In this document: one piece after another, positions 1 through 62,352 of the stretch | Position numbering within the stretch: position 1 is the stretch's first letter | How the letters are laid out: every line of letters starts with the position of its first letter | Assembly: GCA_913060465.1 (NCBI GenBank) | Contig: CAJXTR010000001.1 | Span: 1-62,352, forward strand | DNA length: 62,352 nucleotides | Direction of reading: 5' to 3' | From: an uncultured Cryomorphaceae bacterium | Lineage (GTDB): Bacteria; Bacteroidota; Bacteroidia; Flavobacteriales; Schleiferiaceae | The notes under the pieces: generated by a model | Told to the model about the DNA's origin: nothing | Databases searched by the model: none | Seen by the model: only the letters and a program-made list of their open reading frames with translations | Made by a program: the position numbers and the translations under genes

Positions 1-26
1 AAGCATGTTTGTATAAATGCTTTGCC

Positions 27-866
27 ATGGAAAAGAGACCATTAGATGTATGCGTTATCAGTGATGTTCACCTAGGTACCTTCGGGTGTCATTCAAGGGA
101 ATTGAATGAATATCTTAAATCAATCGATCCGAAGACGATTGTCTTAAATGGCGATATAATTGACATTTGGAATTTTCGAAAGAACTATTTCCCTAAATCG
201 CATATCAAAGTAATCCGTACGTTGCTGAAATTGGCAGCTAATGGAACAGAAATTCATTACATCACCGGTAATCATGACGAGGCATTAAGACGATTTTCAG
301 GTTTTGAAATGGGAAATATCCAACTAGAAAATAAGCTAGTCCTAGAATTAAATGGCAAAAAGAACTGGTTCTTTCATGGTGATGTCTTTGATGTGAGTAT
401 ACAACAAGCCAAATTTATTGCTAAGCTTGGAGGATGGGGGTACGACCTTTTAATCTGGATTAATCGACTCATTAACATTTACCTTGAGAAAAGAGGTAAA
501 GAGAAGTATTCCTTATCGAAACGCATCAAAGATTCGGTTAAAAAAGCAGTGAAATTCATCAATGACTTCGAAAATGTCGCAGCAGAATTAGCCATCGAAA
601 ATGGCTATGATTACGTAATCTGTGGGCATATACATCAACCTCAGATTCGAAGCGTTAAGAATTCAAAAGGACAAACTATTTATATGAATTCAGGCGATTG
701 GGTTGAAAACTTGAGTGCACTTGAATATTCGAACGGCAAGTGGTCCCTATATTCACACCCATCAACCATGCCTGATGATGATGATGATGATGATTCCTTT
801 GACTTGACCATTAGCCCGGATTCCATCTTAAAACACATTGTACACAACAGGCCTAAGTCAGCCTAA
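27..866 (+). CDS. lpxH: LpxH-family metallophosphoesterase (UDP-2,3-diacylglucosamine diphosphatase-like) with a poly-Asp tail
   Basis: ORF 9..866; the ATG at 27 gives MEKRPLD. Metallophosphoesterase motifs occur in LpxH order: SDVHLG, NGDIIDIW, ITGNHDE, CGHIHQP. Confidence 0.7.
   Translation: MEKRPLDVCVISDVHLGTFGCHSRELNEYLKSIDPKTIVLNGDIIDIWNFRKNYFPKSHIKVIRTLLKLAANGTEIHYITGNHDEALRRFSGFEMGNIQLENKLVLELNGKKNWFFHGDVFDVSIQQAKFIAKLGGWGYDLLIWINRLINIYLEKRGKEKYSLSKRIKDSVKKAVKFINDFENVAAELAIENGYDYVICGHIHQPQIRSVKNSKGQTIYMNSGDWVENLSALEYSNGKWSLYSHPSTMPDDDDDDDSFDLTISPDSILKHIVHNRPKSA
774..794 (+). repeat. (GAT)7 trinucleotide microsatellite encoding D7 within the lpxH-like CDS
   Basis: Direct reading of gatgatgatgatgatgatgat; translated as PDDDDDDDS. 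Confidence 0.95.
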
Positions 867-867
867 T

Positions 868-1893
868 TTGAAGATTTTATACGCATTTCAAGGTACAGGG
901 AACGGACACGTCGCGAGAGCAAGAGACTTAGTCCCTAGATTTTCCTCATACGGGCAAGTTGATGTGCTCATTGCTGGATTAGAGTCTGAATTAGATTTAG
1001 GATTTCCTATTAAATACAAGCTGCGAGGACTTGCCATGGTATATGACAAGAAGGGGGCAGTTAGTTATTGGAATAGTCTTTGGAAAAATAATTTAGTACG
1101 TTTCCTTCGTGATATTCTGAATCTTCCAGTCAAGGAGTATGATTTAGTGGTGATCGATTTCGAAGCTGTGACATCTTACGCATGCTTATTAAAAGGCGTA
1201 AAGAGCCTCCAATTAAGCCATCAAGGCTCCTTTTTATCGAAGAATACTCCACGTCCTATAAAAACCGTACTCCATTGGGAGTGGGTCTTGCGCTATATGT
1301 CTCCAGCCAAATACACAATCGGCTTTCATTTCAAACCTTATGATTCATTTATTTTGCCACCCATAATCCGGCAAGAAATAAGGACCTTGCCAACAGCGGA
1401 TGGTGATCATTATACCGTGTACCTTCCAGCATACCACCCACAAGTTCTCGTGAATCTATTCTCAACGTTCAAAAACGAGCGATTTGAGATTTTCACAAAG
1501 AATGACACTGTTAATCAAAGTGTTAACTCCAAGGTTCTTAAAGCTTCAGTAGAAGGTTTTAAGTCGTCTTTGTCGAATGCGAAAGGACTTATTTGCGGGG
1601 CAGGTTTCGAAGCGCCGGCAGAAGCACGATTCTTAGGCAAGAAAGTATTGGTATGCCCAATCAAAGGCCAATACGAGCAGATTTGTAACGGAATTGCCGC
1701 ACAAGATGTGGGCATTCATTATATCGAAGAGATGACCCTCGAAAACTTGGAGGTATTGCAATCATTCTTTCATTCTAAACCTCCAAAACCAATTCGATGG
1801 AATGATTATGCTCAGCAGTTGGTTGAATGCATTGTTAATAATGCTATAAATCAGAAGCCTCTAGACGACATTTCCTCTTTACAAGTGTGGTAA
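868..1893 (+). CDS. GT-B glycosyltransferase (MJ1255/GT28-like family)
   Basis: ORF 838..1893. An in-frame TTG at 868 (LKILYAFQGTGNGHVARA) removes the overlap with the upstream stop at 866. It has an N-terminal GTGNGH motif and a C-terminal GAGFEAPAEA nucleotide-sugar-binding half. Confidence 0.6.
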   Translation: MKILYAFQGTGNGHVARARDLVPRFSSYGQVDVLIAGLESELDLGFPIKYKLRGLAMVYDKKGAVSYWNSLWKNNLVRFLRDILNLPVKEYDLVVIDFEAVTSYACLLKGVKSLQLSHQGSFLSKNTPRPIKTVLHWEWVLRYMSPAKYTIGFHFKPYDSFILPPIIRQEIRTLPTADGDHYTVYLPAYHPQVLVNLFSTFKNERFEIFTKNDTVNQSVNSKVLKASVEGFKSSLSNAKGLICGAGFEAPAEARFLGKKVLVCPIKGQYEQICNGIAAQDVGIHYIEEMTLENLEVLQSFFHSKPPKPIRWNDYAQQLVECIVNNAINQKPLDDISSLQVW

Positions 1894-1899
1894 AAACAC

Positions 1900-1907
1900 T
1901 ACATTTG
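1900..1907 (+). promoter_or_regulatory. Bacteroidota sigma-A -7 box (TACATTTG) for the bamD operon
   Basis: Exact match to TAnnTTTG, ending 7 nt before the bamD ATG at 1915. Confidence 0.45.
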
Positions 1908-1914
1908 CACCTTC

Positions 1915-2682
1915 ATGAAGGCAGCTATACATATCACTATTTTAGGTCTCTTCCTAGCGCTTACCAGTTGCGGTGAGTACCAGGAGGTGCTGAAAAGCAA
2001 AGATTTGGATTACAAATTCTCCAAAGCAGTAGAATACTACGATGCAGGAGAATATAATAAAGCGTATCCAATTTTTGATGAATTAATCACGCTGTACCGT
2101 GGAACACATAAGGCTCAAGAGGTCTATTTCTATTATGCGCACACGCTGTACAAGCAAAGAGACTACATTCTTGCCGGCTACCATTTCAAGAACTTCTACA
2201 AGACTTTCCCAAATGATGAGAAAGCTGATGAAGCAGCATTTCTCACAGCATACTGCTATTATCTAGAAGCGCCAGAGCATAGTTTAGATCAGGCATATAC
2301 CTACAAAGCCATCAATGAGATACAGCTCTTTATCAACACGCACCCTGAATCTGACAAGATAGAAGAGTGCAACGAATTCATGGAAGACCTTCGCGGCAGA
2401 TTGGAGAAGAAAAGCTACGAAATCGCTTACCAGTACTATCATACGCGCAATTACAAGGCAGCTATTACTGCCTTCACTACCACATTAAGTGAATTTCCGG
2501 ATACACCGTATCGTGATGATGCAATGTATTACCGTGCTATTGCGGCTTATAAATTGGCCGAGAATAGCTTAGAGCAACTTCAAGAAGAACGTTATCGAGA
2601 GGCTAGAACCGCACTCAATGACTATGAAGTGGCGTTTCCTGAAAGCTCAAGGCTGCAGGACTTAAAAAAATTGAATCCTTAA
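1915..2682 (+). CDS. bamD: outer membrane protein assembly factor BamD (TPR lipoprotein)
   Basis: Signal peptide with lipobox LTSC and TPR-like repeats. Conserved Flavobacteriia order bamD-rpoZ-coaBC-DUF4835-recN. Confidence 0.8.
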   Translation: MKAAIHITILGLFLALTSCGEYQEVLKSKDLDYKFSKAVEYYDAGEYNKAYPIFDELITLYRGTHKAQEVYFYYAHTLYKQRDYILAGYHFKNFYKTFPNDEKADEAAFLTAYCYYLEAPEHSLDQAYTYKAINEIQLFINTHPESDKIEECNEFMEDLRGRLEKKSYEIAYQYYHTRNYKAAITAFTTTLSEFPDTPYRDDAMYYRAIAAYKLAENSLEQLQEERYREARTALNDYEVAFPESSRLQDLKKLNP

Positions 2683-2696
2683 AATTTCTATACCTC

Positions 2697-3017
2697 ATGG
2701 ATTACAAGAAAATGCAAGCGGATAAAACAACCCGCACGCACAACATTAACGAGATTGACGCTGTAACCGACAACGTATACGAAGCGTTGACCATCATTGC
2801 AAAGCGCGCTGAGCAGATCAATGATACGACACGTGAAGAATTGCATGCGAAGTTGGAAGAATTTGCTTCTTCAACAGAATCATTAGAGGAGATCTTTGAG
2901 AACAAAGAACAAATCGAAGTGAGTAAGTTCTACGAAAGCTTACCAAAACCAACAGCTCTTGCCATGCAAGAATGGTTGGAAAACCGTATCTACTTCCGCA
3001 AAGAGGAAGAAAAGTAA
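2697..3017 (+). CDS. rpoZ: DNA-directed RNA polymerase subunit omega
   Basis: 106 aa; NVYEALTIIAKRAEQIN core typical of RpoZ; sits between bamD and coaBC. Confidence 0.75.
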   Translation: MDYKKMQADKTTRTHNINEIDAVTDNVYEALTIIAKRAEQINDTTREELHAKLEEFASSTESLEEIFENKEQIEVSKFYESLPKPTALAMQEWLENRIYFRKEEEK

Positions 3018-3027
3018 ACTTACAGCC

Positions 3028-4248
3028 ATGAGCCTTTTAAACGGTAAGAAGATTCTCTTAGGAGTTTCTGGAAGTATCGCCGCTTATAAAAGTGCTCTTC
3101 TCGTAAGAGAATTTATCAAAAGGGGTGCTGAAGTCCAAGTCGTCATTACAACGTCGGCAAAGGATTTCATCACTCCTTTGACTTTATCTACCCTCAGTAA
3201 AAGGCCTGTTTTTAGCGAGTTTATTGAGGACGATCAAAAAGCCTATGGTGTTTGGAACAACCATGTAGATATGGGCCTATGGGCCGATTACATGGTCATT
3301 GCACCCGCATCTTCGAATACGCTTTCGAAAATTGCTTCAGGCGCATGCGACAACCTCCTTACAGCAGTCTATTTAAGTGCTAAATGCCCTGTCTTTGTGG
3401 CGCCTGCAATGGATTTGGACATGTACGCCAATGGAGCGACACAGGACAACTTAGCCTTACTCAAAGGGAGAGGTGTTCAAATCATCGATTCAGAAGTTGG
3501 CGAACTAGCATCAGGTTTAGACGGTAAAGGCAGAATGGCCGAACCTGAGAATATCGTTGCTTATCTCGAAGGATACTTAAGAGAACATTTGCCATTGGCC
3601 GGTAAACAGGTATTAATCAATGCCGGTCCTACGCACGAGCACATCGACCCTGTTCGCTTTATAGGGAACAACAGTTCCGGCACCATGGGGTATGCTTTAG
3701 CGCGGGCAGCTACAGCACTTGGCGCACAAACTACATTAGTTCTTGGACCGACGAACAAAACCTTTGATTCGAAAGGGATGACCATTGTTCCTGTGGTCAG
3801 TGCTCACGACATGTATGTGGAAATGACCCGCTTATTTCCAACGGCAGATCTCACTATTTGTTCCGCAGCAGTTGCTGATTTCACCCCTGAAGTCGTGGCA
3901 GATCAAAAAATGAAAAAATCGGGCCTTGAGGAGATGATCATCAAACTGGTACCGACTGTGGATATCTTGAAATCATTAGGTGAACGCAAAACTGAGGCGC
4001 AAGTACTGGTTGGATTTGCATTGGAAACGACTGATGGTGCGGCATATGCCCAAAAGAAATTGGCTACTAAAAATGCGGATGCGATCGTCCTTAACGAATT
4101 AGGGGAATCAGGTGTTGGATTTAATACGACAACCAACAAAGTAGACGTTTTCATAAGTAATGGGAGTTCACATGCTTACCGCCTCCAACACAAGGAAGAA
4201 TTAGCTAAAGAACTCTTAGGAGATTTCATTAGATGGTTTAACTTGTAA
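3028..4248 (+). CDS. coaBC: bifunctional phosphopantothenoylcysteine decarboxylase / phosphopantothenate-cysteine ligase
   Basis: ORF 2959..4248; the ATG at 3028 (MSLLNGKKILLGVSGSIAAYK) avoids overlap with rpoZ. Flavoprotein N-domain (GVSGSIAAYK, PASSNTL) and CoaB domain (GNNSSGTMG). Confidence 0.92.
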   Translation: MSLLNGKKILLGVSGSIAAYKSALLVREFIKRGAEVQVVITTSAKDFITPLTLSTLSKRPVFSEFIEDDQKAYGVWNNHVDMGLWADYMVIAPASSNTLSKIASGACDNLLTAVYLSAKCPVFVAPAMDLDMYANGATQDNLALLKGRGVQIIDSEVGELASGLDGKGRMAEPENIVAYLEGYLREHLPLAGKQVLINAGPTHEHIDPVRFIGNNSSGTMGYALARAATALGAQTTLVLGPTNKTFDSKGMTIVPVVSAHDMYVEMTRLFPTADLTICSAAVADFTPEVVADQKMKKSGLEEMIIKLVPTVDILKSLGERKTEAQVLVGFALETTDGAAYAQKKLATKNADAIVLNELGESGVGFNTTTNKVDVFISNGSSHAYRLQHKEELAKELLGDFIRWFNL

Positions 4249-4250
4249 GG

Positions 4251-5159
4251 ATGCGCAATTTACTATTACTTCTTTCAATACTTCTTGTCAACAATGCTTA
4301 TTCTCAGGAACTTAGAGCTGTTGTAAAGGTGCTTAGCCCTGAGGTACAGGCTACCAATAAAGACATTTTCCAAGCGTTAGAATCTAGCATTGATAACTTC
4401 TTGAACGGAACAACTTGGACAGATTACAAGTACAGTGATGAGGAGCGCATTGAATGCAGCTACATCATTACCGTGAAAAGCCTTAATGGGAACAAGTTTG
4501 ACGCGAATCTCCAAGTTCAGTATTCGAGACCAATCTATGGTTCGAAATACAATAGTCCCGTGCTGAATATTTTGGATAAAGATGTTGTTTTTAGCTATCA
4601 AGAGAATGAACCTATTGATTTTCAACAAAATACATACACTACCAATCTAAGCTCTATTCTTGCTTTTTATGCCTATACCATCATAGGCACAGACCGTACA
4701 ACGTTCAAAGCAAATGGTGGTGATAATGAATTTGCGATAGCACAAAGTATAGTTACTACGGCTCAAAGTGGAGGAGGTGCCAGTGGCTGGAAGAGTTTTG
4801 ATGGCACCAAGAATAGATTTTGGATTGCAGATCAATTAAATTCCCCGGTTTTCGAACCAGTAAAAGAGTGTTGGTATTTGTACCACCGCCAAGGGCTGGA
4901 TTTAATGTACAAAGTGGAAAACCACGAACAAGCACTTAATACCGTAAGTTCAGCACTTCAAAAACTGAGTGACCCTAATCAAAAGCGTCCCAACAGTTTT
5001 CTTTTAAATATCTTTTTTGATGCAAAGCACACGGAGATTGTAAATGTATTCTCGCAGGCTTCGAGTTTAGGAATTGATACAAAAACACTCCAAAGCACCC
5101 TTGAAACTATTGATCAAGGACACTCGAGTGATTACGAAAATCTCGGTTCGACAAAGTGA
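4251..5159 (+). CDS. DUF4835-family secreted protein (family recently linked to type IX secretion)
   Basis: Signal peptide MRNLLLLLSILLVNNAYSQ. Conserved position between coaBC and recN in Flavobacteriia. Confidence 0.6.
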   Translation: MRNLLLLLSILLVNNAYSQELRAVVKVLSPEVQATNKDIFQALESSIDNFLNGTTWTDYKYSDEERIECSYIITVKSLNGNKFDANLQVQYSRPIYGSKYNSPVLNILDKDVVFSYQENEPIDFQQNTYTTNLSSILAFYAYTIIGTDRTTFKANGGDNEFAIAQSIVTTAQSGGGASGWKSFDGTKNRFWIADQLNSPVFEPVKECWYLYHRQGLDLMYKVENHEQALNTVSSALQKLSDPNQKRPNSFLLNIFFDAKHTEIVNVFSQASSLGIDTKTLQSTLETIDQGHSSDYENLGSTK

Positions 5160-6796
5160 TACGGAAGATTTATATCAGCAACTTCATCCTTATCGATGAG
5201 TTACTCCTCGAAGTAGGCAGCGGGATGACTGTACTTACAGGGGAGACCGGAGCCGGTAAAAGCATTCTCTTAGGTGCGCTTGGCGCTGCTTTGGGTAATC
5301 GAATGGCAGCTAAAGGTGTTTTGAAAAATCCTGAGAAAAAGGCCGTTATTGAAATTGCCATTGATGTAGACCCTTCATATCAACCGCTATTTGAATCAAG
5401 AGATTTTGATTACGAGAGCACTGCGGTATTTCGTAGAGAACTACTGCCAAGCGGTAAGAGTAGGGGATTTATTAATGACACCCCAGCGAAGAGCGGCGAT
5501 CTTAATTTCTTTGCCAGCTTCTTTATAGACATTAACAGTCAGAGCGATTCAAAAATCTTCAATGAAACTGAATCGCAACTGGCCCTTATTGATACTTTCG
5601 AGCCACTAGCCGTGGAGTATGCTGCCTATGAAGCGGCCTACAAGGAATGGCAACAGACCAAGAAGGAGCTGGACCGTTTGAATTCTAGCCGAGAACGAGA
5701 TGATTTAGACTATCTCGAGTTCTTATATCATGAGCTGGATAAAGCCAATGTTAAACGTGGAGAGTTAGACGATATAGAATCTACATTATCTCGCATTAAA
5801 GGAGATGTGAAATACAAGGATGGCTTAGAGCGTGCGGTATATTGGATAACCGCGGATAATGGCTTAATGGACACAGTATATTCCTTGGAATCTGAATTAG
5901 AGAAACTTAGCTCCATTGATAGTTCTTTAGAGCGTGATTTGCAGCGGCTTCAAGACCTCATTCCAGAATTGCAAAAGGTAGAACGAAACTTACAGCAAAA
6001 GCTAAATGATAGTTCAATAGAAGTGGACGTGGATAGTCTTGAAGAACGTGCAAGCAGAATAAAAGCATTAGTCTCCAAACACCGTGTCTTACATGCAGAT
6101 GAATTGGTAGACAAGTTTGAGTCAATCGCCCAGGAAATTGCATCTATTCATTCAAGATCTTCGAAAATTAAGGAACTCAAAGACCAGCTGGTGCGCTGGG
6201 AATCACGTTTACAAGAAACCGGAGCGGTGCTGCAGAAAAAGAGAACAGTAGCAGGAGGTAAGATTCAACAGCAGGTAGAAAAAAACTTGGCAAGTGTTGA
6301 CTTAGCAAAAGCAAGGTTCGAACTTCGATGGTCCGCTACGGAGCCTAAGCCATACGGTATCTATAAACCAGATTTCTATTTCTCCGCAAATCCAGGCACG
6401 CCCTTAGAGATACTAAATAAAGTAGCCTCGGGAGGTGAAAGCAGCCGACTAAAGCTTGCTTTGAAAGCAGCATTAGGGATGCATTCAAAATTGAGCTGTC
6501 AAATTTTTGATGAAATAGATACGGGCATCAGCGGCTCCACAGCTCAAAAAGTAGGAGCTACAATGAGCCGCTTGAGTGAAAACCAGCAAATTATTAGTAT
6601 CACGCACCTTCCTCAAGTTGCTGCTTATGGTGCAGCACACTGGAAAGTATTGAAAACACAACTAGAAAACGAAACCAATACCTCTGTCGAAATTCTTGAG
6701 GGTAGCAATCGTATCGCGGAAATTGCGCGGATGCTAAGTGGTGAAAAAATCACGGAAGAAGCCCTCAAACAAGCAGAAGTGTTGCTGTACCAATAG
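5156..6796 (+). CDS. recN: DNA repair protein RecN
   Basis: The GTG start overlaps the upstream stop. Walker A GETGAGKS, long coiled coil, signature ASGGESSRL, Walker B IFDEIDTG. Confidence 0.93.
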   Translation: MIRKIYISNFILIDELLLEVGSGMTVLTGETGAGKSILLGALGAALGNRMAAKGVLKNPEKKAVIEIAIDVDPSYQPLFESRDFDYESTAVFRRELLPSGKSRGFINDTPAKSGDLNFFASFFIDINSQSDSKIFNETESQLALIDTFEPLAVEYAAYEAAYKEWQQTKKELDRLNSSRERDDLDYLEFLYHELDKANVKRGELDDIESTLSRIKGDVKYKDGLERAVYWITADNGLMDTVYSLESELEKLSSIDSSLERDLQRLQDLIPELQKVERNLQQKLNDSSIEVDVDSLEERASRIKALVSKHRVLHADELVDKFESIAQEIASIHSRSSKIKELKDQLVRWESRLQETGAVLQKKRTVAGGKIQQQVEKNLASVDLAKARFELRWSATEPKPYGIYKPDFYFSANPGTPLEILNKVASGGESSRLKLALKAALGMHSKLSCQIFDEIDTGISGSTAQKVGATMSRLSENQQIISITHLPQVAAYGAAHWKVLKTQLENETNTSVEILEGSNRIAEIARMLSGEKITEEALKQAEVLLYQ

Positions 6797-6835
6797 TATA
6801 GACTATTTTAGCAATTCAATTCAACACGAGAAACT

Positions 6836-7657
6836 ATGTCAAATGGACTATTGAGTGGTAAATGCGGAATCGTATTCGGCGCTCTTAATTCAGATTCTAT
6901 CGCTTGGAAAGCTGCTGAAGCGATTCACGCGCAAGGTGGTAAAGTAGTATTAACTAATGCTCCTATCGCAATGAGAATGGGTGAACTCAACGGACTCGCT
7001 GAGGCTATTGATGCACCTATCATTCCAGCAGACGCTACAAACATGGATGATCTTAATGCGCTTATTCAAGGTGCAATGGATCACTTTGGTGGAAAGCTTG
7101 ATTTCATTCTGCACTCGATTGGTATGAGTGTAAATGTTCGCAAAGGCAAGCACTACACCGAATTGAACTACGATTGGCTTCAAAAAGGATGGGACGTAAG
7201 TGCCGTGAGTTTCCACAAAGTGATGCAATCTGCATGGAATTTAGATGCGATGAATGAATGGGGATCCATTCTTGGTTTGACATACATGGCTGCTCAACGT
7301 ACGTTCCCTGATTACAATGATATGGCGGACAACAAGAGCTACCTAGAAAGCATCGCACGTAGCTTCGGTTATCACTGGGGAGTAAAGAAAAATGTTCGTG
7401 TGAACACCATCTCTCAGAGCCCGACACCAACAACTGCTGGTTCTGGTGTAAAAGGGTTCGGTGGCTTTATTGCCTACGCAGAAAAAATGTCTCCGCTAGG
7501 AAATGCAACCGCCGAGGATTGCGCAAACTACTGTGTTGCAATGTTCTCTGATTTAACTAAACGCGTTACCATGCAAAACCTCTACAACGACGGTGGATTT
7601 AGCAACATGGGGGTTAGCGACTTGGTTATGGCCCAATTTATGGAAGGGGAAGAATAA
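6836..7657 (+). CDS. fabI: enoyl-[acyl-carrier-protein] reductase (NADH), FabI type
   Basis: SDR fold with the FabI-type Y-x6-K motif (YNDMADNK); length and N-terminus (GKCGIVFGALNSDSIAW) typical. Confidence 0.85.
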   Translation: MSNGLLSGKCGIVFGALNSDSIAWKAAEAIHAQGGKVVLTNAPIAMRMGELNGLAEAIDAPIIPADATNMDDLNALIQGAMDHFGGKLDFILHSIGMSVNVRKGKHYTELNYDWLQKGWDVSAVSFHKVMQSAWNLDAMNEWGSILGLTYMAAQRTFPDYNDMADNKSYLESIARSFGYHWGVKKNVRVNTISQSPTPTTAGSGVKGFGGFIAYAEKMSPLGNATAEDCANYCVAMFSDLTKRVTMQNLYNDGGFSNMGVSDLVMAQFMEGEE

Positions 7658-7676
7658 ATACTTCTTTTTAGATATT

Positions 7677-7708
7677 CAAAAGCCACCTCTTACGGGGTGG
7701 CTTTTTTG
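7677..7708. terminator. bidirectional intrinsic terminator
   Basis: aaaAGCCACCtcttacggGGTGGCTtttttt: 7-9 bp stem, A-run upstream and T-run downstream. The hairpin contains the stop codon of the convergent minus-strand gene (7690). Confidence 0.8.
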
Positions 7709-9060
7709 TATAGTCTGATTTTGGCTTTAGGGTATTCCATGATCAGGGAGTAGCCAATTGGACCTTCTTCTTCATCAGAAGCTAAATACAATTCCTGTTG
7801 CGCATTCGAGAAATAAATCTTCGAATAGCGCGCACCTATTGCTGCCAATTTCCATTCATTTTCAAGTTGAGATACTTGAATATGTGCGCCAGGAAACTCC
7901 TGTGAAATCTCTGTCAATGCTTTAATAGTATGGCGGTCGCGAGATGGACTTTTACTGTAGTATAAGGTCAATGCTATTGCAACCAACCATAGGGAGAGAT
8001 TCATAAGTGTGATGCGCTTCACCCATCTTTTGCGCTGTATGGCCCATGGCCAGGCGTTTTGCTCGAAAAGCATTGCAAAGCCAAGCATCCAGAACACCAT
8101 TGCAGGCATAAAATAATAGTGGTGTTGGCGGTCCATAAATAGGAAAGGAAGGGTACCACTTAACGCGATTAGGAAGAAAAAAATGGTCTCCTTTCTCAAG
8201 GTATACCATGCTTTCCTACGTAAACTGAGGATAATTAATACGGCTACGGGGATCACCAGTTGTTTTGAAATCTCCAAGATGCTCAGTAGGGCAGAGCCGG
8301 AATGTTCACGATTACCGGTAAGAGTAGGTAATAATTGACGATTTAAATAACCATCAAAGAATTTTTCAAAGTCAGGTTGATAGATATAGAAGTATGAAAA
8401 CAGCGAGCTGAAAACTACGACCATCGTGAGTAGACTAATAAAAGCAGCTTTTCTATGCTCCGGAAAAAATACCGCCAATAAGGGTAAAGTGACAATTGGG
8501 AATAATCCTACAGGTCCTTTTATACCTACAGCAACAAAGAATGCTATTCCAGCCAAAGCACTCCAAAAGTAGTTTCTCTTGAACGTTCCTTCAATCAATA
8601 GCCAAACCACCGCTAATACGGCAGCATTCAATGGTGCTTCTAGCATGTTGTTCTGATGCACCCATAATACAGTTGGCGTCACCGTCCATAATAGTTGTGG
8701 AATCCAAGCGCGATGACCCGCAGGTATGAATAGCACCCAAATCCTGCGCAACATCAATATACTCAAGCCGTAGAGAGTATAAGGATAGATTCTATCTACC
8801 CAAGCTTGATCCCCAAAGAGTCTGTAAAAAACACTATGTAACCCAAACGAAAATGGAGGGTGCTCATAGAAAGTAGGGTGGATGTATGGCGTATAATGGG
8901 GTGCCCAAAAAGTACCTAATCCTTCGTCTAAATTTCTAGCAATGGCTGCATAGGTTAGTCCGTCAAAGAACATACCCTTTGTGAATAGCAATGGAAGCAA
9001 TAAAAAAGCCGCTACGGCCCAAGAAAATTGATTCAGCCTATGGTTAATGATGTGACTCAT
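7690..9060 (-). CDS. polytopic membrane glycosyltransferase (GT39 / ArnT-like)
   Basis: 456 aa with about 11 hydrophobic spans. N-terminal FDGLTYAAIARN-type loop resembles ArnT/PMT-family lipid-linked sugar transferases. The start overlaps the prfC stop by 1 nt (TAATG). Confidence 0.5.
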   Translation of the reverse strand: MSHIINHRLNQFSWAVAAFLLLPLLFTKGMFFDGLTYAAIARNLDEGLGTFWAPHYTPYIHPTFYEHPPFSFGLHSVFYRLFGDQAWVDRIYPYTLYGLSILMLRRIWVLFIPAGHRAWIPQLLWTVTPTVLWVHQNNMLEAPLNAAVLAVVWLLIEGTFKRNYFWSALAGIAFFVAVGIKGPVGLFPIVTLPLLAVFFPEHRKAAFISLLTMVVVFSSLFSYFYIYQPDFEKFFDGYLNRQLLPTLTGNREHSGSALLSILEISKQLVIPVAVLIILSLRRKAWYTLRKETIFFFLIALSGTLPFLFMDRQHHYYFMPAMVFWMLGFAMLFEQNAWPWAIQRKRWVKRITLMNLSLWLVAIALTLYYSKSPSRDRHTIKALTEISQEFPGAHIQVSQLENEWKLAAIGARYSKIYFSNAQQELYLASDEEEGPIGYSLIMEYPKAKIRLYKKATP

Positions 9061-10640
9061 TAGTACTCACTCTTTAAATGGAACGTAATCTTATCAAATT
9101 TTTCCTGCGCCATTTGTAAGGAGAATTGGGAATCCGCTAGGAATACTAACCTGCCAAACTTGTCTTCTGCTAAATAACGTTGCTTAAGCGTACTGAATTC
9201 AGCCAGTTGAGCTTCGTCACTACTTTCGATCCAACACGCTTTAAATGCCGGGAAAGCTTCATAGCTACACTTCGCATTGTACTCATGTTCTAGGCGGTAC
9301 TGTATTACTTCGTATTGAAGAGCACCCACAGTTCCAATAATCTTTCGATTGTTTTGTTTTAACGTAAAGAGTTGTGCAACACCTTCATCCATTAATTGGT
9401 CAATTCCTTTGGATAATTGCTTAGCCTTGAGGGGATCGTCATTATTGATAAATCTGAAGTGTTCGGGAGAAAAGGATGGGATTCCGGTAAAGTGAAGATC
9501 TTCCTTCGATGTTACTGTATCACCAATTCTAAAACTTCCATTATCGGGTATACCTATGATATCTCCAGGAAATGCCTCATCAATAGTGCTCTTCTTTTCT
9601 GCCATAAATGCAGTTGGCGCGCTAACCCTAAAGGTTTTGCCCGTTCTCGTGTGTAAGTATTGCTTATTCCGCTCAAACTTTCCGCTTACCACCTTTAAAA
9701 ATGCAATTCTATTTCGGTGGTTAGGGTCAATATTCGCATGTATCTTAAATACAAAGCCGCTAAACTCGGATTCTTCGGGTTTCACCTTGCGCTCCTCAGC
9801 GTCCTTGGGTTGAGGATAGGGGGCAATCTCCTGGAAACAATCTAGTAGCTCACGAACACCAAAATTATTTAATGCCGAGCCAAAGAAAACAGGGCAAAGA
9901 GCACCACTCAAATATTGCTCTTGGTCAAACTCAGGATATACAGCCTCAAGCAATTCAACATCGTTACGCAATTCAGTTGCGGCTTCAGAGCCTACAAGTT
10001 TATCCAAAGCTTCGTCAGATATATTGCTGATGGCAACTCCCTCACTTATTTTTTGCTTGTTATCCGCACTATACAAATGAACATTCGACTCCCACTTGTT
10101 GTATACGCCTTTGAAGCGTTGCCCCATGCCTATAGGCCAGGACATAGGACAAAGGGTTAAGCCCAATTTTTGTTCTACTTCATCGATTAGATCAAAACCA
10201 TCTTTCCCTTCACGGTCCAACTTATTGATGAAAACAATGATAGGTGTATCACGCATACGGCAAACCTGCACAAGCTTTTCAGTCTGTGTCTCAACACCTT
10301 TGGCAACATCGATGACCACTATGACACTATCGCAAGCAGTCAACGTTCGATAGGTATCTTCTGCAAAATCTTGGTGACCGGGTGTATCGAGAATATTGAT
10401 CTTTTTATCCTTGTAATAAAAGCCCATCACAGACGTAGCAACGGATATACCGCGTTGCTTTTCGATTTCCATGAAATCTGAGGTTGCCGATTTTTTAACT
10501 TTATTACTTTTTACAGCACCGGCCTCTTGTATGGCTCCTCCAAAAAGCAATAACTTCTCGGTAAGGGTTGTTTTTCCTGCATCTGGGTGAGAAATAATCC
10601 CGAAGGTCCGTCGCTTTTGTATTTCGGCTTTGATTGACAT
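9060..10640 (-). CDS. prfC: peptide chain release factor 3
   Basis: Translational GTPase motifs SHPDAGKTT, DTPGH, NKLD; 526 aa; full-length RF3 architecture. Confidence 0.95.
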   Translation of the reverse strand: MSIKAEIQKRRTFGIISHPDAGKTTLTEKLLLFGGAIQEAGAVKSNKVKKSATSDFMEIEKQRGISVATSVMGFYYKDKKINILDTPGHQDFAEDTYRTLTACDSVIVVIDVAKGVETQTEKLVQVCRMRDTPIIVFINKLDREGKDGFDLIDEVEQKLGLTLCPMSWPIGMGQRFKGVYNKWESNVHLYSADNKQKISEGVAISNISDEALDKLVGSEAATELRNDVELLEAVYPEFDQEQYLSGALCPVFFGSALNNFGVRELLDCFQEIAPYPQPKDAEERKVKPEESEFSGFVFKIHANIDPNHRNRIAFLKVVSGKFERNKQYLHTRTGKTFRVSAPTAFMAEKKSTIDEAFPGDIIGIPDNGSFRIGDTVTSKEDLHFTGIPSFSPEHFRFINNDDPLKAKQLSKGIDQLMDEGVAQLFTLKQNNRKIIGTVGALQYEVIQYRLEHEYNAKCSYEAFPAFKACWIESSDEAQLAEFSTLKQRYLAEDKFGRLVFLADSQFSLQMAQEKFDKITFHLKSEY

Positions 10641-10658
10641 CTATATCGAATTAGAGTG

Positions 10659-10666
10659 CAAATATA
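10659..10666 (-). promoter_or_regulatory. -7 box (TATATTTG on the minus strand) for prfC
   Basis: Plus strand caaatata is the reverse complement of TATATTTG, 18 nt upstream of the prfC start. A second match (TACCTTTG) lies at 10668..10675. Confidence 0.4.
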
Positions 10667-10753
10667 TCAAAGGTATAAGTGCATACTTGCGGAAATTTAG
10701 TATACTCGCAACTTTAACGTAAACCATTCAATTAATTTGGTGTTAGAGGGTAC

Positions 10754-11638
10754 GTGGAAAGTAGGTATTCAATAAAAGATTTAGAACAACTGAGTGGCAT
10801 CAAGGCGCATACTTTGCGGGCTTGGGAGCAACGTCACAAGTTGATCATACCTAAGCGTACTAGTACTAATATTCGTTTTTACGGCGATGATGATCTACGT
10901 ACGGTGTTGAATACGTCCGTTTTGTTAGATGCCGGATACAAGATTGGACAGATTGCCAAATTCACTTCATCTGAGCTCAGTGCAAAGGCCTTAGAGGAAA
11001 GTCCTTACACTGGAGCCTATACTTATGAGTTGAATGAACTTAAAATGGCTACGTTGAACTTTGATTTGCCGAGGTTTGAATCCGTAATGAGCCATTGTAT
11101 ATCTGAGTTCGGTGTTCACAAGACTTTCCAAGAGATAATAGGTGATTACATTCAAGAGCTAGGCAAGCTTTGGTTAGCGGGCAATGTAAGCATATCACAA
11201 GAGCACTTTATGTCATCGCTCATCCGTCAGAAACTGTTTTCTGCCATCGACTCACTTCCTAGCGTCGCTGTGCCGAAGAGCGGCTCTTATGCATTGTTTC
11301 TTCCTGCAAACGAACTACATGAGTTAGGACTTCTATACCTCACGTATGTATTAAAGGAGCGGGGAGAGCACGTATATTATCTAGGACAAAGTCTTCCTAA
11401 GGAATATCTTGAGGACCTTCTTAATCATAAACGAATTACCCATCTCATTTCTGCGTTTACTACCAATCCAGATGTAGAACAATTGGACGATTACCTCGTG
11501 GAATTAGATGATATGGTGGAAGGAAATGGTGTTAAAGTATTGCTTACTGGGTATCAATTTTCACAATTTGAACCCAAATCTGCTTATCGCAATATTGAGA
11601 TTCATGAGTCTTTAAAGGACTTGAGCGCCGCTATTTAA
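10754..11638 (+). CDS. MerR-family, B12-binding light-responsive repressor (CarH/LitR type)
   Basis: GTG start. N-terminal MerR HTH (YSIKDLEQLSGIKAHTLRAWEQRHKLIIPKRT). W-x9-E-H motif (W140 LAGNVSISQ E150 H151). Cobalamin lower-ligand motif E-x-H-x-x-G (NELHELG, H189). Rossmann-like C-terminal half. Confidence 0.8.
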   Translation: MESRYSIKDLEQLSGIKAHTLRAWEQRHKLIIPKRTSTNIRFYGDDDLRTVLNTSVLLDAGYKIGQIAKFTSSELSAKALEESPYTGAYTYELNELKMATLNFDLPRFESVMSHCISEFGVHKTFQEIIGDYIQELGKLWLAGNVSISQEHFMSSLIRQKLFSAIDSLPSVAVPKSGSYALFLPANELHELGLLYLTYVLKERGEHVYYLGQSLPKEYLEDLLNHKRITHLISAFTTNPDVEQLDDYLVELDDMVEGNGVKVLLTGYQFSQFEPKSAYRNIEIHESLKDLSAAI

Positions 11639-11645
11639 TTTTTTT

Positions 11646-11734
11646 ACTGTTTGTTTAATAATTTTTCTAAAATGTTTGACAAAATGTTCAAACACTTTGT
11701 TTAACTTTATACTCGGAATCGTTAAACAAACAGA
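11646..11734 (+). promoter_or_regulatory. reiterated TGTTTG/CAAACA operator-like array upstream of the ECF sigma-crt operon
   Basis: 12-bp perfect inverted repeat CTGTTTGTTTAA (11647..11658) / TTAAACAAACAG (11722..11733). 10-bp perfect inverted repeat TTTGTTTAAC (11696..11705) / GTTAAACAAA (11721..11730). Central imperfect palindrome TGTTTGA-n8-TCAAACA (11673..11694). Confidence 0.6.
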
Positions 11735-11736
11735 TT

Positions 11737-12243
11737 ATGTCTACTGCAGAATTCGGTCAACTGATTGATAGAGAATATGAATTTCTAAATCAGCTTGCTA
11801 TGAAATTGACCAAGCAACGCGATGATGCTGAGGATCTAATTCAAGATACCTATTACAAAGCCTTGAAAAACAAGGATAAATTTGCGACAGGTACAAACTT
11901 GAAAGGGTGGCTGTACACAATCATGAAAAATACGTTCATCAACAACTACAGAAGAAAGCGTAACCAAAACACTTTCGTTGATGAAACAGATTCCCAGTTC
12001 TTTTTGAATTCGAAAGAGTCTAGCAAGAGCACGCACACTGAAGCCAACGTTGATAATGAGTACATCATGAATCAGATTGATTCCATTGAGAAGCATTACA
12101 CTGAGGCATTTTTTATGCATTACGAAGGCTATAAGTATGAAGAAATCGCTGAGCATTTCAACATTCCTCTAGGTACGGTTAAATCAAGAATATTCTTGGC
12201 CAGACAGAAGATGATGGAAAAATTAGGCGACCTTCGTTACTAG
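11737..12243 (+). CDS. ECF-subfamily RNA polymerase sigma-70 factor
   Basis: 168 aa. Region 2 (DAEDLIQDTYYKALKN...GWLYTIMKNTFINNYRR) and region 4 (YEEIAEHFNIPLGTVKSRIFLARQKM). No anti-sigma ORF follows. Confidence 0.88.
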   Translation: MSTAEFGQLIDREYEFLNQLAMKLTKQRDDAEDLIQDTYYKALKNKDKFATGTNLKGWLYTIMKNTFINNYRRKRNQNTFVDETDSQFFLNSKESSKSTHTEANVDNEYIMNQIDSIEKHYTEAFFMHYEGYKYEEIAEHFNIPLGTVKSRIFLARQKMMEKLGDLRY

Positions 12244-12266
12244 TCCTCACACCTAAACGCCCCAAC

Positions 12267-13742
12267 ATGAAATCAGTAATAGTAATCGGCTCTGGATTCG
12301 CCGGTTTGAGTTCAGCTTCCTTTCTAGCGAAGGCTGGATATGACGTAACATTATTAGAGAAAAACGATCAATTAGGAGGCCGTGCCCGAGTTTGGGAAAC
12401 GGAAGGCTATAAATTTGATATGGGCCCTAGTTGGTACTGGATGCCCGATGTATTTGAACGTTACTTCAAATGTTTTGGATACAATGTTGAGGATTTGTAC
12501 CATTTAGTTCGATTGAATCCATCTTACAGAGTGGTCTTCGGCCCTAACGACCACGAGGACCAAAGCGCAAACATGGAAGAACTTGAAGCCATGTTTGATC
12601 GTCTTGATCCAGGCTCTAGTGTACGTTTGCGTAAGTTTCTTAAAGAGGCTGCGTATAAATATGAGGTTGGTATTAAAGACCTCGTACACAAGCCGTCGAG
12701 ATCAATTTTAGAATTTGCAGATATTAGAATTCTGAAAGGATTGTTCCAATTGGACCTTCTCAAAGACATGCGAAAGCATGTGGCAGAGGTAAGTACTCAT
12801 CCGAAGCTCAAAGCAATCATGGAGTTTCCAGTACTTTTCCTTGGTGCACTTCCACAGAATACACCAGCTCTGTACAGCTTGATGAATTACGCCGACATGT
12901 CTCTCGGTACCTGGTACCCTCAAGGGGGCATGAATAAAATCATCGAGGCTATGGTAAAGGTTGCCAAAGAGCAGGGGGTTAAGTTTCGTACGAATGCAGA
13001 AGTAACCGGGTTTAAGTATGCGGGCAACAAAATTGTCGGTGTCACTACAAAAAAAGGTGCCTTTAGTGCCGACATAGTAGTCGCAGGAGCTGATTACCAC
13101 CATATTGACCAAAATGTCAGCGGGGCAGACAAGCGAGAGTATACAGAGCAATATTGGGAGAAAAGAAAAATGGCACCCTCATCATTGCTCTTTTATTTAG
13201 GTATTAAAGGAGAGGTACCCAACGTGTTACACCACAACCTTTTCTTTGATCACGAACTCGATCAGCATGCTGGTGAACTCTATACCACTCCCCAATGGCC
13301 TACGAAACCATTGTTTTATGCAAGTGCGCCTTCGAAAACAGATAAATCGATTGCACCTGAAGGTTGTGAAAACATGTTCCTACTCATGCCTACAGCCCCT
13401 GGTTTAGGTGGTGATACCGAAGAAGTTCGAGAGAAATACTACAACATTATGATGGACCGACTTGAACAATTTACGGGTTCAAGCATTAGAGATAGAGTAG
13501 AGGTTAAGCGCAGTTTTGCATTTTCAGAATTTAAATCTGAATACAACAGCTTTAAAGGAAACGCCTACGGCCTAGCCAATACACTTGATCAGACGGCAAT
13601 ACTAAAGCCAAGATTGAAAAGTAAGAAAGTAAGTAACCTTTATTTCGCAGGTCAACTTACCACACCAGGGCCGGGAGTCCCCCCAACCTTGATAAGTGGA
13701 GAAGTGGTCAGCAAAGAAATAGCTAAAGACTTCAAACTGTAA
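12267..13742 (+). CDS. crtI: phytoene desaturase
   Basis: FAD dinucleotide fold VIVIGSGFAGLSSA...LEKNDQLGGRA; C-terminal GQLTTPGPGVP; 491 aa. Confidence 0.92.
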   Translation: MKSVIVIGSGFAGLSSASFLAKAGYDVTLLEKNDQLGGRARVWETEGYKFDMGPSWYWMPDVFERYFKCFGYNVEDLYHLVRLNPSYRVVFGPNDHEDQSANMEELEAMFDRLDPGSSVRLRKFLKEAAYKYEVGIKDLVHKPSRSILEFADIRILKGLFQLDLLKDMRKHVAEVSTHPKLKAIMEFPVLFLGALPQNTPALYSLMNYADMSLGTWYPQGGMNKIIEAMVKVAKEQGVKFRTNAEVTGFKYAGNKIVGVTTKKGAFSADIVVAGADYHHIDQNVSGADKREYTEQYWEKRKMAPSSLLFYLGIKGEVPNVLHHNLFFDHELDQHAGELYTTPQWPTKPLFYASAPSKTDKSIAPEGCENMFLLMPTAPGLGGDTEEVREKYYNIMMDRLEQFTGSSIRDRVEVKRSFAFSEFKSEYNSFKGNAYGLANTLDQTAILKPRLKSKKVSNLYFAGQLTTPGPGVPPTLISGEVVSKEIAKDFKL

Positions 13743-14578
13743 TGAAAGCCCTATTCGACAGCATTAGCATACGATCGAGCCGAATGGTTACGAAGGCTTA
13801 TAGTACTTCGTTCTCACTAGGTATTCTTGGTTTAGACAGGAAATACCACGATCCAATCTATGCGATTTACGGTTTTGTCCGATTCGCAGATGAAATCGTC
13901 GACTCTTTTGAGGGATATGCTCAAAAAGAACTCCTAGAAGACTTTTGGAAGGACACCCACAAAGCACTTGAACACAAGATCAGTTTGAATCCTATACTCA
14001 ATAGTTTTCAGCAAGTTGTTCATGCATACAACATTGACCTCGACCTTATTGAAACCTTCCTCAAGTCCATGGAAATGGATTTGTATAAAAACGAATACGA
14101 CGAGGCAGGCTACAAAGCCTATATCCTTGGCAGTGCCGAAGTAGTAGGCCTTATGTGTTTGAAGGTATTTGTTGATGGTAATGAGGAAAAATACCAGCAG
14201 CTCAAGAAGCCTGCGATGCAGTTAGGATCAGCCTTCCAGAAGATCAACTTCCTCCGCGACCTAAATGCAGACTACCATAGTCTAGGCAGAACCTACTTCC
14301 CAGGCGTGGACTTAAATAACTTCAACGAAACGGTTAAGGCTGAGATAGAAGCGGATATCGACATCGACTTCAAGGCGGGCTATGAAGGCATTAAACAGTT
14401 GCCGAAGGGTGCCCGATTCGGGGTGTACATTGCCTATGTTTATTACTACAGTCTCTTCAAAAAGATTGAGAAGACACATTGTGATTTGATTTTAAATGAA
14501 CGTGTTAGAATTAGCAATAAAAGAAAGTATGGCTTATTCTTGAGTTCATATTTACGACATACCATTAACTGGATTTAA
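13742..14578 (+). CDS. crtB: phytoene synthase
   Basis: Squalene/phytoene synthase fold (YGFVRFADEIVD, MEMDL, GSAEVVGLM, QKINFLRDL). Start overlaps the crtI stop (TAATG). Confidence 0.9.
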   Translation: MKALFDSISIRSSRMVTKAYSTSFSLGILGLDRKYHDPIYAIYGFVRFADEIVDSFEGYAQKELLEDFWKDTHKALEHKISLNPILNSFQQVVHAYNIDLDLIETFLKSMEMDLYKNEYDEAGYKAYILGSAEVVGLMCLKVFVDGNEEKYQQLKKPAMQLGSAFQKINFLRDLNADYHSLGRTYFPGVDLNNFNETVKAEIEADIDIDFKAGYEGIKQLPKGARFGVYIAYVYYYSLFKKIEKTHCDLILNERVRISNKRKYGLFLSSYLRHTINWI

Positions 14579-14580
14579 TA

Positions 14581-15111
14581 ATGCTTGAACAAGTTATCCT
14601 GGTCGATGAGCAAGACAATGCTCTGGGACTGATGGAGAAAATGGAAGCGCATCGCCTGGCGAAACTGCACCGTGCATTCTCTGTTTTCGCCATGAACGAC
14701 AAAAATGAAATTCTATTACAACGCCGTGCACTGCACAAGTACCATAGCGGTGGGCTGTGGACAAACACGTGTTGTTCTCATCCAAGAGATGGAGAGACCG
14801 TGGAGGCAGCTGCGAAACGACGTTTGATGGAGGAGATGGGCTTTACCTGTGATGTGAAACGCATCTTTTCATTCATCTACAAAGCGGAACTAGACAACGA
14901 TCTTACCGAGCATGAATTAGACCATGTACTCATCGCCCGTTACAACGATGATCCACAAGTCAATCCTGAAGAGGTTGACAGTTTCGATTGGAAATCAGTG
15001 GAATGGGTAGCCCAAGACATGAAAGACCATCCCGAAAAGTATACTGAATGGTTTAAAATCATTTATGACAGATTCTTAACCTATTGGATGAATGAAGATC
15101 ACGGTCTCTAG
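14581..15111 (+). CDS. idi: isopentenyl-diphosphate delta-isomerase, type 1 (Nudix)
   Basis: HRAFSVF...LLQRRA..K....GLWTNTCCSHP...E..AAKRRL.EE.G motif series typical of IDI-1. Confidence 0.9.
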   Translation: MLEQVILVDEQDNALGLMEKMEAHRLAKLHRAFSVFAMNDKNEILLQRRALHKYHSGGLWTNTCCSHPRDGETVEAAAKRRLMEEMGFTCDVKRIFSFIYKAELDNDLTEHELDHVLIARYNDDPQVNPEEVDSFDWKSVEWVAQDMKDHPEKYTEWFKIIYDRFLTYWMNEDHGL

Positions 15112-15502
15112 AAAAGCACATTTTAATGCAGCACACCGGTTGCATAATCCCGCGTTAAGTGCTGCGGAGAATCAATCGGTATTCGGCAAGTGCAACAACG
15201 AATACTTTCATGGACACAACTACGAATTGATTGTTAGTGTGACGGGTGAGGTGGATCCTAAAACAGGCTATCTCATTGACATGAAGGTATTGCGAGACCA
15301 TATAAAGACAGAGGTAGAGGATTACCTGGATCATAAGAATTTGAATATTCAGGTCGAAGAATTCAAAACCCTTAACCCAACCGCCGAACACATTGCCTAT
15401 GTGATTTGGAACCGACTTAAAGCTGTGCTCAACCCGGATCTTGAACTTTCAGTAAGACTTTATGAAACGCCAAGAAACTTCGTGGATTACAGCGGGTTAT
15501 AA
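15092..15502 (+). CDS. 6-pyruvoyl-tetrahydropterin synthase family protein (PTPS/QueD fold, eukaryote-like C-x5-HGH type)
   Basis: AHFNAAHRLHNPALS...VFGKCNNEYFHGHNYEL...LDHKNLN. Closely resembles animal PTPS (FGKCNN..GHGHNY). Overlaps the idi 3' end by 20 nt. Confidence 0.85.
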   Translation: MKITVSRKAHFNAAHRLHNPALSAAENQSVFGKCNNEYFHGHNYELIVSVTGEVDPKTGYLIDMKVLRDHIKTEVEDYLDHKNLNIQVEEFKTLNPTAEHIAYVIWNRLKAVLNPDLELSVRLYETPRNFVDYSGL

Positions 15503-15514
15503 AAAATTTTTCTG

Positions 15515-16186
15515 ATGACGACACACGACAATAAGTACACACCGGAAGAACTCGAGCATTTGGTCGAGGCACATCTAGGAACCTCCATTGATACTCCATT
15601 GAGAAAGGATGCTTTTGATAAAACCGATGAGGAGAAAATTGAAATCATTGCTGAGAAATTCCACGAGATCATGGAAGTACTTGGTTTGGATTTAACGGAT
15701 GATAGCCTTCAAGGCACTCCGCTTCGCGTCGCAAAAATGTATGTTAAAGAGGCTTTTGCTGGTTTAAACCCTGATAACAAGCCAGAGATGAAGCTCTTCG
15801 AGAATAAGTTTCGATACAACGAGATGCTCATCGAGAAAGACATAAAGGTACACTCACACTGTGAGCACCATTTTGTTCCCATTTTAGGCAAGTGCCATGT
15901 AGCTTATATCCCTAATGGAAAAGTAGTGGGTTTGAGTAAGTTGAACAGGATTGTGCGTCATTACGCGAAGCGCCCACAGGTTCAAGAGCGTCTTACCCGT
16001 CAAATCGCAGAAGCATTGATGGAAGGCCTTCATACACAGCATGTAGCGGTTTATTTAGAGGCCGATCACATGTGTGTAAAAACTAGAGGTATAGAAGACG
16101 ACCACAGTTCAACCATTACCATGGCATTCCACGGTGATTTTGAGAACGAGGCAAACAAACGTGCGTTTTTAGAGTCTTTTAAGTAA
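15515..16186 (+). CDS. folE: GTP cyclohydrolase I (type 1)
   Basis: [39 protein letters not shown] signature blocks. Confidence 0.93.
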
Positions 16187-17490
16187 TGCAAGAAGTTTCG
16201 GTCTTTTGGTTTCGAAGAGACTTGCGTCTTGAGGATAATGCGGGTCTTTGGAAAGCCCTCAAATCTGGCAATCCAGTTTTACCCATTTTCATCTTTGATA
16301 AGACCATCCTTGAGAAGCTCGAGGATAAAAGCGATGCTAGAGTGTCCTTTCTTCATCAAACCTTAACCGCGCTAAATGCTCAGTTGCAAGGTTTGGGCAG
16401 CGGGCTTCATGTATTTCATAGTACGCCATTGGAAGTCATGGAGGAATTGGCCGCCACTTATCGTGTTAAAAATATCTTCTTCAATAGAGATTATGAACCC
16501 TATGCTAAACTCCGGGATAAAGAGGTTTACGATTTCTGGACGGAAAAAGGAGTAGGGGTCGTCGGTGCCAAAGACCATGTGATTTTTGAGAAGGATGAAG
16601 TCGTAAAAGCAGATGGGACCCCGTATTTAGTTTTTAGCCCGTATGGACGCGCTTGGCGAAAGTTACTTACACCTTACCAATACAAAGCGTACCCGAACGC
16701 CACGTATTTCGGTAATTTCTTCCCATGTGAAGGAACACGTGTACCTGAGCTTGAGGCTATGGGCTTTGAGAAGACGGCAATTCCTATACCTTCGAGTGAA
16801 ATCGATACGTCGATTATTAAAACGTACGATGAGACTAGAAACTTTCCAGCACAAAAGAGGGGGACTACTCGACTAGGCATTCACTTGCGCTTTGGCACAC
16901 TATCAGTTCGCAGGTTGCTCGAATATGGATTGAAGTACAATGACACTTTTGTCAATGAACTCATATGGCGGGACTTCTATCAAATGGCTTTATATAATTT
17001 TTCTGAGAGTCGTGAGAAAGCAATCAAGCCTAAGTACGACTTGATTCGTTGGGAAAACAACGAAGCGCATTTCGAGGCTTGGTGCAAGGGAAAGACTGGC
17101 TACCCCATAGTTGATGCGGGAATGCGAGAATTGAATGCGACAGGTTACATGCACAATAGAGTACGAATGATTGTAGCGAGTTTCTTGACGAAACACCTTT
17201 TGATAGATTGGAGGTGGGGAGAGGCCTACTTTGCAGAAAAGTTGTTAGACTTTGATTTGGCTTCGAATGTAGGTGGTTGGCAATGGGCGAGTGGCAGTGG
17301 CTTAGATGCTGCACCGTACTTCCGTGTTTTCAACCCAACTGCCCAGATGGAAAAGTTCGACAAAGACTTGAAGTACATCAATAAATGGGTCCCAGAGTTA
17401 AAGACACACTTGTATCCTCAGCCTATTGTGGAACACAAATGGGCGCGAGAACGCTGTTTGGAGCGGTTTAAAGAGGCGTTGAACGCGTAA
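16186..17490 (+). CDS. cryptochrome/photolyase family protein (deoxyribodipyrimidine photolyase)
   Basis: N-terminal FWFRRDLRLEDNAGL. FAD-binding C-terminal TGYPIVDAGMRELNATGYMHNRVRMIVASFL...WQWASGSGLDAAPYFRVFNP. Start overlaps the folE stop. Confidence 0.9.
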   Translation: MQEVSVFWFRRDLRLEDNAGLWKALKSGNPVLPIFIFDKTILEKLEDKSDARVSFLHQTLTALNAQLQGLGSGLHVFHSTPLEVMEELAATYRVKNIFFNRDYEPYAKLRDKEVYDFWTEKGVGVVGAKDHVIFEKDEVVKADGTPYLVFSPYGRAWRKLLTPYQYKAYPNATYFGNFFPCEGTRVPELEAMGFEKTAIPIPSSEIDTSIIKTYDETRNFPAQKRGTTRLGIHLRFGTLSVRRLLEYGLKYNDTFVNELIWRDFYQMALYNFSESREKAIKPKYDLIRWENNEAHFEAWCKGKTGYPIVDAGMRELNATGYMHNRVRMIVASFLTKHLLIDWRWGEAYFAEKLLDFDLASNVGGWQWASGSGLDAAPYFRVFNPTAQMEKFDKDLKYINKWVPELKTHLYPQPIVEHKWARERCLERFKEALNA

Positions 17491-17498
17491 CCGAACCC

Positions 17499-18920
17499 TT
17501 ATTCCGTCTCAGCGGCAGTATATCCAAAAAGTTGCTTTTCCTTAATTACGTTGTCGACGTATTTGGGTAGACATTCTTGCCATCCATCTTCACCACAGCG
17601 TATTTTACGAAGCACCTCGCGTGAGAATATATTGGTAATGCTCTCGTCGTATTCTTCGATGTCCAAGATTCTGTTGTGGAAAATGAGGTAATCAATAATT
17701 GGACGGAAGCGCGGATGCACTTCAGCATCCTCTTTTCGAGTAACCTTAGATGTGGCATTTTCTTGGAAGGGGTATACAAGGATTTTAAGATCCTTAGAAA
17801 AGATTCGACCGAAGGCTTCGAGAATACCCCCTTGGAGACCACGGTAGTATTTTTCGTTGAACAATTCAGAAAGGTTGTTTACCCCCATGACGAGTCCTTG
17901 ACGCTTTTTAGAGAATCGACCGAAATAATCTACAAGCTTGTAGTATTCCTGGTAGTTAGAGATCAGTACAGTTTGGCCGAGGCTACATAATATCTCAGCT
18001 CGATCTAAGAAATCTTGCTCATCTAACTCACCGTCTGCAAGGAGGTTGTTCAAGGTAATCTCCCAAAGAACCACGGTTTTATCCGGGTTTACCTTCTTGT
18101 CATTAGCAAAAACCTCGTAACCTCGCTTAATCATGTCCATGTTCACGCGTGTCACCGGTCTGAATGAACCGCGCATGGCCAGAATGTGTTTTTTGTAAAG
18201 TAATTCAGCTGGCAAAAGGTTATTTCCTTCAGGGCCAAAAATCACTGCATCGGTATAGCCATTTTTGATCAATTGCAATGACATCAATCTGTTGTCGACC
18301 GTCTCAAAATCAGGGCCTGAGAAATTGATCAAATCAATCTCAATAGCAGCATGGTCGATATTGTCGTAGAGGCTTTTTAGAAGTTCTTTACAGTCCGTAT
18401 AGAGGTTATAGGCTCCATGAATCAAGTTCGTACCCAATCTACCCACCGTTTCTTGCTGGTGTTTTGCCTCATTCTCATGAAGTCTGAAATGCAAGAAAAT
18501 ATCATTGGTCGCTTTATCAGGAGCCGTTTGAAAACGAATACCCATCCAACCGTGACCTTTGAAAGTCTTCGCGAAGTTGATAGTCGCCACAGTGTTGGCG
18601 TAAGCAAAGTATTTTTTCTCAGGGTGGAGGGCGCGATCTAGTCGCTTTTCTATCAAACTGTATTCATGCTTGAGCATCTTTCGAACACGACTCTCAGTAA
18701 CATAACGTCGATCTTCCTCGATTCCGTAGATATCATCTGAAAACGCTTTATCGTAGGCACTCATTGCCTTTGCGATGGTTCCAGAGGCTGCACCTGCTCT
18801 AAAAAATTCACGAACAGTTTCCTGCCCAGCACCAATTTCCGCAAACGTACCGTAGATATCGGGGTTTAGGTTAATTTTAAGTGCCTTTTGAGCGGTAGTA
18901 AGAATGACGCGGTCCTTCAT
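17499..18920 (-). CDS. conserved hypothetical cytoplasmic protein (family not recognised)
   Basis: Long uninterrupted 473-aa ORF with no signal peptide or TM segment. It has its own -7 box and appears monocistronic. N-terminal FAEIGAGQE motif. Confidence 0.6.
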   Translation of the reverse strand: MKDRVILTTAQKALKINLNPDIYGTFAEIGAGQETVREFFRAGAASGTIAKAMSAYDKAFSDDIYGIEEDRRYVTESRVRKMLKHEYSLIEKRLDRALHPEKKYFAYANTVATINFAKTFKGHGWMGIRFQTAPDKATNDIFLHFRLHENEAKHQQETVGRLGTNLIHGAYNLYTDCKELLKSLYDNIDHAAIEIDLINFSGPDFETVDNRLMSLQLIKNGYTDAVIFGPEGNNLLPAELLYKKHILAMRGSFRPVTRVNMDMIKRGYEVFANDKKVNPDKTVVLWEITLNNLLADGELDEQDFLDRAEILCSLGQTVLISNYQEYYKLVDYFGRFSKKRQGLVMGVNNLSELFNEKYYRGLQGGILEAFGRIFSKDLKILVYPFQENATSKVTRKEDAEVHPRFRPIIDYLIFHNRILDIEEYDESITNIFSREVLRKIRCGEDGWQECLPKYVDNVIKEKQLFGYTAAETE

Positions 18921-18947
18921 ACTTTGTTTGATAGGTGGTTATAGTAG

Positions 18948-18955
18948 CAAAAGTA
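18948..18955 (-). promoter_or_regulatory. -7 box (TACTTTTG on the minus strand) for the 17499..18920 gene
   Basis: Plus strand caaaagta, 28 nt upstream of the start codon at 18920. Confidence 0.4.
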
Positions 18956-19025
18956 AGGCTTCCAAAGGTTTATCCGTAGAAGATTACTGCTTAATTCCGT
19001 ACAATAAATGGGCCAATTTGGTGAA

Positions 19026-19793
19026 ATGATATTTATGGGCACTGGCACCTCACAGGGTGTTCCTGTCATTGGATGTAGTTGTGATGTATGTACGAGTAAG
19101 GACCCAAAAGATCAAAGAACTAGGTCTTCCGTGCATTTTTCCTTTGAACAAGCTAGTATTCAGATTGATACAGGTCCCGATTTTCGTAATCAGATGTTGC
19201 GAGAGAAATTGGCCGATGTAGATGCCGTCTTCTTTACCCATGAGCATCAAGATCACATTGCGGGGCTCGACGATGTTCGACCTATGATATTTCGCACTAA
19301 AAAACCCATGCCTTTATATGGTCAAGAGCGAGTCATTAATAGGATAAAAAAGGCGTTTCATTATGCGTTTGAAGAAAACCCTTATCCCGGGGCTCCAAAG
19401 CTTGACACCACCGCCATTGACGATGTTTCTTTCGTGGATATCAATGGATTACACGTTGTTCCTATCCCTATTTTTCATGGGAAGCTCCCCATTTTGGGCT
19501 ATAGGATAGGGGATACGGCGTATATCACGGATGTAAAATCAGTTCCAGATTCGTCCTTGAAGTTACTTCACGGACTTAAAACATTGGTTTTTGATGCGTT
19601 ACACGATTATCCGCATCAAAGTCATTGTACGCTAGATGAGGCTATAGAATGGGCTAAGATTATAGATGCGAAGGAGACCTATTTCATTCACTTAAGTCAT
19701 CATATGGGAACACATGCAGCAACGGAGCAAAGGTTGCCCGAAGGAATGTTCGTCGCCCACGACGGACTTCGACTGAAGGTGAGTTTAGATTAA
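19026..19793 (+). CDS. MBL-fold metallo-hydrolase (PhnP/YycJ-like)
   Basis: ORF 19008..19793; the ATG at 19026 gives MIFMGTGTSQGVP. H-x-H-x-D-H motif THEHQDH; cysteine cluster GCSCDVC near the N-terminus. Confidence 0.8.
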   Translation: MIFMGTGTSQGVPVIGCSCDVCTSKDPKDQRTRSSVHFSFEQASIQIDTGPDFRNQMLREKLADVDAVFFTHEHQDHIAGLDDVRPMIFRTKKPMPLYGQERVINRIKKAFHYAFEENPYPGAPKLDTTAIDDVSFVDINGLHVVPIPIFHGKLPILGYRIGDTAYITDVKSVPDSSLKLLHGLKTLVFDALHDYPHQSHCTLDEAIEWAKIIDAKETYFIHLSHHMGTHAATEQRLPEGMFVAHDGLRLKVSLD

Positions 19794-21052
19794 AGAGCGA
19801 GTAGACTGCCTTTCGCAAAAACTGCTTTCACATTGTGTTGGGTTGAAGAACCTCGGAAAGGATTGTTGAAGGCTTTACTTGCAAACCCTGTCCAATCCTG
19901 ACCTTCTTTACCTATGATGGTAAACTCAGCCTCCATGCCTTCTACAATACTTAAAACGGGTAGCCCTAAAAGTGCTCTTGGATTTGTTGATAGTAACTCT
20001 TGAATGCGCTCCGGTGAAATTTTCACTTGATCAAGTAGCTGACAAACAGCACCTTCAAATCCAGCCATCCCAAATTCCGCGTTATCGAATTCGCATTGCT
20101 TTTGCTCGATATCTTTAGGCAGATGATCAACCGCTAAACAATCCACAGTACCATCCAAAACGGCATCTAAGAGTGCTTGCTGATCTTCTTTATTGCGTAG
20201 AGGTGGACTAACCTTTAATGCTGTATCGTAGTTTACTAAAGCCTCCTCAGTGAAGAGTAAGTGATGAATGTTTACACTACAAGTAACGTTGAGGCCTTTT
20301 TGCTTGGCCTCACGAATGGCATCGATACCTTTAGCGGTGCTTACACTAGCAATATGTAAAGCTCCTTCGGTATACTCGAGAATATTCAAATCACGTTGTA
20401 TGCGCGCGTATTCAGAAAGGGAAGGTATGCCCTTTAATCCAACGTAGGTGCTTGTTATTCCCTCGTTCATTTTACCACCAGCAGCGAGATCGTGATCTTC
20501 CGGATGAACCATGATACGACCGAACGGCTTGCTGTAGAGTAGTGCCAATTTCAGCAAATTCGCATTTGCTAAGCCGTGCTTGTAATCTCCAAAGAGTTCA
20601 CTTCCATGCTCGTACATATCAAACATTTCGCTGAGTTCCTCACCCTTGCGCTCTTTGGTTGCAGTACCTACTGGAACTAGATGGATAGGGCTCTGGTCAC
20701 TCTTGTTTGAAATGAATTCAATTCCGGTTTTATTGTCTGAAAATGGCGCTCCATTACTTACTACACCTACTGCCGTGAAGCCCCCAGCCGCCGCTGCAGC
20801 GGCACCTGAACGAAGGGTTTCGGAATCTTCATTACCAGGCTCTCCTAAATCGCTATGTAACTCAGCAAACCCCGGATAAAGGTCAGCGCCAGCGGCATCC
20901 CAAGTATTTCCTTCGAAAGAAGTTATACTGCCTATTTGAATAATGGAATCTCCTTCAACTAATACATCAACAGTTTGATCGTGGTAAGGACTGTTGGTGT
21001 CAACGATGTGCGCGTTCTTAATCAGGAGCTGCATCTCAGAAAATTTTGACAA
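19790..21052 (-). CDS. dihydroorotase-like amidohydrolase with non-canonical metal-ligand motifs
   Basis: Class-I DHOase-like over its full length (PGFAELHSDLGEPG...AAAGGFTAV...VHPEDHDL...LHIASVST...VDHLPK). The HxH, second-His and DHAPH positions read LHSD, HIA and DHLPK. Confidence 0.7.
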   Translation of the reverse strand: MSKFSEMQLLIKNAHIVDTNSPYHDQTVDVLVEGDSIIQIGSITSFEGNTWDAAGADLYPGFAELHSDLGEPGNEDSETLRSGAAAAAAGGFTAVGVVSNGAPFSDNKTGIEFISNKSDQSPIHLVPVGTATKERKGEELSEMFDMYEHGSELFGDYKHGLANANLLKLALLYSKPFGRIMVHPEDHDLAAGGKMNEGITSTYVGLKGIPSLSEYARIQRDLNILEYTEGALHIASVSTAKGIDAIREAKQKGLNVTCSVNIHHLLFTEEALVNYDTALKVSPPLRNKEDQQALLDAVLDGTVDCLAVDHLPKDIEQKQCEFDNAEFGMAGFEGAVCQLLDQVKISPERIQELLSTNPRALLGLPVLSIVEGMEAEFTIIGKEGQDWTGFASKAFNNPFRGSSTQHNVKAVFAKGSLLAL

Positions 21053-22499
21053 AAATAACGGCTATTAGTGCGAAAAGCAATGCAAAGAGCAAGGCAATTT
21101 TGGAATAGTCCCTTTGAAGGCCCGAGAATACTCGATTTTCGATGGATTTATTTTCCATACTTCCCAAGGCTAACTTCTCTTCCAGTCGGGTAATATTTTC
21201 AGTATAAGCGTCTTCACCTAAAAATGGTCCCTGTTCCAAATCGAAGGAATTATTCCTGTAAGACCATTGCTTAAGTGCGGTGTAGTAGGGGTGGAACTCA
21301 TTCTTAATCTCAAATCCTTGCCAATAAACACGTTGTGAATTGGATATTTGAAGACCAGCCAAAACTCCTTGGTCACTTACCAACAATGGCTCTAAACTCT
21401 CCTCAAGAATCTTTGCTGATTCAGGTTGTGGCCAATTATTCCTGTTCGAAGCACCAATAAAGTACGTTGCGTAAAATGGATGGTTCAGGTTGGGTCTTGG
21501 TTGGGTAATTCGCTCAGAATCAACCGCCATACCAGGAAATACCAAAACAGTCTGTGCTTGGGAGAAGAGGGAGGTCGGAACAAAATCAAAGCCATAAAGT
21601 ATTGCTACTATTGATGGCTCTGTGATTACGTTGACTGATTCTGTGTACAACGAAATAGTATCTACATTGAACACCTTGGATAATCGAATTGCTTGAGGCC
21701 GTTGATCTTCCGTGCGATAAAAAAGAAAGCGTTTTACTCCACCGCGACGAACGATACTGATAGAGTTGTCCTCATTTAAGGAGTCGGCGTTGTGAACCAC
21801 CGTGTATTCTTGATCTTTTTTGAGCAACTCTAATTGGACCGAGATCTCAGAAATAGAATCCCATTCAAGCACTAATTGTCTTTCTGCGAACATACGCCAC
21901 GTACCCGCTGCGCCCTCAGTGCGAAACAGCAAGGCGTCTTTATTATACTCGTAGGAAACTTGGGTATTTAGAATTTCTCGACGTTCGGGCAATAAGTACC
22001 TTTCAAACGTCGAATCAAGTTGCGAGAAACCAAAAGAGAGCAGCGTGCCAGGCACTTGTGGCAAAGGCTCGAGGCTCGAAGGCCACTGGGCCAACACATC
22101 CGCAACCGCATCTTTCTGAATTCCATTTAGTTCAGTACCACCGCGGAGGTGCAAATCCATCGTTCCTTCTGGCAAAAGATCGATAAGGTTCGAGAGCCAC
22201 TGCTGTTTAGATTCCCAACCTGCCGGATGATTATCAACAATGATGGTGGTTGACGGAGATGAAAACCTCGGTTTGGCCAATGCCATGACAATAGCTAAAA
22301 TGGTAAAAACCCGCATCAAAAGAACAACAAGGTCTCGTAGTTTATGCCGCTTGCGTTGTTTAGCTTGAAAAGTATTAAGCCACATCAATGAAGGTATGAC
22401 TATGGGCTTGGCTGGTCTTCGTCCAATCATGTGGATGATGATCGGAATTAAAGCAGCCAAGCTGGCCCATAACCATTGTGAATGCTCAAACCCTATCAT
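21036..22499 (-). CDS. BatA_N (N-terminal double-transmembrane) domain membrane protein
   Basis: N-terminal WLWASLAALIPIIIHMIGRR plus a second TM (VVLLMRVFTILAIVMALA), a large extracytoplasmic region and a C-terminal TM anchor. A 17-nt overlap with the downstream gene. Confidence 0.65.
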   Translation of the reverse strand: MIGFEHSQWLWASLAALIPIIIHMIGRRPAKPIVIPSLMWLNTFQAKQRKRHKLRDLVVLLMRVFTILAIVMALAKPRFSSPSTTIIVDNHPAGWESKQQWLSNLIDLLPEGTMDLHLRGGTELNGIQKDAVADVLAQWPSSLEPLPQVPGTLLSFGFSQLDSTFERYLLPERREILNTQVSYEYNKDALLFRTEGAAGTWRMFAERQLVLEWDSISEISVQLELLKKDQEYTVVHNADSLNEDNSISIVRRGGVKRFLFYRTEDQRPQAIRLSKVFNVDTISLYTESVNVITEPSIVAILYGFDFVPTSLFSQAQTVLVFPGMAVDSERITQPRPNLNHPFYATYFIGASNRNNWPQPESAKILEESLEPLLVSDQGVLAGLQISNSQRVYWQGFEIKNEFHPYYTALKQWSYRNNSFDLEQGPFLGEDAYTENITRLEEKLALGSMENKSIENRVFSGLQRDYSKIALLFALLFALIAVIFVKIF

Positions 22500-22924
22500 T
22501 TTAATCTGGCATGCTCAAGGGTTATAGGAAGGTTTTCGGGCGTTGAATTCAACTTGATTTGACCGATAACGGTGATTACATCGTCTGTTAACAGTTCTTG
22601 TGGTGAATCAAATTGGATTTCCATTACACTCTCTGGTCCAGCGGCACCGCAGAAAAAACAGGAGGAAAAGGGGAAAGCACTGAGCGCGTATACGTGATCC
22701 ACAGGATCTAATACGATGGCATAGCCGGTGACTACAACTGAGGTTCCGCCCCAATCTTGACGTTGTTGGGAAGTCCATTTTGGTACTTGGACCCAAGTTG
22801 CCGTGGGTTCATCGTAAACCTCTTCGAAGCTTATACCTTCTAGTGCACTCCAATACAGGCGCTCTTGCGCCGCAACGTTTAAAGTACAGATGGTTAAAGC
22901 TACGAGCAACACTAGTTTTTTCAT
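22496..22924 (-). CDS. secreted small protein, DUF3299-like, CxxC motif (paralog A)
   Basis: Signal peptide MKKLVLLVALTICTLNVAAQ. Conserved block VTGYAIVLDP...YALSAFPFSSCFFCGAAGPESVMEI shared with the upstream paralog. Confidence 0.6.
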   Translation of the reverse strand: MKKLVLLVALTICTLNVAAQERLYWSALEGISFEEVYDEPTATWVQVPKWTSQQRQDWGGTSVVVTGYAIVLDPVDHVYALSAFPFSSCFFCGAAGPESVMEIQFDSPQELLTDDVITVIGQIKLNSTPENLPITLEHARLK

Positions 22925-23343
22925 TATCCGTGGAATTCAGCTTGTTGAATGATGAAGAACAATCGATAGGGATCTTTCTCATTAAAGACTAAGATGCCTT
23001 TAACCACGACGAATTGGTCTGTAATTAAATTATCCGGTTGATCCTTAAAGACCAATTCTACCACCGTGTTCGGTGGCGCATTTCCACAAAAGAAACAGCT
23101 CGAAAATGCATATCTACTCAATGCGTATTGCTTCGTTTGTACATCCACAGGAACGAGATATCCTTGAAGAATTACTTCTTGGTTTTTAAAACCATCAAGC
23201 CAAGAAGGAAACTGTGGCGAATACAGACCATCTGGTGATGTGGAGTAGGGAACTGCTAACAAATCCCATGAGACGACTTGTTGCGCTTGCAAGGTCCCCG
23301 TAAACCCAAGAGTGATAAGGGCAAGTACATAAAGTCTTTTCAT
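22924..23343 (-). CDS. secreted small protein, DUF3299-like, CxxC motif (paralog B)
   Basis: ORF 22924..23397; the ATG at 23343 gives MKRLYVLALITLGFTGTLQAQ (signal peptide). LQGYLVPVD...YALSRYAFSSCFFCGNAPPNTVVEL. Confidence 0.6.
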   Translation of the reverse strand: MKRLYVLALITLGFTGTLQAQQVVSWDLLAVPYSTSPDGLYSPQFPSWLDGFKNQEVILQGYLVPVDVQTKQYALSRYAFSSCFFCGNAPPNTVVELVFKDQPDNLITDQFVVVKGILVFNEKDPYRLFFIIQQAEFHG

Positions 23344-23345
23344 AA

Positions 23346-24416
23346 TTACTTCCGGATTTGCATTAGGAATAGTGATAGCAGCCAAAGGAATACACAACCC
23401 ACGTAATCGAGATAATTCACAGTGCCTTCGAAGTTAGTTTGAATCAATCTGACAGATAGTAAAAGACCCGCTAAACCAAAAAGACTGTAAAGACCTGATG
23501 AAGCGAATACAACGGAAACCCGTGACCATTTGAGGTTCGTTAAATAATGCTTTGTAGCACGTTCGTTTCCACCTATATTCCAGAGCATTGCCAAGAAAAG
23601 TAGCGCCATGACAACACTCAATACAGTTCCTAATTTTCTGCCTGATACTAACGTCGGCTCCCATTGTTTTTGGATTTGACCGAAAACAAATACTGGAAAT
23701 GCCCCTTGCTCATCCGCACGTTTAGAAAGAGTCCCGGGGAGCATCAGCATGGCCGACTTTGACTTCAATTTCAATAATAGCGAGGTGTAGGTACGTTCTG
23801 TTTGATGATGCAGGTTGAGGTAGGCTTCGTTAGTGGTGAAAAAACAATCTTGATCTGCTTTGCGATTCGCGGCTAACAGACCGACCACCTTGAAGGGGTG
23901 CGCATGCCCTTCACCGCGCGAATCGCTACCATGAGAGGATTGCACTTCATCTCCCAACTTAATTTGAAGTTTCTGTGCTAGGGAGGCCGAAACTACAATT
24001 TCATGTGGGTTATCCGGTAAAGCGCCCTCAATCAAATCAATACCGAACCAATCATAGTAGTTGTCCTCAACACCAACCAAGGGAAAACCGTTGATATTGT
24101 CGCCCATTGATAACGCGCAAGACTGCTGAACAAGTGGATGTTTGGTCCAAAAATCATAAGATTCTCCGCTGATGTTGCCCGTAGGGTTTTCCAAACGGTA
24201 GAGTGCGTTTGCGATGATTTGTATAGGGCTTCCTTTGTAGCCAATGATTACATCGACCAATTCTGCACTTTCCTGCCAAGTCGAATACAAATACTGCTCA
24301 CCGGCCTTTGCAGCTTTTATAAGCAAACCTGTGGTAAATGCCAGTACAAACACTACAAGCAGCAACATCCATCTGCGTCTGAGCTGTAACCACCATATGT
24401 AGAACACCTTTGTCAT
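23346..24416 (-). CDS. ABC transporter permease, MacB/FtsX type (1 TM, periplasmic domain, 3 TM)
   Basis: N-terminal TM, a periplasmic domain of about 200 aa containing the His-rich stretch SSHGSDSRGEGHAHPF, and three C-terminal TM helices. A 4-nt start/stop overlap with the ATPase gene. Confidence 0.75.
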   Translation of the reverse strand: MTKVFYIWWLQLRRRWMLLLVVFVLAFTTGLLIKAAKAGEQYLYSTWQESAELVDVIIGYKGSPIQIIANALYRLENPTGNISGESYDFWTKHPLVQQSCALSMGDNINGFPLVGVEDNYYDWFGIDLIEGALPDNPHEIVVSASLAQKLQIKLGDEVQSSHGSDSRGEGHAHPFKVVGLLAANRKADQDCFFTTNEAYLNLHHQTERTYTSLLLKLKSKSAMLMLPGTLSKRADEQGAFPVFVFGQIQKQWEPTLVSGRKLGTVLSVVMALLFLAMLWNIGGNERATKHYLTNLKWSRVSVVFASSGLYSLFGLAGLLLSVRLIQTNFEGTVNYLDYVGCVFLWLLSLFLMQIRK

Positions 24417-24940
24417 AAATGCAGCTGTTTAGCGGTAGCAAAAGTTTTCTTTAAGCGCTCATCATGCGTCACTACTACGACTGATCCCTTTGGCTTACTC
24501 GCTACCCAAGCAGAAATTAATGTCATGGCCGCTTCGGCCCAATCATCGTCTAAAGCACTCGTGGGCTCATCTAACAATAACACATCCGTATTTGCATGCA
24601 GTGCAGCTAAAAGTGAGAACCGTTGGAGCTGCCCTATACTTAGTTGGTGGGGGTATCGATGGAGCAATTGGTCCAATCCGAGACTCGAAAAATCCACATC
24701 CTTAGCCCGAGCAACCTTCAACTGTTCGCTCATTTTTAAATACGGGATCCAGGTAGGCGTTTGAGGCATCAACGCCGTTTTCAAGACATTTTGCTCGAAC
24801 CCTTCGGCTTTTAGTTCGCCGTGTAACAATCGTAATAAAGTCGTCTTTCCAGTACCTGAAGCACCTGTAACGACCATAATACCTGCGGACAACTCAATTC
24901 GAGGATAAGTGATTGTATGTGTACCTAGTTTGACGATCAT
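24413..24940 (-). CDS. compact ABC transporter ATP-binding protein (about 175 aa)
   Basis: ORF 24413..24982; the ATG at 24940 (MIVKLG) lies just after the DUF456 stop. Walker A GASGTGKTT, Q-loop MPQTP, signature LSIGQLQR, Walker B LLLDEPTSALD, H-loop VVVTHD. Confidence 0.85.
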   Translation of the reverse strand: MIVKLGTHTITYPRIELSAGIMVVTGASGTGKTTLLRLLHGELKAEGFEQNVLKTALMPQTPTWIPYLKMSEQLKVARAKDVDFSSLGLDQLLHRYPHQLSIGQLQRFSLLAALHANTDVLLLDEPTSALDDDWAEAAMTLISAWVASKPKGSVVVVTHDERLKKTFATAKQLHL

Positions 24941-25392
24941 CCCACTAACGCATATGAATAGAGGAGTGGGGCAGCGATACAATAGGCCAATTTCATTACC
25001 ATTCCCGTAAATAAACCCATCACTGCAAAAACTGCAGCCTTCAAGCTTTTGAATACATTCCCAGTATGCAACATTTCACCAACGAGTGCACCTACAAATG
25101 CGGAGAGTATGAAAAATGGTGTTACCAGCCCTATAACTAAACCGATGAGTGCGCCTCGGGAGGCCGCCTTAGAACCACCGCCCATTTTCGTGAAAAGCGA
25201 GGGCAGAAGATAATCGGCAACAAACACCACGACTCCGATAATTGCCCAAAGCCAAAGGTTCATGCCTTCAAACGACTCGAAATAATATTGTGATAACACC
25301 AAGGCAGCTGCGGTTAAGAGTGGTCCAGGAAGCACCGGCAACACTGCGCCCACAATCCCTGCGACAAACAATAAAACAATTGCAACTTCCAT
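24937..25392 (-). CDS. DUF456-like small integral membrane protein
   Basis: 151 aa with four hydrophobic spans and a Gly-rich loop (FTKMGGGSKAASRGA). First gene of the minus-strand operon. Confidence 0.55.
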   Translation of the reverse strand: MEVAIVLLFVAGIVGAVLPVLPGPLLTAAALVLSQYYFESFEGMNLWLWAIIGVVVFVADYLLPSLFTKMGGGSKAASRGALIGLVIGLVTPFFILSAFVGALVGEMLHTGNVFKSLKAAVFAVMGLFTGMVMKLAYCIAAPLLYSYALVG

Positions 25393-25451
25393 GAGGTTAA
25401 ATATACAATCATGCCCGCTGTCAAACCGTATTATTCCAATAGTTTTACCTC

Positions 25452-26705
25452 GTGAAGTTTGTAGTCGTAGATATTGAAACCACCGGTGGACGCCCAGATG
25501 GAAATGGGATTACGGAGATTGGAATTGTACACGTGGAGCATCGCAAGATTACGCACCAATGGTCTACATTTATTAACCCTGAAAAGACCATTCCCTATAA
25601 CATCCAGATGCTAACGGGCATCAGCGATGAAATGGTCGCAGATGCACCTACTTTTGCTCAGATCATTCCTGAACTTTTAGAGCAACTAAAAGGAGATGTG
25701 TTCGTTGCGCATAGTGTGAATTTTGATTACAGTTTCATCGATGCTGCCTTTCGTGCTAATGGCGTTTCATGGCGAATGTCGAAGCTTTGCACTGTAAAAT
25801 ACAGTAAGGCGGTGTTTCCTGAGTTTGGGCGGTATTCATTAGCGCACCTAGCTCGAAGCCTCGAAGTTGAGAACGATAACCCGCACCGAGCGCTGAGTGA
25901 TGCCCTATGTGCTGCAGAAGTTCTAATTCACTGTATCAATGGAGATTACGATGAAAAGAAGTTAAACGACCCTAAACTCGGGTTGCTGAAACGCATCCAA
26001 ATGCCGGACCATCTGCCGGCAGCTGTTTTTGATGAGTTGCCAAAATCCCACGGTGTCTATGAATTTTTAGATGCCTTTGGAACGCCTTTATATATTGGTA
26101 AGGCAAACAATATTAAATCACGGATCACGCAACATTTCAGTACACAGCAGGGCTCGACTAAATATCAGAGGCTGATGAAGGAGTGTTATGATCTTAAATA
26201 CACACTTCTTCCGAATGAAACACTTGCCCTGATCTATGAGGATCATCTGATTCGACAATACTGGCCACCATTGAATAAAGCGCAAAAGAAACAAGCGCTA
26301 AAGTTTGGCCTTTATACTTACAACAATGGAAAAGGGGAGACGAAATGGGTCATCCAAAAAGTCATCGGGAGTGGCGCATTGCAACGGTTCGGGTCTTATT
26401 TGGCTGGACAGCAATGGATCACCGCCTTCAAAGAGGCCTTAATAGCAGATGGCAAAACGTTAGAGGAGGGGCTAGAACTTCTTAAAAAACAGCAGGAACA
26501 GCGAATTCTTTTACCCTTGACCCCTGAAACAGGAGCGCTTTTCATTGAAAACGGCAGTATCGTTGGAATCTATTCAGCTGACGATTACCTCCACAATGAA
26601 CATTGGGTCAGGGAAAACTTCACGGCTGTGCAGCCTTCTCCGACCATCAATGCTATAGCGATGAAGTTGCTCGATCAGAAAGCTGATCAAGCAATACTTC
26701 TTTAA
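25452..26705 (+). CDS. DnaQ-like 3'-5' exonuclease fused to a GIY-YIG (UvrC/Cho-like) nuclease domain
   Basis: GTG start. ExoI VVDIETTG, ExoII AHSVNFDYSF, ExoIII HRALSDA. GIY-YIG block GVYEFLD..GTPLYIGKANNIKSRITQHF. Confidence 0.8.
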   Translation: MKFVVVDIETTGGRPDGNGITEIGIVHVEHRKITHQWSTFINPEKTIPYNIQMLTGISDEMVADAPTFAQIIPELLEQLKGDVFVAHSVNFDYSFIDAAFRANGVSWRMSKLCTVKYSKAVFPEFGRYSLAHLARSLEVENDNPHRALSDALCAAEVLIHCINGDYDEKKLNDPKLGLLKRIQMPDHLPAAVFDELPKSHGVYEFLDAFGTPLYIGKANNIKSRITQHFSTQQGSTKYQRLMKECYDLKYTLLPNETLALIYEDHLIRQYWPPLNKAQKKQALKFGLYTYNNGKGETKWVIQKVIGSGALQRFGSYLAGQQWITAFKEALIADGKTLEEGLELLKKQQEQRILLPLTPETGALFIENGSIVGIYSADDYLHNEHWVRENFTAVQPSPTINAIAMKLLDQKADQAILL

Positions 26706-29332
26706 TCCTTCAATTCCTCAGACGCATTTTCTTCCTGAGCGTCTGCATCACCAGATTCGTCCAATGCCTTAGGCTCTTCAGGAGCCGCTGCAAGTTTCTT
26801 CGGCTTAGTTACTTTAAAGGCTAGCTCCTTATCAGCAAGACTAATTTCGACCGAATCTCCTTCGGCAATTTCCTTTCCTATAATTTTCTCAGCAAGTGGG
26901 TCCTCGACTAACTTTTGTAAAGCACGAGCCAAGGGACGCGCACCGAATGCCTCATCGAATCCTTCATCAGCGATGAAATCCTTAGCCTCCTGTGACATAA
27001 CTATTTCGTACCCCAAATCTTGGATTCTCGTGAACAAGCCCTTGAGTTCGATATCAATAATCTTGTGAATGTCTTCACGACTTAGACTATTGAACAGTAC
27101 TACATCATCAATACGGTTGAGAAACTCCGGAGCAAATGCCTTCTTTAATGCACTTTGAATCACACCTTTTTCAAGATCATTCTTACTCTGTTCGCGAGCA
27201 GTTGTACCGAAACCTACACCCGTCCCAAAATCCTTCAATTGTCTTGAGCCGAGGTTAGAGGTCATTATAATGATTGTATTCTTAAAGTCCACCTTGCGGC
27301 CTAAGCTATCCGTGATTTGTCCATCGTCGAGTGCTTGTAGTAGCAAGTTGAATACATCTGGATGCGCTTTTTCAATTTCATCTAACAGAATGACAGAGTA
27401 GGGCTTTCTGCGCACGCGCTCCGTTAATTGGCCACCTTCCTCATACCCAACGTATCCCGGAGGCGCACCTACTAAACGGCTGATGGCAAATTTCTCCATG
27501 TATTCGCTCATATCGATGCGAATCATATTGTCTTCACTATCAAAGAGAAGTTTTGTCAACTCCTTGGCCAATTGCGTTTTACCAACACCAGTAGGGCCTA
27601 AGAATATGAAAGAACCAATGGGTTTTTTAGGGTCCTTAAGCCCGGCACGATTGCGTTGGATAGCACGTACTATCTTTTTAACCGCTTCATCTTGACCAAT
27701 GACGGTTCCCTTGAGTTGTTCCTCCATTTGGCTGAGTTTGTCCATCTCTTGTTGAGCAACACGCTGTACGGGAACGCCTGTCATCATAGCGACCACTTCA
27801 GCAACCTCTGGCTCATCCACAACCTTTTTATTCATCTTGATGCTGTCTTCCCAAGCTTCTTTAGCATTGGCCAATTTCGCTTCTAGCTTTTTCTCATCAT
27901 CACGAAGCTTGGCTGCTTCTTCGTAGCGTTGAGATTTCACCACGCGAACTTTTTCCTCTTTAATATGCTGTAGCTCTGTCTCCAAGGAAGTAATGGTCTC
28001 AGGCACTTCAATATTCGTAATATGCACTCTCGAGCCCGCTTCATCTAGCGCATCAATAGCCTTATCCGGCAAGTGACGATCGCTCATATAGCGCTGGGTT
28101 AGGCGCACACAAGCGTCAATTGCCTCTGGAGTATAGATGACATTGTGATGCTCTTCGTATTTGTCCTTGATGTTGTTGAGAATCTGTACCGTTTCCTCGG
28201 GTGATGTAGGGTCTACAGTCACTTTTTGGAAACGACGCTCTAGGGCGCCGTCTTTTTCAATGAACTGTCTGTATTCATCTAACGTAGTAGCGCCAATGCA
28301 TTGAATTTCGCCGCGTGCAAGCGCCGGTTTAAACATGTTCGATGCGTCCAAAGAACCTGTTGCACCTCCAGCACCAACGATGGTATGCAATTCGTCAATG
28401 AAGAGAATGATATCATCGTTCTTTTCAAGCTCGTTCATTAGGGCTTTCATTCGCTCCTCGAATTGGCCACGGTACTTCGTACCAGCTACCAAGCTTGCAA
28501 GATCTAATGAGATAACGCGCTTATTAAACAAGACGCGGCTAACTTCTTTATTTACAATTCTTAACGCCAATCCCTCTGCAATGGCACTCTTACCAACACC
28601 GGGCTCGCCAATCAACAACGGATTATTCTTTTTACGACGGCTTAGGATCTGGCTTACGCGCTCAATCTCTTTCGAGCGTCCTACCACAGGATCAAGTCTA
28701 CCCAAATCAGCAGCCTTGGTCAAATCCTTTCCAAAATTATCGAGAACAGGTGTTTTACTTTTTTCTTTTCGTCCACCAACAGGAGAACTACGGCGGCCGC
28801 TAGAAGGGGCATTGCCCTCATCCATATCACCCTCATCATAGCTCATTGAAGGACTACTTAAATTATCCGTAGGTTCTTCCGCAGTATCCGTTTCGATGTA
28901 ATTACTCTGATATTCACTTTTTACCGCGTCATAAGATGCGCCGAACTGCGCCATAACACCGCTAATAGGGTCGTTATCATTGCGTAAAATACACAATAGC
29001 AGGTGCGGCGTTCTAATAATAGGGCTTTGAAAGAGTTTCGCTTCTAGGAAAGTCGTCTTCAATGCCTTCTCCGCCTGGCGGGTCAACGGGAGATTCTTAC
29101 CGTTGGATGCTTGGTGGGTAGCATATGGAGTGGATATACTTTCAATCTTTGTTCTGAGCTGCTTTAAATCCAATCCAAGATCTCTTAAAATCTGAATTGC
29201 AGTGCCTTCACCTTCACGAATAATACCTAATAACAGGTGCTCTGTACCTATGTAATCATGTCCTAAGCGAAGGGCTTCCTCCTTGCTGTAAGTAATGACG
29301 TCTCGAACTCTGGGGCTAAAATTCTCTTCCAT
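26702..29332 (-). CDS. clpC: ATP-dependent Clp protease ATP-binding subunit (ClpC/ClpA-B family)
   Basis: ORF to 29380; the ATG at 29332 gives MEENFSPRV. Clp_N repeats, two AAA+ modules (GEPGVGKSA; GPTGVGKT) and a UVR-like middle coiled coil. Confidence 0.92.
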   Translation of the reverse strand: MEENFSPRVRDVITYSKEEALRLGHDYIGTEHLLLGIIREGEGTAIQILRDLGLDLKQLRTKIESISTPYATHQASNGKNLPLTRQAEKALKTTFLEAKLFQSPIIRTPHLLLCILRNDNDPISGVMAQFGASYDAVKSEYQSNYIETDTAEEPTDNLSSPSMSYDEGDMDEGNAPSSGRRSSPVGGRKEKSKTPVLDNFGKDLTKAADLGRLDPVVGRSKEIERVSQILSRRKKNNPLLIGEPGVGKSAIAEGLALRIVNKEVSRVLFNKRVISLDLASLVAGTKYRGQFEERMKALMNELEKNDDIILFIDELHTIVGAGGATGSLDASNMFKPALARGEIQCIGATTLDEYRQFIEKDGALERRFQKVTVDPTSPEETVQILNNIKDKYEEHHNVIYTPEAIDACVRLTQRYMSDRHLPDKAIDALDEAGSRVHITNIEVPETITSLETELQHIKEEKVRVVKSQRYEEAAKLRDDEKKLEAKLANAKEAWEDSIKMNKKVVDEPEVAEVVAMMTGVPVQRVAQQEMDKLSQMEEQLKGTVIGQDEAVKKIVRAIQRNRAGLKDPKKPIGSFIFLGPTGVGKTQLAKELTKLLFDSEDNMIRIDMSEYMEKFAISRLVGAPPGYVGYEEGGQLTERVRRKPYSVILLDEIEKAHPDVFNLLLQALDDGQITDSLGRKVDFKNTIIIMTSNLGSRQLKDFGTGVGFGTTAREQSKNDLEKGVIQSALKKAFAPEFLNRIDDVVLFNSLSREDIHKIIDIELKGLFTRIQDLGYEIVMSQEAKDFIADEGFDEAFGARPLARALQKLVEDPLAEKIIGKEIAEGDSVEISLADKELAFKVTKPKKLAAAPEEPKALDESGDADAQEENASEELKD

Positions 29333-29390
29333 ATTGCAACGGTTATTTGACCTTAAGTGGTATTGCACATAGCGTGCCAACCCTGTTTCT

Positions 29391-29398
29391 CAAATCTA
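29391..29398 (-). promoter_or_regulatory. -7 box (TAGATTTG on the minus strand) for clpC
   Basis: Plus strand caaatcta, about 58 nt upstream of the ATG at 29332. Confidence 0.4.
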
Positions 29399-29512
29399 AT
29401 GGCAGAATTCGTCGGTTTGACGGGCACACCGTACATGTTTTGTTAACATCAACATGTGGATAAATGGCGCAAGTTCAAAGCGCATTCTACGCACTAACGG
29501 GGGCTGAAAGGC

Positions 29513-29520
29513 TATATTTG
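29513..29520 (+). promoter_or_regulatory. -7 box (TATATTTG) for gyrA
   Basis: Exact TAnnTTTG match, 46 nt upstream of the gyrA ATG at 29567. Confidence 0.45.
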
Positions 29521-29566
29521 AAAATTACGAAAAATCGCGGCGCTCGCCGCCTTAAATACTGACAAT

Positions 29567-32122
29567 ATGGCGCAGGGAGAAAGAATTATCCCAATCAATA
29601 TTGAGGAGCAAATGAAAAGTTCCTACATCGACTATTCGATGTCGGTTATTGTTTCACGTGCTTTACCAGATGTTCGTGACGGTTTAAAGCCTGTTCACAG
29701 AAGGGTGCTTTACGGAATGCATGATATGGGGGTTACCAGCACCAAAGCCTACAAAAAATCGGCAAGGGTAGTAGGGGACGTTCTCGGTAAGTATCACCCG
29801 CACGGAGATAGCTCAGTTTACGATACTATGGTCCGTATGGCCCAAGACTGGTCACTGCGTTACATGCTCGTAGATGGGCAGGGAAACTTCGGTAGTGTCG
29901 ATGGCGATAGTCCTGCAGCAATGCGTTACACAGAGGTTCGTATGCGCAAGATTGCAGAAGAGATGCTCTCTGATATCGATAAGGATACGGTCGATTGGCA
30001 ACTCAACTTTGATGATTCGTTGAAAGAGCCTACCGTATTGCCTACAAGAATTCCTGGACTGCTCGTTAATGGAGCATCAGGGATTGCTGTAGGTATGGCG
30101 ACCAACATGCCGCCACATAACCTTACTGAAAGCATTAATGCTATAAATGCGTACATCGACGATAGTGAGATCGAAGTAGATGGTCTAATGCAGCACATCA
30201 GTGCACCGGATTTCCCTACTGGAGGTACTATCTATGGTTACGAAGGGGTACGTGATGCATTCCACACAGGGCGCGGACGAATTGTTCTGCGTGGTAAAGC
30301 CGTAATCGAGGAGGTTAAAGGTCGTGAATGTATCATTGTAACTGAGATTCCTTACCAGGTCAATAAAGCAGAAATGATCAAGAAAACTGCGGAATTGGTC
30401 AACGACAAGAAGATTGAAGGAATTTCGGATATCAGAGATGAAAGTGACCGTAAGGGAATGCGTATCGTTTACGTTTTAAAACGTGATGCTGTTCCTAACG
30501 TGGTACTGAACAAGCTATACAAGTACACCCAGTTACAAAGTTCTTTCTCGGTTAACAACATCGCCCTTGTAAATGGTCGCCCGGAGTTGTTGAATCTAAA
30601 GGATATGATTCATCACTTTGTCGAGCACAGACATGAGGTAGTTGTAAGACGCACAAAGTACGAGCTTCGCCAAGCTGAGAAGCGCGCTCACGTACTTGAA
30701 GGGTTGCTCATCGCTATTGACAACCTTGATGCCGTAATTAAACTTATTCGCGCTTCAGCAACACCTGATGAAGCTAAGAATGGTTTGATGACCGAGTTTA
30801 AGCTCAGTGAGATTCAAGCGAAAGCTATTCTTGATATGCGCCTTCAAAAGCTCACAGGCTTAGAGCGCGATAAGATTAAAGCGGAATACGAGGAACTCAT
30901 GAAGACCATCGAATACTTAAAATCTGTACTTGCAGATAAGGGTCTTCGTATGTCAATCATCAAGGAAGAACTAGAGGAAGTCAAAGAGAAATTCGGCGAT
31001 GAACGCAGAACCGATATTGAATATGCTGGTGGTGACGTGAGTATCGAAGATATGATCCCGGATTCAGAGGTAGTGATTACCATTTCTCACGCCGGATACA
31101 TCAAGCGTACCGCATTGACGGAGTACAAGAAGCAGAATCGTGGGGGAGTAGGCGCTAAAGCCGCAAGCACCCGAGACCAAGACTTCATTGAGCACGTCTT
31201 CGTCGCTACGAATCATCAGTACATGTTGTTCTTCACTGAGCAAGGACGTTGTTTCTGGATGCGCGTATTTGAAATTCCAGAAGGAACACGTCAGAGCAAG
31301 GGTAGGGCCATTCAAAACTTGATCAACCTTCCACAGGATGATAAAGTGTTAGCGTTTATTAACGTACTCAACCTTAAAGATGAGGAGTATATCAATAACC
31401 ACTTCATCGTCATGTGTACTAAGCAAGGTGTCATCAAGAAAACGAGTCTTGAAGCGTACTCGAGACCACGTGTAAATGGAATTAATGCCATTACCGTGAG
31501 GGAAGGGGATACGCTCCTTGAAGCAAAACTCACTAATGGTGAGCAAGATATTATGCTAGCCGTGAAGAGTGGTAAAGCGATTCGCTTCCCAGAAAGTAAA
31601 GTTCGCGGAATGGGCCGTAATGCTTCCGGTGTACGTGCAATTTCAGTCGATTCTGAGAACGACGAAGTTGTGGGCATGATTGTCGTTAAAGAAGGTGATG
31701 GATTTGATGTAATGGTTGTGAGCGAACAAGGCTATGGAAAACGCTCCTCACTCGAAGATTACCGTATAACCAACCGCGGTGGTAAAGGGGTTAAGACCAT
31801 TACTGTTACGGATAAAACTGGTGAATTGGTAAGCTTAAAGGCTGTTACCGATGAAGATGATTTGATGATCATCACTAAGAAAGGCACAATGATCCGCATG
31901 GGCGTTGATACGCTAAGAGTGATGGGGCGTGCTACTCAAGGTGTCCGATTAATCACGCTTCGCAAAGGTGATGAGATTGCTTCCATTGCAAAAGTACCGG
32001 CATCTGAAGAAGATGAAGAGGTAGAAGATGTTGATGGTGTTGAAGTAGTTGATGGCGTTGAAACATCAGAGACTTCTGAACCCACTACAGACGGAGGAGA
32101 AGAAACAACTTCTGAAGAATAG
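29567..32122 (+). CDS. gyrA: DNA gyrase subunit A
   Basis: QRDR block [12 protein letters not shown], catalytic Tyr region AAMRYTE, C-terminal beta-pinwheel repeats and an acidic tail ([19 protein letters not shown]...). Confidence 0.97.
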
Positions 32123-32158
32123 TAATCTTGGCGCAATGTTTGTTTTATAGATGAAAAC

Positions 32159-32166
32159 TACATTTG
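32159..32166 (+). promoter_or_regulatory. -7 box (TACATTTG) for the TPR gene
   Basis: Exact TAnnTTTG match, 30 nt upstream of the ATG at 32197. Confidence 0.45.
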
Positions 32167-32196
32167 TAGCCACTTAAAAACGAAGAGATTAGAATT

Positions 32197-33516
32197 ATGA
32201 AAAAGCTACTAGTCGCAGTACTAACCGCTGCAACTTTTATGGCAACAGCACAGGAAGCTCCAAAAGTAACCAGTGCAATCATCGCCTTGAGAGGCAACGA
32301 ACTCGTTGAAGCTAAAGGGTTTATCGATGAAGCTACTGCTATTATTGACGGCAAGAATCAAGCTGAGATTAAAGAGAAAATCATGTCAAAGTACCACTAT
32401 AACAAGGCATTGATTTACTCTAAGATTGCTGCTTCGCCAGAGGCAGAAATCAAAGCTCTAGCCCCAGATGCGAATGACATTGCTGCCCAAAGTTTGTTGG
32501 ACTTGATTCTTTTTGAAAAGAACGCCAAAAAGCAACCATATACAGAGGATGCACAGCGTGAGTCTCAAACGATCGCTTACAACTACTTGGTAGAAGCGGG
32601 CTCAGCATACGAAGCTGGCGATTATGAAGCTGCATACCAGGGATATATGAACGCTTTCGAATTAAAGAAGAATGAACTTTTAGGTGAGTTTGCTTACCTA
32701 GATACAAGCTTGTTGTTCAACGCAGGTATTATCGCAGGTAGTGCAGGTGACCTTGAATCAAGCAGTGCAGCGTTTGCTGAATGTTTAGGATTAGGGTACA
32801 AAGGAATTACATTCACTGCTACTGATGTATTAGGAAACCCAAAGCAATACCCAAACAAAGCAGCCCTAGATAAAGCGATTGAAGGTGGTTTGGCTACTGA
32901 TCCAGTTATTGGCGAGGATGTACGTCCAAGCATTTACATCAGCTTGATCAACAACGCGAAGAAGTTAGAAAAGACTGATGATTACAATAAGTGGTTAACT
33001 GAAGCGCGTGCAGCATATCCAGAAAACAAGGATTTGCTTGATATCCAATTGCAGTCATTCCTTGATGTTAAGGATTACGATGGTGCAATGAAGAATTTGG
33101 ATGAGGCCATTGCAAAGAATCCAGATAAAGGAATTTACCACTTTGTAAAAGGAAACATCCTTCAAACAGAGATGAAAGATCTTGATGCTGCATTAGTAGA
33201 ATACAAGGCTGCATTGGAGAAAGACCCAGAAATGAGTGATGCCATGTACATGTGTGGTCTTGTTTACATTGATCGTGCAAATGCAATCACTGAGCAAATG
33301 AACAGCTTAGGCTTGAACGAGACGCGTAAATACAATGCACTTAAGGACAAGCAAAAAGAAGTTTTCGGTGAGTCATTACAGTACTTCGAAAAGTCTTACG
33401 AGATGAATCCTCAGGATATGGATATCGTACGTGCACTTATGGAAGTTTACCGTAAGGTTGGAGATTACCAGAAGTCTATGGACATGAAGGCTGTTCTAGA
33501 CGAGGCTGGAGAATAA
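32197..33516 (+). CDS. secreted tetratricopeptide-repeat protein
   Basis: Signal peptide MKKLLVAVLTAATFMATAQ and multiple TPR-like A/Y/L-rich 34-aa repeats. A TPR gene after gyrA is common in Flavobacteriia. Confidence 0.7.
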   Translation: MKKLLVAVLTAATFMATAQEAPKVTSAIIALRGNELVEAKGFIDEATAIIDGKNQAEIKEKIMSKYHYNKALIYSKIAASPEAEIKALAPDANDIAAQSLLDLILFEKNAKKQPYTEDAQRESQTIAYNYLVEAGSAYEAGDYEAAYQGYMNAFELKKNELLGEFAYLDTSLLFNAGIIAGSAGDLESSSAAFAECLGLGYKGITFTATDVLGNPKQYPNKAALDKAIEGGLATDPVIGEDVRPSIYISLINNAKKLEKTDDYNKWLTEARAAYPENKDLLDIQLQSFLDVKDYDGAMKNLDEAIAKNPDKGIYHFVKGNILQTEMKDLDAALVEYKAALEKDPEMSDAMYMCGLVYIDRANAITEQMNSLGLNETRKYNALKDKQKEVFGESLQYFEKSYEMNPQDMDIVRALMEVYRKVGDYQKSMDMKAVLDEAGE

Positions 33517-33541
33517 TTCTCTGATAATAATAGAATATTCT

Positions 33542-33575
33542 AAAAGCCCGAATACTGACGTATTCGGGCTTTTTT
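33542..33575. terminator. bidirectional intrinsic terminator
   Basis: aaaaGCCCGAATACtgacGTATTCGGGCtttttt: 10-bp perfect stem and tetraloop, flanked by an A-run and a T-run. It lies between the convergent TPR and dnaE2 genes. Confidence 0.85.
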
Positions 33576-33672
33576 ATTAATTAGTTTGTTTTTGCTATAA
33601 TATATATTATGTTAAATTATATTTTAATAGAACTACTCTTTCCAGGTAATAGACTATCTCCATAGCAGCAAT

Positions 33673-36600
33673 TTACGCTGATTCCGCAGATTTACGTCCT
33701 CGCTTCATAGTATCGCGCGTTTTGCTGTAGTTATCCTTTTCTCGGGCCATGGTATCCTCATAGCGTGGATCTGGAACCATCGCGACTTTGTAGAGCGCGG
33801 AAGCCTCGATGCTATAAAAACCAAACTCTTCAACAACACGACCTTGTACGCGATAAATACCTTTGCCGCGAAATGGAAACTGTGCAGCGATGTTTGGGAA
33901 ATGAACGCTATCTAGGAATTCGCCCTCTTGATCAACAAACGTCGCAAAATTCATACGATCGCCCTTAATGGTTTTTGTGTCTTTTACCGTCACTAAATAC
34001 CCGTACGCAATAACAAAATGTCCCAGTTTATCTGGTAATTCACGAGCCATAGTCCCGTTTTCCAAAGGTTCATCGGCCAATTCAAACGGGTCGCATAGTG
34101 GAAATCCCAATAGCTCTATTTGATCAAAAGCTTCTTCCAAACGGCTTTGCTGCAGCACAGGGACCTTATAATCGTGCGCTTGTTGATTGCCCTTGAATAA
34201 ACTTGGCGGTGCGGCCATTACATCTTTTGTATTTCGACCTCTAAGCATGTGATGGGCCTCCCACAACAGAGTTTGTTTAGGCTTTCCAGTAAAACGTAAG
34301 GCTCCAATACGAATGAGTAGAGAAATTTGCTCTATCCCAACAGGGACGCGGTCTATGAAATCCGCCAAATCTACAAAGGGTCCTCCCTCCTGACGTTCAC
34401 GACCTATGTAAACACCTATTTTCTCGTCTAAACTTCGCAACAATACAAAGCCTAAGTAAATGGTAGTTCCGTGAATCACTGTAGGGTAATCGCCATATTG
34501 CACGCAGGGCGCTTCGATCTGCCCTCCATTACGCCGTGCTTCATGAACATAGAACTCTGTTCTGTAGAAGCCGCCGAAATTATTAATCACAGCAACCATG
34601 TATTCCAAGGGATAATGTGCCTTCAAATAGAGGCTTTGATAGCTTTCTACAGCATACGATGCGCTGTGTCCCTTTGCGAATGCATACCCGGCAAAGCTTT
34701 CTATTTGACGCCAAATCTCACGGCTCAACTCCTCGCTATACCCTCGCTCCTCACAGTTTTTAAAGTATTGTTTTTCAACGTTTTGAAACTCTCTTCTTGA
34801 ACGAAATTTTCCTGACATGCCACGACGCAATACATCGGCTTCACCGAGGGAAAGGCCCGCGAAATAATGAGCAACTTTAATGACATCTTCTTGGTAGACC
34901 ATCACTCCAAAGGTGTCGGGCATAATTTCAAGCATGACCGGATGGGCATCCTTTCTCCGTTCTGGATCTGTAAAGCGTAATATGTACTCACGCATCATCC
35001 CACTGTTACTCACTCCCGGACGAATAATGGAACTCGCTGCGACTAATCCTAAATAGGTATCGACCTTCAGTTTTTTAAGGAGCATTCGCATCGCTGGGGA
35101 TTCCACATAAAAGCAGCCCATGGCCAGACCGTTGCGAAGTAGATTTTTAATGGCCTCATCTTCTTTAAACCGCTGTAGGTCACGTATATCTATGAATGGG
35201 CGCTCAGGTTTATTCTTTGCTACAATGGCTAGGGTATCTTGAATTTTAGAAAGGCCGCGCTGACTGAGGATATCAAATTTGTGCAGACCTATATCTTCAG
35301 CGATGATCATATCAAACTGTACAGTTGGAAATCCCTTGGGCGGCATAAAGGTTGCGCTGTGGTAATGCAAGCTTTGTTGCGCTATCAGTATTCCTCCAGC
35401 ATGGATGCTAAGATGGCTTGGAAATCCCTGTATATAAGTGCTGTAGCGAAGTACGAGATGGGATAATTGGTCGAGGGTACCCGAAGAGATGTTCCCTTTG
35501 CTGAGCTTGTCTATCTCATGCTTTGGGAGGCCAAACACCTTCCCTAGCTCTCTAACCACCGACTTATACTGAAAAGTGTTGTAGGTCGCTAGCAGTGCAG
35601 TATGCGGGAACCGTTTGAAGATGTATTGGGTGATATCTTCGCGATCGCGCCATGAGAAGTCGAGATCAAAATCTGGTGGTGAGGTTCGATGCAGGTTGAT
35701 GAATCGCTCGAAGTAGAGGTCTAGCGCGATCGGATCAACATCTGTTATTTTGAGTAGGTACGCGACGATACTGTTGGCACCGCTCCCCCGCCCCACATAG
35801 AAATAACCGCGTTTTTGGGCGTAGTTTACAATGTCCCAATTGATTAAGAAGTAGGATACAAAGTTCTTTTGGGCGATGAGGTCCAATTCTTTCTCGATAC
35901 GTTCCTTGACCTTGAAGTCTGCCTGTGGATAGCGGTACGGTAAGCCGTCGTAGCAAAGTTTCCTTAGAAGTTTCAGGTCCTTTTCGCGTGAACCCGAATA
36001 AGTTTGGAGGTTCAGTGCTGCATCTTCTGGCAAGATGAGTTTGCAGTCTTGCAGAATCTGAGCAGCATTTCGAAGCAGTTCAGGCGCGGATGCGTAGGCC
36101 TCACGCAGGGCAGAATCCTCTAAATAAAGGTCGTCTATACTGCCCTGGGCTTCTTTTGATAGCTTGCTGAGCAGAGTATTCTCATCAATGGCTCGGAGCA
36201 GGCGATGCGCGTTGTGGTCACGCTTTCCACGAAAAGAGGATGTGGGAAAGGCAACGAGTTTATGCTTCGCATCTTTCCACTTACGAAAAGGTAGCGAAGC
36301 TACTTCAGCAGGTTTAATTCCTATGCACTCATTGTTTGCTAGGTCAGTAACATCTAAATCTGATGCAGTCGGGTAAATGATCCAGGTATTGGAAAACCTT
36401 GTACGATCGGGGCGCTGAGGGAATTTCACACCGTGGTGCAAATGCCAACTAAGGTGGTCATTAATCTCTCGCATCCCTTCCCAATTCCGGGCCAGCATCA
36501 CATAGCATTGACGAGTGCCGTTGCGGAAATCCACACCGACCACGGGGCGTTTATTAGGATGGTTACGCATGAGATGCAAGACCGTCATGCACGCAGAAGT

Positions 36601-36720
36601 ATTATTGATGTCCGTCAATGCCATCACTGGCCAGGGCTGGTCTTCAAAGAATTTTATCCATTCTTTTGGCGACAAGATCCCATAGCGCAAGCTGTAATAA
36701 CTGTGCGTATTCAATAGCAT
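33673..36720 (-). CDS. dnaE2: error-prone DNA polymerase III alpha-family protein (DnaE2-like)
   Basis: 1015 aa. PHP domain N-terminus (MLLNTHSYYSLRYG), pol III alpha core (GRGSGANSIV, PPDFDLDF) and a C-terminal OB fold. Operon context with a Y-family polymerase and a LexA-like repressor. Confidence 0.85.
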   Translation of the reverse strand: MLLNTHSYYSLRYGILSPKEWIKFFEDQPWPVMALTDINNTSACMTVLHLMRNHPNKRPVVGVDFRNGTRQCYVMLARNWEGMREINDHLSWHLHHGVKFPQRPDRTRFSNTWIIYPTASDLDVTDLANNECIGIKPAEVASLPFRKWKDAKHKLVAFPTSSFRGKRDHNAHRLLRAIDENTLLSKLSKEAQGSIDDLYLEDSALREAYASAPELLRNAAQILQDCKLILPEDAALNLQTYSGSREKDLKLLRKLCYDGLPYRYPQADFKVKERIEKELDLIAQKNFVSYFLINWDIVNYAQKRGYFYVGRGSGANSIVAYLLKITDVDPIALDLYFERFINLHRTSPPDFDLDFSWRDREDITQYIFKRFPHTALLATYNTFQYKSVVRELGKVFGLPKHEIDKLSKGNISSGTLDQLSHLVLRYSTYIQGFPSHLSIHAGGILIAQQSLHYHSATFMPPKGFPTVQFDMIIAEDIGLHKFDILSQRGLSKIQDTLAIVAKNKPERPFIDIRDLQRFKEDEAIKNLLRNGLAMGCFYVESPAMRMLLKKLKVDTYLGLVAASSIIRPGVSNSGMMREYILRFTDPERRKDAHPVMLEIMPDTFGVMVYQEDVIKVAHYFAGLSLGEADVLRRGMSGKFRSRREFQNVEKQYFKNCEERGYSEELSREIWRQIESFAGYAFAKGHSASYAVESYQSLYLKAHYPLEYMVAVINNFGGFYRTEFYVHEARRNGGQIEAPCVQYGDYPTVIHGTTIYLGFVLLRSLDEKIGVYIGRERQEGGPFVDLADFIDRVPVGIEQISLLIRIGALRFTGKPKQTLLWEAHHMLRGRNTKDVMAAPPSLFKGNQQAHDYKVPVLQQSRLEEAFDQIELLGFPLCDPFELADEPLENGTMARELPDKLGHFVIAYGYLVTVKDTKTIKGDRMNFATFVDQEGEFLDSVHFPNIAAQFPFRGKGIYRVQGRVVEEFGFYSIEASALYKVAMVPDPRYEDTMAREKDNYSKTRDTMKRGRKSAESA

Positions 36721-36735
36721 TTCCCCTACCCGATT

Positions 36736-37545
36736 TTAGAATCCTAAGTCCAGTTTTCGTTGACGTGATTGGGTCATTCCCATGCCTTGTAACGACAGGT
36801 GTGAATAGATTTCATAATCGTATTCAGGCACCAGGCGCTGCCCGATGGGCTTCAAGAGCTCAGGACCATTAGCGCTAGGGCTTTTGATTGCCGCAGAGAT
36901 GGGGTATGCATTGAGCTCTTCCGAGGGATAGGGATTTAACAAATCTGTGATTTCAGCTAGGGGAATGGATGGGTTCAACCAAATCTGCTCGTCCTCTTCT
37001 TGAAGGATTACGGGAGATCGATGGTGATTTATGGCTGCCGTTATTTTGTTCTGAACGGTTGTAATGATGGCATAGCTATCTATGATTTCGCCAGTATCCG
37101 GATTTACCCACGAATCGTAAATCCCTGCAAAGGCAAAAGGCGCTCCATCCCTTTTGTAGACTACATAAGGTTTTGACAAGCGTTCCTTTTGTGGTCCCTC
37201 GATAAACGCATCTGCAAGAACTAAACAGCGCTTTGAGCGAATGCTTTGGCGAAAGGCAGGCTTGGTCGTGATGCCTTTTGCACCGCGATAGGCCGGATCA
37301 TTTTCCGAATTATGGTCTCCTTCAGAGCGGGCATTGAACAGGTGGAACGGCTTCTTAGCCCAAGACGGGGTAAAGCCGAAGCGGTAGTGCTTAATCATCC
37401 CTGGGTGCTCCTGAGTGATTACAGCGCCTAAATCACCTATGCTAGTGTTCGTATTAGGCACGTAGAGGTCTGGGCGCTCTACAATAGCACTGAAGCGCTT
37501 CTCTACTGCTTTAATCTTGCTGATATTGACGTATCTACCACACAT
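36736..37545 (-). CDS. SOS response-associated peptidase (SRAP/YedK, abasic-site crosslinking protein)
   Basis: N-terminal MCGRY with catalytic Cys2. Typical SRAP length and blocks (FNARSE, AFAGIYD, HHRSPVIL). Confidence 0.88.
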   Translation of the reverse strand: MCGRYVNISKIKAVEKRFSAIVERPDLYVPNTNTSIGDLGAVITQEHPGMIKHYRFGFTPSWAKKPFHLFNARSEGDHNSENDPAYRGAKGITTKPAFRQSIRSKRCLVLADAFIEGPQKERLSKPYVVYKRDGAPFAFAGIYDSWVNPDTGEIIDSYAIITTVQNKITAAINHHRSPVILQEEDEQIWLNPSIPLAEITDLLNPYPSEELNAYPISAAIKSPSANGPELLKPIGQRLVPEYDYEIYSHLSLQGMGMTQSRQRKLDLGF

Positions 37546-37572
37546 GGTACTCTTCTCTAAGTTAAGTTCTTT

Positions 37573-38817
37573 TTACTGATGTCTGTTGGCCAATAGTGGC
37601 GGTGGTTCCCCGTTGAAGGGATTTGTTCTTCCAATGGTCTTCGCACCTAGTGATACTGCACGAAGCACAGAACGGTCACCGAAGCGTTGACGAATGTGGT
37701 CCATAGCACTGTACAACCTGCTCAATTCCTCACTTTCTTCGAAGAGATTCATTTGGTAGCCACCGCCCACCAAATGAGAACAGCGCACGCCCACTAAGCG
37801 GACTAATAGCCGGCGGTCATAGAGACGCTTGAATAGTTCCTTCACCTTGGGAATAAGAATATGGTCAGCTGCGGTATATGGAATGCGTGCTTGTAGCGTA
37901 TGGGTATTGAAGTCTGAATATCGAATCTTCACCGTGATGCAGGAAGTGAGCTTATCGCCTCTACGCAGCTGGTAAGCAAGATTTTCCGCCATGGCTACTA
38001 TGATTCCTTCGAGTTTGACCACATCTATGGTGTCTTTAGCAAAGGTTCGTTCTGTAGAAATACTCTTTCGCTCTTGGTACGGTACCACAGGGCTTTGATC
38101 GACACCTTGCGCTTTATGCCAAATGACCGATCCGTGTTTCCCCATAACGCTTTGCATCATCTCCAAAGGCATTTCCTGAAGTGTCTGTATGCGACGGACT
38201 CCAAGGTTTCTTAGGGTTTGGTAGGTCTTCTCTCCTACCATGGGAATTTTCCGCACGGACAAAGGCGCTAAAAAAGGCCGTTCCAAGCCTTTTTGGATGT
38301 AAATCTTATTGTTGGGTTTCGCCTCACCTGTAGCGACTTTACTAACGGTTTTGTTTCCTGAGAGACCAAAACTGATGGGCAATCCAGTTTCTCGAATGAC
38401 CTTATCGCGGAGCTCGCTAGCAAACTTGAAGTTGCCAAAGAACCTATCCATACCCGTTAGGTCCACATAGAACTCATCTACAGAGGTTTTCTCATAAACC
38501 GGCACATCCTCTTTGATCACATCTGTAACCAGGTTGGAATACTTGCTATAGTTGGCCGAGTTTCCTCGAATCACAATAGCTTCGGGACACAGGTCCTTCG
38601 CCATCCGCATGGGCATGGCTGAATGCACACCAAACTTTCGCGTTTCATAACTACAGGCAGCTACTACCCCTCGATCTCCTGTCCCCCCGATAATAATAGG
38701 TTTCCCCATAAGACGAGTGTCCATGAGGCGCTCAACAGAGACAAAGAATGTATCTAAATCCAAATGAAGGATAGAACGGTCCATGCGTGGGTATTTACGA
38801 GTTTTAGGGGTGTTCAC
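37573..38817 (-). CDS. dinB: Y-family DNA polymerase (DinB/Pol IV-like, catalytic residues intact)
   Basis: LHLDLDTFFVSVE and SVDEFYVDLTG retain the catalytic Asp/Glu. Little-finger region present. Alternative start at 38784 (MDRSIL). Confidence 0.85.
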   Translation of the reverse strand: MNTPKTRKYPRMDRSILHLDLDTFFVSVERLMDTRLMGKPIIIGGTGDRGVVAACSYETRKFGVHSAMPMRMAKDLCPEAIVIRGNSANYSKYSNLVTDVIKEDVPVYEKTSVDEFYVDLTGMDRFFGNFKFASELRDKVIRETGLPISFGLSGNKTVSKVATGEAKPNNKIYIQKGLERPFLAPLSVRKIPMVGEKTYQTLRNLGVRRIQTLQEMPLEMMQSVMGKHGSVIWHKAQGVDQSPVVPYQERKSISTERTFAKDTIDVVKLEGIIVAMAENLAYQLRRGDKLTSCITVKIRYSDFNTHTLQARIPYTAADHILIPKVKELFKRLYDRRLLVRLVGVRCSHLVGGGYQMNLFEESEELSRLYSAMDHIRQRFGDRSVLRAVSLGAKTIGRTNPFNGEPPPLLANRHQ

Positions 38818-38824
38818 AGCCTAT

Positions 38825-38848
38825 TTGAGCGGCCCAAGGGCCGCTCAA
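38825..38848. other. GC-rich hairpin in the gap between the lexA-like gene and dinB
   Basis: TTGAGCGGCCCaaGGGCCGCTCAA. On the transcribed (minus) strand a T6 run precedes the stem rather than following it, so it is not a canonical terminator. Confidence 0.6.
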
Positions 38849-38874
38849 AAAAGAATGCATGTATGTATTTTTTC

Positions 38875-39657
38875 CTAGTTGTCTTTGAGTGTACTCATCT
38901 CCTTACGAAGATCTGCGACCATGTGCATAAGCTGAGACATCTCTTGATTTGTGCCCGCTGCCGGAAGCTCAAAAGAAGTGTAGCCAACGGCTTTCCAGGC
39001 TTCTACGAGTCGGTCAACAGGTACGGTATAGGGTGCAAATTGCGGGTTATCAGATTTTAGCATCAACTCACCAACGTGCAGGTTATTAATCACGCGCTTG
39101 TACACAACGCCTTCATCCTTTGTAATGAGTACATAACAATCATCATTGCGGATGGACTTCCAATCTTGAACGTATTCCGTGATTACATACGAACCCGGTT
39201 TAATGGGCAGCATACTCTCTCCACGAATCTGGAATACACGGTAAGTGCGGTCTTGCGGAAGCTCAGGGAACGGCATAGAGAAACGCGGTAAGGCACCAAT
39301 GTAATCAGCATCTCCATACCCGGCTAAATACCCGGCAGAAGCCTTTACAGGCACCAATGTCCCTAATTCCTTCTCATCTGTACCATCAACCACCACAGGA
39401 AGAATACGCAACTGCGCGCCGCTTACATCTGCCTTAGGAATTGAACCGCCACCGGAAAGGTCTTTATTTACGAAATCATCCAAGCGAACCTGGAAATACG
39501 CTGCAAGATGTTGCAAGGTGTGCAACCTAGGCTCTGCCCTACCTTCTTCGTAGGCACCGATCATGGCACGCTTCACTCCAATCTTTACCGCTAACTGCTC
39601 CTGTGTCAGCGCTTCTTTCTTTCGAAGAAACTTCAAATTGTTCTTTACGTAGTTCAT
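38875..39657 (-). CDS. XRE/CI-type HTH + S24 peptidase repressor (Bacteroidota non-canonical LexA type)
   Basis: ORF to 39684; the ATG at 39657 gives MNYVKNNLKFLRKK. HTH LTQEQLAVKIGVKRAMIGAYEEGR, hinge Ala-Gly (KASAGY), S24 Ser (RGESMLP) and Lys (VVYKRV). First gene of the polymerase cassette. Confidence 0.82.
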   Translation of the reverse strand: MNYVKNNLKFLRKKEALTQEQLAVKIGVKRAMIGAYEEGRAEPRLHTLQHLAAYFQVRLDDFVNKDLSGGGSIPKADVSGAQLRILPVVVDGTDEKELGTLVPVKASAGYLAGYGDADYIGALPRFSMPFPELPQDRTYRVFQIRGESMLPIKPGSYVITEYVQDWKSIRNDDCYVLITKDEGVVYKRVINNLHVGELMLKSDNPQFAPYTVPVDRLVEAWKAVGYTSFELPAAGTNQEMSQLMHMVADLRKEMSTLKDN

Positions 39658-39717
39658 ACAGCGTATCTTTAAAAACCAAGGCACAGCATGCCCTGCTGAT
39701 TTACAATGCTAATTTAG

Positions 39718-39729
39718 TTAGAATTCTAA
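39718..39729. promoter_or_regulatory. perfect 12-bp palindrome TTAGAATTCTAA in the divergent promoter region (candidate repressor operator)
   Basis: Read directly; self-complementary. It lies 61 nt upstream of the lexA-like ATG (39657) and 34 nt upstream of the divergent GTG (39763). Confidence 0.5.
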
Positions 39730-39762
39730 TATTTTCATCATTCATCTCATTAATTTTTTGAC

Positions 39763-40299
39763 GTGGAGTTAAAAACGGTCTTAAATACCTGTACTGTGGC
39801 GAAGGACGAAGCTTATGCACACTGGATTGATGCTGCTATTGCTGAGGAACTGGTGCTGCAAGAGGTTGTGGATTTAGCCTTTACAGGGACGAATCAAGAA
39901 CGCACAAGAGGATGTTGGATATTGCATCACGTGGGCGATCGAGCGCCAGAGTTGCTGAAGGTATTTGTTCCTCGAATGATGGACCAATTGGACCATAGTA
40001 CTACAGATGCCGAAGTCCGATTCATTTTGCGCTATTTCGCCACACAGCAACTTCCGGAGAACGAAGAATACAAGGGATTACTTCTAGATTACAGCTGGAA
40101 ATGCATGACGGACCCGAAGGCTGCCATCGCACCGCGCGTTTATGGCATGACCATCGCGTATAAGATGTGTGAGGAGCACCCGGAATTGGCCCCTGAACTG
40201 GCGCAAACCATTGAAAATGTGGTAGAATACGGTAGCGCAGGCATGAAAAACCGCGGCGGTAAGATCATCCAATGGCTCCGCAAAGACGGCCTAATCTAA
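39763..40299 (+). CDS. hypothetical all-alpha (HEAT/ARM-like) protein
   Basis: 178-aa ORF with a GTG start and helix-rich composition; no TM or signal peptide. Divergent from the lexA-like gene. Family not recognised. Confidence 0.5.
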   Translation: MELKTVLNTCTVAKDEAYAHWIDAAIAEELVLQEVVDLAFTGTNQERTRGCWILHHVGDRAPELLKVFVPRMMDQLDHSTTDAEVRFILRYFATQQLPENEEYKGLLLDYSWKCMTDPKAAIAPRVYGMTIAYKMCEEHPELAPELAQTIENVVEYGSAGMKNRGGKIIQWLRKDGLI

Positions 40300-41517
40300 A
40301 GGAAAACCGGCCATGGCATTACCGGCAAGAAAACCTCCAGTCCAAGCTGCCTGGAAGTTGAAGCCACCCGTAATCCCATCAATATCAAGGATTTCACCTG
40401 CTAAATAAAGGTTTGGACAGAGGCGGCTTTGAAAGGTTTTAAAGTCCACTTCTTTTAAATCTACCCCACCTGCGGTGACAAATTCCTCCTTGAAGGTTGA
40501 TTTCCCGGATACTTGGAAAACCGCACACGTCAGTTCCGTACAAAGGTCTTTGAGGTGTTTATTGCTCAGGTCGCCCCAAGTAGCTGTGCTCTTAATGCCT
40601 GCAGCTTCAACCATAGATTTCCAAAGGCGCAATGGAATGCCGAACATGGCGTGGTTGCCAATTCGCTTCTTTCCACTGTCCTTCTTTTCGTCATTCAAAT
40701 CGGCCAATACGAGCTCCTCATCCCGACCAACCCAATTAATCAAGATCGGGAATCGATAGAATCGGTCGCTCAACTCACGTGCACCCCAAGCGCTCAAACG
40801 CAAGACGGCAGGTCCAGACAGACCCCAATGCGTAATGAGCAATGGCCCCGATGCCTCCAAATCCGATGCTGCAATCTGAACAGTAGCATTCGGTACACTA
40901 ATACCACTTAACCCCTTGATTCTAGGGTCTTTAATATTAAACGTAAAGAGCGACGGTACAGGCTCAATGATCTTATGCCCCACCTTTTTGAGGTTGTCCC
41001 ACATCATTTTTGAAGAACCCGCCGCGATCATTACCGCATCGGCCGTGTAGGTGGTTCCATCGTTGGTTTTCACCTCCCAGGTCTCGTCATCATTGGGCTG
41101 AAACGATTTTACACCGGAAGAAGTCAGCACCGTAATACCGTTAGAATCGGCCATTTCGAGCAGGCAATCGATGATGGTTTGGGAAGAATCGGTCACTGGA
41201 AACACGCGATTGTCCGATTCTATTTTCAGCTCCACCCCTCGGTCTGCGAACCACTCCATCGTGTCCCCCGGTTGAAACTTATTAAACGGACCTAAGAGTT
41301 CGCGACTACCCCGTGGATAGAAGGTAACCAGCTCTCGAGGATCAAAACAAGCATGCGTAACGTTGCAACGGCCTCCGCCGCTGATCAAGACCTTACCGAG
41401 AACATCTTTTCCCTTCTCCAGCAAGATAATTTCAGCCTCAGGATTCGCCTCTGCACAAGCAATAGCAGCAAAATAGCCCGCTGCACCACCTCCTATAATG
41501 ACCACTCGTTTTCCCAT
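40291..41517 (-). CDS. NAD(P)/FAD-dependent oxidoreductase, HI0933/BaiN family
   Basis: VVIIGGGAAGYFAAI dinucleotide fold, GGGRCNVTH, and C-terminal GEILDIDGITGGFNFQAAWTGG. Confidence 0.88.
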   Translation of the reverse strand: MGKRVVIIGGGAAGYFAAIACAEANPEAEIILLEKGKDVLGKVLISGGGRCNVTHACFDPRELVTFYPRGSRELLGPFNKFQPGDTMEWFADRGVELKIESDNRVFPVTDSSQTIIDCLLEMADSNGITVLTSSGVKSFQPNDDETWEVKTNDGTTYTADAVMIAAGSSKMMWDNLKKVGHKIIEPVPSLFTFNIKDPRIKGLSGISVPNATVQIAASDLEASGPLLITHWGLSGPAVLRLSAWGARELSDRFYRFPILINWVGRDEELVLADLNDEKKDSGKKRIGNHAMFGIPLRLWKSMVEAAGIKSTATWGDLSNKHLKDLCTELTCAVFQVSGKSTFKEEFVTAGGVDLKEVDFKTFQSRLCPNLYLAGEILDIDGITGGFNFQAAWTGGFLAGNAMAGFPLD

Positions 41518-41521
41518 AGGG

Positions 41522-41529
41522 CAAAATTA
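41522..41529 (-). promoter_or_regulatory. -7 box (TAATTTTG on the minus strand) immediately upstream of the flavoprotein start
   Basis: Plus strand caaaatta, only 4 nt from the start codon at 41517. Confidence 0.35.
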
Positions 41530-41585
41530 CACCAAATAACCCTTTAACAAGAGTGTCTAAAAAATAACAAAGTGGTAATTTTGCA

Positions 41586-41593
41586 ACGAAATA
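41586..41593 (+). promoter_or_regulatory. -7 box (TAATTTTG) for the 41604 gene
   Basis: Exact TAnnTTTG match, 10 nt upstream of the ATG at 41604. Confidence 0.4.
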
Positions 41594-41603
41594 CACTGAG
41601 AAA

Positions 41604-42263
41604 ATGAATTTACGTGAAGCATTAGAGGAGTGCCTACGCAAGCGCCCTTTCATTGAAGAAGCCCTGCAAGACGACTTGATCAACCTAAGTTCCTTAGCCC
41701 GAGCCATCAAGCCCGATATCGAGCATCTCATAGGAAAAGAGATTAAGGAAAGTGCCGTAGTCATGGCCATTCGCCGCCGCGAACCTCGCCTGCAATTAAA
41801 AATGCAGCACAAGCTTCAACAATTCATCTCAAGCCTAGGTGATATCATCGTTCGTTCAAACCTGCTCGCGTACACATATAAGAAAACCCCTGCCCTTACC
41901 GCCAAACAAGCGGAATTCCTCGACGCCATCCAAGGCAAGCCTTCAGGTTTTCACAGTTTTACCGGGGGTATGGAAGAAACTACAGTGGTAGTAAGTGAAG
42001 ATTACGCGTCCGATTTAGAGGCCGCCATGCAAGGTGAAAAATTACTGAGCGTTGCTAAAGATTTGAGCTCTATCACATTGCGACTTCCCACTAGCAGCTC
42101 GGAAGTCATCGGTTTGTATTACTTCTTCTTTAAACACATTGCCTCCGCAGGAGTGCCCATTAAAGAAATCATCTCCACCACCAACGAAGCTACCTTCATC
42201 GTCCATAATGATGATGTGAATGCAGCCTTTTCCACCATCAACACCATCAAGCGTTCAACATGA
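41604..42263 (+). CDS. conserved hypothetical protein with a C-terminal ACT-like domain
   Basis: 219 aa. The C-terminal half (LSSITLRL...VIGLYYFFFKHIASAGVPIKEIISTTNEATFIV) resembles the ACT / aspartokinase regulatory fold. Confidence 0.45.
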   Translation: MNLREALEECLRKRPFIEEALQDDLINLSSLARAIKPDIEHLIGKEIKESAVVMAIRRREPRLQLKMQHKLQQFISSLGDIIVRSNLLAYTYKKTPALTAKQAEFLDAIQGKPSGFHSFTGGMEETTVVVSEDYASDLEAAMQGEKLLSVAKDLSSITLRLPTSSSEVIGLYYFFFKHIASAGVPIKEIISTTNEATFIVHNDDVNAAFSTINTIKRST

Positions 42264-42350
42264 TTGTGAACAACTAAAACTTATTCCACTTATTTGGTTT
42301 TCCATTTCCAAGGGCCCAATTTCTTGGGACTAATCTAAATTTCTAATACA

Positions 42351-42689
42351 ATGGAAAATCAAGTTCAACTTATCGGAAACTTGGGAATGGATCCCGAGTC
42401 AAAGCAAATCAGCGATTCATTAAAAGCCTCGTTTACCTTGGCCACGAACACGGTCTATCGCGATGGTGATGGCAACAAGAAGACCATGACCGACTGGCAT
42501 AATGTGGTTGCATGGGGAGGCCTAGCGCAAACCATCACTCAGTATGTGAAAAAAGGTGATAAAATAGGTATTGCCGGTCGCTTGGTGACGCGCTCCTACG
42601 AAGACGAGAAAGGCACGAAGAAGTATTATACCGAGGTTATTGCCAAAGACCTGCTCATGCTGGGGTCGAAACGCAGCGAAAAAAATTAA
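42351..42689 (+). CDS. ssb: single-stranded DNA-binding protein, short form lacking an acidic C-terminal tip
   Basis: OB-fold blocks NQVQLIGNLG...TDWHNVVAWG...GRLVTRSYEDEKG.KKYYTEV. It ends ...LGSKRSEKN, with no Gly/Pro-rich linker or DDDIPF-type tail. Confidence 0.85.
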   Translation: MENQVQLIGNLGMDPESKQISDSLKASFTLATNTVYRDGDGNKKTMTDWHNVVAWGGLAQTITQYVKKGDKIGIAGRLVTRSYEDEKGTKKYYTEVIAKDLLMLGSKRSEKN

Positions 42690-42699
42690 TCCACCACCA

Positions 42700-42720
42700 A
42701 CACCAGGCCTGCGGCCTGGT
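42700..42720. terminator. hairpin shared by the convergent ssb and M14 peptidase gene ends
   Basis: CACCAGGCCtgcGGCCTGGTG, a 9-bp stem with only a weak U-tract (tt). The M14 stop codon abuts at 42722. Confidence 0.5.
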
Positions 42721-42721
42721 G

Positions 42722-43789
42722 TTAACCTTGATTTATTAATTGACCCTCTTCGAATAGATACTCACCAAAGATCCCCGTAACCGGTTTATCCAATAACAAG
42801 GGCTGTGTGAGTCCAATGGCCGTCCCATCCACTTCCTTCATTCGAGGACGGGAAGCAAGGTCACCAAGGTCATCAACCACATACAACACTCCTGTGGCGT
42901 GGCCATTGACATACTGTATACGCTTAATTGCTACATCCACACGCATGTGGGCGTACAACACGTTGGTAAAGACCCACTCTAACATTCCAGATTCATTCAA
43001 TGGAAGATTATCGTAGGTGGAACTCGTACTTTCAGAGGTCCCATGTATGGTGTGTAGTAGCACATTTAAGCCAAAAACGCGGGCCGTCAACCGACTAAAA
43101 TCATCTACCGCGACACCACTTTCAATCAAAACATTTGGGTATCCATTCGCCATGAGGTAATCACCGATCGCCGTAGGATAAAATTCGTCTGTATATCGTC
43201 CAACCCCCGTTAAATCAACATTCATGGTATCAAGCGCACCACTGACTCGGGCCATCGTTGCCTTACGTGAAGGTGTTACGCTTCGGCTTTTATCCGCGCT
43301 TGGCACTAATAGCGACGTATACGCCGGCGAACCCTCGACATGGAAAATGGTTCGTTGATCGTGCAGGTTAAAACACAATTCAGGCTCATGCATCTTTATC
43401 CATCCAATGAGCTTCGCGCTTTCAATAGTTTGAAATGCACGAAAATCACGATTGAGATCAATACCTAAACCATTCCGACGTGAGTATCTAACGTAGGCAT
43501 CAGGGTTGACAACAGGCAGTATATGAAGCGTAAATCCTGTTAAATCTATCTGTTTCTTTTGAAACAAGTCTATAAGTGAAAGTACAATAAAGATTCCTGT
43601 CGTTTCATTCCCGTGCATACCTGCCCAGATACAAATGGAACGAGGACCATTGCCCAATTTCTTGTACAATAGTGGACGTTCCTCGCTGGAATAGCCAATA
43701 ATCTCCCAATCGAAGGTCGTTCTAATCTCTTCGTAGGTTATATACCACTCGTTTCTAGACAAATAAGAGCTGTCGGATGTACTAAACAT
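42722..43789 (-). CDS. M14-family zinc carboxypeptidase-like protein
   Basis: H-x-x-E zinc motif in WAGMHGNETTG, with downstream NPDAY and DLNRDF blocks typical of M14 / succinylglutamate-desuccinylase-like folds. Confidence 0.7.
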   Translation of the reverse strand: MFSTSDSSYLSRNEWYITYEEIRTTFDWEIIGYSSEERPLLYKKLGNGPRSICIWAGMHGNETTGIFIVLSLIDLFQKKQIDLTGFTLHILPVVNPDAYVRYSRRNGLGIDLNRDFRAFQTIESAKLIGWIKMHEPELCFNLHDQRTIFHVEGSPAYTSLLVPSADKSRSVTPSRKATMARVSGALDTMNVDLTGVGRYTDEFYPTAIGDYLMANGYPNVLIESGVAVDDFSRLTARVFGLNVLLHTIHGTSESTSSTYDNLPLNESGMLEWVFTNVLYAHMRVDVAIKRIQYVNGHATGVLYVVDDLGDLASRPRMKEVDGTAIGLTQPLLLDKPVTGIFGEYLFEEGQLINQG

Positions 43790-43850
43790 TCTTGTAGATT
43801 TATACTTGAAGTTACATCACAGAACTGACTTTTTCCCAAATACTATTCTT

Positions 43851-44816
43851 ATGAACTGGAAGTATTCCATTTTAACTGCCCTAGGGTTGTTTTCAACCTC
43901 ATGTGTTACAGATGAAACAATTGTAACTATTGGTTTTGGAAGTTGTAATGAGCCAACCCAAACCGACCACTTACTCCCAACCTTGAGTTCTGCCCTAGAC
44001 ACATTAGATACCTACATATGGCTTGGAGATAATATCTATTTACAAGACAACCAGTGGGATAGCTACAAAAGCACGATGGAACGTTATAATGAGGTCTTTG
44101 GATCACCTTCATTTCAGGAAATCCTGAGCAAAAGCAATCATTTAGCCATTTGGGACGATCATGATGCAGGCCCAAATGATTGTGATCTCAGCACATTTGA
44201 TGGTTTTGCTTCCACAATGCAGGCCTTCAAAGACTTCTGGCAGCCTAACTACACCCAACCAGACTCCAACAGTTACTACGGCCGTACTACCCTAGCAGAG
44301 GGCAAGATTGATATCTATCTGCTTGATAATAGAAGCTTTCGCACTGATAAGGACAGCTTTCATGCTACTGTTTTTGGGGTTGAACAACTCAGTTGGTTCC
44401 ACGAGACTCTTCAACAATCTACTGCTGAGGTGCATTTAATCTGTATGGGCGGTCAACTGCTCAATACCGCCCAAGTCTTCGAGAACATGAGCAACTACCC
44501 TGCTGAGCGTGAATTGCTTTTACAATGGCTCTCTGAAGCGCCAGGAGCACCCATAGTTTTGACGGGCGATCGCCACAGCGGTGAGATCAATGCTATTGAA
44601 ATCAATGGAAAGAAGATTGTTGAGGCATGTGCATCACCTATCACGGCGAATGCGCATCCACACCACGAAGAGGAAAACACCACTAGAGTTCATATCGGTA
44701 CCACCGACACACAACATTTTGGAACACTTCGTTTACATAAGACCAAGGCTGATTGGAACATTAATGTTTCGCTCATTGATGTGCATGGCGATGAGCTGTT
44801 TCAATACAAATACTAA
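43851..44816 (+). CDS. PhoD-like metallophosphatase lipoprotein
   Basis: ORF 43806..44816; the ATG at 43851 gives MNWKYSILTALGLFSTSC (lipobox). LGDNIY, WDDHD and TGDRH motifs. Confidence 0.6.
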   Translation: MNWKYSILTALGLFSTSCVTDETIVTIGFGSCNEPTQTDHLLPTLSSALDTLDTYIWLGDNIYLQDNQWDSYKSTMERYNEVFGSPSFQEILSKSNHLAIWDDHDAGPNDCDLSTFDGFASTMQAFKDFWQPNYTQPDSNSYYGRTTLAEGKIDIYLLDNRSFRTDKDSFHATVFGVEQLSWFHETLQQSTAEVHLICMGGQLLNTAQVFENMSNYPAERELLLQWLSEAPGAPIVLTGDRHSGEINAIEINGKKIVEACASPITANAHPHHEEENTTRVHIGTTDTQHFGTLRLHKTKADWNINVSLIDVHGDELFQYKY

Positions 44817-44976
44817 GCGTGAAACAAATTCATTAAGTAATTTATCGCATTGTATTTCAATGATTTAAATCACTGCAATTGAACCAAGGCTTATCGTTCA
44901 GACTCGGGCCCTTATGGCTCCTGAATTTTAATCCAAATTTCATTTGAATTGCGTTTCTAGACTGTTTCAATTGTAT

Positions 44977-44984
44977 TACATTTG
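44977..44984 (+). promoter_or_regulatory. -7 box (TACATTTG) 5 nt upstream of the HTH gene ATG
   Basis: Exact TAnnTTTG match; the ATG is at 44990. Confidence 0.45.
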
Positions 44985-44989
44985 TAACT

Positions 44990-45340
44990 ATGGAAGATGT
45001 AGTACAAAGAATTCAGGAGTACATGGAGCATACGGGGCACAATGCAACGTCATTGGCAAAAGCCATCGGTATGAACCGCCCTACCCTTGTACACATTCTC
45101 AATGGTAGGAATAAACCGAACCTGCAACTCTTGCGGCAATTGGCCTTATTCGATTCTGAGCTGGACGTGCGCTACCTATTGACCGGTATTAAGTCTATTC
45201 AAGTTGTTGAACAAAACATTCAACACACAGAGCCAACCCCCACTCCCTCTCCCGTGAAGGTTACGGAAACAAAGACTCACGAAAAACTGTTGGTATTAAA
45301 TCCTAACGGTACATGGAATACCTATACTAAGGAAGCGTAA
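44990..45340 (+). CDS. XRE-family helix-turn-helix protein
   Basis: HTH NATSLAKAIGMNRPTLVHILNGRNKP followed by a low-complexity Thr/Pro linker; 116 aa. Confidence 0.7.
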   Translation: MEDVVQRIQEYMEHTGHNATSLAKAIGMNRPTLVHILNGRNKPNLQLLRQLALFDSELDVRYLLTGIKSIQVVEQNIQHTEPTPTPSPVKVTETKTHEKLLVLNPNGTWNTYTKEA

Positions 45341-45372
45341 AGCGCTTATATTTGTACGGAATTCACAGGACT

Positions 45373-45894
45373 ATGATTACAAAGAACAAAGTATTACTCG
45401 GCTTAATCGTTTTAGCGTTCGTATCACGTATCGCTCCACATTACCCTAACTTTACAGCTATGGGTGCCTTAGCTTTCTTTGGCGCTACCCGTACCAAAAA
45501 CCTTTGGACAACTCTTGCAATGGTTTTCGGAGTAATGATGCTTAGCGATTTGATCATCAATAACATCGTATATCCGACAGGATCGTTCGTTTTGATGTAC
45601 TCTGGGTCTTTGTTTACTTATGCTGGATTCGCAGCATATGCCCTACTAGGTCGTTATGCTTCAAATGCGAAAAACAGCGCAGCTTTTCTCTTAATAGGCT
45701 CTTTGGCATTTTTCATGTTGAGCAACCTGGGTGTATACTTCAGCGCTTTCAACATGTTCCCACAGACCGTGGGTGGTTTGATTGCCACATATACAGCGGC
45801 TATCCCATTCTACGCACCGGAATTGATCTCAACAGCATTATTTAGCGTTTTAGCTTATGCTGCAGAGACCAAATTCAGTGCTGTAAAGGCTTAA
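45373..45894 (+). CDS. small polytopic membrane protein (DUF6580-like putative transporter)
   Basis: ORF 45352..45894; the ATG at 45373 gives MITKNKVLLGLIVLAF. Five to six hydrophobic spans; N-terminal RIAPHYPNFTAMGA motif. Confidence 0.5.
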   Translation: MITKNKVLLGLIVLAFVSRIAPHYPNFTAMGALAFFGATRTKNLWTTLAMVFGVMMLSDLIINNIVYPTGSFVLMYSGSLFTYAGFAAYALLGRYASNAKNSAAFLLIGSLAFFMLSNLGVYFSAFNMFPQTVGGLIATYTAAIPFYAPELISTALFSVLAYAAETKFSAVKA

Positions 45895-46898
45895 TAGATT
45901 ACTTGGCGAGGAATAACGCCAGCTGGAACAGTTTCCAACAAATCACCAGTAGTAGAATAAACGCGTAACTCACCGTTACTCGCGTAATCTTTGGCATCGA
46001 GGAAGTATAAATTACCCTCGTGGAAATTTAGTTTGTACCCTCCAGGTAAAGTCATCGTTGAGGTTTGCCATCCTTGGCCTGGTGTCCACTTCACAATCGC
46101 ACCGTCATAAGATGCATTCAGAAAGTATCCGTTTGTACCATCGCTTACCAGAGATATGGCGTGCTTATTTGCATTTGGAGCAACCACCTCTTCACTGAAA
46201 CCTGATCCCGTGTATTTCCAGATGCTCGATTTTGTATCCGGTGAAATCCCGAAATTTTGCTCTCCTGCATTTAAAACATATAGTTCATTGCCAATCACCG
46301 CAAAAGAATTAGGTACATCGCCCGTGTTGTAAAGCGTAGTTTCGAAAGTGTTCAAGTTCACTTCAGCTACTTTATATGGTGCTGAGTAGGTACCAACAGC
46401 AACAAACAACTTGTTTTCAAAGATGGTCATCTGTTCGGTGAAATTACCCATGTACAAGCTATCCACTTGAGCACCCGTTTCTTTCGAAAGTACATATACT
46501 GCACTATCCTTCCAGTTAGAGACAAAAATATTGCTGCCGTGAGCCGCCAAATAACGGGGTTGTTCAAGATCTACCGTCCATTTATGCTGGAGGGTATTTC
46601 TATTAAAAGCACGCACTTTATTGCCATTATTGATGGTTACGAAAAGCAATGAATCACTCTCAAGCATATGTTGAGCAACATTTCCTAATGGAAAACCATT
46701 TTCTGTGGCAATTGCTGATTCAATAAGTGTATCCGCATCATATGCAGTAATAGTACCCGTCCCTACACCAAAAGGCCCTTCATTAAGGATTAGGTGTAAA
46801 TCCGTGTAAAGGCCGCTAGGACCAGTTGCCGGTGGTGTTTTACCACAAGATGCCAAGCTGATTGCAGCAATAATGGCTAGGGATGATGTAATTCTCAT
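45891..46898 (-). CDS. beta-propeller surface lipoprotein (YncE/YVTN-repeat-like), B12-locus associated
   Basis: Lipobox LASCGK. Repeated blades of about 40 aa (LLFVTINNGNKV, NIFVSNWKDSAVYVL, NKLFVAV, NELYVLNAG, NGYFLNA, GNLYFLDA). Starts 3 nt downstream of the TonB receptor stop. Confidence 0.55.
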   Translation of the reverse strand: MRITSSLAIIAAISLASCGKTPPATGPSGLYTDLHLILNEGPFGVGTGTITAYDADTLIESAIATENGFPLGNVAQHMLESDSLLFVTINNGNKVRAFNRNTLQHKWTVDLEQPRYLAAHGSNIFVSNWKDSAVYVLSKETGAQVDSLYMGNFTEQMTIFENKLFVAVGTYSAPYKVAEVNLNTFETTLYNTGDVPNSFAVIGNELYVLNAGEQNFGISPDTKSSIWKYTGSGFSEEVVAPNANKHAISLVSDGTNGYFLNASYDGAIVKWTPGQGWQTSTMTLPGGYKLNFHEGNLYFLDAKDYASNGELRVYSTTGDLLETVPAGVIPRQVIY

Positions 46899-46901
46899 GT
46901 G

Positions 46902-48671
46902 TTATGAATGAAGTTTAAAGTTGAATAAATAGGTTCTGCCAGGCATAGGATAGTATTGGTAGTATTGTCGTTGTGCGCCTGTGAGGTTTTCGATTTTCAA
47001 TACACATTGCCAACGCTTATCCTTTCCGCTCAAAGAATATGCCAAATCGCACCACCCTTGAGCTGGCAATTCACCAGTTGATGCATTATCTCGGAGGGTA
47101 TGACGCAAACCCGTGTAATAGGCCCGCAACATGATCGAACCTATTGGCAACGGCTGTTCAATAGTGTAAACAGCTTGCAGCGCGGGTCTATAAATGAGTT
47201 GCTTGCCTATTAGGTTAGGATTATTCGAGGCCACATCTAGGATACGGCTGTATTGGTGAGTTATGTTGGCATCGTGATGCTGGCCAAAAAAGTCCTTATT
47301 AAGGCTGATGTTAGTTGTTCCAGTATATACCGAGTAATAGTTCTGGGGAGACCAAAGACCATTATTGCCCGGTGCCCATTGAATCATTTGGTCATAATAC
47401 AATTGATCCGTAGTAAATCGCAACCGGGTTTGCCCCCCGAGCTCGAATGAATACTTGGCGCCATAGGATCTTTCCGCAGCGATATTCAGGTTTCCACCAG
47501 GATTCCAAAACAGCTCATTCAAGGTGGGCAATCGGTAATAGGTGCCTGCGGAAAATTGGTGTAACCATCCCTGCTTAGTTTTGGTATAAAGTGCATAACT
47601 GCTGAGGTACAATTTATTCTGATACAAAGCCGCCCGAGAAACAACATGAATCTGCTTCTTTACTTTGAAAATCACTTGCCCTTGTGGCATGGAGGTCTTA
47701 GCGGTTCTATTCGTACCTGCGGCACTGTAACGATTAAATGTTAGTTGAGCATCGAAGCGCTTACCTGTATACACGTATTGCCCTGTGAATTGACCAAAAG
47801 TATTGGTATCTCGAATAGACAACACCGACATGGTATCTGTGTAGGCCTGCCATTCTTGAGAAGCAAAAAGTTTTAGTTGATGATTATCGCGTTTGACCTT
47901 GTACTTGAATCGAACCGTTTCATCTTCAAGATGATTCACGTAACCAGGCCCAATGACCGAGCCACTATTGTTTTTTTCGCTCTGGGTATACCATAAATCG
48001 GATACCCAAAACGATTTGCCTACACGACCACTGAACCGCTGCAAATAGCTCAGATCACCAAAATCATTTCCTTCCATCCTGCCCGATAAAGAACCTAGGG
48101 TGTACGGATAGGTATTTGCGCTAGTATTATAGCGCAGAATGCTTTGGTATCGAACTTTAGAAAAACTTCCCCAAGAATGGGCATTGAACGAACGCCCACC
48201 AATACTAGAGGCACCGACAGTTGTGGTTGTGCCTCGGCCGCTTTTTTGTCCAAGATTTATGTTTAACGCTCCCATTGAGCCCATGGCTGCCGTCGCGCCA
48301 CCGTTCATTCCATCAACAATAGCATCTGTACTAAGCATAAGAGCAGGAACAAGGCTGAGATCCAGAACACCGGTGGCCATACTACTAATGTCGATTCCAT
48401 CCCAAAGCACCCTACTCTGTTCACTTGTTGCACCTCCAAATGAGGACGTGACAACACTACCCGGGGTGTATTGCTTTAAAATGAATCGAGAATCTTTCTG
48501 AAGGTAATCAGATGCACTTTCTACATCCAGGGCCATCGAATCTGCCTTAGTTCTAAATTCTTCCGCCTTTGAGAAAATGCTGATGATTTCAGCAGTCCAT
48601 AAGGTGTCCGATTGTGCCAATGCCAAAGATGGGACCGCAAAGGCTATAAAAAGCAGCGAAATGTTCTTCAT
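46902..48671 (-). CDS. TonB-dependent receptor, BtuB-sized, under cobalamin riboswitch control
   Basis: Signal peptide, plug domain (GGATSEQSRVLWDGIDI) and a beta-barrel; 589 aa. Immediately downstream of the riboswitch. Confidence 0.85.
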   Translation of the reverse strand: MKNISLLFIAFAVPSLALAQSDTLWTAEIISIFSKAEEFRTKADSMALDVESASDYLQKDSRFILKQYTPGSVVTSSFGGATSEQSRVLWDGIDISSMATGVLDLSLVPALMLSTDAIVDGMNGGATAAMGSMGALNINLGQKSGRGTTTTVGASSIGGRSFNAHSWGSFSKVRYQSILRYNTSANTYPYTLGSLSGRMEGNDFGDLSYLQRFSGRVGKSFWVSDLWYTQSEKNNSGSVIGPGYVNHLEDETVRFKYKVKRDNHQLKLFASQEWQAYTDTMSVLSIRDTNTFGQFTGQYVYTGKRFDAQLTFNRYSAAGTNRTAKTSMPQGQVIFKVKKQIHVVSRAALYQNKLYLSSYALYTKTKQGWLHQFSAGTYYRLPTLNELFWNPGGNLNIAAERSYGAKYSFELGGQTRLRFTTDQLYYDQMIQWAPGNNGLWSPQNYYSVYTGTTNISLNKDFFGQHHDANITHQYSRILDVASNNPNLIGKQLIYRPALQAVYTIEQPLPIGSIMLRAYYTGLRHTLRDNASTGELPAQGWCDLAYSLSGKDKRWQCVLKIENLTGAQRQYYQYYPMPGRTYLFNFKLHS

Positions 48672-48713
48672 CCTATTCTAGCACTTGACCCAGAGCACCG
48701 TTAAATATTAATT

Positions 48714-48866
48714 GCAGGCCAAGTCTTCTGGCTCTTCGCTCCCATATCAACCTTCCCGCTTCCGCAGTGGATCTAGATACTTTCAACACGAATTACAGCT
48801 TCTGGCAAAGCCCCGGACTCCAACCGGGTTCCTTCTTCGGGCCAACCTCCGTTGACCAACCTGCCC
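48714..48866 (-). promoter_or_regulatory. cobalamin (B12) riboswitch aptamer
   Basis: The minus-strand RNA reads GGCAGGUUGG...GAAGGAACCCGGUUGGAGUCCGGGGCUUUGCCAGAAGCUGUAA...CCACUGCGGAAGCGGGAAGG...AGCCAGAAGACUUGGCCUGC. This matches the conserved cobalamin core blocks (GGAA-CCGGUG-A-UCCGG...CUGUAA; CCACUG...GGGAAGG; B12 box AGYCMGRAGACYUGSC) and P1 pairing GCAGG/CCUGC. Confidence 0.85.
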
Positions 48867-48868
48867 TT

Positions 48869-48876
48869 CAAAGATA
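48869..48876 (-). promoter_or_regulatory. -7 box (TATCTTTG on the minus strand) driving the riboswitch-TBDR transcript
   Basis: Plus strand caaagata, directly upstream of the aptamer 5' end. Confidence 0.45.
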
Positions 48877-48879
48877 CAG

Positions 48880-49746
48880 TTATGTATAACGCCCGAATAG
48901 CTTCAACGCACTATTATATGAACTTTCTATGCGCAGAGGATCCACCGTCGACTCGTACCCACCTTTTGCCAAAGCCGTCAATACCTTTTCAGTAGGCATG
49001 TTGCCAATCAGTGCATCCGAGGCAAAGGGGCAACCTCCAAAACCTCTCAAGGCTGTATCAATGCGGGTACATCCATTTTCAATAGCAATTAATGCCTTGG
49101 CAGACGCCTCATCATAAGTGCTGTGCATATGCGCTCCCCATGGTTTCGGGCTATTGGCTTGCATAAGGGCACATAACTCCGCAACACTGTCCTTAGTTCC
49201 TTGGCCAGTAGTATCACTGAGCGATAGAATATCCGCTCCGCACTCCACCGCTTGCTCCATGCGTTCCAAGACCATGTCTTGGTCGTATGATTCGCTATAG
49301 GGATTGCCAAAGGCCATGCTTAAATAGACTACGAGCTCAACATTGTTAGCCACAGCTAGATCTTTGACTCTTTTCAAGTCGTCCATTGCATCCGCGATAT
49401 TCTTTCGAGAATTGCGTTGCTGAAACACCTCGCTTACGCTAAAAGGATAGCCCCAAGCATCGATAAAATCAAACGCAGCGGCACGCTTGGCACCACCTTC
49501 ATTTGCAACTATAGATAGAAGCTGGGTGTTCGATTCACTTCTTGCCTCTTCTAGGGCAGAAAACAGCTCTTTCGCATCGGCCATTTGCGGCATTGCACGT
49601 GGACTAACAAAACTTCCCGCATCAATGGTATGAAAGCCACATTCAAGCAATTGCTCTAGGTAACTCACTTTATCAGCTGTTGGAATAAAATCATGAATAC
49701 CCTGCCAGGCATCACGGGGACACTCTACAATAGAGATTTGGTTCAT
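48880..49746 (-). CDS. hydroxymethylglutaryl-CoA lyase
   Basis: ORF to 49848; the ATG at 49746 (MNQISIVECPRDAWQG) avoids overlap with pyrD. TIM-barrel DRE motifs ECPRDAWQ, LSDTTGQG, GAHMHSTY. Confidence 0.85.
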   Translation of the reverse strand: MNQISIVECPRDAWQGIHDFIPTADKVSYLEQLLECGFHTIDAGSFVSPRAMPQMADAKELFSALEEARSESNTQLLSIVANEGGAKRAAAFDFIDAWGYPFSVSEVFQQRNSRKNIADAMDDLKRVKDLAVANNVELVVYLSMAFGNPYSESYDQDMVLERMEQAVECGADILSLSDTTGQGTKDSVAELCALMQANSPKPWGAHMHSTYDEASAKALIAIENGCTRIDTALRGFGGCPFASDALIGNMPTEKVLTALAKGGYESTVDPLRIESSYNSALKLFGRYT

Positions 49747-49777
49747 TTCTGAGGGTTGGATAGGTTCTCCCTCGAAA

Positions 49778-50794
49778 TTACAAATTGCGTAGGATTTTTC
49801 GCACCATTGACGGTCCTTCGTACAAGAAACCTGTCCATACTTGAACAAGATTAGCGCCGGCTTCTAATTTCTCTTTGGCATCCGCACCTGTAAACACACC
49901 ACCTACAGCAATGATTGCCACATCTTTATGAAGTTTTGAACGCAGGTACCTAACCACCTCTGTACTTCTTTCGCGTAGAATTTTACCACTCAAACCACCT
50001 GCGCCTATGGCATCGATCTTTTGAGCGCTAGCTTTTAAGCCCTCACGAGAAATGGTAGTATTCGTGGCAACTACACCATCAAGATTTAAGCTGTTAATGA
50101 TGTCTATAATATCATCAAGCTGACCCTCAGTAAGATCCGGCGCAATTTTTAGTAACAAAGGCTTTGCGCCAAGCTCGTTGTTCTTTGATTGGACCGCTTT
50201 CAAAAGCTTGGTAAGAGGTTCTTTTTCCTGCAGTTCACGGAGGTTTGGCGTATTAGGGGAACTAACGTTAACCACAAAATAATCAACCACAGGATGCAAC
50301 GCCTCCACGCCCAATAGATAGTCGTTTAGTGCCTCCTCATTCGGTGTTACTTTGTTCTTACCGATGTTACCTCCGATGACAATGTCGGTTTTCTTCTTTT
50401 GCAAACGCAGCACTGCTTCATCCAACCCACCATTGTTGAAGCCCATTCTGTTAATCACTGCCTCATCCTCCACAAGGCGGAATAATCTAGGTTTGGGGTT
50501 TCCAGGTTGTGCTTTAGGCGTAAGCGTACCTATTTCGATGAAACCGAAACCAAAACTTGCCAATTCATTGTAGAGTTTGGCATCTTTATCAAAACCAGCA
50601 GCAAGGCCTATGGGATTTCTAAAACGTAAACCCATTACTTCCGTTTCCTTGCCTTTTAACGAACCGAAAAAGGCATTAGCCAAAGCACTAATACCGGGAA
50701 TTTTAAAGGCCCATTTCAACGAGGTAAAGGTGAAATGATGCGCCTGCTCAGCGTTCATCGTAAAGAGGACGGGACGTATGATGCTTTTGTACAT
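49778..50794 (-). CDS. pyrD: quinone-dependent dihydroorotate dehydrogenase (class 2)
   Basis: N-terminal membrane-association helices, [18 protein letters not shown] and GGVFTGADA blocks. Confidence 0.92.
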
Positions 50795-50795
50795 G

Positions 50796-51242
50796 CTAAT
50801 ATGATTTCAATCGAGCCAAATCACGTTTGGCATCTTTGTCTTTTAGTGACTGGCGTTTATCGTAATTTTTCTTGCCTCGAGCAACGGCAATGTTGAGCTT
50901 GACCCAACCTTTTTCAGAAATAAACAGTTTCGTAGGTACGATTGTAATCCCCTGATCTTTAACTGCTTTCTCAATCTTGTCCAACTCGCGTTTGCTCAAG
51001 AGCAGTTTGCGCTCACGAATGGGGTCATGATTATATATGTTACCATGTGACCATTCTGCCACATTCATGCCTTTGATAAATAACTCGCCTTCGGTTAAAT
51101 AGCAGTAGGCTTCAGCGATGGAGGCCTTGCCCATGCGAATGCTTTTCACCTCAGTACCTACCAGCTGCATCCCAGCAGTATAGGTATCCAACCATTCATA
51201 GTCGAATTTGGCGCGTTTATTTTTGATCTCAATGGATTTCAT
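50796..51242 (-). CDS. smpB: SsrA-binding protein
   Basis: ORF to 51260; the ATG at 51242 gives [15 protein letters not shown]. Typical SmpB blocks GTEVKS, KLLL.K.E and a basic C-terminal tail. Confidence 0.93.
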
Positions 51243-51256
51243 ACCGCAAAGGTACG

Positions 51257-51901
51257 TCACTCGCGGTCTTTAAGCATGGGAACGAAGGCTGCATCTCCCA
51301 ACACCTTTTGAACAAAGGTGCCATCTGCTTTCTTTTTGATTCGGACCATTTTTTGACTGCCTTCCCCTACCGGAATGATCATGATTCCCCCAGGGACCAA
51401 TTGGCCCAACAACGCCTTCGGAACATACGGCGCGCCACAGGTGACAATGATTCGATCAAAGGGCGCGAATACGGGCATTCCTTTAAATCCGTCTCCGTAC
51501 TTCATTTCAGCACGATAGCCTAAGGTGTCGAGCATTCCTTTAGAAAAATCAAACAACTCCTTTTGACGTTCTATGGTGAACAACTTAACACCAAGCTCAC
51601 AAAGCACAGCTGCTTGATAACCACTTCCTGTGCCTATTTCCAAAACCTTCATACCCGGCTCTACTTCTAACAGTTCTGACTGCCATGCTACCGTAGAAGG
51701 ATGACTAATGGTTTGATCCGCGGCGATGGGAAATGCCTTATCCTGGTAGGCATGTTGATGAAACCCGCTTTCCAGAAACCAATGCCGTGGGATCTTATTC
51801 ATAGCATTCAACACGACAGGACCTGCCAATCCTTTGTCTTTTAAAGCATTGCAAAGGATGGCTCTTTGGCCTTGATGTATGGAGGAATCAATGAATTTCA
51901 C
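51257..51901 (-). CDS. pcm: protein-L-isoaspartate O-methyltransferase
   Basis: SAM-binding VLEIGTGSGYQAA; PRHWF and ISHPSTVA blocks. Confidence 0.9.
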   Translation of the reverse strand: MKFIDSSIHQGQRAILCNALKDKGLAGPVVLNAMNKIPRHWFLESGFHQHAYQDKAFPIAADQTISHPSTVAWQSELLEVEPGMKVLEIGTGSGYQAAVLCELGVKLFTIERQKELFDFSKGMLDTLGYRAEMKYGDGFKGMPVFAPFDRIIVTCGAPYVPKALLGQLVPGGIMIIPVGEGSQKMVRIKKKADGTFVQKVLGDAAFVPMLKDRE

Positions 51902-51983
51902 AATTGGAAATTACTGCCAACTCCTTCCCGTTTCATTCTAATACAGCGTTGTTTTTAACAAATTGCTTTTGCGTTCCATTAAC

Positions 51984-51991
51984 TACCTTTG
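51984..51991 (+). promoter_or_regulatory. -7 box (TACCTTTG) abutting the lipoprotein gene start
   Basis: Exact TAnnTTTG match ending 1 nt before the ATG at 51992; a second ATG lies at 51998. Confidence 0.4.
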
Positions 51992-52867
51992 ATGCCCATG
52001 AAAAACCCGTTACGCTTGGCCTTTGCCGTATTGATTGGAGCTATACTCTCGAGTTGTGACCTCAATCCAGCGCCAGAAATTGCGTATCTCGAGGTTGAGG
52101 ACATGCAGGTCAATGCGAAGAATGATGAGGGCACATCTTCGTCCAAGCTAACTACATTATGGATTGAACAGGATGGTGAGCAGATCGGTGCCTTTACGCC
52201 ACCATGCCGTATTCCTGTCTATGCTAGAGAGAATTCTACGGTCCGATTCATTCCTGGCATCAACCTCAATGGTGCATTCTCGCAACGCAATCAATATGAA
52301 ATGCTAAGCCCGAATGCTGTGGAATGGGACTTACAGCCAGGGAGTACAAAATTGGTCGCCCCAATCCGGACTACCTTCGAATACAATCCAAACTACACAC
52401 TAGAAATCCTTGAAGATTTCGACGATGTCGGCCTGAATTACGTGCATACGGTCAAGAGTGATACCGTTTTATTGTTAACCGATATGGCGGGTGAAGCTTT
52501 TGAGCATCCAGGTGAATGGCCCAACAAAAGCGGCAAATTTGTTTTACCTCCCTCAACCCGTGGTGAGTTCAAAACATTAAAAGCATTTGAGCTGCCGAAA
52601 TTTGGTGCTAATGTTTGGATGGAAATAAATTATAAGACGGATGTTGCTTTGACCTTTGGTATATATGCGAATGAGCAACTTCAGAGCATACAAGCACCGG
52701 TGGTAACGCTTTTTCCTAACGATGAATGGAATAAAGTATATATCAATCTCGTTACTGAGGTTAGCGGTTACCCCAATGCCATAGATTACAACCTTTTCTT
52801 CGGAAGCATAAACACTTCTGAGGATACGACAACAACGTATATCGATAACATTAAACTGCTGTATTGA
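51992..52867 (+). CDS. hypothetical lipoprotein
   Basis: ORF 51989..52867. Signal peptide and lipobox ILSSCD; beta-rich; no recognised family. Its stop overlaps the start of the sugar transferase gene. Confidence 0.55.
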   Translation: MPMKNPLRLAFAVLIGAILSSCDLNPAPEIAYLEVEDMQVNAKNDEGTSSSKLTTLWIEQDGEQIGAFTPPCRIPVYARENSTVRFIPGINLNGAFSQRNQYEMLSPNAVEWDLQPGSTKLVAPIRTTFEYNPNYTLEILEDFDDVGLNYVHTVKSDTVLLLTDMAGEAFEHPGEWPNKSGKFVLPPSTRGEFKTLKAFELPKFGANVWMEINYKTDVALTFGIYANEQLQSIQAPVVTLFPNDEWNKVYINLVTEVSGYPNAIDYNLFFGSINTSEDTTTTYIDNIKLLY

Positions 52868-54288
52868 GCGCATCTAAACGCATAGAAAAAATTCAGTTTA
52901 AGCTGTACCTCTGCTTTGATTTCCTCAGTGGATTCGCAGCTTATGCAGCACTGCACATGGTTCGAAAAGTGTTCGTGGAACCCCAAAAGTTCGGGCAAGA
53001 TGTAGCCATCAAATTGGATACTAAATTTTGGGTTGGTGCGGTCGCCACGAGTTTAATCTTCATGGCCATTAGCGGACTTAGCGGTGTGTATCGAGATTTA
53101 AGCCGGAAAAGTAGAATTGCTCTGGTATTCAACACCTTTGGAGGTGTACTCATCACTTCTATGGTATTGTTCTTTTCTATACTTCTCGATGATATCGTAG
53201 AGTCGTATAACCAATACTACATCACCCTTGGCTCCTACAGTGCGACACTGCTCTTTTTCAGCACATCCTTTCGATTGGTATGGAGCACACGAGTACGAAA
53301 CTTGATCGATAAGAAAAAGCTCACTTTTCCTACGCTACTTATAGGTTCAGGAAAAGAAGCCGCAGATTTATTGGCTACGTTCACAAAGGATCGCAGCAAG
53401 GGATATGATTTTAAAGGGTACTTATCATTAGATGGAGAAACTACAGACGATCGAATCAAAGCAATTCCCTATTTAGGTACATCGAACCAACTGCTTGATC
53501 TCTTGAACGATAACGATATTGATGACGTAATCATCGCCATTCCTTCTGGAAATAGCGACCTGATTGCGCGTATGGTAAGTACAATAGAGAACGTAAATGT
53601 GCGTATTCATGTGCTTCCAAACGTATTCAGCATCATATCTGGGCAGGTTCGGATGGAAAGCCTAGGACGCTCTTTGATAGAAGTTAAACGAGAGCTAATA
53701 AAGCCTCATGTCGCTTTTTTCAAGCGGTCATTTGACATCGTTGTCGCTGCTTTATTATTGATCCTCTCCTCACCCTTCGTCTTGTTCTCAATGCTGATGA
53801 TTGCCGTTGGATCAAAGGGACCAATTTTCTACACCCAAGAACGATTAGGTAAGCACGGTAAGACCTTTAGAATTATCAAACTGCGCTCCATGTATCAGGA
53901 TGCTGAAGCTCAGGGCCCTCAATTAAGTAGTGAAGAAGATCCACGCATCACCCCATGGGGACGAACCATGCGTAAATTCCGTTTGGATGAAATGCCCCAA
54001 TTCTACAATGTCCTTCGTGGAGACATGAGTATTGTAGGCCCACGTCCTGAACGGAAATATTATTTTGATCAGATTATTGAGGCTGCGCCGCAATACAGGT
54101 ACCTCCTTCGAGTCAAACCTGGAATCACTTCATGGGGAATGGTGAAGTTCGGATATGCTGAAAATGTAGACGAAATGTTGGAACGCGCACGTTACGACCT
54201 CATTTACACGGAAAACATCACCATCCTTAATGATATCAAGATCCTCTTCTATACCTTAGTCATCGTCCTGCAAGGACGTGGCAAATAG
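52864..54288 (+). CDS. polyprenyl glycosylphosphotransferase (exopolysaccharide-initiating sugar transferase, WbaP/EpsB-like)
   Basis: Four N-terminal TM helices, a central Rossmann-like region, and the C-terminal bacterial sugar transferase domain (KLRSM...RLDEMPQFYNVLRGDMSIVGPRP). Confidence 0.88.
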   Translation: MSASKRIEKIQFKLYLCFDFLSGFAAYAALHMVRKVFVEPQKFGQDVAIKLDTKFWVGAVATSLIFMAISGLSGVYRDLSRKSRIALVFNTFGGVLITSMVLFFSILLDDIVESYNQYYITLGSYSATLLFFSTSFRLVWSTRVRNLIDKKKLTFPTLLIGSGKEAADLLATFTKDRSKGYDFKGYLSLDGETTDDRIKAIPYLGTSNQLLDLLNDNDIDDVIIAIPSGNSDLIARMVSTIENVNVRIHVLPNVFSIISGQVRMESLGRSLIEVKRELIKPHVAFFKRSFDIVVAALLLILSSPFVLFSMLMIAVGSKGPIFYTQERLGKHGKTFRIIKLRSMYQDAEAQGPQLSSEEDPRITPWGRTMRKFRLDEMPQFYNVLRGDMSIVGPRPERKYYFDQIIEAAPQYRYLLRVKPGITSWGMVKFGYAENVDEMLERARYDLIYTENITILNDIKILFYTLVIVLQGRGK

Positions 54289-54316
54289 CATTAAAAAGAA
54301 CCACAAACCCTTATAA

Positions 54317-55204
54317 ATGAAGAATATCACAGTAATTGGTGCGGGAACTATGGGCAATGGAATTGCACATGTTTTTGCACAGAGCGGCTTCAATGTTAGC
54401 TTATTCGATATCAGCGCAGAAGCGCTCGAGCGTGCGGTCGCTACCATCGGCAAGAACATGGACCGTCAAGTGGCAAAAGAACTCTTGACAGAAGCACAGA
54501 AATCGGAAGCACTAGCGCGTCTAACCACAGGGACAGACCTTAAAGTCGCGGTCTCAAACGCAGATCTTGTTGTGGAAGCTGCCACTGAAAACACCGACAT
54601 TAAATTCCAGTTGTTCAAGGATTTGGACGCCATGGCCCCAAAAGCCTGTATTTTAGCTTCTAACACCTCATCCATCTCTATTACGAAGATTGCTGCTCAA
54701 ACCAACCGCCCTGATAAGGTCATAGGCATGCACTTTATGAATCCAGTACCGGTCATGAAGTTGGTCGAGATTATAAACGGATACAGTACCTCCGAGGCGA
54801 CCACTGCCGCAGTAGTTGAAATGAGTCAATCATTGGGGAAAGTTCCAGTTAGCTGTAACGACTATCCAGGATTTGTAGCGAACCGTATCCTCATGCCAAT
54901 GATCAACGAAGCTATTATTGCGTTGCACGAAGGTGTTGCTGGCGTTGAAGAGATTGACACTATCATGAAGCTTGGAATGGCTCATCCTATGGGACCACTT
55001 CAGTTGGCTGATTTTATAGGCCTGGATGTTTGTTTAAGCATCTTGAACGTCCTTTATGACGGGCTTGGAAACACGAAATATGCCCCTTGCCCATTGCTGG
55101 TAAACATGGTTACCGCAGGCAAGAAAGGTGTGAAATCAGGAGAAGGATTCTACGATTACGCTGCGGGACTTAAAAACGCCGTGGTTAGTAACCAATTCAA
55201 ATAA
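54317..55204 (+). CDS. 3-hydroxybutyryl-CoA / 3-hydroxyacyl-CoA dehydrogenase
   Basis: NAD-binding ITVIGAGTMGNGIA; SNTSS and HFMNPVPVMKLVE blocks; 3HCDH C-terminal domain. Confidence 0.9.
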   Translation: MKNITVIGAGTMGNGIAHVFAQSGFNVSLFDISAEALERAVATIGKNMDRQVAKELLTEAQKSEALARLTTGTDLKVAVSNADLVVEAATENTDIKFQLFKDLDAMAPKACILASNTSSISITKIAAQTNRPDKVIGMHFMNPVPVMKLVEIINGYSTSEATTAAVVEMSQSLGKVPVSCNDYPGFVANRILMPMINEAIIALHEGVAGVEEIDTIMKLGMAHPMGPLQLADFIGLDVCLSILNVLYDGLGNTKYAPCPLLVNMVTAGKKGVKSGEGFYDYAAGLKNAVVSNQFK

Positions 55205-55222
55205 CGATTAACTCAACTCACT

Positions 55223-56404
55223 ATGAAAATTCAAACGCTCGCAGCAGCACTTTTCATATCTACCGCATCATTCGGCCAGGTAGATTTGATCAATAAAGTA
55301 AAAGATAATGGTGCAGATGCGCCATTAGGTTACGAATGGGAAACCATTGTCGATATTGAAGCAACGCCTGTAAAAAACCAAGGCGCCTCAGGAACTTGTT
55401 GGTCGTATGCAACTACCTCATTCGTTGAAAGTGAAATGATTCGCATGGGCAAAGAACCCATCGACATCTCAGAGATGTATACGGTACGTAAGGTCTACCA
55501 AGACAAAGGCGAAAAATACGTTCGTTTGCACGGCTACTTAAACTTCGCGCAAGGTGGTGCACTACCAGATGTCATGTACGTGATTAAAAAATACGGTGCA
55601 GTTCCACAGGAAGTCTACAGTGGATTGAACTATGGCAGCGAAATCAACCGTCACGGCGAGATGGAAGCTGCATTGAAAGGTATTGTAGATGCAGTCATTG
55701 ATAATAAAAACGGTAAGTTGTCTACAAGCTGGAAAAAAGGATTCGACGGCGTTTTAGATGCTTATCTAGGTGAGGAACCTGCTCAGTTTGGCTACAACGG
55801 AAAAACATATACACCCCGCACCTTTGCTGATGAGGTCATTGGTATTAATCCAGATGATTATATCCAACTCACCTCATGGACGCATCACGATATGTACGCG
55901 CCTTGCCAAATTCAAGTACCGGATAACTGGACTTGGGGAACTTCCTACAACTTGCCTATCGATGAAATGATGGAAGCCATCAATACTTCACTTCAAGAAG
56001 GCTATCCTGTAGCTTGGGCATGTGATGTAAGCGACAAGGGATTCTCTATCAAGAATGGTATTGCAGTGATGCCTAACCAGAGCTGGTCTGATATGACTGC
56101 TGAAGAAGCTCAAGCAGTATATGCAGGCCCACACGAAGAGGCCGAAATCACTCAAGAAATGCGTCAAGAGCAGTACGATAACTACCTCACACAAGATGAC
56201 CATGGTATGGTAATCCAAGGAATGGTTAAGGATCAAGATGGCAATATCTTCTATATCGTTAAGAATTCTTGGGGTGATATCCCGAACGATTACCGTCCAG
56301 GGTATTTATATGCTTCTGAAAGCTATGTGCGCTTAAGAACCATTAGTGTAATGATGCACGAAGAATCCATAGCGAAGTCAATGAAAAAGAAACTGAATCT
56401 GTAA
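55223..56404 (+). CDS. C1-family cysteine peptidase (aminopeptidase C / bleomycin hydrolase-like), secreted
   Basis: Signal peptide. Catalytic Cys in NQGASGTCWSYA, His in DDHGMVIQG, Asn/Trp in KNSWG. Confidence 0.85.
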   Translation: MKIQTLAAALFISTASFGQVDLINKVKDNGADAPLGYEWETIVDIEATPVKNQGASGTCWSYATTSFVESEMIRMGKEPIDISEMYTVRKVYQDKGEKYVRLHGYLNFAQGGALPDVMYVIKKYGAVPQEVYSGLNYGSEINRHGEMEAALKGIVDAVIDNKNGKLSTSWKKGFDGVLDAYLGEEPAQFGYNGKTYTPRTFADEVIGINPDDYIQLTSWTHHDMYAPCQIQVPDNWTWGTSYNLPIDEMMEAINTSLQEGYPVAWACDVSDKGFSIKNGIAVMPNQSWSDMTAEEAQAVYAGPHEEAEITQEMRQEQYDNYLTQDDHGMVIQGMVKDQDGNIFYIVKNSWGDIPNDYRPGYLYASESYVRLRTISVMMHEESIAKSMKKKLNL

Positions 56405-56425
56405 AAAGATTCATTGCGATGAATG

Positions 56426-56457
56426 AGCCGCTTACCCTTGGGTGAGCGGCTTTTTTT
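56426..56457. terminator. bidirectional intrinsic terminator
   Basis: AGCCGCTTACCcttgGGTGAGCGGCTttttttt: 11-bp stem (one G-U) and a T7 run. It overlaps the last codons of the convergent PAP2 gene. Confidence 0.8.
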
Positions 56458-57052
56458 GTACCCGTTGAGAAACGATAGAAACCACAACTGCAATACACAT
56501 CCCCAGGACTGCTCCCGCCATCACATCGGTAATCCAATGCGCCATGAGGTAAACTCTAGAAAGTGCTACTGCTATTGCGCAGAATACCGCGAACAGTTGG
56601 ATTGCTGGTCGGCGCCACTGCAATGCAATAAGCGTAAAAAACACAAAAGCAGTGGTTGTGTGACCACTCGGAAAAGCGAAGTGTAGCGGAAGTTCAAGAT
56701 CAGCGGCCAATTGTGTTTGGCTCCACTCAATAACTGCCATAGGTCGTGGTGATGGTGCGAAGACGAGCTTTTTTAATAATTGGACCAGAACGCTCGATAG
56801 AATACCGGCAGCGAGGAATTCTCCTGCTCGATGCCATTGTCGCTGAATTGAATAAGCGATTATAACAAAGACGAACATAGGTCCCTCACCCCAGCCAGTT
56901 ATAAATCCCATCAAATCATACCCTCTTGGTGAATACCACGCTTGGTGCAACGCTAATTGGGCTTCAACTTTTGATGGAAAAAAGGATAAAAAAATCCCGC
57001 AGACCATTATGAAAAGGACTGCGGGTATAGTGTAATATGGTATGTTCTTCAT
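56432..57052 (-). CDS. PAP2-family phosphatase (membrane)
   Basis: PSGH (FPSGHTT) and SRxxxxxHxxxD (SRVYLMAHWITD) motifs; six hydrophobic spans. Confidence 0.82.
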   Translation of the reverse strand: MKNIPYYTIPAVLFIMVCGIFLSFFPSKVEAQLALHQAWYSPRGYDLMGFITGWGEGPMFVFVIIAYSIQRQWHRAGEFLAAGILSSVLVQLLKKLVFAPSPRPMAVIEWSQTQLAADLELPLHFAFPSGHTTTAFVFFTLIALQWRRPAIQLFAVFCAIAVALSRVYLMAHWITDVMAGAVLGMCIAVVVSIVSQRVQKKPLTQG

Positions 57053-57438
57053 TACGCTCCTATGGTATGGGCTAGCTCATTTATTTGACTGTCCCACAAC
57101 TGCTTAGCTTCGTCTAGTTCATCCTCCTCTGCAAAGTCAGTAACGATGACAGAAGTATCATGTGTAATGGCATCAACTTCAATTCTGAACTCGAAGTAAG
57201 TATCCAAGCCATCTTCTTCGTCATTGAGCCAGCGGAATCGAACCATTTTGTCTTGCTGCTTCTTCAATAGTCTCGCCTGCTCTTCTGAGCCGTCCCAGAA
57301 AAAAGTAAATAATTCGGTACGCGAATTCACATCATCGCAGAACCATTCACTCAATCCAGAAGGTGTACTTAAAAAAGGAAAGAGCATCTTAGGGGACGCA
57401 CGAAGCGGGAATTCTAATTCAAATTTTACTTTATCCAT
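57052..57438 (-). CDS. START/SRPBCC-like small protein
   Basis: ORF to 57561; the ATG at 57438 gives MDKVKFELEFPLRASPKMLFPFLSTPSGLSEWF, which is AHSA1/START-like. Acidic C-terminal region. Confidence 0.5.
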   Translation of the reverse strand: MDKVKFELEFPLRASPKMLFPFLSTPSGLSEWFCDDVNSRTELFTFFWDGSEEQARLLKKQQDKMVRFRWLNDEEDGLDTYFEFRIEVDAITHDTSVIVTDFAEEDELDEAKQLWDSQINELAHTIGA

Positions 57439-57563
57439 GACTTGATTTATAGTTTTCGCAATATAATACGCCAACCGAAATTTCCAAGTTTTTGAGTGAA
57501 ATCCTATGCTTTTTTTAACACTCGCAGATTTTACTATTTTCCAGTGATTTTCAATCAGCACTC

Positions 57564-58775
57564 ATGAACTCGAACAAATCCATCTTTACCCAAGCTATTA
57601 TTTGGGTTGCCGCTCTTGGCTACTTTGTAGATATCTACGATCTCTTACTCTTCAGTATCATCCGCATACCATCTCTAGAATCCATTGGTGTTGAGAATGT
57701 TACAGACGTAGGGCTTTTGATTTTGAATACCCAGATGTTCGGTTTATTGCTCGGAGGAATCCTATGGGGAGTGCTCGGTGATCGATTAGGCCGTACACGT
57801 GTATTATTTCTTTCAATTGCTCTCTATTCAATAGGCAACATTATGAATGGGTTTGTACAAACCGGGATGCAATACGCAGTGATACGATTTATCGCGGGAA
57901 TAGGTCTTGCCGGAGAATTGGGGGCAGGTATCACTCTAGTTAGTGAACTATTGCCAAAGGAGAAACGCGGCTTAGGCACTTCAGTTGTTGCCGGAGTTGG
58001 GCTTACTGGCGCTGTGGTCGCTTTTTTCATCGCGCAATGGTTTGATTGGCGTACATGCTACTTCATCGGTGGAGGCTTAGGCATATTGCTCTTGTTTATG
58101 AGGCTTAGTGTGTTTGAAAGTGGCTTGTTTGAAAAAGTTGAAAAGAATACAGCAGTGGTTCGAGGCAACTTTTTGATGCTTTTCAATAAACGAGAGCGCT
58201 TCATGCGCTACCTACGCAGTATACTCATAGGCTTGCCTACATGGTTTGTAGTGGGTATACTCATTAGTTTCTCCCCTGAATTTGCGCGACAACTTGGCAT
58301 TGAAGAGACCATAGATCCCGGAATGGGCATTATGATCTCCTATAGCGCTATCGCAGTAGGCGATGTCGTTATCGGGCTTCTTTCTCAAAAGCTGCAATCC
58401 AGAAAAAAGGCGATGCATATTTTCTATGGCATTACCATTGTGGGTATGCTACTCTTTTTCACAGCCTCCTCTGCCCTACAACTATACATTTCAACCGGGA
58501 TCATGGGATTCGGCACTGGATTCTGGGCCGTATTTGTGACCATTGGTGCAGAAAATTTTGGGACCAATTTAAGAGCGACGGCAGCGACCACAATACCCAA
58601 CATGGTTCGTGGATCCCTAAATGGGATTTCAGCCATTTTCCTAGGCTTGGGTTCATACCTCTCCTACGTTGGCAGTGGCATCACTACCGCAATCATCGTT
58701 ATGGCCATTACCTATTGGGCCATTTCTGGATTAAACGAAACCTTCGGCCGCGATTTAGATTTTATTGAAGAGTAG
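57564..58775 (+). CDS. MFS transporter
   Basis: About 12 TM helices with the MFS loop 2-3 motif GVLGDRLGRTR. Confidence 0.85.
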   Translation: MNSNKSIFTQAIIWVAALGYFVDIYDLLLFSIIRIPSLESIGVENVTDVGLLILNTQMFGLLLGGILWGVLGDRLGRTRVLFLSIALYSIGNIMNGFVQTGMQYAVIRFIAGIGLAGELGAGITLVSELLPKEKRGLGTSVVAGVGLTGAVVAFFIAQWFDWRTCYFIGGGLGILLLFMRLSVFESGLFEKVEKNTAVVRGNFLMLFNKRERFMRYLRSILIGLPTWFVVGILISFSPEFARQLGIEETIDPGMGIMISYSAIAVGDVVIGLLSQKLQSRKKAMHIFYGITIVGMLLFFTASSALQLYISTGIMGFGTGFWAVFVTIGAENFGTNLRATAATTIPNMVRGSLNGISAIFLGLGSYLSYVGSGITTAIIVMAITYWAISGLNETFGRDLDFIEE

Positions 58776-58836
58776 CCTTGTTCTTCGTTCGGCGTTCAAA
58801 TACATGCTATTTTAGACGCATAAGTATAATCTCGAA

Positions 58837-61800
58837 ATGAAACGAACGCTGGCGGCCGTTGTATTAACGATGCTTTGTGCCTTTTCTACAAAAGGACAGA
58901 TCGCCATCAATGAGTTCAATTCAAAAAAGGGTTTCATTGACGAGTTTGGAGAGGAAGAAGATTGGGTAGAAATCATCAATACTTCGGGGGATTCCCTTGA
59001 AATAGGGAAGTACTTTTTGAGTGATAAGCCAAACAATCTTGATAAATGGGCTTTGCCTGATGTTGTCTTACCTGCTGATGGCATACTATTAATCTGTGCT
59101 TCAGGACGAGAGAACCACCGCTATCCCAATCATTGGGAAACGCTGGTTAAAGCAGAAAGTATCTGGAGGTACTGGAGCGGTGTGAATGCACCACCAGCGA
59201 ATTATTCGCAATGGAATGAGCTGGGATATAATGACCAAAATTGGCCACAAGGCGCGGGCAGCATAGGCTATGGCGATAATGATGACAATACCATCATCAG
59301 TGCAACCCCTTCAATCCTCATGCGTCGTGAATTTGTTGTGGCCGATACTGCGGATATCACGCATCTAATTATGCATGCGGACTATGATGATGCTTTCATC
59401 GCCTATTTAAACGGTGTGGAAATCATGCGCTCAGAAAACATAGTTACTAATCCTGCATACAACGAGTTCGCGACTGTTGAACGTGAGGCCCTAATGTATG
59501 CTGGGGGCGCTCCTGAATCACTCCTTCTTGATCAGGATCTCGTTAAAAATGTGCTACAGGCAGGTACAAACGTCTTGGCGGTTCGTGTGCACAACGCCTC
59601 AGCGAATTCATCTGATCTCACCAGCAAGTTTTACTTAAGCGCTGGAATTAACACATCAACATTCACGTACGATTTACCACCTCTTTGGTTCGTACCTCCA
59701 ACGGTCTATCCCCATGCGGATTTCAAACTCTCTGCTGGAGAAACCATTATTATCAGTGATACCAATTCTGTTGTTATCGATAGCATTGGTATTCCTTCCG
59801 ACCTAAATGCCTCCCTGAGCAAGGGACGTACGCCGGATGGAACCGGGAATTGGTGCTACTTCACTACCCCTACTCCAGCCGCACCAAATGGCACCAGTAC
59901 GTGCTATTCTCATATCGTTCAAGACCCTGTGGTTGACTTGCCGTCTGGATTTTATAGCTCATCTAACAATGTGTATATCACGACTGCAACCGGTGCCACT
60001 TCTTATTTTACAACAAATGGCGATGTACCAGATCAAAATGACAATGTTGTTAATGGGCCAATTTTAATTACGGAAACCAGCGTATTAAGCGTTCGGTCCT
60101 TCAGTAATTCAGGACAAGGACTGCCTAGCAAAACCATCGACCGTACCTACCTCATTGACGAGGACAACCACGACCTTCCTGTTGTTTCTATAATCACTAA
60201 TGAGGACCACCTATGGGACTGGAACTCGGGCATTTATGTCATGGGGCCGGGCGCTAGTACCACCTACCCCTATTTTGGGAGTAATTTTTGGCAGCCATGG
60301 TCGCGTAAGTCACGCATGGAGTTCTTTGATGGAGACCAATTAAAGCAATTCGAGGCCGAATTTGATTTAGAGATTCATGGGGGCTGGTCTCGTGCTGAGC
60401 CGCAGAAGTCATTCCGAGTAGATATGAAATCTGAATACACTGGGGATGTTGAATATGCTTTGATCGAGCGCAAACCAAAGATCGAATCATATAACAACTT
60501 CAACCTTAGAAATGGCGGTCAGCATGGGATAACGAACAGGATTCAAGATGCTATTATCAGTCGATTAGCCGATGGTACAAACATCGACCGAATGGGCTAT
60601 GAGGCTTGTATTGTCTATTTAAATGGTGCGCCGTGGGGACTCTATGGGATACGCGAAAAGATGGACGAACACTATATTGAAAGCAACCACGGTATAGATA
60701 AGGATAATGTCGAGTTATTGAATCCTTACGGGGCTTTGGTAGGAAGTACGCTACATTTTGACGAGAGTCAAAGTCAATTGCTAGGTACAAGCACTTCAAG
60801 TCCTCAATTCATGGAGCTTTTCCGATCGCGCTTTGATGTCGAGAATTACATCGACTACTTTGTATTCGAGACCTACATCCAAAATAGAGATTGGATGGGC
60901 ATTGATTGGGGACTGAACAACACAAAGTTATGGCGTCCCGACACTGTTGGTGGGAAGTGGCGTTATATGCTTTATGATACAGATTTTGCCTTCGGATTAT
61001 ATGGAGGCAATGTCTATGTGAATTACATTAATCGGGCACGTAATCCTTCCTATCCCAACCAACACTCGCAACTTTTTAATCATGTTTTGGGAAATCAAGA
61101 ATTCAAATGCCAATTCACGAATCGCTACAACGACCTAATAAACACCACCTTTCAATCGGCGAACTTTAACGCAGTAACTGATGAGCTTAAGGCTACGCTA
61201 GGTCCGGCTATTCCGGATCATGTATCGACGTGGAGCAACCAGATGGGGCCCTACTCCTATTCGTACTGGCTGAACTCCGTAAATGGTCTGAAGAGCTACA
61301 ATAGCGCACGCATTACGACGGCACGACAGCATTTAAATCAAAGTTTATCGTTAAACGGAGCTAAAGAAGTTTCCTTGGGGGTTTATCCCGCGCAATCTGG
61401 TCGCATTACATTGAATTCTATCACTCCGCAGCTTCCGTGGGAAGGAATTTACCATGGTGCGTGTCCCATAACCGCCCAGGCTATTCCTGAGTTTGGCTAC
61501 CTCTTTTCGCATTGGTATTCGAATGAAGCTAATTACAACAACCTCGAGGAGGATTCTATTACGGTCTCACTCGATATGAACACGGAGTTGACGGCTCATT
61601 TCGAATTGTGTGAAGAGGTGGTTTCGCTCTCCATAGGCACGGATGAGGTTAAGTTGTTCGCAAACGTATCTCAACCCGTTGAGGTTAGCCAGTATAATTG
61701 GACCCTAAACGGGATCGCAGTATCCACAGACTCGATGCTTTACAATCCGGCTAATGGTCAATACCAGCTGACCATCAGATTTGATTCGTGTGAGATTGTT

Positions 61801-62082
61801 TCTTCCATACTCACAGTTGATAATGAGTCATATAGCATTTTAACCTTCCCCAACCCTACAAGAGATCTACTGCGAGTTCAATTCGTTCTTGAGACTATTG
61901 AGGATTTAGAAGTCGGCTTGTATTCAACAAATGGACAACTGCTTTGGCGTGAACAACGTGAGGCCTTTGTAGGGCAATACAATGAAAGCATATCACTCTC
62001 TCATTTAGCTAAGGGCATCTATATTCTTAGGGCCACCACGGCCACCCATCAGTATGCTGAAAGAATCGTTAAGATTGATTAA
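58837..62082 (+). CDS. secreted CotH-kinase-family protein with an N-terminal lamin-tail domain and a T9SS C-terminal sorting domain
   Basis: Signal peptide. LTD (IAINEFNS...DWVEIINTSGDSLEIGKYFLSD). Chitobiase-C-like module (FYSSSNNVYITTATGATSYFTTNG). CotH core (FNLRNGG, YLNGAPWGLYGIREKMDEHY). C-terminal FPNPTRDLLRVQF...GIYILRA...IVKID. Confidence 0.8.
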   Translation: MKRTLAAVVLTMLCAFSTKGQIAINEFNSKKGFIDEFGEEEDWVEIINTSGDSLEIGKYFLSDKPNNLDKWALPDVVLPADGILLICASGRENHRYPNHWETLVKAESIWRYWSGVNAPPANYSQWNELGYNDQNWPQGAGSIGYGDNDDNTIISATPSILMRREFVVADTADITHLIMHADYDDAFIAYLNGVEIMRSENIVTNPAYNEFATVEREALMYAGGAPESLLLDQDLVKNVLQAGTNVLAVRVHNASANSSDLTSKFYLSAGINTSTFTYDLPPLWFVPPTVYPHADFKLSAGETIIISDTNSVVIDSIGIPSDLNASLSKGRTPDGTGNWCYFTTPTPAAPNGTSTCYSHIVQDPVVDLPSGFYSSSNNVYITTATGATSYFTTNGDVPDQNDNVVNGPILITETSVLSVRSFSNSGQGLPSKTIDRTYLIDEDNHDLPVVSIITNEDHLWDWNSGIYVMGPGASTTYPYFGSNFWQPWSRKSRMEFFDGDQLKQFEAEFDLEIHGGWSRAEPQKSFRVDMKSEYTGDVEYALIERKPKIESYNNFNLRNGGQHGITNRIQDAIISRLADGTNIDRMGYEACIVYLNGAPWGLYGIREKMDEHYIESNHGIDKDNVELLNPYGALVGSTLHFDESQSQLLGTSTSSPQFMELFRSRFDVENYIDYFVFETYIQNRDWMGIDWGLNNTKLWRPDTVGGKWRYMLYDTDFAFGLYGGNVYVNYINRARNPSYPNQHSQLFNHVLGNQEFKCQFTNRYNDLINTTFQSANFNAVTDELKATLGPAIPDHVSTWSNQMGPYSYSYWLNSVNGLKSYNSARITTARQHLNQSLSLNGAKEVSLGVYPAQSGRITLNSITPQLPWEGIYHGACPITAQAIPEFGYLFSHWYSNEANYNNLEEDSITVSLDMNTELTAHFELCEEVVSLSIGTDEVKLFANVSQPVEVSQYNWTLNGIAVSTDSMLYNPANGQYQLTIRFDSCEIVSSILTVDNESYSILTFPNPTRDLLRVQFVLETIEDLEVGLYSTNGQLLWREQREAFVGQYNESISLSHLAKGIYILRATTATHQYAERIVKID

Positions 62083-62094
62083 GGGCAACAAAAA

Positions 62095-62124
62095 AGCCCC
62101 GATGCAAACATCAGGGCTTTTTTT
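62095..62124 (+). terminator. intrinsic terminator after the CotH-family gene
   Basis: aGCCCCGATGcaaaCATCAGGGCttttttt: 9-bp stem with one C-A mismatch and a T7 run. Confidence 0.75.
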
Positions 62125-62125
62125 G

Positions 62126-62199
62126 TAGCGAGAGAGAGACTTGAACTCTCGGCCTCCGGGTTATGAATCCGACGCTCTAACCAGCTGAGCTACCTCGCC
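62126..62199 (-). tRNA. tRNA with anticodon CAU (elongator Met, or Ile2 if lysidine-modified)
   Basis: The reverse complement folds as GGCGAGG-TA-GCTC-AGCTGGTTA-GAGC-G-TCGGA-TTCATAA-CCCGG-AGGCC-GAGAG-TTCAAGT-CTCTC-TCTCGCT-A. Anticodon at 62165..62163. U8 and the T-loop TTCAAGT are conserved. CCA is not encoded. Confidence 0.88.
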
Positions 62200-62211
62200 A
62201 TTTGTGGGGTG

Positions 62212-62219
62212 CAAATATA
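62212..62219 (-). promoter_or_regulatory. -7 box (TATATTTG on the minus strand) for the tRNA gene
   Basis: Plus strand caaatata, 12 nt upstream of the tRNA 5' end. Confidence 0.5.
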
Positions 62220-62352
62220 ATCACCTCGACAAAATATAAAAGCGTTTTTTGTGATTTTAAGCATGTAAATAGATGCATAAAATTTTTACAGTGTAGCGAT
62301 AAACTGTTTTAGCCTGGAATAGTTAAAAGAGAAACGAAAATCAGACAAATGG

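Follow-up and report, generated by a model that had tools for sequence, protein, structure and literature searches.

Eight open reading frames, all of them on the + strand, were confirmed between positions 10754 and 17490 of a contig from an uncultured marine flavobacterium, within the window analysed here (the whole stretch of DNA, 62,352 nt long). As shown in Table 1, a gene for a CarH/LitR-like regulator is followed by those for an ECF-type sigma factor, CrtI, CrtB, IPP isomerase, PTPS, FolE and a photolyase, with successive junctions from carH to phr of +98, +23, −1, +2, −20, +12 and −1 nt, and the photolyase gene converges on an unrelated gene of 473 aa. The positions of these ORFs and the lengths of their junctions, as given in an earlier note on this DNA, were correct when the coordinates were re-checked.

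Table 1. Genes and candidate regulatory elements of the carH–phr locus (positions in the window).
Feature	Coordinates	Strand	Description
carH/litR-like gene	10754..11638	+	MerR HTH, four-helix bundle (Wx9EH) and Rossmann-like B12 domain (ExHxxG, His189)
Distal operator O1 (candidate)	11652..11681	.	TGTTTAA (11652-11658), 16-nt spacer, degenerate TTTGACA (11675-11681)
Proximal operator O2 (candidate)	11698..11728	.	Perfect palindrome TGTTTAA-N17-TTAAACA around the −7 box and the probable start of transcription
−7 promoter box (predicted)	11702..11709	+	TAACTTTA; matches the Bacteroidetes primary-sigma consensus TAnnTTTG
ECF-type sigma	11737..12243	+	168 aa, first cistron; Sigma70_r2 and r4_2; without extension or adjacent anti-sigma
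crtI	12267..13742	+	CrtID-type bifunctional phytoene desaturase/3,4-desaturase; NF058655, 724 bits (cut-off 640)
crtB, phytoene synthase	13742..14578	+	SQS_PSY, E 3.5e-42; single copy in the genome
idi, type-1 isopentenyl-diphosphate isomerase	14581..15111	+	NF002995, 164 bits (cut-off 127)
6-Pyruvoyl-tetrahydropterin synthase (PTPS) family, extra paralog	15092..15502	+	C-x5-HGH type, motif checked; PF01242
GTP cyclohydrolase I FolE, extra paralog	15515..16186	+	NF006824, 266 bits (cut-off 202)
Class I CPD photolyase (phr)	16186..17490	+	Last cistron; PF00875 and PF03441

The seven genes downstream of carH had been described as a single unit and they behave as such, with tight gaps and with RNA contigs from six metatranscriptomes, whose samples carry no light/dark labels, spanning every junction of the operon, that between folE and phr included. 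The regulator had been set apart from this unit; the 98-nt gap stands but a clean separation does not, as RNA contigs also bridge the 3' end of carH to the sigma gene and no terminator was predicted above chance anywhere in the locus, the carH-sigma interval included. In the two best runs, the depth was about 0-5 over carH vs. about 5-35 across most of the operon. The packing is also conserved: the gap between the sigma gene and crtI stays between −1 and +26 nt across about 50 distinct loci of three families, so that it is not due to chance, and the carH-sigma-crtI triad was kept in 29 of 30 loci. The housekeeping genes on the flanks, prfC and that of an MBL hydrolase, are likewise syntenic inside the family, which makes synteny by itself a weak argument at this level. 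This would suit an arrangement in which the genes are mere neighbours by vertical inheritance, with separate promoters and without common light control, but such an arrangement is highly improbable given that the gaps of −20 to +23 nt are too small for promoters, that RNA crosses every junction with no terminator predicted above chance, and that, of 40 loci from about 35 other families, about 30 have the sigma gene immediately before crt, phr and pterin genes in differing combinations.

The regulator matched MerR HTH and B12-binding_2 models in Pfam and NCBIfam, with an N-terminal MerR winged-helix domain at residues 5-72 (PF13411, E 5e-15; PF00376, E 1e-8). Its best solved relative is the CarH protein of Thermus, with which it aligns with an E value of 1e-15 and about 20-24% identity, W140, E150 and H151 corresponding to W131, E141 and H142 of the Thermus protein and H189 to H177. 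The placements of the W-x9-E-H and E-x-H-x-x-G motifs proposed earlier were recovered exactly (W140/E150/H151 and E187-L-H189-E-L-G192). Across 57 orthologs with 33-100% identity, residues W140, E150, H151 and E187 do not vary, and H189 is present in 56 of these proteins. When an AF2 model of the protein (pLDDT 83) was compared with known structures by Foldseek, the top 12 matches were all full-length CarH (E 1e-13), the best being the Thermus entries 5c8e/5c8d, with a TM score of 0.70-0.75 for the cobalamin-binding domain; in the model, the predicted five-strand beta-alpha fold spans residues 178-293. The assignment as a CarH/LitR-type photoreceptor thus agrees with the presence of both defining motifs and of the full predicted fold of class I CarH/LitR. 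By these comparisons the regulator is a class I CarH/LitR of full architecture, and by analogy it would bind cobalamin, respond to light and act as a repressor.

Some features would rather suit a CarH-like regulator without light sensing through AdoCbl, as in CarA or the LitR proteins of classes II-V, whose input would be the B12 supply, the redox state or a partner photoreceptor. The regulator scored 85.8 bits with the NCBIfam CarH equivalog NF052513, well under the cut-off of 400, and by this model it is a distant member and not an equivalog; in addition, the Rossmann B12-binding domain PF02310 was not detected in it by Pfam. The 'SignatureFinder' signature of light response comprises the four elements GxxW, EH, GxxH and GxxxP (PMC11796333), of which GKLW, EH and GQSLP are present in the regulator, the third reading NELH with Asn replacing Gly. 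Relatives independent of B12 are also documented (PMC8156234, PMC9758184). On the other hand, the CarH-defining motifs Wx9EH and ExHxxG are both present and conserved across the orthologs, whereas Wx9EH is missing from CarA and the Rossmann domain from class II LitR (PMC8156234, PMC9758184), and here the full fold with two subdomains is predicted. Moreover, the genome encodes a PduO adenosyltransferase and a cobalamin riboswitch lies within the window; on this basis, AdoCbl can be made from imported cobalamin. An input other than light through AdoCbl is consequently regarded as unlikely.

Regarding the structural genes, the operon holds the sole copies of crtB, crtI and idi detected in the genome. 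No second phytoene desaturase was detected there, the only other match being a crtD-like gene with 24% identity, and no type-2 IDI was found. In contrast to these single copies, the pterin genes are extra paralogs: a second PTPS gene (44% identical) is located on contig C16, adjoining the gene of the mevalonate-pathway decarboxylase encoded in this genome, and a second folE (62% identical) on contig C45. A rhodopsin gene is also present, beside a CrtY-Blh fusion, so with sole copies of crtB, crtI and idi in the operon, its switch should also gate the supply of retinal. The proposal of a photoprotection operon is thus maintained, but not photoprotection as its whole role, since the sole crtB and crtI detected in a rhodopsin-bearing genome are located in it.

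The sigma factor contains regions 2 and 4 only (PF04542 and PF08281) and scored 89.5 bits with TIGR02937 (cut-off 42.9), while falling under the cut-off of every NCBIfam equivalog. An anti-sigma ORF was found neither in the operon, nor in the 23-nt gap between the sigma gene and crtI, nor in the relatives, where this gap does not exceed 26 nt (about 50 loci). Promoters or targets dependent on this sigma were searched for and none was identified anywhere. Orthologs of the sigma are present in 40 of 42 genomes of the same family and, among the Bacteroidia genomes sampled, in 248 of 401 (~60%), mostly immediately ahead of crt, photolyase or pterin genes, and CarH was also present in 38 of the 40 sigma-bearing genomes checked.

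Two candidate operators, O1 and O2, precede the sigma gene and together form four half-sites of the TGTTTAA type, set at intervals of about 23 bp as two inverted pairs. O2 was found in all 56 family-level upstream regions of the sigma gene, with the spacing of its arms fixed at 16-17 nt, and the proximal palindrome in 88 of 96 distinct upstream regions when family- and class-level Bacteroidia were taken together. O1 appeared at 16-17 nt spacing in 42 of the 56 family-level regions, its right arm reading TTAGACA or TTAAACA in relatives; it lies upstream of O2 with an offset of 46 bp in its own sublineage and of 53-56 bp in other lineages. In the 1.75-Mb genome the perfect O2 palindrome occurs at one site only, and sites with two mismatches appear at chance rate.

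TAnnTTTG is the established consensus of primary-sigma promoters in Bacteroidetes. The putative −7 box, which reads TAACTTTG in many relatives, matches it, and a TAnnTTT[GA] box was located inside the proximal palindrome at 68 of 88 loci (77%), compared to 7.8% in shuffled windows. The RNA contigs begin before the predicted transcription start, reaching into carH, and thus their 5' ends do not confirm this promoter assignment. The same palindrome was found between carH and crtI in crt clusters without sigma, beside carH in a genome without sigma (G174) and, in four other genomes, ahead of crtIB at unlinked positions, the unlinked crtIB clusters of other genomes either having the CarH palindrome or sharing no motif; it was absent from two sampled sigma-bearing genomes without CarH. 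As it is shared by the sigma-less crt clusters and missing from those two genomes, the palindrome tracks CarH in its distribution, and not the sigma.

These same data bear on the possibility that the ECF sigma transcribes its own operon, TGTTTAA and TTAAACA being its −35 and −10 boxes, and that CarH only modulates it or acts elsewhere. The 16-17 nt between the arms are a typical −35/−10 spacer, the left arm, like many ECF −35 boxes, often terminates in AAC, and it is common for ECF sigmas to be autoregulated and to be encoded at the start of operons that contain their targets; furthermore, a near-intact O2 is kept in genome G030, where no CarH was detected. However, each arm is the exact reverse complement of the other over 7-9 nt, as fits a dimeric DNA-binding protein and not a promoter, and neither the palindromes adjoining carH in the absence of any sigma, nor their loss from the two CarH-less genomes, nor the frequency of the primary-sigma −7 box within them fits such autoregulation, which we consider rather improbable. 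With a housekeeping-type promoter wrapped by CarH-type operators, crtI, crtB, idi, PTPS, folE and phr would most likely be de-repressed directly by light, and the sigma would not be needed for the transcription of its own operon. Thus, that the sigma gene is the first cistron was correctly noted earlier, but the view of the structural genes as its presumed targets is unsupported, as their promoter is of the sigma-A type and lies within CarH-type operators. As the operator occurs once in the genome, the most likely role of the sigma would be to relay the light signal to unlinked promoters. Separately, it was observed that the sigma gene is constantly the first cistron, though the operon seems not to need it.

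Altogether, it is likely that this sigma-led operon is under the control of a CarH/class I LitR-type light switch dependent on B12. In the dark, by homology, the regulator would bind adenosylcobalamin and oligomerise, and the oligomer would occupy the four half-sites of O1 and O2; as O2 encloses the housekeeping-type −7 box, the bound regulator would block RNA polymerase, with read-through from carH probably maintaining a basal level of expression. In the light, the cofactor would be photolysed and the repressor would then leave the DNA, allowing a single transcript for the ECF sigma, CrtI, CrtB, IPP isomerase, the extra PTPS, the extra FolE and the CPD photolyase. A wider reading is offered tentatively, with somewhat more doubt than confidence: in a two-tier B12 light regulon spanning the class, the sigma may form the output arm and activate unlinked light-response genes, light and B12 jointly setting the capacity for pigment, retinal, pterin and photorepair in a rhodopsin-bearing marine lineage, and the four half-sites, which alternate in orientation at intervals of about 23 bp, may represent a new mode of DNA binding by CarH. 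If the light-switch model is right, the Bacteroidia, among them the abundant rhodopsin-bearing flavobacteria of the sea, would depend for much of their light response on an exogenous vitamin, the operator with its fixed palindrome would be a ready-made and testable cis-element, and a compact green-light switch might be added to the genetics of Bacteroidota. Studies of CarH/LitR switches exist for Thermus, Bacillus, Myxococcus and Streptomyces; in the literature, no experimental work was found on those of Bacteroidota or on this sigma-led variant.

Compared to the CarH proteins of Thermus thermophilus, Bacillus megaterium and Myxococcus xanthus, the regulator has the same order of domains (MerR HTH, Wx9EH four-helix bundle and ExHxxG Rossmann domain), and its gene likewise adjoins carotenoid genes, with a candidate operator over a housekeeping-sigma promoter. 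Known CarH tetramers bind to three or four TnnACA-containing repeats, which overlap with sigma-A promoters (PMC8156234); this half-site core is common to both, as TAAACA fits it, and a CarH tetramer would fit the four half-sites described here. The candidate operators similarly overlap a sigma-A-type promoter ahead of carotenoid genes, but their geometry, judged from the DNA alone, differs from the known one, which consists of three or four tandem direct repeats of 11 bp (PMC8156234), whereas here the half-sites form inverted pairs about 23 bp apart. Also unlike the characterised CarH operons, this one opens with a sigma gene and includes pterin and photolyase genes.

The LitR-LitS system of Streptomyces likewise places a CarH/LitR protein over the promoter of an ECF sigma without anti-sigma, for light-induced carotenogenesis, a likeness read here from sequence and based on the layout of the circuit. 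That system works with litR, litS and the target promoter alone (PMC11519972), and there the crt operons are transcribed from LitS-dependent promoters of their own, GCATCCR-N15-CVGAAD (PMC11519972). In contrast to the divergent litR and litS, crtI and crtB here lie behind the sigma gene in one transcript and share its sigma-A-type promoter instead of having sigma-dependent ones. In Myxococcus, CarQ is also a light-responsive ECF sigma encoded by the first gene of an operon in a carotenoid circuit, but it is autoregulated and held by the membrane anti-sigma CarR, and the signal is singlet oxygen plus plasmalogen and not B12. Therefore, the lack of an anti-sigma, which had been taken as a departure from known circuits, holds as such with respect to CarQ-CarR but not with respect to LitS (PMC11519972).

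The LitR-LdrP system of Thermus also has two tiers and includes photolyase and carotenoid genes in its light regulon, although its second tier is a CRP/FNR activator and not a sigma. In Pseudomonas, the regulon of the class II LitR proteins PplR/PmlR, which have no B12 Rossmann domain and require LOV proteins, comprises photolyase together with folE and pterin genes plus cryB (PMC9758184). The joint light control of photolyase and pterin genes was thus already known (PMC9758184), and the bundling of pigment, pterin and photorepair functions, proposed as distinctive in the earlier note, is so only in its combination within one transcript. In both Thermus and Pseudomonas, the genes are distributed over several operons, whereas here a single transcript covers them, and what is new is that pterin and photolyase genes are joined in it with the crt genes and a sigma.

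Eight open reading frames were found at the locus, and their junctions of +98, +23, -1, +2, -20, +12 and -1 nt matched exactly the placement made in the earlier note. In family scans, the first product was recognized by a MerR HTH and a B12-binding_2 domain and the second as an ECF sigma with regions 2 and 4, followed by a phytoene desaturase of the CrtID type (over the NCBIfam equivalog cut-off), a phytoene synthase, a type-1 IPP isomerase, a PTPS-family protein, GTP cyclohydrolase I and a class I photolyase. Convergent with the photolyase gene, with 8 nt separating both stops, lies a conserved gene whose 473-aa product gave no match in Pfam and NCBIfam scans and whose 5' part is well covered by RNA contigs. 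In the locus of a close relative (L002), no photolyase match was detected in the ~1.2 kb between folE and this convergent gene, a stretch that may correspond to a degraded or replaced last cistron.

Coordinates of the features discussed in the text (contigs C# belong to the genome of the window unless a genome prefix is given; L###, loci in relatives)
Feature	Location	Strand
carH/litR-like regulator gene	window 10754-11638	+
Distal putative operator O1	window 11652-11681	
Proximal putative operator O2	window 11698-11728	
-7 box inside O2	window 11702-11709	
ECF sigma gene	window 11737-12243	+
Operon sigma-crtI-crtB-idi-PTPS-folE-phr	window 11737-17490	+
Operon idi	window 14581-15111	+
Gene for 473-aa protein	window 17499-18920	-
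335-aa lipoprotein, downstream of cobalamin riboswitch	window 45891-46898	-
589-aa signal-peptide protein without Pfam match, downstream of cobalamin riboswitch	window 46902-48671	-
Cobalamin riboswitch (RF00174, 85.8 bits)	window 48701-48878	-
Rhodopsin gene and CrtY-Blh fusion	C4:15642-18566	
Second PTPS	C16:14832-15245	
Second folE	C45:5263-5946	
Hairpin at DPRP-cryDASH cluster	C10:1-66	
Hairpin at DPRP-cryDASH cluster	L096:1040-1095	
folE to convergent 473-aa gene, close relative	L002:8709-9890	
sigma-crtI-crtB-phr locus L122	G030:C2:520500-534500	

The motifs on which the regulator had been regarded as an AdoCbl photoreceptor repressor, W140-x9-E150-H151 and E187-L-H189-E-L-G, were confirmed in its sequence. 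With phmmer, they align to W131/E141/H142 and the axial His177 of Thermus CarH (5c8d, E 1e-15), and among 57 distinct orthologs (33-100% identity) W140, E150, H151 and E187 are invariant, H189 being present in 56 of them. In an AlphaFold2 model built from a 16-sequence alignment (mean pLDDT 83), a helical bundle and a beta-alpha domain of five strands are present besides the HTH; full-length Thermus CarH accounted for the top 12 Foldseek matches of this model in the PDB (E ~1e-13), and the cobalamin-binding domain alone reached a target-normalised TM of 0.70-0.75. Both B12 subdomains are what defines class I in the scheme of Takano (PMC9758184). The score against the NCBIfam CarH equivalog was 85.8 bits for a cut-off of 400, PF02310 was not called by Pfam in the regulator, and at the GxxH position of the four 'SignatureFinder' elements (PMC11796333) it reads NELH. 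By most of the sequence and fold tests the protein comes out as class I LitR/CarH, and it is assigned to this class on the basis of its motifs and modelled fold.

The carH-sigma spacer was aligned for 56 distinct family-level loci, revealing a perfectly conserved design. The proximal palindrome O2 (TGTTTAA-N16/17-TTAAACA) was present in all 56 and is perfect in the window, and O1, with the same internal spacing, was present in 42/56, its right arm being degenerate in the window. Start positions of the four half-sites in the window sublineage are 11652, 11675, 11698 and 11722, giving an even spacing of 23-24 bp, and their orientation alternates. O2 encloses TAACTTTA/G, which fits TAnnTTTG, the -7 consensus of the primary sigma of Bacteroidetes. 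In the whole class, the proximal palindrome was detected in 88 of 96 distinct upstream regions, with a -7 box within it in 68 of these 88, compared to 7.8% in shuffled windows. The perfect palindrome has one copy in the genome, and eight palindromes with two mismatches were counted where 7-11 are expected by chance; further operator copies, including a 2-mismatch site upstream of crtD, were rejected as being at chance rate.

As judged from comparative sequence data, three lines of evidence link the palindrome with CarH instead of the sigma. In two genomes of the family, G034 and G174, carH is part of a 'classical' carH-crtI-crtB-crtZ-crtY cluster (L120 in G034:C10 and L121 in G174:C1) that lacks a sigma between carH and crtI; a -7 box flanked by the same half-sites is located in that interval, and the CarH is divergent (33% identity). 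No sigma ortholog exists in the whole genome of G174, and in G034 a separate, reduced sigma-idi-PTPS operon with palindromes is found besides the classical cluster. In four other genomes, each encoding one CarH, crtIB is neither linked to the sigma nor next to carH; the palindrome is located at both the sigma operon and crtIB in three of them and at crtIB only in G596. Finally, among 40 sigma-bearing genomes taken from other families, CarH is encoded in 38, and the remaining two also lack the palindrome. A counter-example is G030, with a near-intact O2 and no CarH detected anywhere in its 99%-complete genome. Its locus L122 is arranged as sigma-crtI-crtB-phr with the proximal palindrome almost intact, and may be a natural carH-loss variant, in which expression is predicted to be constitutive.

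That the seven genes form one transcript, as proposed previously, was upheld: the tight gaps leave no room for promoters, a simple scan gave terminators at chance rate only and none between carH and sigma, and RNA contigs span sigma-crtI, crtI-crtB, crtB-idi, idi-PTPS, PTPS-folE and folE-phr. The contigs, drawn from six public salt-marsh and seawater metatranscriptomes, represent relatives 90-97% identical; carrying neither strand nor sampling time, they show presence of the RNA, not 5' ends or light/dark state. An internal promoter between sigma and crtI was rejected, as the gap measures -1 to +26 nt at every locus. Depth in the two best runs was ~0-5 over carH vs. ~5-35 for the larger part of the operon. 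RNA contigs also joined the sigma with the 3' end of carH, suggesting read-through from carH.

Basal expression bears on idi. In the assembly of the window (1.75 Mb, 160 contigs, 84% complete), crtB, crtI and idi were detected in the operon only, a search for type-2 IDI gave no match, and a mevalonate-pathway decarboxylase is encoded. The sole IPP isomerase may be that of the operon, a situation that would require basal expression in the dark; if the MEP pathway is absent, idi would be essential and the operon could not be fully silent in the dark. The read-through from carH could supply such expression.

The tailoring carotenoid genes are grouped on one other contig and comprise crtD-like and cruF-like genes, a fused CrtYcd and a gene which we take from its sequence to be CrtZ-like, Pfam giving no match. 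Elsewhere, a 660-aa CrtY-Blh fusion (lycopene cyclase plus beta-carotene dioxygenase) is encoded divergently from a rhodopsin gene, so retinal synthesis would depend on lycopene made by the operon crtB and crtI; the operon is predicted to feed retinal besides protective pigments. Both folE and PTPS have another copy elsewhere in the genome (62% identity for folE and 44% for PTPS, the latter adjoining the mevalonate-pathway decarboxylase gene), which makes the operon copies dedicated extra paralogs; both PTPS copies have C-x5-HGH. In relatives, an SDR and a flavin reductase are added to the operon or folE is replaced by an SDR, a composition more suggestive of tetrahydrobiopterin-type pterin synthesis than of housekeeping folate synthesis. 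Two further photolyase/cryptochrome loci exist in the genome. Regarding the cofactor, a PduO-type adenosyltransferase is encoded and, in the regulator's own window, the two genes downstream of the cobalamin riboswitch are probably a B12 uptake pair, so that conversion of imported cobalamin to AdoCbl is plausible.

A search for related loci retrieved only MAGs of uncultured marine Flavobacteriales, labelled Schleiferiaceae or Cryomorphaceae. Among cultured relatives, Phaeocystidibacter luteus (locus L033, GCA_008933115.1) and an Owenweeksia strain share the locus. Sigma orthologs (at least 53% identity) were found in 40/42 genomes of the family and, outside it, in eight genomes from two further Flavobacteriales families, with no match better than 1e-30 in ~250 other genomes of the order, and carH-sigma-crtI was intact in 29 of 30 loci. 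At the class level, orthologs 42-53% identical were detected in 248 of 401 sampled genomes. Among 40 loci from ~35 families, the sigma lies immediately upstream of a variable subset of crtI, crtB, crtYcd, idi, PTPS, folE, SDR and photolyase in ~30, and is preceded by carH in 13.

The structural genes had been presumed to be targets of the sigma, a role that the locus does not call for: with a sigma-A-type promoter and crtI always within 26 nt downstream, they would not need it. As the operator is single-copy, additional light-responsive genes, if any, would have to be reached through a relay, for which the sigma is the obvious candidate. Sigma-dependent promoters were not found by four approaches. 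Dyad enumeration in 18 cry-DASH/DPRP upstream regions gave a best dyad in 7 sequences vs. at most 6 in shuffles, not clearly above controls; crtZ contexts from 30 genomes were too heterogeneous for the search, a few having CarH-like half-sites instead; upstream regions of crtI in genomes where it is not behind the sigma had the CarH palindrome or no common motif; and the neighbouring gene for the 473-aa protein has a sigma-A-type -7 box instead. The main text of Casas-Pastor et al. (2021) describes no carotenoid or photolyase context for ECF groups. The DPRP-cryDASH cluster showed, in two sequences, a conserved GC-rich hairpin with a T-run ~20 nt before the start codon, and that of a congener has a GGGAAAC...GGGTAC stretch upstream of the hairpin.

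No study on CarH/LitR or on the present sigma in Bacteroidota was found in the literature searched, and the light-induced carotenogenesis of Chryseobacterium lacus is a different system, its authors reporting no car or lit genes. The comparative evidence solidly supports a predicted light-switch module. Of the differences from known circuits claimed in the earlier note, absence of an anti-sigma is common to LitR-LitS, and for the bundling Pseudomonas provides a partial precedent, with photolyase and pterin genes combined (PMC9758184). In its way of working, the proposed switch would resemble CarH. In the characterised cases, a CarH tetramer occupies three or four 11-bp repeats (nAnnTnnACAn) that are arranged in tandem and overlap sigma-A promoters (PMC8156234). 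The half-site TAAACA fits their TnnACA core, although here the half-sites are inverted and double-spaced. As in Streptomyces LitR-LitS, an ECF sigma without anti-sigma would be placed under a photoreceptor; however, the feature that defines LitR-LitS, crt operons driven by LitS-dependent promoters (PMC11519972), is not found here.

Follow-up and report, generated by a model that had tools for sequence, protein, structure and literature searches.

Gene layout

The window, the whole stretch of 62,352 nucleotides that we analysed (contig CAJXTR010000001.1 of an uncultured Cryomorphaceae bacterium, assembly GCA_913060465.1), carries seven tightly packed genes on the minus strand between positions 19790 and 25392. 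All seven open reading frames lie where a first-pass annotation of this DNA had placed them, and its domain calls (DUF456, ABC ATPase, MacB-type permease, BatA_N, dihydroorotase) are borne out by Pfam and NCBIfam matches. In the order of transcription, the features are:

25398..25405, minus strand: conserved TATATTTA element, 6 nt upstream of the g1 ATG, kept in nearly all Schleiferiaceae loci
24937..25392, minus strand: g1, DUF456 membrane protein, first gene of the array (Pfam DUF456, E 6e-24)
24413..24940, minus strand: g2, compact ABC nucleotide-binding subunit of 175 aa, core ATPase of the module described below (Pfam ABC_tran, E 3e-15)
23346..24416, minus strand: g3, MacB-fold (type VII ABC) permease (Pfam MacB_PCD, E 3.2e-8)
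22924..23343, minus strand: g4, secreted OB-fold protein with a CFFCG motif (alignment, AF2 model, fold search)
22496..22924, minus strand: g5, paralogue of g4 with an SCFFCGxAGPE motif (sequence alignment)
21036..22499, minus strand: g6, BatA_N or double-transmembrane-anchor protein without a VWA domain (Pfam BatA, E 1e-13; TIGR02226)
19790..21034, minus strand: g7, dihydroorotase-family protein with degenerate metal and substrate sites (TIGR00857, orthologue alignment)

The start of g2 overlaps the stop of g1 (junction -4, ATGA), and the junctions that follow are -4 (g2/g3), +2 (g3/g4), -1 (g4/g5) and -4 (g5/g6). The values first proposed hold from g2/g3 to g5/g6, but the g1/g2 junction is -4 and not +2. 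The -17 proposed for g6/g7 is obtained only with TTG at 21052 as the start of g7; with ATG at 21034 the junction is +1, and this start agrees with the N-termini of nine aligned orthologues. On this alignment, ATG at 21034 is the true start.

Conservation of the array and of its core

The array is kept in 39 loci from genomes and about 23 from metagenomes, all Schleiferiaceae/Cryomorphaceae (metagenome scan for related loci with an alignment of 17 sequences), and because it is conserved across these same-family loci it is not a chance arrangement. However, in the Schleiferiaceae loci the entire neighbourhood is collinear, and genes for ClpC, an exonuclease, an MBL protein, a 473-aa unknown protein and a photolyase are as collinear as the array itself. 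Thus, synteny within this family is uninformative on function, and we rejected it as functional evidence.

Comparison of about 60 more distant loci points to a smaller conserved core, consisting of the ABC ATPase (g2), the MacB-fold permease (g3) and one or two small secreted OB-fold proteins (g4, g5). The order ABC, permease, small protein(s) recurs in about 45 distant loci and at least five different genomic contexts, with a g2-type ATPase gene directly 5' of the permease gene in 32 of the distant loci. Most other lineages carry the module without BatA_N or dihydroorotase genes; in three sublineages it lies directly upstream of a dihydroorotase gene, with differing intervening genes, and in one lineage it lies behind lgt (prolipoprotein diacylglyceryl transferase), with a Kdo transferase gene facing it. 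Besides Bacteroidota, the branch to which the module belongs has members in Sphingomonadales and Deinococcus. On balance, we favour the four-gene module g2-g5, smaller than the seven-gene array, as the functional unit, and the annotation of the window is corrected from a seven-gene system to a four-gene module with three neighbours.

ATPase and permease

The g2 translation is complete in its motifs (Walker A GASGTGKT, Q-loop, LSIGQ signature, Walker B LLLDEP and H-loop THD). The permease g3 has the topology of MacB, LolCDE and HrtBA, with TM1, a periplasmic domain and three further TM helices (2-53, 240-284, 299-328 and 335-353 in the AF2 model), and its best Foldseek matches are LolCDE, MacB and HrtB (E ~1e-9). 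The MacB part of an earlier MacB/FtsX assignment is therefore upheld by MacB_PCD and the topology, but the FtsX C-terminal domain (PF02687) has no Pfam match in g3, whereas the Chondrinema and PA4065 homologues do match. The C-terminal TM bundle of g3 is shortened and diverged. Unlike MacB, g3 has no fused nucleotide-binding domain and no MacA or TolC partners.

Profile comparison links the permease to another system. Searched against PDB sequences, the permease profile found nothing significant, but by hhalign the g3 family matches PA4065 of Pseudomonas (taken from locus L124) at 99.0% (E 2.6e-18, 307 columns) and the Chondrinema permease at 99.7%. A tblastn search with the Chondrinema permease retrieves the PA4063-66 locus as well as a Phaeobacter locus with the order Fur-ZrgA-ABC-permease-DUF3299. 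The g3-family periplasmic motifs GxKGSPxQ, PTGNI, HG...H and W.VH are common to PA4065-type permeases and not to MacB or LolC.

The periplasmic domain contains the histidine-bearing stretch SSHGSDSRGEGHAHPF, located there at first reading, which includes the family-invariant H162, G163, H171 and H173. Together with H203, three of these form a set of four invariant histidines (H162/H171/H173/H203); H162, G163 and H203 occur in 39/39 distant permeases and H171 in 97%. Distant permeases additionally bear His/Asp-rich periplasmic insertions with up to 16 His per 40 residues, and loops of this kind are characteristic of zinc or nickel proteins. The long His-rich loop is missing from g3 and all Schleiferiaceae copies; in g3 only the four invariant periplasmic histidines remain.

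Small secreted proteins

As first proposed, g4 and g5 are paralogues (36% identical) that have FSSCFFCG in common, and the motif CFFCGxAGPE is invariant in their family, which comprises 887 clusters at 50% identity. Within the array g4 is the best-conserved gene, with 71-81% identity across the family; by inspection, its N-terminus is signal-peptide-like. A 5620-aa repetitive protein (P0303) that topped the representative search was judged a compositional artefact. Some homologues are lipoprotein-like, with long linkers.

A suggested DUF3299 affiliation is not reached by Pfam (g4 E 0.012, below threshold; g5 no match; among relatives 6 of 40 match at E<0.01, the best at 1.7e-4), but more sensitive comparison suggests a remote link. 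As small-protein profiles gave nothing significant against PDB sequences, the link to PA4066 required a fold search and hhalign. The AF2 model of g4 (pLDDT 79) has 4hsp (PA4066, DUF3299) as its best PDB fold match (E 6.4e-4, TM 0.54), and the family profile aligns with PA4066 at 90.7% (E 1.3e-6). By these comparisons, g4/g5-type proteins would be remote relatives of PA4066/ZrgE.

Zinc context of relatives and regulation of the window copy

In relatives, the core adjoins genes for Fur-family repressors, COG0523 GTPases, MerC-like proteins and alkaline phosphatases. Chondrinema has MerC and COG0523 genes divergent from ABC-FolE-Fur-permease-small, Polymorphobacter combines two transcriptional repressors (by annotation) and MerC with ABC-permease-small-small, and in metagenome loci MerC, COG0523 and Fur genes adjoin the module. 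MerC-domain genes do so in at least eight loci. A palindrome, TGCAACAnTGTTGCA, lies directly before the ABC gene in four loci (L088, L105, L120, L123), with perfect copies in a fifth (L115). Zur regulons have been described as including COG0523 and Fur-family repressors (PMC2770081). FolE also recurs beside the module in relatives; the list of Zur-regulated paralogues in the same source, as consulted here, does not include it (PMC2770081).

A zinc role for the module family is well supported because of the homology to PA4065 and PA4066, the zinc-starvation neighbours of relatives, the shared palindrome and the His/Asp-rich permease loops. The relatives thus speak for the zinc module first proposed, but the window itself has neither a Zur-type operator nor a zinc marker gene. 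Its copy shows no match to the relatives' palindrome at up to 3 mismatches, and neither the palindrome nor Fur, COG0523 or MerC genes are present in the window or any Schleiferiaceae locus examined. As the long His loop is also missing there, the zinc link of the window copy is drawn by homology alone.

Upstream of g1 lies an intergenic region at 25393-25451. In the Schleiferiaceae upstream regions inspected (29-59 nt), no operator-like palindrome occurs and only a promoter-like box is present: the TATATTTA element, kept even in loci with an intergenic region of just 29 nt. This is likely a Bacteroidota-type -7 promoter box; a scan for sigma-70 promoters and terminators returned counts at or below shuffle expectation and was uninformative. 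In Schleiferiaceae, a conserved promoter appears to drive the module in the absence of the Fur-family operator that relatives have.

Neighbouring genes

The first gene, g1, is absent from a Schleiferiaceae sublineage (L014, L016, L018, L039, L062 and L072) and from all distant loci, and is probably a lineage-specific accessory or neighbour. MerC proteins occupy the position of g1 in relatives. DUF456 as a homologue or analogue of MerC was rejected, with an hhalign probability of 0.1%.

Like Bacteroides BatA, g6 has the N-terminal double-transmembrane BatA_N/TIGR02226 domain; it differs in matching by this domain only, with no VWA match and no MoxR, DUF58 or BatB-E neighbours. In Flavobacteriales it pairs consistently with the dihydroorotase-like g7. 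The BatA_N gene is missing from L078-type loci, and Flavobacterium degerlachei has the pair but not the module.

The dihydroorotase-family protein g7 scores 286.5 bits against TIGR00857 (cut-off 279). Its metal-ligand motifs are altered, as had been noticed: compared with the solved type I dihydroorotases 2z00 and 3mpg, HxH is replaced by HSD, the substrate Arg by Gly, the fourth-ligand His by Ser and the second substrate-binding His (H308) by Lys, so that g7 lacks the full binuclear-metal ligand set (HxH, bridging Asp/Lys, His, His, Asp) and the substrate Arg/His. The same degeneration is found in orthologues from Flavobacterium, Sphingobacterium, Chitinophagaceae and Mucilaginibacter, and in Sphingobacterium the gene stands alone. 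As the altered motifs are common across Bacteroidota, g7 is a core gene and not, as had been proposed, a zinc-sparing backup linked to the module. It resembles Pseudomonas PyrC' (the inactive dihydroorotase subunit of class A ATCase) and PyrC2, in which zinc ligands and the substrate-binding Arg/His are also replaced, and differs from both in having no adjacent pyrB, no detected Zur site and core status across the phylum. Zur-regulated PyrC2 of Pseudomonas lacks zinc ligands and is nevertheless active (PMC2770081). Thus, the activity of g7 is not to be judged from sequence, and we withdrew an 'inactive' label based on motifs.

We conclude that g1, g6 and g7 are probably co-transcribed neighbours in a streamlined genome and not components of the module. 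For g6 and g7, however, the tight overlaps and the module-dihydroorotase adjacency in three sublineages leave room for a functional link.

Discussion

Our data make it somewhat probable that g2-g5 represent an uncharacterised, Bacteroidota/CxxC-type branch of the Zrg/PA4063-66 family of zinc-starvation ABC systems. A likeness to these Zur-regulated loci had been proposed from the first, and the profile and fold matches to PA4065 and PA4066 bear it out. Like Vibrio ZrgABCDE and PA4063-66, the module has, in this order, genes for a separate nucleotide-binding domain, a four-TM MacB-fold permease and an OB-fold protein of the periplasm (ABC before permease also in L124 and L125); the permeases are homologous to PA4065/ZrgB and the small proteins remotely so to PA4066. 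Fur-family repressors adjoin the relatives of the window module, as in the Zur-regulated systems. In the known systems, zrgABCDE promotes growth when zinc is limiting, and PA4063-66 is under Zur control (PMC9820375, PMC11481552).

The differences define the branch. The His-rich zinc-binding protein ZrgA (DUF2796, PF10986) has no match among the seven window proteins, whereas PA4063 matches at E 1.5e-56, and related loci have no extra reading frame at the ZrgA position; ZrgD also has no counterpart in the window module. In relatives, the His-rich loop is inside the periplasmic domain of the permease instead of in a separate protein, and MerC-like genes are the usual companion in place of ZrgA. 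The OB-fold protein is duplicated (g4, g5), unlike in Zrg/PA4063-66, and C-F-F-C-G-x-A-G-P-E replaces the G-A-C-I-H-x-P-P-P-P of PA4066 and the Phaeobacter protein. PA4066 itself showed no evident zinc binding (PMC11481552), and the window copy, unlike PA4063-66, has no detectable Zur-type operator.

We consider it unlikely that the module is an exporter that rids the periplasm or membrane of a metallophore, a metal-chelate or surplus metal. The fold matches MacB, LolCDE and HrtBA all extrude or extract substrates. To our knowledge, the MacB-type transporters that have been characterised either export their substrates or work in the periplasm. Since, additionally, PA4064-65 of P. aeruginosa has been proposed as a pyochelin-cobalt exporter rather than a zinc importer (PMC11481552), any direction assigned to transport is tentative. 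However, V. cholerae genetic data point to uptake (PMC9820375), no MacA-like adaptor, TolC-like or metallophore-biosynthesis gene lies beside the module in the contexts examined, and the neighbours (Fur-family repressor, COG0523) are of starvation type and not efflux or resistance regulators.

Quite improbable is the original proposal that all seven genes form one metal-scavenging system, in which g7 would be a backup enzyme that needs no zinc, and DUF456 and BatA_N would be membrane components. Overlapping or nearly abutting genes behind a single conserved promoter-like element, the dihydroorotase gene downstream of the module in three sublineages with differing intervening genes, and the precedent of a Zur-regulated, ligand-less and active PyrC2 (PMC2770081) agree with it. 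The array does not behave as one conserved unit, however: DUF456 is lost in a sublineage and all distant loci, BatA_N and dihydroorotase genes exist without the module and most module lineages lack both, the degenerate site is common to orthologues of four Bacteroidota classes or families, and family-wide collinearity extends to unrelated genes.

It is very unlikely that the metal handled by the module is a thiophilic one such as Hg, Cu or Cd and not zinc. The invariant CxxC of the small proteins and the adjoining MerC-domain genes fit such a metal, but no MerA, MerR, CopA or CusF-type genes occur in the loci examined, and the His/Asp-rich loops are of the zinc or nickel type. The co-located COG0523 and Fur-family repressors match Zur regulons (PMC2770081). 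Least probable is a metal-independent role in envelope biogenesis (Lol-like lipoprotein or lipid handling), for which LolCDE is among the best structural matches, one lineage offers an lgt and Kdo transferase context and some small-protein homologues are lipoprotein-like with long linkers, but g3 scores 17.6 bits against a cut-off of 362 for the LolC/E equivalog (NCBIfam TIGR02212), the lgt/Kdo setting comes from one collinear lineage, other lineages repeatedly show His-rich loops and neighbouring Fur, COG0523 and MerC genes, and the permease is homologous to PA4065.

Within the Zrg/PA4063-66 reading, g2 and g3 would form a type VII ABC 'mechanotransmission' machine, in which cytoplasmic ATP hydrolysis moves the periplasmic domain. 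This domain may bind Zn2+ through its invariant His cluster and, in most relatives, also through the long His/Asp-rich loop, and metal would be exchanged between it and the small CxxC OB-fold proteins. The net outcome would be zinc acquisition or allocation under zinc scarcity.

A MacB-fold machine has no obvious ion-import path. A more specific suggestion, which we offer as speculative and rather unlikely, is that the CxxC branch is not an importer but an ATP-driven machine for periplasmic zinc allocation. Its His-cluster permease would load or strip zinc by mechanotransmission and hand it to the CxxC OB-fold shuttles, which would supply metal to client proteins of the periplasm or outer membrane (alkaline phosphatase, for example) or to a MerC-like carrier in the inner membrane. 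In the streamlined marine Schleiferiaceae the machine would have become constitutive and come to share one transcript with a core pseudo-dihydroorotase gene.

The CxxC branch is widespread, and its natural variants are relevant to how Zrg and PA4063-66 work. Informative variants include the His loop built into the permease, CxxC in place of the DUF3299 C-x-H, and MerC-like companions. The module also points to a way in which abundant marine Flavobacteriales might live with zinc at picomolar levels.

Results

Gene array and surrounding clusters

Seven open reading frames were found on the minus strand at 19790-25392, which bears out the array described in the first-pass annotation, and its domain assignments agree with our searches of the individual genes:

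g1, minus strand: DUF456 domain match
g2, minus strand: ABC NBD, compact yet complete (175 aa)
g3, minus strand: permease, MacB_PCD domain match
g4, minus strand: small secreted CxxC protein, weak DUF3299 match (E 0.012)
g5, minus strand: paralogue of g4, no domain found by domain search
g6, 21036-22499, minus strand: BatA_N / TIGR02226
g7, minus strand: dihydroorotase family

One of the junctions reported earlier needs correction, and a second probably does. The first, given as +2, was recomputed as -4 (g1/g2), followed by -4 (g2/g3), +2 (g3/g4), -1 (g4/g5) and -4 (g5/g6). The last (g6/g7) is +1 with an ATG at 21034 or -17 with a TTG at 21052; the earlier -17 is probably wrong, because g7 started at the ATG aligns from residue 1 with nine orthologues. 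Scanning for sigma-70 promoters and terminators was uninformative. The sole conserved stretch in the 29-59 nt upstream region is TATATTTA, 6 nt ahead of the g1 ATG, a putative Bacteroidota -7 promoter box that would yield a nearly leaderless transcript.

Homologues of g3 recovered with the permease as query came from Schleiferiaceae/Cryomorphaceae MAGs only, and the order of all seven genes is kept in 39 genome loci and about 23 from metagenomes. Flanking genes (ClpC, exonuclease/GIY-YIG, MBL-fold, a conserved 473-aa protein and photolyase) are equally collinear; therefore, synteny within the family cannot tell function from inherited gene order. More telling are two differences among the loci: DUF456 is missing in one sublineage (L014, L016, L018, L039, L062, L072), and g6 ranges from 487 to about 770 aa across the family. 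Of the genes in the array, the one for the BatA_N protein evolves fastest by a wide margin: the protein has 487 aa in the window and about 650-770 aa in many relatives (orthologues in L002-L035), and only its C-terminal part can be aligned, at 29-36% identity. The closest genome locus, L001 (CAYNLA010000001.1), with proteins 73-95% identical, carries the label 'uncultured Polaribacter sp.', probably a mis-assignment, since all other relatives are Schleiferiaceae/Cryomorphaceae.

Three further features of the window were recorded:

10754-17490, plus strand: light-response cluster with a MerR/B12-binding (CarH-like) regulator, ECF sigma factor, phytoene desaturase, phytoene synthase, NUDIX, 6-pyruvoyl-tetrahydropterin synthase, GTP cyclohydrolase I and photolyase
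17499-18920, minus strand: the 473-aa protein, no Pfam domain, 84-95% identical across Schleiferiaceae and also kept beside an MBL gene in Flavobacterium
33673-39684, minus strand: SOS-type mutagenesis cassette with an HTH/S24 LexA-like repressor, Y-family polymerase (IMS), SRAP peptidase and a 1015-aa DnaE2-like Pol III alpha

A recurring core in at least five contexts

A g4/g5 profile searched against 1.84 billion cluster representatives (E ≤ 0.001) matched 887 clusters, among which the motif CFFCGxAGPE is almost invariant, and a metagenome scan based on this motif gave 80 loci. ORF calling and profile searches revealed a recurring core order of ABC ATPase, permease and one or two small proteins, seen in at least five different genomic contexts.

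Genomic contexts of the core
A: window-type arrangement
B: CoA-binding (minus strand), then ABC-permease-small-small-hydrolase-BatA-DHOase (dihydroorotase-family gene); shared by the Schleiferiaceae MAG locus L042
C: MFS-FabH-ABC-permease-small-DHOase-MBL, without BatA
D: Lgt-[PhoX]-ABC-permease-small, opposite a Kdo transferase gene
E: zinc-type surroundings (Chondrinema, Polymorphobacter, metagenome loci)

Flavobacterium degerlachei carries BatA-DHOase-...-MBL-473aa with no module upstream, and Sphingobacterium has a DHOase-like gene with neither module nor BatA. On these distributions, g2-g5 form one cassette, g6-g7 a separate Flavobacteriales pair and g1 a lineage-specific addition.

The permease and its rival roles

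In an AF2 model of g3 (pLDDT 75), a long TM1 is followed by a periplasmic domain of mixed alpha/beta structure and then by three helices at the C-terminus; the best PDB fold matches are LolCDE, MacB, HrtBA and YbbP (E about 1e-9). The periplasmic domain spans about residues 45-255. Searching annotated plasmid records by tblastn with g5 led to a homologue in Chondrinema litorale, and tblastn with the permease of that locus in turn retrieved three loci: P. aeruginosa PA4063-66 (ZrgA-family, ABC, permease, DUF3299, then oprG), Phaeobacter (Fur-DUF2796-ABC-permease-DUF3299) and Deinococcus. In profile comparisons, the g3 family scored 99.0% against the P. aeruginosa permease PA4065 (E 2.6e-18) and 99.7% against the Chondrinema permease.

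Periplasmic motifs kept across 39 distant permeases are GxKGSPxQ, PTGNI, GD, H162-G163, H171 and W.VH (H203); H162, G163 and H203 occur in 39/39 and H171 in 97%. Most of these permeases have a variable, extremely His/Asp/Glu-rich insertion after H203 (for example DHDHEGHDHVHEGHNHDQEGHDHDGHDHEGHDHDGHDHDH), reaching 16 His in 40 residues (L104, L097, L042, L113, L074 and others). The window g3 retains the core His residues and has no His-rich insertion, which on this comparison has been lost in the window lineage.

Export is a possible but less likely role, given the MacB fold and the Pseudomonas data. PA4063-66 is Zur-regulated, but its permease has been proposed as a pyochelin-cobalt exporter (PMC11481552). 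A Lol-like role draws on fold similarity and on the lgt/Kdo-transferase context in one lineage; homology to PA4065, together with the metal features, outweighs it.

Small proteins related to DUF3299

The AF2 model of g4 (pLDDT 79) is an OB fold, and among PDB structures it matches PA4066 best, a DUF3299 protein (4hsp; E 6.4e-4, TM 0.54). Profile comparison of the small-protein family gave 90.7% with PA4066 (E 1.3e-6) and 54.9% with the Phaeobacter DUF3299 protein. Whereas these two proteins carry G-A-C-I-H-x-P-P-P-P, g4 and g5 carry S-C-F-F-C-G-x-A-G-P-E at the same place. Polymorphobacter, whose two paralogues read CQFC and CAFC, and Deinococcus, with CPFC, share the CxxC form. Since the match to Pfam DUF3299 has E<0.01 in only 6/40 family members (1.7e-4 at best) and stays below the 22-bit gathering score in all of them, the small proteins are, on these scores, a sister family of DUF3299 and not members in the Pfam sense.

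Outside Bacteroidota, CxxC small proteins accompany the same permease on a Polymorphobacter plasmid (L127, 3236-7060), with two paralogues plus MerC, and on Deinococcus pMP1 (L126, 2788-5095), with a single small-protein gene upstream of the ABC gene.

Zinc context in relatives

The Chondrinema operon reads ABC-FolE-Fur-family repressor-permease-small protein and is divergent from a MerC-domain gene, a COG0523 GTPase gene and a TonB-dependent receptor cluster. The Polymorphobacter locus combines two repressors (by annotation, without a Pfam scan), MerC and ABC-permease-small-small. Among metagenome loci, L088, L090, L113 and L120 have a divergent MerC gene upstream of the ABC gene; COG0523 occurs in L074, L105, L115 and L120, Fur in L105 and L113, and FolE in L074 and L113. 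Clustering of zinc-transport genes with COG0523 genes and a zur repressor gene is an established signature of Zur regulons (PMC2770081), and zrgABCDE supports growth when zinc is limiting (PMC9820375). FolE is treated as no more than a recurring neighbour, because it is absent from the list of Zur-regulated paralogues in PMC2770081 and the window folE belongs to the photolyase cluster; the latter gene is part of the light response, not a zinc marker. A role with thiophilic metals would fit the CxxC motif and MerC neighbours, but the loci examined contained no mer or cop genes. The idea that DUF456 stands in for MerC was rejected.

Two unrelated alkaline phosphatase types adjoin the module in several lineages. 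A PhoA-type enzyme is found in L074, L120 and Deinococcus (L126), and in lineage D PhoX lies directly upstream of the module on the same strand (PhoX in L100, L106, L114, L116, L121, L122). Through these neighbours the module could be connected with the metallation of phosphatases or with the substitution of a zinc enzyme.

In relatives, a 15-bp palindrome, TGCAACAnTGTTGCA, precedes genes of the module as well as those for MerC and COG0523. It lies between MerC and the ABC gene or just ahead of the ABC gene in L088, L105, L120 and L123, with perfect copies in L115 and L123.

Sites of the TGCAACAnTGTTGCA palindrome
L088: 6071-6085
L105: 10913-10965
L115: 1899-1952
L120: 5240-5254
L123: 3758-3772 and 3797-3811

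Nine sites with ≤1 mismatch were observed against about 0.2 expected (a rough estimate for ~1.3 Mb of loci), for a motif derived from four of its own loci and independently confirmed by L115 and L118 only. The palindrome may be the operator bound by the Fur-family repressor encoded alongside. None was found in the window at up to three mismatches, nor in any Schleiferiaceae locus examined, and the 62-kb window encodes no Fur, COG0523, MerC, PhoX or PhoA homologues. Expression of the module could be constitutive in these small marine genomes, or under a control not visible here.

Dihydroorotase-family gene g7

Alignment with solved type I enzymes shows that H-x-H is replaced by H-S-D in g7, the substrate Arg by Gly, a His ligand by Ser and the second substrate-binding His (H308) by Lys. 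Degeneration is at least equal in orthologues from Flavobacterium, Sphingobacterium, Chitinophagaceae, Mucilaginibacter and another Schleiferiaceae lineage, some of them without the module nearby. Because of this shared degeneration and distribution, g7 is a core Bacteroidota gene that did not arrive with the module. PyrC2 is an active dihydroorotase without ligands, and the PyrC' scaffold offers another precedent (PMC2770081, PMC4581275); judged from its sequence, g7 could be a scaffold like PyrC' or, like PyrC2, an enzyme active without the ligands.

Discussion

The original interpretation is partly supported by these comparisons. A zinc-type ABC module, g2-g5, stands, as a variant of the Zrg/PA4063-66 kind that is not categorically new; the seven-gene system with a zinc-sparing enzyme does not. 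The CxxC-type module is widespread, and provides a useful handle on the mechanism of the Zrg/PA4063-66 systems.
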